17,901 nucleotides of DNA from Clostridiales bacterium (GCA_021202515.1 JAJQCW010000039.1:1-17901); one strand, 5' to 3'; positions 1 to 17,901 are shown, counted from the stretch's first letter. Notes: a model not told the origin generated them from the sequence alone. Numbers and translations are program-made.

Positions 1-2
1 AG

Positions 3-104
3 CTGGTGGACTACTCAGACGACCTGCTGGGCAATCCTGTTTATAAGAAGAAAACGCCGGACGGGTTTTCAGTATCCGATGGGCGAGACGATAAGATGGC
101 ATGA
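3..104 (+). CDS. 3' end of an upstream gene that runs off the left edge. Last 33 codons are ...LVDYSDDLLGNPVYKKKTPDGFSVSDGRDDKMA, with TGA at 102-104. Product unknown.
   Basis: Frame 3 is open from the window edge and ends 17 nt before the SD of the next gene. I recognise no homology signal. Confidence 0.3.
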   Translation: MVDYSDDLLGNPVYKKKTPDGFSVSDGRDDKMA

Positions 105-133
105 CTTGAACCGAAAGAGAGAAGGTGCAGCAT

Positions 134-520
134 ATGCCGGAAAACCGGCTGTTCCGGGTAGGGGAATACCTGGAGCGGTACAATGAAATAACCGGTCAGT
201 CTATCCCGCCCGGCGGCATTTATCAGTCTCCCGGCCTTGTCCGGCATATTGAGAAACGGCACCCGGAGAACGTGTCACAAATTGACCTGATACCGGAGAT
301 TCTGGCCGCTCCAGATTACATTGGACACAACCCCAAAGAGACGGACAGCGTGGAGATGGTCAAGGTGTACGGACAAAATTTGATGGTCTGTGTGAAGCTG
401 GATCGAAGGAAGGGTTATTTGTTTGTAGCCAGCTTTTTCAGTATCAGCCAGGGAAAGTTGAAGAACCGGCTCAACAGTGGCAGGCTGAAACGCCTGGAGA
501 AGAAAACAGAAACAGATTGA
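134..520 (+). CDS. Stand-alone PBECR-type (phage Barnase/EndoU/ColicinE5-D/RelE-like) nuclease-domain protein typical of ICE/prophage cargo
   Basis: ATG 134 lies 6 nt after AAGGTG (122-127). The track start GTG 125 sits inside that SD, so I prefer 134. The motifs GIYQSPGLVRHIEKRHPE, APDYIGHNPKE..SVEMVK, VCVKLD..KGYLFVASFF and RL.SGRLK match my memory of small PBECR modules. The family call is from memory and was not searched. Confidence 0.6.
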   Translation: MPENRLFRVGEYLERYNEITGQSIPPGGIYQSPGLVRHIEKRHPENVSQIDLIPEILAAPDYIGHNPKETDSVEMVKVYGQNLMVCVKLDRRKGYLFVASFFSISQGKLKNRLNSGRLKRLEKKTETD

Positions 521-545
521 CACCAGCGGCAATGTGTGGTATAAT
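517..545 (+). promoter_or_regulatory. Near-consensus sigma-A promoter: TTGACA (517-522), 17-nt spacer, TGgTATAAT (-10 at 540-545 with extended TG at 537-538)
   Basis: Read directly from the sequence. The -35 hexamer overlaps the TGA stop of the preceding CDS. A 14-nt perfect palindrome AAAGCATATGCTTT (556-569) sits right at or after the predicted start site (~552). Confidence 0.55.
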
Positions 546-551
546 ATAGCC

Positions 552-718
552 ACTAAAAGCATATGCTTTATTGAGCAGTGAGGTCGGAAAGGCTCCCGAC
601 GCTCCCGGAAACGGGAACCTGAGATGCAGGATACGCCGCCCTGCCATTGCTCAACAGGCCCCTGGCGGTAAGCGCCCCCACGATTTGGGGGAGAGCTGAG
701 ACCAGGGGCCTTATTTTT
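552..718 (+). ncRNA. Candidate ~165-nt structured RNA of unknown class, made of a 4-way junction domain and a terminator-like domain
   Basis: A 10-bp closing helix 571-580/645-654 (one G-U) encloses three hairpins: 583-587/596-600, 603-607/612-616 with a GAAA loop, and 626-630/640-644. A 10-bp GC helix 656-665/702-711 then encloses a C5/G5 hairpin (675-679/687-691) and is followed by TATTTTT (712-718). No credible ORF is present. All overlapping track ORFs are R/P/G-rich with no SD. Confidence 0.45.
656..718 (+). terminator. Possible intrinsic terminator: branched GC-rich helix AGGCCCCTGG...CCAGGGGCCT followed by TATTTTT
   Basis: A perfect 10-bp stem and a U-tract are seen directly. The 36-nt interior is atypical for a simple terminator. 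Confidence 0.35.
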
Positions 719-934
719 ACACAAAAACCGCTCCGGTGCAACCAACACCGAAGCGGTTCAAGGGGTGATAAAACAAAGAAACAGACAACGCCGAGCCAAG
801 CCCTGAAAGGGGAAGGTGTAACGACTGGACACGGAGCGACCCACCGGGCCGAAGGCACAGTCTGAACTCACGGGCAACTGTGAGAGCCGGGCGGAAACGA
901 CCCGGCCCCGCTGAAAGGCGGAGTAACAAATTGG

Positions 935-1141
935 ATGTCTATTAGCGACAAGCTTTCTGACGTTGTGTCCGGCATTGTTAAGCCCACCAGTATCGCGCAG
1001 ATGCTGAGTGATTCGTTCGAGGTGACTGCAAGCATTCCTGAACCCATCTCTGCCACCCTCGGCTCCTTCAACGCCATCAACACTACTTGCGAGGTGAACT
1101 ATCGCCCTGCCGTGGAGCAATCTGCGGTCTGCACTCCGTAA
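935..1141 (+). CDS. Hypothetical small acidic protein (68 aa), which may instead be part of a longer noncoding RNA
   Basis: The ATG has GGAG (920-923) 11 nt upstream, partly buried in hairpin 908-921. The composition looks protein-like rather than like GC-frame junk. No recognisable family, and it is not HTH-like or basic as an excisionase would be. Confidence 0.3.
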   Translation: MSISDKLSDVVSGIVKPTSIAQMLSDSFEVTASIPEPISATLGSFNAINTTCEVNYRPAVEQSAVCTP

Positions 1142-1351
1142 ATTCGGCGAACCTCTGTTTCTTTGTTTTACATATAGCGTTATCACCGAACAGAGAAATC
1201 GTATCTCCATCTGGTGATATAATAACACATTTGTCCGCACAGCGCAAGAAAAACCTCCCCCGGTGTTACCAGCACCAGAGGAGGCAAAAGGGTAGTGAAA
1301 GCTTGACGGGTTCCACTGCCCCCATTATACGACAATAAGGGGGTAAAATCA

Positions 1352-2521
1352 ATGAAAAAATGTATCTACGCCCGCTGTAAAAAGTCCATCCCGGACGACG
1401 CCGCATTTTGCCCCTACTGTGGCCGGAAGCAGCTCCACGAACCGGCCAAAAAGAAGCGGCGCAATCGCCCGAAGGGGACGGGCAGCGTCTACAAGCTGGC
1501 TGGGGACCGCCAGAAGCCGTGGTATGCGGTGTATCAGGGCAAGTCCACCGGGCAGACCTACGCCACCAGAGCAGAGGCCGAGGCTGCGCTGGAGCACATG
1601 GTGGGGGCTGTCCATCCCGATCTGTACGCCTACACCCTGGAGGATGTTTACAACGCCTGGTCAGATATTGCCTTCCGGGACATGGGGCGGGCATCCATGC
1701 GGGGCTACAAGCTGTGTTGGAGCTACGTCCCCGACAGCGTCCGGCGGCTCCGGGCGGCAGATGTCCGTACTGACGACTTTCAGCAGGTCATTGACGCCCT
1801 GCAAGCGGAGGGGAAATCAGACAGCACCGCCGCCCACGTCAAGGCTTTGTATTCCCATTTGTGCCAGTGGATGATTCAGCGGGACATCATCGGCACAAAC
1901 TACTCCCAGTTCATCAAAATCCAAAAGACACAGCGCCGACCCATTGACGTTTTCACCACCGAAGAGGTGGCAAAAATAAATGCCCTAGCCTCCCAGGGCG
2001 ACAGTTCCGAACGGCTGACACAGGCCGCCATGCTGACGATGATCTTTCTGTTCACCGGGATGCGGATCTCTGAAATTTTTACCTTGCAAACCGCCAATGT
2101 CCACCCGGAGGCCGACCCGCCCTACATCCAGGGCGGCGTAAAGACGGAGGCCGGACGCAACCGAGTGATCCCGATTTACAACCGGGTGCTGCCCTTCTTC
2201 CGATTCTTCCACAGCCGGGCGGACGGCCCGCTGCTTATCAGCGGCTACGACGGACGGCAAACTGCAAACGGCTGGCGTTCCAACGATTACAAGGCCATGC
2301 TGGAATATCTGGGCATCCCCTACAAGGTGCCACACAATACCCGCAAGACACTGGCCACCAATGCAGCCCAGGCCGGTATGGACCAGATGGCCTTGCTGAA
2401 GCTAATGGGATGGGCCGATGTGGCTGTGGCCAACAAATACTATATCGCGCCCACCGCTGCATACCTGGCGGCGGAGATGGACAAACTCCATGCGTGGGAT
2501 TCCAAGTTAGATAAAGGTTAG
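1352..2521 (+). CDS. int: Tyrosine recombinase / phage-type integrase with N-terminal zinc ribbon
   Basis: SD AAGGGGG (1337-1343) lies 8 nt before the ATG. The N-terminus carries C-x4-C-x10-C-x2-C (CIYARC...CPYCG). Catalytic-type motifs are R in TGMRISE, H-x-x-R in HNTRKT, the W/H position in MGWAD, and Tyr in ANKYY. Confidence 0.93.
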   Translation: MKKCIYARCKKSIPDDAAFCPYCGRKQLHEPAKKKRRNRPKGTGSVYKLAGDRQKPWYAVYQGKSTGQTYATRAEAEAALEHMVGAVHPDLYAYTLEDVYNAWSDIAFRDMGRASMRGYKLCWSYVPDSVRRLRAADVRTDDFQQVIDALQAEGKSDSTAAHVKALYSHLCQWMIQRDIIGTNYSQFIKIQKTQRRPIDVFTTEEVAKINALASQGDSSERLTQAAMLTMIFLFTGMRISEIFTLQTANVHPEADPPYIQGGVKTEAGRNRVIPIYNRVLPFFRFFHSRADGPLLISGYDGRQTANGWRSNDYKAMLEYLGIPYKVPHNTRKTLATNAAQAGMDQMALLKLMGWADVAVANKYYIAPTAAYLAAEMDKLHAWDSKLDKG

Positions 2522-2549
2522 ACTATAGTTAGATAATTGTTAGATTTGG
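2506..2549 (+). repeat. Four tandem, helically phased 11-bp direct repeats: GTTAGAtaaag, GTTAGActata, GTTAGAtaatt, GTTAGAtttgg
   Basis: GTTAGA occurs at 2506, 2517, 2528 and 2539, an exact 11-bp period. The repeats span the integrase stop codon (2519-2521) and the GC-to-AT composition break. Confidence 0.7.
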
Positions 2550-2635
2550 ATTGATTTTAATTAAATCCATGTCGTTTGATGGTTGCTAATTTCACTTATT
2601 CAGTCGAATATTGCATAACTTTTCATTTAAATTTT

Positions 2636-2695
2636 CTATAGGTTGCTGCTCCACAGGCAGCCTCCGCCGCCGCAGCCATTATTGCAGCATCCCAT
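2636..2695 (-). CDS. Candidate 19-codon micro-ORF MGCCNNGCGGGGCLWSSNL (4 Cys, 6 Gly)
   Basis: On the minus strand, GGAGGT (2708-2703) sits 7 nt before ATG (2695-2693), with TAG at 2638-2636. It is a GC-rich patch within AT-rich DNA. I found no convincing -35 upstream and no partner genes. Confidence 0.3.
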   Translation of the reverse strand: MGCCNNGCGGGGCLWSSNL

Positions 2696-2955
2696 AATAA
2701 ATACCTCCAACGATTCAGGAAATTTGCGCCCGGCTGTTGAAGCCGGTCACATTTTATCCTATGTTGCAGAGCAAAAAGGGTGCCTGGAGTATTTTCCGAA
2801 CCGAAGGGTACGGGCAGGCAAACGCAGCGCGGTTTGTTCGAAGTGTTCGTTTTGGAGCGCAGATTTGCGCCGTTTTACGTTCTGACGACAAAAAGTGGCA
2901 ATCAAATAGCTAAATTTTTGGGAATATTGGGCAACCCATTTGCAGCAAACAGCTA

Positions 2956-2984
2956 TTGTAAATTTTTATGAACTGGTGTAAAAT
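2956..2984 (+). promoter_or_regulatory. Candidate promoter for the polysaccharide operon: TTGTAA, 17-nt spacer, TAAAAT
   Basis: The hexamers are read directly at 2956-2961 and 2979-2984. This would give a leader of about 300 nt before the first GT gene. Confidence 0.35.
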
Positions 2985-3157
2985 AGATGTTGCGTCTATA
3001 AAAGGTGAGGTTAAAACGTTTTTCGTGCTAAAAAGGCTTAAAATATGCGGTTGAAAAGGCAAAAAGCTGAAATATCTTATGAAAAACCTATTTCAATAGC
3101 AAAATAAAAGGCTCTCTGGCGCAAAGTGCGGCGGGGCAGTCCAGCCACGGGTGCAAC

Positions 3158-3182
3158 AGACGCCACGGCGTCTCCCCTTTTT
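3158..3182 (+). promoter_or_regulatory. Terminator-like hairpin in the operon leader: AGACGC-cacg-GCGTCT, then CCCC, then TTTTT
   Basis: A 6-bp stem with a 4-nt loop (3158-3173) is followed by a T-run at 3178-3182. It could be an attenuator or antitermination target, or nothing. Confidence 0.25.
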
Positions 3183-3288
3183 ATGCAGTCCTCCTTCGGG
3201 ACGTGAGCCCCTCTACCTGCGTGACCCCATCCATACACAGCTTCCGGTTGTCTGCCGAGCTGCTTTTCAGTAGATTTAAGGTGATTCT

Positions 3289-4464
3289 TTGGTTGACTGG
3301 CAAATGAGCGACACTGATATCCCAAAACTGAAAATTGCGATGTTGGGACACAAGCGCATTCCGTCAAGAGAGGGCGGGATTGAAGTCGTTGTGGAAGAAT
3401 TGGCCGTTCGTATGGCCGACAAAGGGCACCAGGTCACCTGCTACAACCGCAGGGGGCATCATGTTGCCGGCGCTACTTATGACAGCAGTCTCTCCGCTCG
3501 CCTGCTCCATGCCGGGGTCAGGGTCAAACAGGTGCCTACCATCGACTGCAAAGGTCTTGCCGCACTGACGTCCTCGCTTTTCGCGGCCTTGGCAGCCGCC
3601 TTTGGCGACTATGACGTGGTCCACTTTCATGCAGAAGGTCCCTGCGCCATGATGTGGCTCCCCAAGCTGATGGGAAAACACTGTGTCGCCACCATACACG
3701 GTCTGGACTGGCAGCGAGCCAAGTGGAAGGGCGGTTTTGGCGAAAAGTACATCATACTGGGCGAAAAGGCTGCCGTCCGGTTTGCTGACGAGATCATCGT
3801 TCTCAGCGAGGGCGTACAGACCTATTTTCGGGACACCTATGGCCGGGAAACGACCCGCATCCCCAACGGAGTGACCAAACCGAAACCGTATCCTGCGGAG
3901 CTGATCCGGCAAGCCTATGGGTTGGAAAAGGACAGCTATCTGCTGTACCTGGGCAGACTTGTGCCTGAAAAGGGCGCTGCCGCCCTGATCAATGCTTTCC
4001 GGGGCGTGCGGACCGACAAACGGCTTGTCATCGCAGGCGGTTCTTCCGATTCCGACCAATTCGTGGAGGAGCTGCATCGGCTGGCCGCTGGCGACAGCCG
4101 GATCATCTTCACCGGATTTGTACAGGACCAGCGATTGGCGGAACTGTACAGCAACACTTACCTCTACGTGCTGCCCAGCGACGTGGAGGGAATGCCCCTG
4201 ACCTTGCTGGAAGCGCTGAGCTACGACTGCTGCTGCGTCACGTCAGATATTGCGGAGTGCGCCTCCGTGTTGGGCGGACACGGCATGACCTTCCCCAAGG
4301 GCGACATCGCCGCCCTTCGGGAGACATTGCAGACCCTGTGTGACGACGAGGCCACGGTGCAAAACTGCCGAAGGGGTGCTTCCGAGTTCGTCTGCGGAAC
4401 CTATCAATGGGATACTGTCGTAGATCAGACCCTGGAGATTTACAGAGCGAGCATGAAGAAATGA
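3289..4464 (+). CDS. GT4-family glycosyltransferase with DUF1972-like N-terminus (WchF/RgpA-like architecture)
   Basis: The N-terminal motif IAMLGHKRIPSREGGIEVVVEELAVRM is followed by C-terminal GT1/GT4 motifs (LGRLVPEKG..., PSDVEGMPLTLLEALS). The start is uncertain. TTG 3289 lies 5 nt after AAGGTG (3278-3283), and ATG 3304 and ATG 3340 are in-frame alternatives. Confidence 0.88.
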   Translation: MVDWQMSDTDIPKLKIAMLGHKRIPSREGGIEVVVEELAVRMADKGHQVTCYNRRGHHVAGATYDSSLSARLLHAGVRVKQVPTIDCKGLAALTSSLFAALAAAFGDYDVVHFHAEGPCAMMWLPKLMGKHCVATIHGLDWQRAKWKGGFGEKYIILGEKAAVRFADEIIVLSEGVQTYFRDTYGRETTRIPNGVTKPKPYPAELIRQAYGLEKDSYLLYLGRLVPEKGAAALINAFRGVRTDKRLVIAGGSSDSDQFVEELHRLAAGDSRIIFTGFVQDQRLAELYSNTYLYVLPSDVEGMPLTLLEALSYDCCCVTSDIAECASVLGGHGMTFPKGDIAALRETLQTLCDDEATVQNCRRGASEFVCGTYQWDTVVDQTLEIYRASMKK

Positions 4465-5561
4465 TACGAGTATTACAGTGCGTCAATAATATGCACAGAG
4501 CCGGGCTGGAAACCATGCTGATGAATTATTATCGCAGCATGGACCGCACCAGGCTCCAGTTCGATTTTCTGACCCATCGGCCGGAAAAAAGCGACTACGA
4601 TGACGAAATACTGGCACTGGGCGGCAGAGTGTTTTATGCGCCACGGCTGCTCCCCCAAAACTACCCCACGTACTTTCGCTACATGAAGCAGTTTTGGGCG
4701 GACCACCCGGAGTATCAAATCGTCCACGCGCACATCGACTCCATGAGCTATCTCCCGCTGCTGACCGCGAAGGAAGCTGGCGTCCCGGTGCGCATCGCCC
4801 ACAGCCACAACACCTCCATCGACCTGGACTATAAATACCCGCTGAAGCTCTTTTTTAAGGGCAGGCTCTCCTCTGTCGCAAACTACCGCTGTGCCTGCGG
4901 TCAGGAGGCGGGAAAATTCCTGTTCGGCGACGAGGACTTCACTGTGATCCCCAACGCCATCGAAGGGGACCGCTTTCTGTTCGACGCCAGGACCCGCGAG
5001 GAAATGCGCGCAGAACTGGGGATCGCACAGGACGAGTTCGTCATTGGCCACGTGGGGCGGTTGTGTCATCAAAAAAATCACCGTTTTTTGTTGAAAATAT
5101 TTACAAGCGTTTTGAAGCAGCGGCCCAACGCCCTCCTGCTCCTGGTGGGTACAGGGGAAAAGGAATCCGCCATCAGGCGGCAGGCCCAGGAGCTGGGCAT
5201 CGACAGTCACGTGCGCTTTTTGGGCAGCCGGGGCAACGTGGACCAATTATACCAGGCGATGGACGTACTGGTGTTGCCCTCCCTGTTTGAGGGGGTCCCT
5301 GTGGTGGGAATCGAAGCACAGTTTTCTGACCTGCCCTGCGTTTTTTCGAACAAAGTGCCGAATGAGGTAAAAATCAGCGAGAAAACCGTCTTTCTCTCGC
5401 TGGAGCAGCCGCCGGAGGTCTGGGCTGAGACCATCCTGGACTGTGAAAAAACGCCGCGGGTCCGGGGCGGGGAAGCCTACCGCTCCACCAGGTACAATAT
5501 CGAGAACGCCCATTCCACTTTGGAGGACTACTACATGGCGATTGCCGAAACACTCCCATAA
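4461..5561 (+). CDS. GT4-family glycosyltransferase, EpsF-like
   Basis: ATG 4461 overlaps the upstream stop as ATGA. The N-terminus MIRVLQCVNNMHRAGLETMLMNYYRSMDRTRLQFDFL is typical of EpsF-type GTs. The GT1 core is GRLCHQKNH...LPSLFEGVPVVGIEAQ. I rejected the track start at 4407 as an in-gene extension. Confidence 0.9.
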   Translation: MIRVLQCVNNMHRAGLETMLMNYYRSMDRTRLQFDFLTHRPEKSDYDDEILALGGRVFYAPRLLPQNYPTYFRYMKQFWADHPEYQIVHAHIDSMSYLPLLTAKEAGVPVRIAHSHNTSIDLDYKYPLKLFFKGRLSSVANYRCACGQEAGKFLFGDEDFTVIPNAIEGDRFLFDARTREEMRAELGIAQDEFVIGHVGRLCHQKNHRFLLKIFTSVLKQRPNALLLLVGTGEKESAIRRQAQELGIDSHVRFLGSRGNVDQLYQAMDVLVLPSLFEGVPVVGIEAQFSDLPCVFSNKVPNEVKISEKTVFLSLEQPPEVWAETILDCEKTPRVRGGEAYRSTRYNIENAHSTLEDYYMAIAETLP

Positions 5562-5643
5562 TCAGCCGCGCCCTCCCCTGTCGCACCGTTTGGAATCCAA
5601 AAGACGCATCCCCACACCGTTGGCAAGAACGTGGAGGTATCCA

Positions 5644-6645
5644 TTGGCTGAAAAAATTGACTTTGTGATCACCTGGGTGGACGGGGCAGACCCGGCGTGG
5701 CTGGCGCAAAGGACGCAGTACTGCCCTGCCGACCAGAACAACGGCAGCACCGACAACCGCTATCGGGACTGGGGCTGGCTGCCCTACTGGTTCCGGGGCG
5801 TGGAGCAATACGCTCCCTGGGTGAACCGCGTGTTCTTCGTCACCAACGGGCAGTGTCCCGCCTGGCTGAACCTGGACCACCCCAAGCTGCGGTTCGTTCG
5901 GCACAGCGACTACATCCCGGCGGAATACCTCCCCACGTTCAACTCCAATGTGATCGAGCTGTTCCTGAACCGGATACCTGACCTGTCGGAACACTTTGTG
6001 CTGTTCAACGACGATATGTACCTGTTCGCCCCAGTCCAGCCCTCCGACTTCTTCCGGGAGGGGGTCCCCTGCGAGATCCCATCCATGACGACCATCGACG
6101 GGTTCGACCCGGAGGACGTGTTCCCTCACACCATGCTCAACAACATGGCTGTCCTCAACCAGAACTTCCAAAAGTCCGCCGTGCTCAAGCGGTATGCCGG
6201 AAAGTTTTATCGTCCCTGCTACGGGAAATACTTTATAAGCAACCTTCTGTTGACCCCCTTCCAATACTTCTCCGGGTTTCAGGACCTGCACTTCGCCACC
6301 TCCCACTGCAAATCCACCTTCGACCTGGTGTGGAACGTGGCGGAAAAACAACTGCTCCGCTGCGCGGCCAACCGCTTTCGCAGCAGCAGCGACCTCTCCC
6401 ACTGGATCTTCAAGTATTGGAACCTCTGCACAGGCAATTTCATCCCCCGCAGCGCCAGTTGGGGCCGCTGCTGCGAGCTGGGAAAGGACCCCCTGCCCCA
6501 GGTCCAGGCTGTGATGCAGTCAAGAAAATACAAGCTGGTCTGCCTGAACGACTCCCAGACAGAACTGGACTTCCGGGAGATCCAAACGCAGTTGACGCCG
6601 CTGTTCGCCCAGCGTCTGCCGGAAAAGTGCAGCTATGAGAGATAG
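5644..6645 (+). CDS. Stealth-family capsule polysaccharide phosphotransferase (hexose-1-phosphate transferase)
   Basis: CR1-like IDFVITWVDGADPAW is present. CR2-like YAPWVNRVFFVTNGQCPAWLN...LPTFNSNVIELFLNRIPDLSEHFVLFNDDMYL is also present. There is no in-frame ATG before these motifs. TTG 5644 lies 6 nt after GGAGG (5633-5637). Confidence 0.8.
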   Translation: MAEKIDFVITWVDGADPAWLAQRTQYCPADQNNGSTDNRYRDWGWLPYWFRGVEQYAPWVNRVFFVTNGQCPAWLNLDHPKLRFVRHSDYIPAEYLPTFNSNVIELFLNRIPDLSEHFVLFNDDMYLFAPVQPSDFFREGVPCEIPSMTTIDGFDPEDVFPHTMLNNMAVLNQNFQKSAVLKRYAGKFYRPCYGKYFISNLLLTPFQYFSGFQDLHFATSHCKSTFDLVWNVAEKQLLRCAANRFRSSSDLSHWIFKYWNLCTGNFIPRSASWGRCCELGKDPLPQVQAVMQSRKYKLVCLNDSQTELDFREIQTQLTPLFAQRLPEKCSYER

Positions 6646-7372
6646 AGAACCCCTGACCGGGCTGATCGACTTTCATGCGCACATCCTCCCCGGTCTGGAC
6701 GACGGACCAAAAGACATGGCTGAAACGGAGGCCCTGCTGCGGCAGGCATATGGAGAAGGCATCCGCGTTATCTTTGCCACCTCCCACTACCGGCCCCAGC
6801 TTTGGCGGCATCCGCCGGAGCACTACTGGCATCAACTGGAGGCTGTACAGGCTCTAACGAAACAAATCGGCCTGGATTTGCAGATTTTGCCCGGCAACGA
6901 GATATTTTACAGCGGCGAGCTGATTCACGCGCTGGCGGACGGTCTCTGCCGTCCCCTGCGGAATCGCTTTGTTCTGCTGGAATTTGCCCCCGACCTTCCC
7001 TTTCCCCAAATGCTCCGGGCCATGGACATCCTGACTGCCAACCGTTACCGGCCTCTGGTGGCCCATGTGGAACGCTACGCCTGTATTCAGGCGCGGCCCG
7101 CCCTGGTCCGACAGTTGAAGGACGCAGGCGGCTGGGTCCAGGTAAACACGGGCAGCATCGCCGGGCCGCCTGCGCCACCGCCTGAGCGTATGACCGCCCG
7201 GCGGCTGCTCCGGGGCACGCTGATCGACGTCCTGGGGACCGACTGTCACCACGCCGTCCAGCGTCCCTCCTCCTATCAGGCGTGCACAGACTATCTTCTG
7301 CGGCACTGCTCAGAGGACTATGCCTGGAAGCTGCTGGTGGACGATCCGGGTGTGATTTTTCGAGAGCAATAA
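6635..7372 (+). CDS. cpsB: PHP-family Mn-dependent protein-tyrosine phosphatase (CpsB/YwqE type)
   Basis: N-terminal IDFHAHILPGLDDGPKDMAETEALL...ATSHY and later AHVERY and GTDCHH metal-ligand motifs. It overlaps the Stealth gene by 11 nt. Confidence 0.9.
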   Translation: MRDREPLTGLIDFHAHILPGLDDGPKDMAETEALLRQAYGEGIRVIFATSHYRPQLWRHPPEHYWHQLEAVQALTKQIGLDLQILPGNEIFYSGELIHALADGLCRPLRNRFVLLEFAPDLPFPQMLRAMDILTANRYRPLVAHVERYACIQARPALVRQLKDAGGWVQVNTGSIAGPPAPPPERMTARRLLRGTLIDVLGTDCHHAVQRPSSYQACTDYLLRHCSEDYAWKLLVDDPGVIFREQ

Positions 7373-7386
7373 AGGAACCGTGAGAA

Positions 7387-8622
7387 ATGCTACCTCAAAA
7401 GTCGAAAAATGATGATTTGTTGTTTTGCGGACTGATCGTTCTGTTTTGCGTTCAGGATCTCCTGCAATCCCTGATCGGCCCGTTTCGGGCTTTGGAAGAG
7501 CTGGTGGCGCTGAGTGTGGTCGTGCTGTTTTTTCTGGAGCTGTGCCAAACCCAGTTCACGTTTCGGTTTCAAACCAATACCCTCGTTATCCTGCTGTTTC
7601 TGGCGTTGTTTTTGCTGACAGGCGGCGTTTCCACCCTGCTCTTCGGTTCACAGCCCCTGTCCAACGTCCTCTCCGACATCCTGGTGTGGATGAAGTTCCC
7701 GGCGGCCATGGCCGTTGGATACCTGATGACCATGCACCGGAACAAAGCCGAGCGATACGCAGCGCTCATTCGCCTGTTGGACGTGGTGACGGCCTGTGTG
7801 ACGGTGCTGTTCCTGGCCGACCTGGTGCTACACATCTTCCCGGCGGACATCCGTTCTGGGCTGCGCGCCGTGAAGCTGTTTTATTCCGCTTACACCTATT
7901 GCGCTGCGGTCATGTGCTTTATCTGCGCCATTTACTTCCGTATGTACGAATTTTTAGGGGATCGGGTGCTGCTCCGCCTGCTGCCGCTGTGGGCCATCAT
8001 GGTCAGCACCCTGCGCTTCAAGGCGATTTGCGCCGTGTTCTTCATGGTGTTTGTCTTTTTGATCATCTGTCAGCGCCGCCGCGCCTTTGGCCCCCTGATG
8101 TGGGGGATGCTGGGCGCCGGGGGGCTGCTGCTGGGCATCCGCTCCATCCTGTACTACTATGTCACGCTGCAAAACGAGTCGGCCCGTGCGGCGCTGAGCA
8201 GCACAGCCCTCCAAATCGTCCGGGACTATTTCCCCCTGGGGACGGGCTTTGCCACCTTCGGCTCCGCCTTTTCCGCCGAGCCATACTCCAGGGTCTACGA
8301 GCTTTACCATATCAATCACATCTGGGGCATTTCTGAGACATATCACTCCTTTATTTCCGATTCCTTCTGGCCCTATCTGATGGGGGAAACTGGAATACTG
8401 GGGACCGTTTTCTATTGCGCTGCGCTGATCGTCATTTTCTGGCGTCTTTCCCGGCTGCGGTCGGTCAACGCTTTCGCCTATGGCTCCGCGTTGGTGTGTT
8501 TCATCTATCTGCTCATCTCCAGCACGGGAGAATCTGCGTTTACCAACACCTTCGGGGTCTATTTCGGGCTTTGGATCGGTGTCATGCTGTCGGAAGAGGG
8601 GATTTCCCATGAAGTGGCCTGA
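7387..8622 (+). CDS. wzy: Polytopic O-antigen/capsule repeat-unit polymerase (Wzy, O-antigen-ligase-like family)
   Basis: About 10-12 hydrophobic segments, with a large loop carrying ...DYFPLGTGFATFGSAFS..., typical of the Wzy_C/O-antigen ligase family. It sits next to wzx. Confidence 0.8.
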   Translation: MLPQKSKNDDLLFCGLIVLFCVQDLLQSLIGPFRALEELVALSVVVLFFLELCQTQFTFRFQTNTLVILLFLALFLLTGGVSTLLFGSQPLSNVLSDILVWMKFPAAMAVGYLMTMHRNKAERYAALIRLLDVVTACVTVLFLADLVLHIFPADIRSGLRAVKLFYSAYTYCAAVMCFICAIYFRMYEFLGDRVLLRLLPLWAIMVSTLRFKAICAVFFMVFVFLIICQRRRAFGPLMWGMLGAGGLLLGIRSILYYYVTLQNESARAALSSTALQIVRDYFPLGTGFATFGSAFSAEPYSRVYELYHINHIWGISETYHSFISDSFWPYLMGETGILGTVFYCAALIVIFWRLSRLRSVNAFAYGSALVCFIYLLISSTGESAFTNTFGVYFGLWIGVMLSEEGISHEVA

Positions 8623-10060
8623 CAAGCTCAAAAGCGCCTACCAGCAGCTTTCGGACGCAAAAAAAACTTCTATTTACTTTACCATCTGCAATTTTCTCCA
8701 GCGGGGCACCGCGTTCATCACCGTCCCCATCTTCACCCGGCTGCTGACCACCCAGGAGTACGGCGTCTACAGCGTTTACCAGACCTGGTTCGAGCTGCTG
8801 GTGGTCGTCACCTCGCTGAAGCTGCCCTACGAGGGACTGAACAACGGCCTGATCCGGTACGAGGAGGACAAAGACGGTTACGTCTCCTCCATCGCGGGGC
8901 TGATTTCGGTGATGACCCTGGGGTGGCTGGTGGTGTATCTGCTGTTCCGGCGGTGGATCGACCAGTTCATCGGCCTGTCCTCCCTGCTGATGGGGTTGAT
9001 GTTCATAGAGATCTTCTTCAACCCCCCGCTGTACCTCTGGACCAACCGGGAGCGATTCGACTTCCGCTACCGTGCGCCGGTGGCCGTCACCGTGGCCAGC
9101 ACCATCGTCTCGCCGGTCATCGCCATCGTTGCGGTGCTGTGTACCCCCTACAAGGCGGAGGCCCGTATCATCGCAACAGTCGCAGTGCAGGGAGTGTCGG
9201 GGGCGGCATTGTACGTCTACTTGCTGAAAAAAGGCGGAAAGTTCTTTAACGCCACTTATTGGAAGTTCGCCCTGCGGTTCAATCTGCCGCTCATCTTCTA
9301 TTACCTGTCTCAGACGGTGCTGAACCAGGCAGATAGAATCATGATAAACTACTACGAGGGGACAGGCAGCACCGCCATTTACTCGGTGGCTTACACTGCC
9401 GCCACGCTGACTCTGCTGCTGGTCTCCGCCATCAACGGCTCTTACAATCCGTGGATGTACAAGAAGCTCAAGGCCGGCGCTTACGGTGAGATTCGAAAGC
9501 AGTCCACCCTGATCTGTCTGATGCTGGGCGTGGTGGTCCTCCTGATGACGGCGTTCGCGCCGGACCTGGTGGCGCTGCTGGCCACAGGGGAATACCAGAG
9601 CGCCATTTGGGTCATCCCGCCGGTAGCGGCAAGCGTGTTTTTCGTCTTTTTGTATATGCTCTTCGCCAACGTGGAGATGTACTACGGAGAGACCCGGCTG
9701 ATCCCCGCCGTGTCCATCATCAGCGCAGGGGCCAATCTGGTGCTCAACGCCATCTTCATTCCCCTGTTCGGCTTCCTGGCTGCCGGATGGACCACGCTGG
9801 TGAGCTACGTGCTGCTGACCCTGCTCCACTTCCTCGTGATGAAACGGGCCTGCCGCCGCCACAGCGTGGAAGAAAACGTATTTGCCGAAAAGCGGCTCGC
9901 CGTCCTGACCGTGGCGGTGATTGTGGGCTGCTTTGCCATGATGGCCCTTTACCGGGTGGGATACTGGCGATATTTGGTGTTCCTGCTGGCGGGGCTGGCA
10001 GGGATTTGGAAGCGGAAGTCGTTGCTGGCACTGCTCAAAAAAGGAACCGGGGAGGAATAA
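8609..10060 (+). CDS. wzx: MOP-superfamily polysaccharide flippase (Wzx)
   Basis: ATG 8609 lies 7 nt after GAGGGG (8596-8601) and overlaps the wzy stop by 14 nt. The protein is 483 aa and polytopic, with an N-terminus ...FTICNFLQRGTAFITVPIFTRLLTTQEYGVYSVY typical of Wzx/RfbX. I rejected the track start at 8480. Confidence 0.88.
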   Translation: MKWPDKLKSAYQQLSDAKKTSIYFTICNFLQRGTAFITVPIFTRLLTTQEYGVYSVYQTWFELLVVVTSLKLPYEGLNNGLIRYEEDKDGYVSSIAGLISVMTLGWLVVYLLFRRWIDQFIGLSSLLMGLMFIEIFFNPPLYLWTNRERFDFRYRAPVAVTVASTIVSPVIAIVAVLCTPYKAEARIIATVAVQGVSGAALYVYLLKKGGKFFNATYWKFALRFNLPLIFYYLSQTVLNQADRIMINYYEGTGSTAIYSVAYTAATLTLLLVSAINGSYNPWMYKKLKAGAYGEIRKQSTLICLMLGVVVLLMTAFAPDLVALLATGEYQSAIWVIPPVAASVFFVFLYMLFANVEMYYGETRLIPAVSIISAGANLVLNAIFIPLFGFLAAGWTTLVSYVLLTLLHFLVMKRACRRHSVEENVFAEKRLAVLTVAVIVGCFAMMALYRVGYWRYLVFLLAGLAGIWKRKSLLALLKKGTGEE

Positions 10061-10064
10061 ACCA

Positions 10065-11153
10065 ATGTCGGAACAACGCCGGACCCAGCGAGGTCTGGGC
10101 TATTTCAACGCGATTTACGGATACGGAATGTTGATGGTGATCTTTGTACACACCATTTCCTTCAACAGCGCGTTTTTCTATTCCAATTTTGTGTTTTACG
10201 GGTGGTTTTCCGTCCTGGGTTCCGCCTACATGGTGCTCTTTTTCCTGCTCAGCGGCTACGGGTTCAACCCGTCGCCTGCCAGAAAATCGCTCTCCTTCAA
10301 CTTTCGCACCCTGCTGAAACCCTACTATATCACCGCGGCGGCGGTGCTGCTGGCAAAGCTAGTCCTCTCCTTTGTGCGGCACCGCTCCTTCTGGGCGCAC
10401 GGGGGAGAATTTCTCCTGACCTACGCCCTGGGCCTGAACTTCGAGGGCGGCGGCACGCTGTTCGGCGTCCCGGTGGAGAGCATCAGCATCCTGTGGTTCC
10501 TGTGGGCGCTCTTTGAGGCCCGCTGCCTGTTCAACTGCCTGGCCCACCTGAAAGACCGGCGGCTCACCTACTGTCTTTCCTTCGCCTGCACGCTGCTGGG
10601 CTACTGCATGATGCAGTTCTCCGCAGTCTGGCCCTTTGTCATCCACATCGGCCTGATGGCCACCGGCTGGGTGGCCCTGGGCAACCTGATCCGGGAGGAA
10701 CACCTGCTGGACAGGAAACTGCCCCTGATCCCGCTGCTGATTCTGGCAGTTCTGAGCCTGAACACCTTTTTGCGCAGCCATACCGACCTGATTCGAGGCG
10801 AGTTGAGCGGCGGTCCGCTGGATGTCCTCGGCCTCACCTGCTTGGCTGTTCTCCTGTTGCACTTCTTTGACTGGCTCACGTCCAAAACACTGGATTCCGC
10901 CGCCAACCACTTCTTTGCCGCCATTGGCGTGAACAACATCTGGATCATCTGCATCCACGCCTTTGAAAAGGTCATCCTGCCCAACTACAAATTTTTGGAA
11001 TGGTTCCCCAACAGCATCCTGCTCCAGACAGTGTTGATGTTTACGTCGCGCACACTATTTATCGCAGTCGTCTATTTGCTGCTCCAAGCGGGGCGAGAGC
11101 TGCTGCGGAAATTCCGCAGACGCGGCAGGAAAAAGGTGACCATCGAACTGTAA
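10065..11153 (+). CDS. Acyltransferase family 3 (AT3, OatA/OafA-like) integral membrane acyltransferase with no fused SGNH domain
   Basis: TM1 His context MLMVIFVHT and the FFLLSGYGF motif are present. The protein is polytopic and 362 aa. SD GGAGGAA lies 9 nt upstream. Confidence 0.85.
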   Translation: MSEQRRTQRGLGYFNAIYGYGMLMVIFVHTISFNSAFFYSNFVFYGWFSVLGSAYMVLFFLLSGYGFNPSPARKSLSFNFRTLLKPYYITAAAVLLAKLVLSFVRHRSFWAHGGEFLLTYALGLNFEGGGTLFGVPVESISILWFLWALFEARCLFNCLAHLKDRRLTYCLSFACTLLGYCMMQFSAVWPFVIHIGLMATGWVALGNLIREEHLLDRKLPLIPLLILAVLSLNTFLRSHTDLIRGELSGGPLDVLGLTCLAVLLLHFFDWLTSKTLDSAANHFFAAIGVNNIWIICIHAFEKVILPNYKFLEWFPNSILLQTVLMFTSRTLFIAVVYLLLQAGRELLRKFRRRGRKKVTIEL

Positions 11154-11295
11154 GCTCTGCCGCAGGCCGGGTGTGCCCGTCTGCGGAAAAGCCATATATT
11201 CCCCTTTCTGGCGGAGGCGCACACACGCAGCCGTTTTAAGGTGGCTCTTGCGGGTATTGTTCCCCGCTGTTGCAAGAAGAAATGAGGTATGTAAA

Positions 11296-11541
11296 ATGAC
11301 AGTAGCTGAATTTAACGACAAAGTGATTGAGATCGTCCGCGATTCCTTCGATTTCAGCGAGGGGACCGAAATCACGTCGGAGTCCAAACTGCTGGAGGAC
11401 CTGGGTATGAGTTCCCTGGCGATTTTGGCGATGATCTCCGACCTGGAGGACGCCTTTGACGTGCGCATCCCCACCCGAAAGCTCTCCAAAATCGTGACCG
11501 TGGGCGACTTGCAGCAGTTCATCCTGAACAAACTGGTGTGA
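11296..11541 (+). CDS. Acyl/peptidyl carrier protein (DltC/ACP-like, 81 aa)
   Basis: ATG 11296 lies 7 nt after GAGGT (11284-11288). The phosphopantetheine-site context is LLEDLGMSSLAILAMISDLEDAF, and the size and acidity are those of a four-helix carrier protein. I rejected the track start at 11173. Confidence 0.85.
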   Translation: MTVAEFNDKVIEIVRDSFDFSEGTEITSESKLLEDLGMSSLAILAMISDLEDAFDVRIPTRKLSKIVTVGDLQQFILNKLV

Positions 11542-11547
11542 CTTCCG

Positions 11548-12474
11548 ATGGAACGCATCAAACAAAGGCGCGTCTGGCTGTTCGCTCTGGTGGGAATCCT
11601 TGTGCTGTGCTGCGTGGTGGCGGCGGTGTTCTTCCTCCGGTCCCGCACCACTGCGGTGAACGCATCGGACATTGAAATTCGCACCACCTACGGGGACGAC
11701 GTGACGGCAGCGGAGGGCATCTGTTACCGGCCCGGCGAGACGGACACCAACTGCTATATGGACGTGGCGTATCAACAGACTGGCGAAGCCAAGCCGCTGA
11801 TGGTCTGCATTCACGGCGGCAGTTGGACCTCCGGCCAGCGCTCAGAACTGAACTCCTTCCTCTACACCTTCTCGGCGGAGGGATACGTGGTGGCAACCAT
11901 CGACTACGACCTGCACCCGGACACCACCCTGATGGGCGAGGTAGAGTGTGTCAGCGACGCGGTCTCCTACCTGGTCGAAAACGCCGCGACCTATGAAATC
12001 GACGCCTCCAACGTCGTCATCCTGGGCGACTCGGCGGGGGCGCAGTTGGCCCTGCGCTTCGCGGAGGAGTACGCGGCGGACCCGGAGCAGTATGATTTTA
12101 CCATCACCGCGGCCATCGACATCTTTGGCCCCACCGACTTGGAACACCTGATTTATTACTGCGAAGGCGATACCCTGACCTATTTCATCGAACACCCGGA
12201 GATCGTTGATGGGACGGAGAACTCCGACATCATCACAGAGATCCACAAATTTGACGTGATTTACAACATCAGCAGCGACATGATGCCCATCCTGATCGTC
12301 CACGGCACAGAGGATTCCACTGTGCCCATGACCATATCAGACCGTTTTTATAAAGCGCTTCAGGAGGCGGGCGTTGAGGTGCAGTATGAGCGGATCGTGG
12401 GTATGACCCACAGCGTTCAAAACGACAAGCTTATCCCCGTCTGCGACGCTTTCCTGAACGAACATGTAAAGTAA
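11548..12474 (+). CDS. N-terminally membrane-anchored alpha/beta-hydrolase (fold-3 / BD-FAE-like esterase or acyltransferase)
   Basis: It starts 6 nt after the carrier stop. The TM helix is WLFALVGILVLCCVVAAVFFL. Catalytic-type motifs are the oxyanion CIHGGSW, the nucleophile elbow GDSAG, VHGTEDSTVP and GMTHS. Confidence 0.85.
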   Translation: MERIKQRRVWLFALVGILVLCCVVAAVFFLRSRTTAVNASDIEIRTTYGDDVTAAEGICYRPGETDTNCYMDVAYQQTGEAKPLMVCIHGGSWTSGQRSELNSFLYTFSAEGYVVATIDYDLHPDTTLMGEVECVSDAVSYLVENAATYEIDASNVVILGDSAGAQLALRFAEEYAADPEQYDFTITAAIDIFGPTDLEHLIYYCEGDTLTYFIEHPEIVDGTENSDIITEIHKFDVIYNISSDMMPILIVHGTEDSTVPMTISDRFYKALQEAGVEVQYERIVGMTHSVQNDKLIPVCDAFLNEHVK

Positions 12475-12515
12475 AGGACCGCGCAACCCCGTTTTAGCAG
12501 GAAGGAGAACCCAAA

Positions 12516-13937
12516 ATGTCTGTTCCAACTACGTTCCACGAATTTTTCCGGCGCTCAAAAGCAAAGTATAAGGAGACGGGGCTTCCGCCGTTCAAATATA
12601 TGGAGGGCCGGGAGGTCGTGTCTGTCTCCGCAGAGAAATTTTTCAGCGACCTGGCAGCTCTGGCGGAGGAGTTTGTGCGCCGCGGCTACGCCGACCAGCA
12701 CATCGGCCTGATGGGAAAGAACTCCTATCTCTGGATGCTCACCTACTGCGCGCTGATGGAGGCCGGTGCGGTCCCCATTCTGCTCAGCCGAGATTTGAAC
12801 CCCCGCGAGGTCGCTGAATACTGCAAAAAGACAGACACCTGCACCGTGGTGTGTGACGAAGCGGCGTCCCGGAACGTGCCCACAGAGGCGGGTCTCTGCG
12901 CCGCGCCCATGGCAAAGGCCGCTGTCCCCGCCACCGGGGTTTCCCTTCCCACGAGGGACCCGGATGCGCTGGGCACCATTCTGTTCACCTCCGGCACCAC
13001 AGGGGACGCGAAAGCGGTCATGCTCTCCATCAAGGGGCTGCTCACCGCTTTTTGGACGCCCATCAAGCCTTACCGCACGTTTGTGACCGGGCTGACCGTC
13101 ATGCCTTACCACCATCTGGCCGGGTTTGGCACGGCGGCGGATTCCTTCCCCCGCGGCTCCACCAACGTCATCGGGGAAAGCCCCAAGTATCTGATGCGGT
13201 ATATCCGCGCCGCAGAACCGGAATATATGCTTGTCGTACCGGAGCTGATGGAGGTCATGGCCCAGCGTCTGCGCACGGCAAAGCCTGGAGAAAACCCGCT
13301 GGGGAAGGTGCAGATGCTGTACTGCGCCGGCGCCAAGTTCCCGGAGGATACGGTAAAAATCTTCTCGGAACACAACATTGAGCTTTGGCACGTCTATTCC
13401 GCCTCGGAAGCGGGTGGGTATGGCATCATCCACCCGTTGGATGTGAACAACCCCACCTGTCTTGGTCCCATCGACGAGGTCCTTGAGGGCAAAATCGTCG
13501 ATGGCGAGCTGCTCCTGCGGGGCGACACCGTGATGATGGGGTATTACAAGGACCCCGAGGCCACCGCCGCTGTGCTGCGTGACGGCTGGTATCACACGGG
13601 GGATCTCTTCCGGGTGGATGAACGCGGCTACTATTACATGACCGGCCGGAAGAAAAACCTCATCATCCTGTCCAACGGCGAGAACGTCAGCCCGGAGGAA
13701 CTGGAAACGATGCTGCGGGGCTGCCCCTTTGTGGAAGAGGTCCGCGTCAAGGAGAAAAACAACTTCCTCTGCGCAGAAGTTTTTTCCACGGAGAACACTG
13801 ATGCGGCACGGAAAGCGGTGGAGGAGTTCCTGGACCAGCAGAACGACGCCCTTCCCACCTATAAACAGATCCATTTTCTCGAATTTCGGGATGCGCCGTT
13901 TGAGAAAACCGCCCTCGGCAAAATCAAGCGCGCATAG
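12516..13937 (+). CDS. ANL-superfamily adenylate-forming ligase (DltA/acyl-carrier ligase-like), copy 1
   Basis: AAGGAG lies 8 nt upstream. Core motifs are TSGTTGDAKAVML, YSASEAGG, GWYHTGDL, GRKKNLIILSNGENVSPEELE and GKIKRA. Confidence 0.9.
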   Translation: MSVPTTFHEFFRRSKAKYKETGLPPFKYMEGREVVSVSAEKFFSDLAALAEEFVRRGYADQHIGLMGKNSYLWMLTYCALMEAGAVPILLSRDLNPREVAEYCKKTDTCTVVCDEAASRNVPTEAGLCAAPMAKAAVPATGVSLPTRDPDALGTILFTSGTTGDAKAVMLSIKGLLTAFWTPIKPYRTFVTGLTVMPYHHLAGFGTAADSFPRGSTNVIGESPKYLMRYIRAAEPEYMLVVPELMEVMAQRLRTAKPGENPLGKVQMLYCAGAKFPEDTVKIFSEHNIELWHVYSASEAGGYGIIHPLDVNNPTCLGPIDEVLEGKIVDGELLLRGDTVMMGYYKDPEATAAVLRDGWYHTGDLFRVDERGYYYMTGRKKNLIILSNGENVSPEELETMLRGCPFVEEVRVKEKNNFLCAEVFSTENTDAARKAVEEFLDQQNDALPTYKQIHFLEFRDAPFEKTALGKIKRA

Positions 13938-14027
13938 GGAAGGTACAGGGAGGGGCAAAGCCCCGCATAGAGCGCAGCTTCACTGCTTGACAGCAGAATA
14001 CCGCTTGTCGGCAAAGGAGAACAAAAA

Positions 14028-15449
14028 ATGTCTGTTCCAACTACATTCCACGATTTTTTTCAGCGTTCAAGAGAAAAATATGAAGAGACGGGACTTCCGC
14101 CGTTCAAGTATATGGAGGACCGAGAGGTCGTATCTGTTTCCACAGAGGAATTTTTCAGCGACCTGGCGGCTCTGGCCGAGGAGTTTGTTCGCAGCGGTTA
14201 TGCAAACCGGCACATCGGCCTGATGGGGGAGAACTCCTACCTCTGGATGCTCTCTTACTGTGCGCTGCTGGAGGCCGGCGCGGTTCCCATTCTGCTCAGC
14301 AAGGACCTGAACCCCCAGGAGATCGCCGAATACTGCAAAAAGACGGACACCTTTACGGTTGTGTGTGATGAGACGGTGTTCCAGAAAGTGTCCACAGTGG
14401 CTGGACTCTGTGCCACGCCTATGGTCAAGGCTTCCACTCCCGGCACCGGGGCCACTCTCCCCACGCGGGACCCGGAAGCGCTGGGCTGTATTCTGTTCAC
14501 CTCCGGCACCACAGGGGACGCGAAGGCGGTCATGCTCTCTGTTAAGGCGCTGCTTATCGATTTTTGGACCCTCGTCAAGCCACACCGCACCTTTGAGACG
14601 GGGTTGACCGTCATGCCCTACCACCATCTGGCCGGATTCAGCGTTGCCGGGGATTTCTTCCCCCGCGGCTCCACCAACTTCATCGGGAAAAGTCCGAAAG
14701 ACCTGATGCGGTATCTCCGCGCCGGAGAACCGGAATATATGTTCGCCGTGCCGGAGATGGTGGAAATCATGGCCCAGCGGCTGCGCACGGCGAAACCTGG
14801 CGAAAAACCACTGGGAAAACTGCGGATGCTGTTCTGCGGCGGCGCCAAATTCCCGGAGGATACGGTGGAAACCTTCTCGGAACACGACATTGAGCTGTGG
14901 CACGTTTATTCTGCCTCAGAATCGGGCGGGCACGGCATTATCCACCCGGTGGATGTGAATAATCCCTCCTGCCTCGGCCCAATCGACGACGTCCTTGAAG
15001 CAAAAGTTGTGGATGGCGAGCTGCTCCTGCGGGGCGACACCGTTATGATGGGGTATTACAAGGACCCCGAGGCCACCGCCGCCGTACTGACCGACGGCTG
15101 GTATCACACCGGTGATTTGTGCCGGGTGGATGAGAACGGCAACTATTACCTGACTGGGCGGAAGAAGAACCTGATCATCCTCTCCAACGGCGAGAACGTC
15201 AGCCCGGAGGGACTGGAAGCGATGCTGCGGGCGTGTCCCTTTGTGGAAGAGGTCCTGGTCAAGGAGCAGAACAACTTCCTCTGCGCGGAGGTCCTCCCCA
15301 CGGAGAACACCGCTGCTGCACGAAAAGCGGTGGAAGCGTTCCTGGAGGAACGGAACGACACGCTTCCCTCCTACAAGCAAATCCATTTTTTGAAGTTCCG
15401 GGACACACCGTTCGAGAAAACCGCCATTGGTAAAATCAAACGCGCATAG
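14028..15449 (+). CDS. ANL-superfamily adenylate-forming ligase, copy 2 (paralog of 12516-13937)
   Basis: It has the same length (473 aa) as copy 1 and aligns to it without gaps. I counted 380/473 identities by hand. The core motifs and the AAGGAG-8 nt-ATG context are the same. Confidence 0.9.
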   Translation: MSVPTTFHDFFQRSREKYEETGLPPFKYMEDREVVSVSTEEFFSDLAALAEEFVRSGYANRHIGLMGENSYLWMLSYCALLEAGAVPILLSKDLNPQEIAEYCKKTDTFTVVCDETVFQKVSTVAGLCATPMVKASTPGTGATLPTRDPEALGCILFTSGTTGDAKAVMLSVKALLIDFWTLVKPHRTFETGLTVMPYHHLAGFSVAGDFFPRGSTNFIGKSPKDLMRYLRAGEPEYMFAVPEMVEIMAQRLRTAKPGEKPLGKLRMLFCGGAKFPEDTVETFSEHDIELWHVYSASESGGHGIIHPVDVNNPSCLGPIDDVLEAKVVDGELLLRGDTVMMGYYKDPEATAAVLTDGWYHTGDLCRVDENGNYYLTGRKKNLIILSNGENVSPEGLEAMLRACPFVEEVLVKEQNNFLCAEVLPTENTAAARKAVEAFLEERNDTLPSYKQIHFLKFRDTPFEKTAIGKIKRA

Positions 15450-15586
15450 AGAAAACACAGGAAGTGGCAAATCCCCACAGGCAGGGAGCACAGCGCAGGA
15501 AGAAGCACAGCTTCGCAGGGAGAAGCGCAGCTTCGGAAGTGCCGCTTGACGGTAGAAGCGCCACTTGATAGCAAAGGAGTATTGGA

Positions 15587-17026
15587 ATGAACGTCATGGA
15601 AGAAGCGGAGCGTCAGGATCTCTCCCTCCGGCCCACCTATCTCTCCATCAACTTCAAATCGTTGTTTATGGAACTGCTGGACAAGCTCCCCATTGTCCTG
15701 CTGTGCGGCATCCTGGCGGGGCTGTTTTCCTTTTTGCTCTATGCGAATGTGATTGGCCCCAGTTATATTTCCACCACCAAAATCTATGTCCTGCCCCAGA
15801 CCGATGAGAGCACCATCACCTATTCCGACTTGGAGGTGGGGCAACAACTCACCAACGACTACATTGAGATCATCCAGGGACGCACCGTGGTGGAGGAAAC
15901 CATTGCGTTTTTTGACCTGGACGAAAGCTATGAGCAGTTTTGCAAGCGGCTGACCGTAGAAAATCAGAGCGACACCCGCATTTTGAGCATCTCCGTGGAG
16001 GACAAAGACCCCATCACCGCCAGAAATCTGGTCATCTACCTGCGCACCACCGCCATTTCCGCCATTGAGGACGGGATGTCCGTGGAGGGGATCACCGTCA
16101 TTGAAGAGGCCAACCTTCCGACGGACCCAGAGACCTCTTCCCTTTTCATCGCCGTTCTGGCGGCGTTTGTGGTCTGCTGCCTGATGGTCCTGGGCATCTG
16201 TATCCATTATATCGTCATTGACCGCATCGTCACTGCGGACGACATCGAACAACGGCTGGGGCTGACAGTGCTCGGCTCTATCCTGTACGAAAACCAGGAG
16301 CAGGGCATCAGCACTCCCTGGAAGCTGCCCCGCAGCGCTGGCCGCAGCGCGGAGGATTTCCGCTCTTTGCGGGCCAATATTGAGTTCTGCGGCGCGGAAA
16401 ACCACGTTTTTGCCTTTACGAGCTGCTCGCCCGGCGAGGGAAAATCCACCATCTCTCTCCGCATCGCTGTGGAACTGGCCAAAACCGGGAAGAGCGTCCT
16501 CTTTATCGACGCGGATATGCGGATGTCGGTGTTCAGCGACAAGCTGGGCATCCAGGAAAGCCAGAAAGTCGGCCTCTCCGAGGTGCTGTCCGGAAGGGAA
16601 CAGGCCGACGACCTGATTTATGAAAGCGACATTTCCGGTCTGTCCCTGTTGCTGGCCGGAAAACGCCCGCCTAACCCGGCGGGACTGCTCTCCCAGAAGG
16701 TGTTCCGCTCCCTGCTGGAGACGGCCCGTGACAGCTATGACTACGTGATTTTAGACACGCCGCCCATCGGAAGCGTCATCGACGGCGCGGTCATCGGCCA
16801 GTTGTGCGACGGGGTCGTGTTGATCATCGGCTCCAACATGGTCAGCGGAAGGATGGCTTCCAAAGCGATCCAGCAGTTGCAGCGGGCCAACTGCAAAATT
16901 CCCGGCGCCGTCCTCAACAAGGTCCGGATGTCCAATCGGACGATGTACGGCACCTATGGCACCAATAAGTACTACTACAACTCCTATACCGCTCATTACG
17001 GAGACGAATCGGGGAACGAGCAATGA
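15587..17026 (+). CDS. Fused polysaccharide co-polymerase (Wzz/CpsC-like, 2 TM) and BY-tyrosine kinase (CpsD-like) with C-terminal Tyr cluster
   Basis: AAGGAG lies 7 nt upstream. TM1 is PIVLLCGILAGLFSFLLYANVI and TM2 is LFIAVLAAFVVCCLMVLGICIHYIV. Walker A is SPGEGKST, A' is LFIDADMR and B is YVILDTPP. There are 7 Tyr in the last 27 residues. Confidence 0.9.
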   Translation: MNVMEEAERQDLSLRPTYLSINFKSLFMELLDKLPIVLLCGILAGLFSFLLYANVIGPSYISTTKIYVLPQTDESTITYSDLEVGQQLTNDYIEIIQGRTVVEETIAFFDLDESYEQFCKRLTVENQSDTRILSISVEDKDPITARNLVIYLRTTAISAIEDGMSVEGITVIEEANLPTDPETSSLFIAVLAAFVVCCLMVLGICIHYIVIDRIVTADDIEQRLGLTVLGSILYENQEQGISTPWKLPRSAGRSAEDFRSLRANIEFCGAENHVFAFTSCSPGEGKSTISLRIAVELAKTGKSVLFIDADMRMSVFSDKLGIQESQKVGLSEVLSGREQADDLIYESDISGLSLLLAGKRPPNPAGLLSQKVFRSLLETARDSYDYVILDTPPIGSVIDGAVIGQLCDGVVLIIGSNMVSGRMASKAIQQLQRANCKIPGAVLNKVRMSNRTMYGTYGTNKYYYNSYTAHYGDESGNEQ

Positions 17027-17748
17027 TAGAGAAGCTGCGTCAAGGAAAAGTCAGGCTCCTCTTGCTTTTGGCCGGTGTCTGCATTGTGGGGGGCCTGGTT
17101 TTGCTCGGGACCCATCTCGCGCGAGACAAAGAACCCCCTGTGATCTCCTACTCCGAAGCCAGGCTGACCCTTTCAGCGGAGGATGTGGCGGAGATCGAGG
17201 CGTTGGATTATTCCTGTCTGCTGGAGGATGTCACCGCCTACGATACACGGGACGGTGCGCTGGATGACCGCGTCATCGTGAAAAACTACCGGCTCAGCGA
17301 GGACGGCGTCTACGCAGTCGTCACCTATCAGGTGGCGGACCACAGCGCCAACTCCGCCACCGCCAAGCGCATCGTCTATATGGCGGAGGAGGTTTACGAC
17401 CCCGACTATAACGTACCGGTCGTTACCCTAACCACCGACACCATCACGGTCCCCATGGGGACCCTTCCGGACCTGGAGAACTACCTTGCGGAGCTGTCGG
17501 ATGAGTCGGACTCCTACCAGCAGTTGTTAGCGAATCTCACCATCTCCGGCGAGTACGATTTGTACACCCCTGGCGAATATGCACTGGCTCTCACGGTGAC
17601 AGACCAGGACGGCAACGTATCGGACCCGTTTTCCTTCACTCTGGTGGTGACAGAGCCGGAAGAATCAGAAGAATACGGGCAAGAAGCATACAATTCCGAG
17701 GAATACGAAGAATATTCCGAATACACTGACTACGACACAGAAGAATAA
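17023..17748 (+). CDS. N-terminally anchored protein with two Ig-like (DUF5011-like) repeats and an acidic Tyr-rich C-terminal tail
   Basis: ATGA overlap with the kinase stop. The TM helix is LLLLLAGVCIVGGLVLLGTHL. The repeats read A.D.RDGAL.DRV...GVYAVVTYQVADHSANSA and GEYALALTVTDQDGNVS. The last 31 aa contain 6 Tyr, 15 Asp/Glu and no basic residue. Confidence 0.75.
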   Translation: MIEKLRQGKVRLLLLLAGVCIVGGLVLLGTHLARDKEPPVISYSEARLTLSAEDVAEIEALDYSCLLEDVTAYDTRDGALDDRVIVKNYRLSEDGVYAVVTYQVADHSANSATAKRIVYMAEEVYDPDYNVPVVTLTTDTITVPMGTLPDLENYLAELSDESDSYQQLLANLTISGEYDLYTPGEYALALTVTDQDGNVSDPFSFTLVVTEPEESEEYGQEAYNSEEYEEYSEYTDYDTEE

Positions 17749-17751
17749 ACT

Positions 17752-17833
17752 GCGCCCCCGCGTCGGTAATCCGACACGGGGGCGTGAGCCTGTCTCCGAC
17801 AGGCTCTCGACCAAAATCACGGATTTTGGTCGA
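17752..17833 (+). other. Three abutting strong hairpins after the last gene (17752-17785, 17786-17806, 17807-17833). Possible operon end or REP-like element.
   Basis: The stems are about 15 bp (one mismatch), 9 bp and 11 bp with no spacing between them. No U-tract follows on either strand. Confidence 0.35.
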
Positions 17834-17901
17834 ACATGCGGCCCCGGCAGCGCACATCGTCGGAGCAGACTTCATATCCTTCGCTTCCGGCTAAAGCCGA
17901 A

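Follow-up and report, generated by a model that had tools for sequence, protein, structure and literature searches.

Background

Does a capsule locus in which a membrane acyltransferase, an acyl carrier protein (ACP), an anchored hydrolase and two adenylating ligases follow one another encode a single acylation pathway and, if so, of what kind? Dlt is described as the carrier-protein-dependent transmembrane acylation pathway; other MBOAT/SGNH pathways are said to have no carrier protein and to use acyl-CoA. The donors of AT3 acyltransferases are described as acyl-CoA (a review of AT3 proteins explicitly prefers acyl-CoA over ACP), and the AT3 literature that we searched names no other donor. 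The window, by which we mean the whole stretch of DNA analysed (17,901 nt; Clostridiales bacterium, GCA_021202515.1 JAJQCW010000039.1:1-17901), comes from an uncultured gut Clostridia bacterium, and a preliminary description had proposed that five co-directional genes at 10065-15449, inside its capsule locus, form a carrier-protein-dependent module. Our literature search found no published account of a module composed of AT3, ANL ligase and ACP, in agreement with the statement there that the arrangement was not known as a described system.

Results

Five genes in a Wzx/Wzy locus

Translation of the window bears out the layout first proposed: five ORFs, all on the + strand, occupy 10065-15449, with the sizes and coordinates claimed, a gap of 142 nt between AT3 and ACP and one of 6 nt between ACP and hydrolase, and all the motifs then quoted can be read in the products (VIFVHT and FFLLSGYGF; LEDLGMSSLA; HGG, GDSAG, HGTEDS and MTHS; TSGTTGDAK, WYHTGD and GKIKR). 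The setting is also as described, since profile searches identify Wzx, Wzy-like, CpsB, Stealth, two GT4 genes and a Wzz+BY-kinase gene in the flanks. The Wzx flippase gene (8480..10060, + strand; Polysacc_synt, 4.2e-20), whose real start is probably downstream of 8480, stops 4 nt from the AT3 start; the two genes overlap in most related loci, and their adjacency is kept across L001-L030. Comparison with close relatives indicates purifying selection on all five genes of the stretch (dN/dS 0.04-0.26). No MBOAT was found in the window by profile search, and no phosphopantetheinyl transferase gene was seen within it.

The membrane protein belongs to a divergent AT3 branch

Family profiles match the carrier, the hydrolase and the ligases as had been expected, but not the putative AT3 itself (10065..11153, + strand, 362 aa), which has no Pfam or NCBIfam match even at E<=10. 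We nevertheless assign it to the AT3 (TmAT) superfamily, because its homologs carry PF01757 (seven of eight aligned, including one 92% identical, best E 5.5e-13, and nearly all of the 118 family members recovered as AT3 profile matches), and because its AF2 model (pLDDT 89.3, pTM 0.88, 10 long helices) has as its only probable PDB matches in Foldseek human HGSNAT (probability 1.00, TM 0.45-0.47) and GWT1, both solved TmAT members (PMC12423673). The protein is predicted to have 10 TM helices with both termini inside, and nothing but a basic tail follows TM10, so that no SGNH domain is fused to its C-terminus.

The protein has the His of TM1 and the FFxxSG motif (no variation at H29, F59, F60, S63 and G64 across 64 sequences), and H29, S63, Y87, H298 and E301 are invariant across the clade. 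Arg73 and Lys74 are kept in the window protein, but positions 18 and 70, which are Arg or Lys in 88-92% of the clade, are Tyr and Ser; the Arg in TM1 and the basic loop between TM2 and TM3 that the clade conserves are equivalent to OafA R14 and the RxxR motif. The window AT3 departs from the clade at 11 of 26 conserved polar or aromatic positions, and no other member is as aberrant; it lies on a divergent sub-branch lacking Arg18 and Arg70. Its dN/dS against close relatives is 0.14-0.17.

In the spacer between AT3 and ACP, the hairpin that had been called strong (11160..11186, + strand) does form on folding as first described, but the spacer does not exceed shuffled sequences in stability (z -0.6), no T tract accompanies the hairpin, and it is present only in the window and in L010, being deleted in L007-L009, three of the four close relatives. 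The hairpin is thus real, but neither conserved nor part of the module. No DltX-like microprotein or other small TM ORF was found in this spacer.

Carrier and ligases are of the acyl type

The carrier gene (11296..11541, + strand, 81 aa; PF00550, PP-binding, E 1.7e-8) has its predicted phosphopantetheine site at Ser40 (GMS-S-LA), at the start of helix II, and this serine is unchanged in orthologs that are 35-37% identical. Its top NCBIfam and PDB matches are ACPs of type II FAS, each of its best 60 PDB matches bears the name of an acyl carrier protein from fatty-acid or related synthesis, and against the DltC model the E value is no better than 0.012; by these comparisons the carrier is closer to fatty-acid ACPs than to DltC. 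Its dN/dS against close relatives is 0.04-0.17.

Both ANL adenylating ligases (copy 1, 12516..13937; copy 2, 14028..15449; + strand, 473 aa each) match AMP-binding (PF00501, 2.1e-36 and 1e-38) and AMP-binding_C_3, and the core motifs TSGTTGDAK, WYHTGD, GRKKNLI...GENVSPE and C-terminal GKIKR can be read in their translations. The tandem copies are 80% identical without gaps, with a dN/dS of 0.18 between them; copy 1 is orthologous, at 91% identity, to the first ligase in L007, and it shares 35-39% identity with the ligases next to AT3 in those distant loci that were compared. Since L007 has two ligases and L008 and L009 only one, the second ligase appears to be a recent, lineage-specific paralog restricted to some close relatives.

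The top PDB matches of copy 2 are 4-chlorobenzoate-CoA ligase (CBAL), malonyl-CoA synthetase and feruloyl-CoA synthetase. The motif MPYHHLAGF aligns with His207 of CBAL and has no Asp there; we take this to be the position at which DltA and NRPS adenylation domains have the Asp that binds the amino group. The motif GRKKNLIILSNGENVSPE is, in our reading, reminiscent of the long-chain acyl-CoA/acyl-ACP synthetase group. These features suggest that the substrate is most likely a non-amino carboxylic acid, for example a fatty, hydroxy or aryl acid.

An anchored hydrolase as accessory partner

The fifth gene (11548..12474, + strand, 308 aa) encodes a membrane-anchored alpha/beta-hydrolase of the BD-FAE/hormone-sensitive-lipase type (BD-FAE, PF20434, 1.6e-34; Abhydrolase_3, PF07859, 2.4e-19), in which the HGG oxyanion motif (H89, G90, G91) and the triad Ser162-Asp256-His288 are invariant in 14 sequences. 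In Foldseek, its AF2 model (pLDDT 89.2) matches carboxyl and carbohydrate esterases (E to 5e-19), gut enzymes of BD-FAE type among them, and the closest structures are esterases and not transferases. The charge around its TM helix is +1 to +4 before and -1 to -6 after in all 12 close members, from which we predict an N-in, C-out orientation with the catalytic domain outside the cytoplasm, as previously suggested.

This subfamily is rare: 5.8 billion sequences yield no more than 14 relatives at E<=1e-20. It adjoins an AT3 accompanied by ACP and ANL in all four longer contexts read (L040, L055, L056 and L057), and on a 1.3-kb contig (L043) it directly follows AT3. The hydrolase therefore appears to be a genuine and recurrent partner of AT3, yet an accessory one, most related loci having none.

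A conserved and portable trio

A scan of GTDB with the AT3 alignment gave 33 species-level loci, and in 29 of them AT3 is directly followed by ANL and ACP. Among the four exceptions, three are cut by a contig end or have no such ligase adjacent, and one is a lone AT3; L010, although cut by its contig, still exposes AT3, ACP and part of the hydrolase. The linkage persists down to 24-27% AT3 identity, and the orthologs of the three proteins diverge in parallel (about 35-40%). An outgroup AT3 (E 2.6e-9) has neither ANL nor ACP nearby, which indicates that the link is specific to this AT3 clade.

The trio occurs in Wzx/Wzy loci with Stealth, in Wzy loci with a glycerophosphotransferase, among glycosyltransferases and ABC exporters, and also as free-standing operons devoid of glycan genes, beside CW_binding_2 cell-wall-binding proteins or a STAS gene; the neighbourhood census assigns the module to glycan loci, as anticipated, and not to those for lipids, NRPS or PKS. 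About 25 species share a conserved GT4-GT4-Stealth-Wzy-Wzx cassette in which AT3 begins right at the Wzx stop or overlaps it. In minimal loci, AT3 is the sole candidate acyltransferase. As separate observations, an AT3-GDSL fusion (P0177) occurs among the outer members of the AT3 family, and a GDSL gene lies near the trio in L036.

In two diverged strains, AT3 and ANL are fused in frame into one protein of 864 aa, and an overlapping ACP gene follows. The fusion is a one-nucleotide allele on low-coverage contigs, differing by a single G from the split AT3/ANL allele; it makes topological sense, because the AF2 model and the positive-inside rule place the AT3 C-terminus in the cytoplasm, where the ligase is also predicted to be.

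These comparative data support the view that AT3, ANL ligase and ACP form one functional unit, as first suggested for the window, although the five genes together do not make a fixed set: most carriers have the trio only. Linkage and fusion argue for co-function; that acyl-ACP would be the direct donor of AT3 goes a step beyond them.

Discussion

A proposed mechanism

Considering together the families, the folds, the linkage, the fusion and the charge pattern, we infer, at the level of sequence comparison and with somewhat more confidence than doubt, an ATP- and carrier-protein-dependent transmembrane acylation of a cell-surface glycan, similar in logic to Dlt but based on an AT3 channel; donor, acceptor, acid and each chemical step below are part of this proposal. 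The ANL ligase, present as two paralogs in the window, would adenylate a carboxylic acid in the cytoplasm and transfer it from acyl-AMP, as a thioester, to the phosphopantetheine arm on Ser40 of the ACP. The acyl-ACP would dock at the cytoplasmic face of AT3, its arm replacing the pantetheine of the usual acyl-CoA donor, and the acyl group would pass through the AT3 pore to an outer-leaflet site formed by His29, His298 and Glu301, possibly by way of an acyl-Tyr intermediate (Tyr120 being a candidate). In the lineage of the window, it may then be handed to Ser162 of the outward-facing hydrolase and from there to a hydroxyl group on the Stealth-type sugar-phosphate polymer that Wzx flips and Wzy polymerises; in the hydrolase-less majority of related loci, AT3 would acylate the glycan directly. 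For the hydrolase we propose a role either as extracytoplasmic acyl acceptor and transferase or as editing esterase.

Comparison with known systems

The resemblance to Dlt lies in an ANL ligase for a small dedicated carrier, a polytopic membrane acyltransferase relaying outward, a membrane-anchored extracytoplasmic serine enzyme (here in some lineages only), the possibility of a free-standing operon, and anionic surface polymers as target. However, the membrane component is AT3/TmAT here and the MBOAT DltB in Dlt; the outer enzyme is a BD-FAE/HSL-type alpha/beta-hydrolase, mostly absent, in place of the SGNH-like DltD; no counterpart of DltX was found in the AT3-ACP spacer; and ligase and carrier are of acyl type, whereas those of Dlt are D-Ala-specific.

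With OatA, OafA/OafB, Oac, ExoZ/ExoH, WecH, IcaC and CmmA the AT3 protein shares the membrane fold, the TM1 His, FFxxSG and the acylation of exported glycans, and the stand-alone format is known from Oac, ExoZ/ExoH, WecH, IcaC and CmmA. Those AT3-SGNH and stand-alone proteins draw on acyl-CoA of the general pool, with no dedicated ligase or carrier, whereas here ligase and ACP are nearly always adjacent and once fused; moreover, OatA and OafA have an SGNH domain fused to AT3, while the partner hydrolase here has another fold. PatA/PatB/Ape1 and AlgI/J/F/X likewise divide membrane relay and extracytoplasmic serine enzyme between separate proteins, and may be accompanied by an esterase, but they are based on MBOAT and acetyl-CoA and lack a carrier protein. 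AasS, Aas and the fatty acyl-AMP ligases (FAAL) are also ANL enzymes that load a free acid on a carrier protein and not on CoA; the ligase here is far shorter (473 aa), without an evident FAAL-type insertion, and has a dedicated ACP and a glycan locus around it. The rfbKLMNO genes of V. cholerae O1 offer a dedicated ACP and ANL ligase in a glycan locus for an unusual acyl group, but sets of this type are cytoplasmic, work with soluble acyltransferases on nucleotide-sugar or amino-sugar precursors, and have no AT3 partner.

Alternative explanations

That ACP-plus-ligase sets of O-antigen and capsule loci act in the cytoplasm, that all characterised AT3 proteins use acyl-CoA and that the window AT3 retains the catalytic His29 would suit two independent decorations, in which AT3 works as a conventional O-acyltransferase with acetyl- or succinyl-CoA and the ligase and ACP serve another acylation, feeding either cytoplasmic N-acylation of an amino sugar, as in V. 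cholerae O1, or the hydrolase-fold protein as acyltransferase. We consider this unlikely: no other acyltransferase able to use acyl-ACP is encoded in the minimal loci, in the free-standing operons or with the fusion allele, the clade-specific link outlasts changes of glycan pathway, and the hydrolase is predicted to face away from the ACP and is missing from most loci. A doubtful but distinctly possible variant keeps the donor logic and makes the hydrolase an editing or remodelling esterase, like Ape1 beside PatA/PatB, with AT3 acylating directly everywhere. The loci that function without hydrolase are the majority, its structural neighbours are esterases, and stand-alone AT3 proteins are known to work without an SGNH partner, all of which speaks for this variant; the confinement of the subfamily to AT3 loci, usually next to AT3, and the changes at otherwise conserved residues in hydrolase-bearing AT3 lineages, which fit an altered hand-off, point the other way, neither being decisive.

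The preliminary description found a D-alanylation-like aminoacylation attractive, as a means of tuning the charge of an anionic sugar-phosphate polymer. The four-part logic does recall DltA/C/B/D, and anionic polymers are predicted from the Stealth and glycerophosphotransferase genes, but the idea now seems very improbable because of the acyl/aryl-type ligase motif, without Asp at the His207 position, and the FAS-like carrier; furthermore, DltA is absent from the best 60 PDB and best 25 NCBIfam matches of the ligase. Finally, trios free of glycan genes could mean that the target is a membrane glycolipid, a lipoteichoic-acid-type polymer or a protein, and that the position in capsule loci is incidental; the tight junction of AT3 with Wzx in so many species and the trios found among glycosyltransferases and ABC exporters make this quite improbable.

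Implications

The reading that we prefer, carrier-fed acylation through AT3, would make this a second transmembrane acylation system that depends on a carrier protein, evolved independently of the first, with the AT3 proteins of the clade fed by acyl-ACP from a dedicated ligase and not by acyl-CoA, a proposition that we regard as evenly balanced. If it is true, surface glycans could be esterified with acids that lack a CoA pool, possibly fatty or aromatic acids derived from the diet or the host. This would concern abundant gut Clostridia (Blautia, Mediterraneibacter, Fusicatenibacter, Dorea, Oliverpabstia and Oscillospiraceae-like MAGs), in which fast-evolving and duplicated ligases would set strain-specific decorations.

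The glycan locus and the five genes

Read from the ORF listing and from profile searches, the plus strand of the window carries one glycan locus. Two GT4 genes, the first of the DUF1972 type (3289-4464) and a second, GT4b (4407-5561), are followed by genes for a Stealth hexose-phosphate transferase (5443-6645), a CpsB phosphatase (6635-7372), a Wzy-like polymerase (7387-8622) and Wzx (8480-10060). The five genes of interest come next (10065-15449): an AT3 protein (10065-11153), an ACP (11296-11541), an anchored hydrolase (11548-12474) and two ANL ligases (12516-13937 and 14028-15449). A Wzz and BY-kinase fusion (15587-17026) and an Ig-like surface protein (17023-17748), also on the plus strand, complete the locus. 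The GT4b and Stealth ORFs as listed run into the genes upstream of them, with overlaps of 58 and 119 nt, respectively, and Stealth CR1 starts only at residue 70 of its ORF; the real starts of both genes probably lie inside the listed ORFs. An initiating phosphoglycosyl transferase is absent from the window; L055, a related locus, has a Bac_transf gene at the equivalent upstream position. Upstream lie a PBECR3 nuclease gene (125-520), a skipping-rope RNA on the plus strand (573-652; Rfam RF02924, 75.5 bits, E 4.7e-17) and a zinc-ribbon tyrosine integrase (1352-2521), so that a mobile-element remnant abuts the 5' edge of the glycan locus. A tRNA scan of the window found none.

The coordinates, lengths, spacings and motifs that the preliminary description quoted for the five genes all agree with the ORF listing. 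In profile searches the ACP matches PP-binding (1.7e-8), the hydrolase matches BD-FAE (1.6e-34) and Abhydrolase_3, and both 473-aa proteins match AMP-binding (about 1e-37) and AMP-binding_C_3. The hairpin pointed out at 11160-11186, between AT3 and ACP, does fold, but three of four close relatives have lost this stretch. It has no T tract, and the spacer is no more stable than its shuffles. We thus discard it as a conserved or regulatory element or a terminator, and place it outside the acylation system. Nor does this spacer hold any plausible small transmembrane ORF that could be a DltX-like microprotein.

Identity of the membrane protein

Although the 362-aa protein itself gave no Pfam or NCBIfam match even at E<=10, its assignment as an AT3 rests on its homologs and its fold. 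Seven of eight aligned relatives match PF01757 when scanned singly, including one at 92% identity, as do almost all of the 118 family members collected by profile search. An AF2 model built from 64 sequences (pLDDT 89.3, pTM 0.88) has ten long helices, and only two PDB proteins come up as probable matches, human HGSNAT and the GPI acyltransferase GWT1, the solved members of the TmAT superfamily, which includes AT3 (PMC12423673).

Residues H29 (in the VIFVHT motif), F59, F60, S63 and G64 (FFxxSG), Y87, H298 and E301 are invariant in the clade. The basic N-terminus and very basic C-terminal tail, together with the ten helices, would place both termini in the cytoplasm by the positive-inside rule; H29, H298 and E301 would then lie near the outer ends of their helices. 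The Pfam miss is explained by the aberrant character of the window lineage: of 26 polar or aromatic residues conserved in the clade, this sub-branch has replaced 11, including Arg18 by Tyr and Arg70 by Ser. The gene is under purifying selection (dN/dS 0.14-0.17). Positions 18 and 70, Tyr and Ser in the window, are Arg or Lys in about 90% of the clade; the AT3 of L055 (6566-7672; 47% identical to the window's) also lacks Arg at both. These replacements could mean that the donor enters differently or that the hand-off to the hydrolase has changed.

A conserved trio of AT3, ligase and ACP

The AT3 alignment was scanned against one genome per GTDB species, which yielded 33 loci, all in gut Clostridia (Blautia, Mediterraneibacter, Oliverpabstia, Fusicatenibacter, Dorea and Floccifex, together with Lachnospiraceae and Oscillospiraceae MAGs), and their neighbours were read by tblastn and iterative profile search over all ORFs. 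In 29 of these 33 loci an ANL ligase and then a PP-binding ORF of ~80 aa directly follow the AT3 gene. Of the other four, three are cut by a contig end or have no ligase of the module's type adjacent (L010, a contig-end case, still has AT3, ACP and part of the hydrolase), and the fourth is a lone AT3. The end of the ligase gene overlaps the beginning of the ACP gene in most of the loci. Orthologs of the ligase and the carrier share 35-39% identity with the window proteins, in step with AT3 divergence, and the linkage is kept down to 24-27% AT3 identity amid wholly different surrounding genes: ABC-transporter glycan loci with GT2/GT4 genes (L033 and L036, the latter also with a Bac_transf initiator), Wzy loci with a glycerophosphotransferase (L040, L056 and L057), and AT3-ANL-ACP operons that stand alone like a dlt operon, with no glycan genes around them (L041 and L060). 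An outgroup AT3 (E 2.6e-9) has neither ligase nor carrier nearby. The clade is small: with a cut-off of E<=1e-30 an exhaustive search of 1.84 billion representatives returned only 23 AT3 clusters, and with E<=1e-10 it returned 183. A plasmid search with a type-A AT3 (from a trio without the hydrolase) gave no match. The five genes were initially taken as one set, and this has to be narrowed: the core is the AT3-ANL-ACP trio, to which the hydrolase is an optional addition, and the second ligase of the window is a recent duplicate.

The association goes as far as gene fusion. Among the representatives searched, P0142, an 864-aa protein 31% identical to the window AT3, consists of AT3, AMP-binding and AMP-binding_C_3, and its 90% cluster contains two fused versions from different assemblies, with many residue differences and the same junction, as well as a split version of 362 + 498 aa. 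At the DNA level (L059, 181-2775; L060, 825-3420; two diverged strains) one G is missing in the fusion allele (cccTGaac versus cccTGGaac), so that the AT3 stop is lost and the frame runs into the ligase, which is followed by the overlapping ACP gene. With a predicted cytoplasmic AT3 C-terminus the fusion makes topological sense; its evidence is modest, the allele being young and found on low-coverage contigs.

Some loci carry multiplied parts. In L033 (7880-12711) three AT3 genes stand in tandem next to one ligase and ACP, and a second ligase lies 5 kb upstream; L034 (9854-15471) has two complete AT3-ANL-ACP trios in tandem. Such arrangements suggest several different acyl decorations per polymer. 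In L036, a distant trio locus, a GDSL/SGNH gene (15530-16465) lies two genes downstream of the ACP, and P0177, from the outer part of the AT3 family, is a 733-aa AT3-GDSL fusion; varied extracytoplasmic serine enzymes thus seem to have been recruited to this clade. Many type-A loci (L001, at 1912-3675, L004, L014, L017, L018, L022, L024-L026, L028, L038 and L039) also have, ~8 kb upstream of AT3 and at the edge of the conserved cassette, a 587-593-aa AMP-binding gene of the long-chain-acyl-CoA-synthetase type.

The anchored hydrolase

Most trios lack the hydrolase and have the order AT3-ANL-ACP, which we call type A. A profile search of 5.8 billion sequences found only 14 hydrolase relatives at E<=1e-20, and in each of the longer readable contexts (L040, L055, L056 and L057; identities of 37%, 60%, 35% and 38%) the hydrolase has an AT3 of the clade beside it, in a locus that also contains an ACP and a ligase. 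Scanning metagenome contigs with the hydrolase alignment gave 12 short contigs only; on one of them (L043, 1.3 kb) the hydrolase directly follows an AT3 C-terminus. The window shares the order AT3-ACP-hydrolase-ANL with L055. A second hydrolase-bearing lineage (L040, 12010-16731; L056, 8947-13654; L057, 8894-12856) has AT3, hydrolase, a β-helix protein, ACP and ANL, so that there too the carrier is ahead of the ligase. In an unsupported NJ tree the AT3s of hydrolase-bearing loci form two branches basal to a large type-A crown, which fits either one gain of the hydrolase, then loss, or two gains. The intervening β-helix protein is pectate-lyase-like, and directly after the ligase of L040-type loci come two short-chain dehydrogenases (L057 shows one before its contig ends) that might, speculatively, modify the carrier-bound acyl group.

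All 12 close members have a single hydrophobic helix that is flanked by basic charge on its N-terminal side (+1 to +4) and by acidic charge on its C-terminal side (-1 to -6). This pattern predicts an anchor of the N-in, C-out kind and an external catalytic domain, in line with the extracytoplasmic placement first proposed. HGG, Ser162 (in GxSxG), Asp256 and His288 are invariant in the alignment.

Ligases and the acid substrate

The two ligases of the window are 80% identical in a gap-free alignment, with differences spread along the protein and somewhat denser at residues 101-150 and 176-250. This second ligase is confined to the window (12516-15449) and L007 (12383-15344); L008 (12422-13843) and L009 (12405-13826) have one, and ligase orthology is tangled among these close relatives. 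Between relatives that share 88-98% identity in AT3, ACP and hydrolase, the ligases share only 76-91%. The ligase is thus the fastest-changing part of the module, and its variability and shifting copy number suggest strain-level diversification of the acyl substrate.

The idea of a D-alanylation-like chemistry, suggested at the outset, finds no echo in these enzymes. Among solved structures they come closest to 4-chlorobenzoate-CoA ligase, malonyl-CoA synthetase and feruloyl/fatty-acyl-CoA synthetases. The NCBIfam models that score best, all far below cut-offs, are those for long-chain-fatty-acid-CoA ligase and MenE. An alignment to 4-chlorobenzoate-CoA ligase, only about 25% identical, puts the motif MPYHHLAGF opposite His207 of that enzyme. 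This site is the A4 position, where DltA and NRPS adenylation domains have an amino-group-binding Asp; the window ligases have no Asp there. For the carrier, every one of the 60 best PDB matches bears the name of an acyl carrier protein from fatty-acid or related synthesis, and the match to the DltC model is no better than E 0.012. Taken together, these data make an amino acid such as D-alanine unlikely, and we reject D-alanine as the substrate; the comparisons speak more for a fatty, hydroxy, dicarboxylic or aromatic acid.

Proposed mechanism

Our reading of the system rests entirely on comparative and structural-prediction evidence. The ligase, which belongs to the ANL family by its profile matches, would turn the acid into an acyl-AMP and, as gene linkage and translational coupling suggest, pass the acyl group to the phosphopantetheine on Ser40 of the ACP. 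The acyl-ACP would then dock at the cytoplasmic face of AT3, its arm entering the pore in place of the CoA pantetheine; the linkage, the fusion and the lack of any other acyltransferase in the minimal loci all point to this docking. Hand-off would take place at the outer His/His/Glu site, possibly via Tyr120 on a conserved outer loop, for which the acyl-Tyr intermediates of OatA and DltX/PatA offer a model (PMC12148441). We consider this acyl-ACP-to-AT3 route moderately probable. The acceptor, as the tight Wzx-AT3 junction suggests, would be a flipped repeat unit or the nascent polymer.

In the lineages with a hydrolase, including that of the window, Ser162 would take over the acyl group and deliver it to the polymer. 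The hydrolase may instead trim the acyl decoration. The structures that match its AF2 model (pLDDT 89.2) are short-chain and carbohydrate esterases of the HSL/BD-FAE type, so that the fold does not distinguish a transferase from an esterase. The essential proposal of the preliminary description, carrier-protein activation coupled to an AT3 and an outward-facing hydrolase, is thus retained, without its five-gene scope and without the D-Ala-like chemistry.

Comparison with known systems

A 2025 mechanistic paper divides bacterial polymer acylation into two systems, MBOAT/SGNH and AT3-SGNH; Dlt uses a carrier protein, whereas other MBOAT/SGNH pathways do without one because they use acyl-CoA (PMC12148441). 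For AT3 proteins, a review concludes that the evidence favours acyl-CoA "rather than ... the acyl-carrier protein" as donor (PMC9558356). Dlt is the closest system in function, but our module has no MBOAT, SGNH-like DltD, D-Ala-type ligase or DltC-type carrier, and no DltX candidate in its AT3-ACP spacer; the structural home of its membrane protein is AT3/TmAT. The preliminary description knew of no described system with this arrangement, and full-text searches in a library with few subscription-journal papers found no account of an AT3, ligase and ACP system.

Implications

If the module works as proposed, the AT3/TmAT channel can also be fed by a protein-bound thioester. This would broaden the choice of acyl groups placed on exported glycans, and it would offer an independent system in which to study the passage of acyl groups through membranes, with its acyl-Tyr relays and the docking of the carrier. 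Two cultured bacteria with the module, Oliverpabstia intestinalis BSM-380-WT-5A and Floccifex porci LKV-178-WT-2G, allow direct testing. The hosts are common commensals of the human and animal gut, whose largely unknown capsule chemistry shapes immune recognition and phage susceptibility, and the variability of the ligase, which exceeds that of every other gene in the module, suggests that this chemistry is diverse at the strain level.
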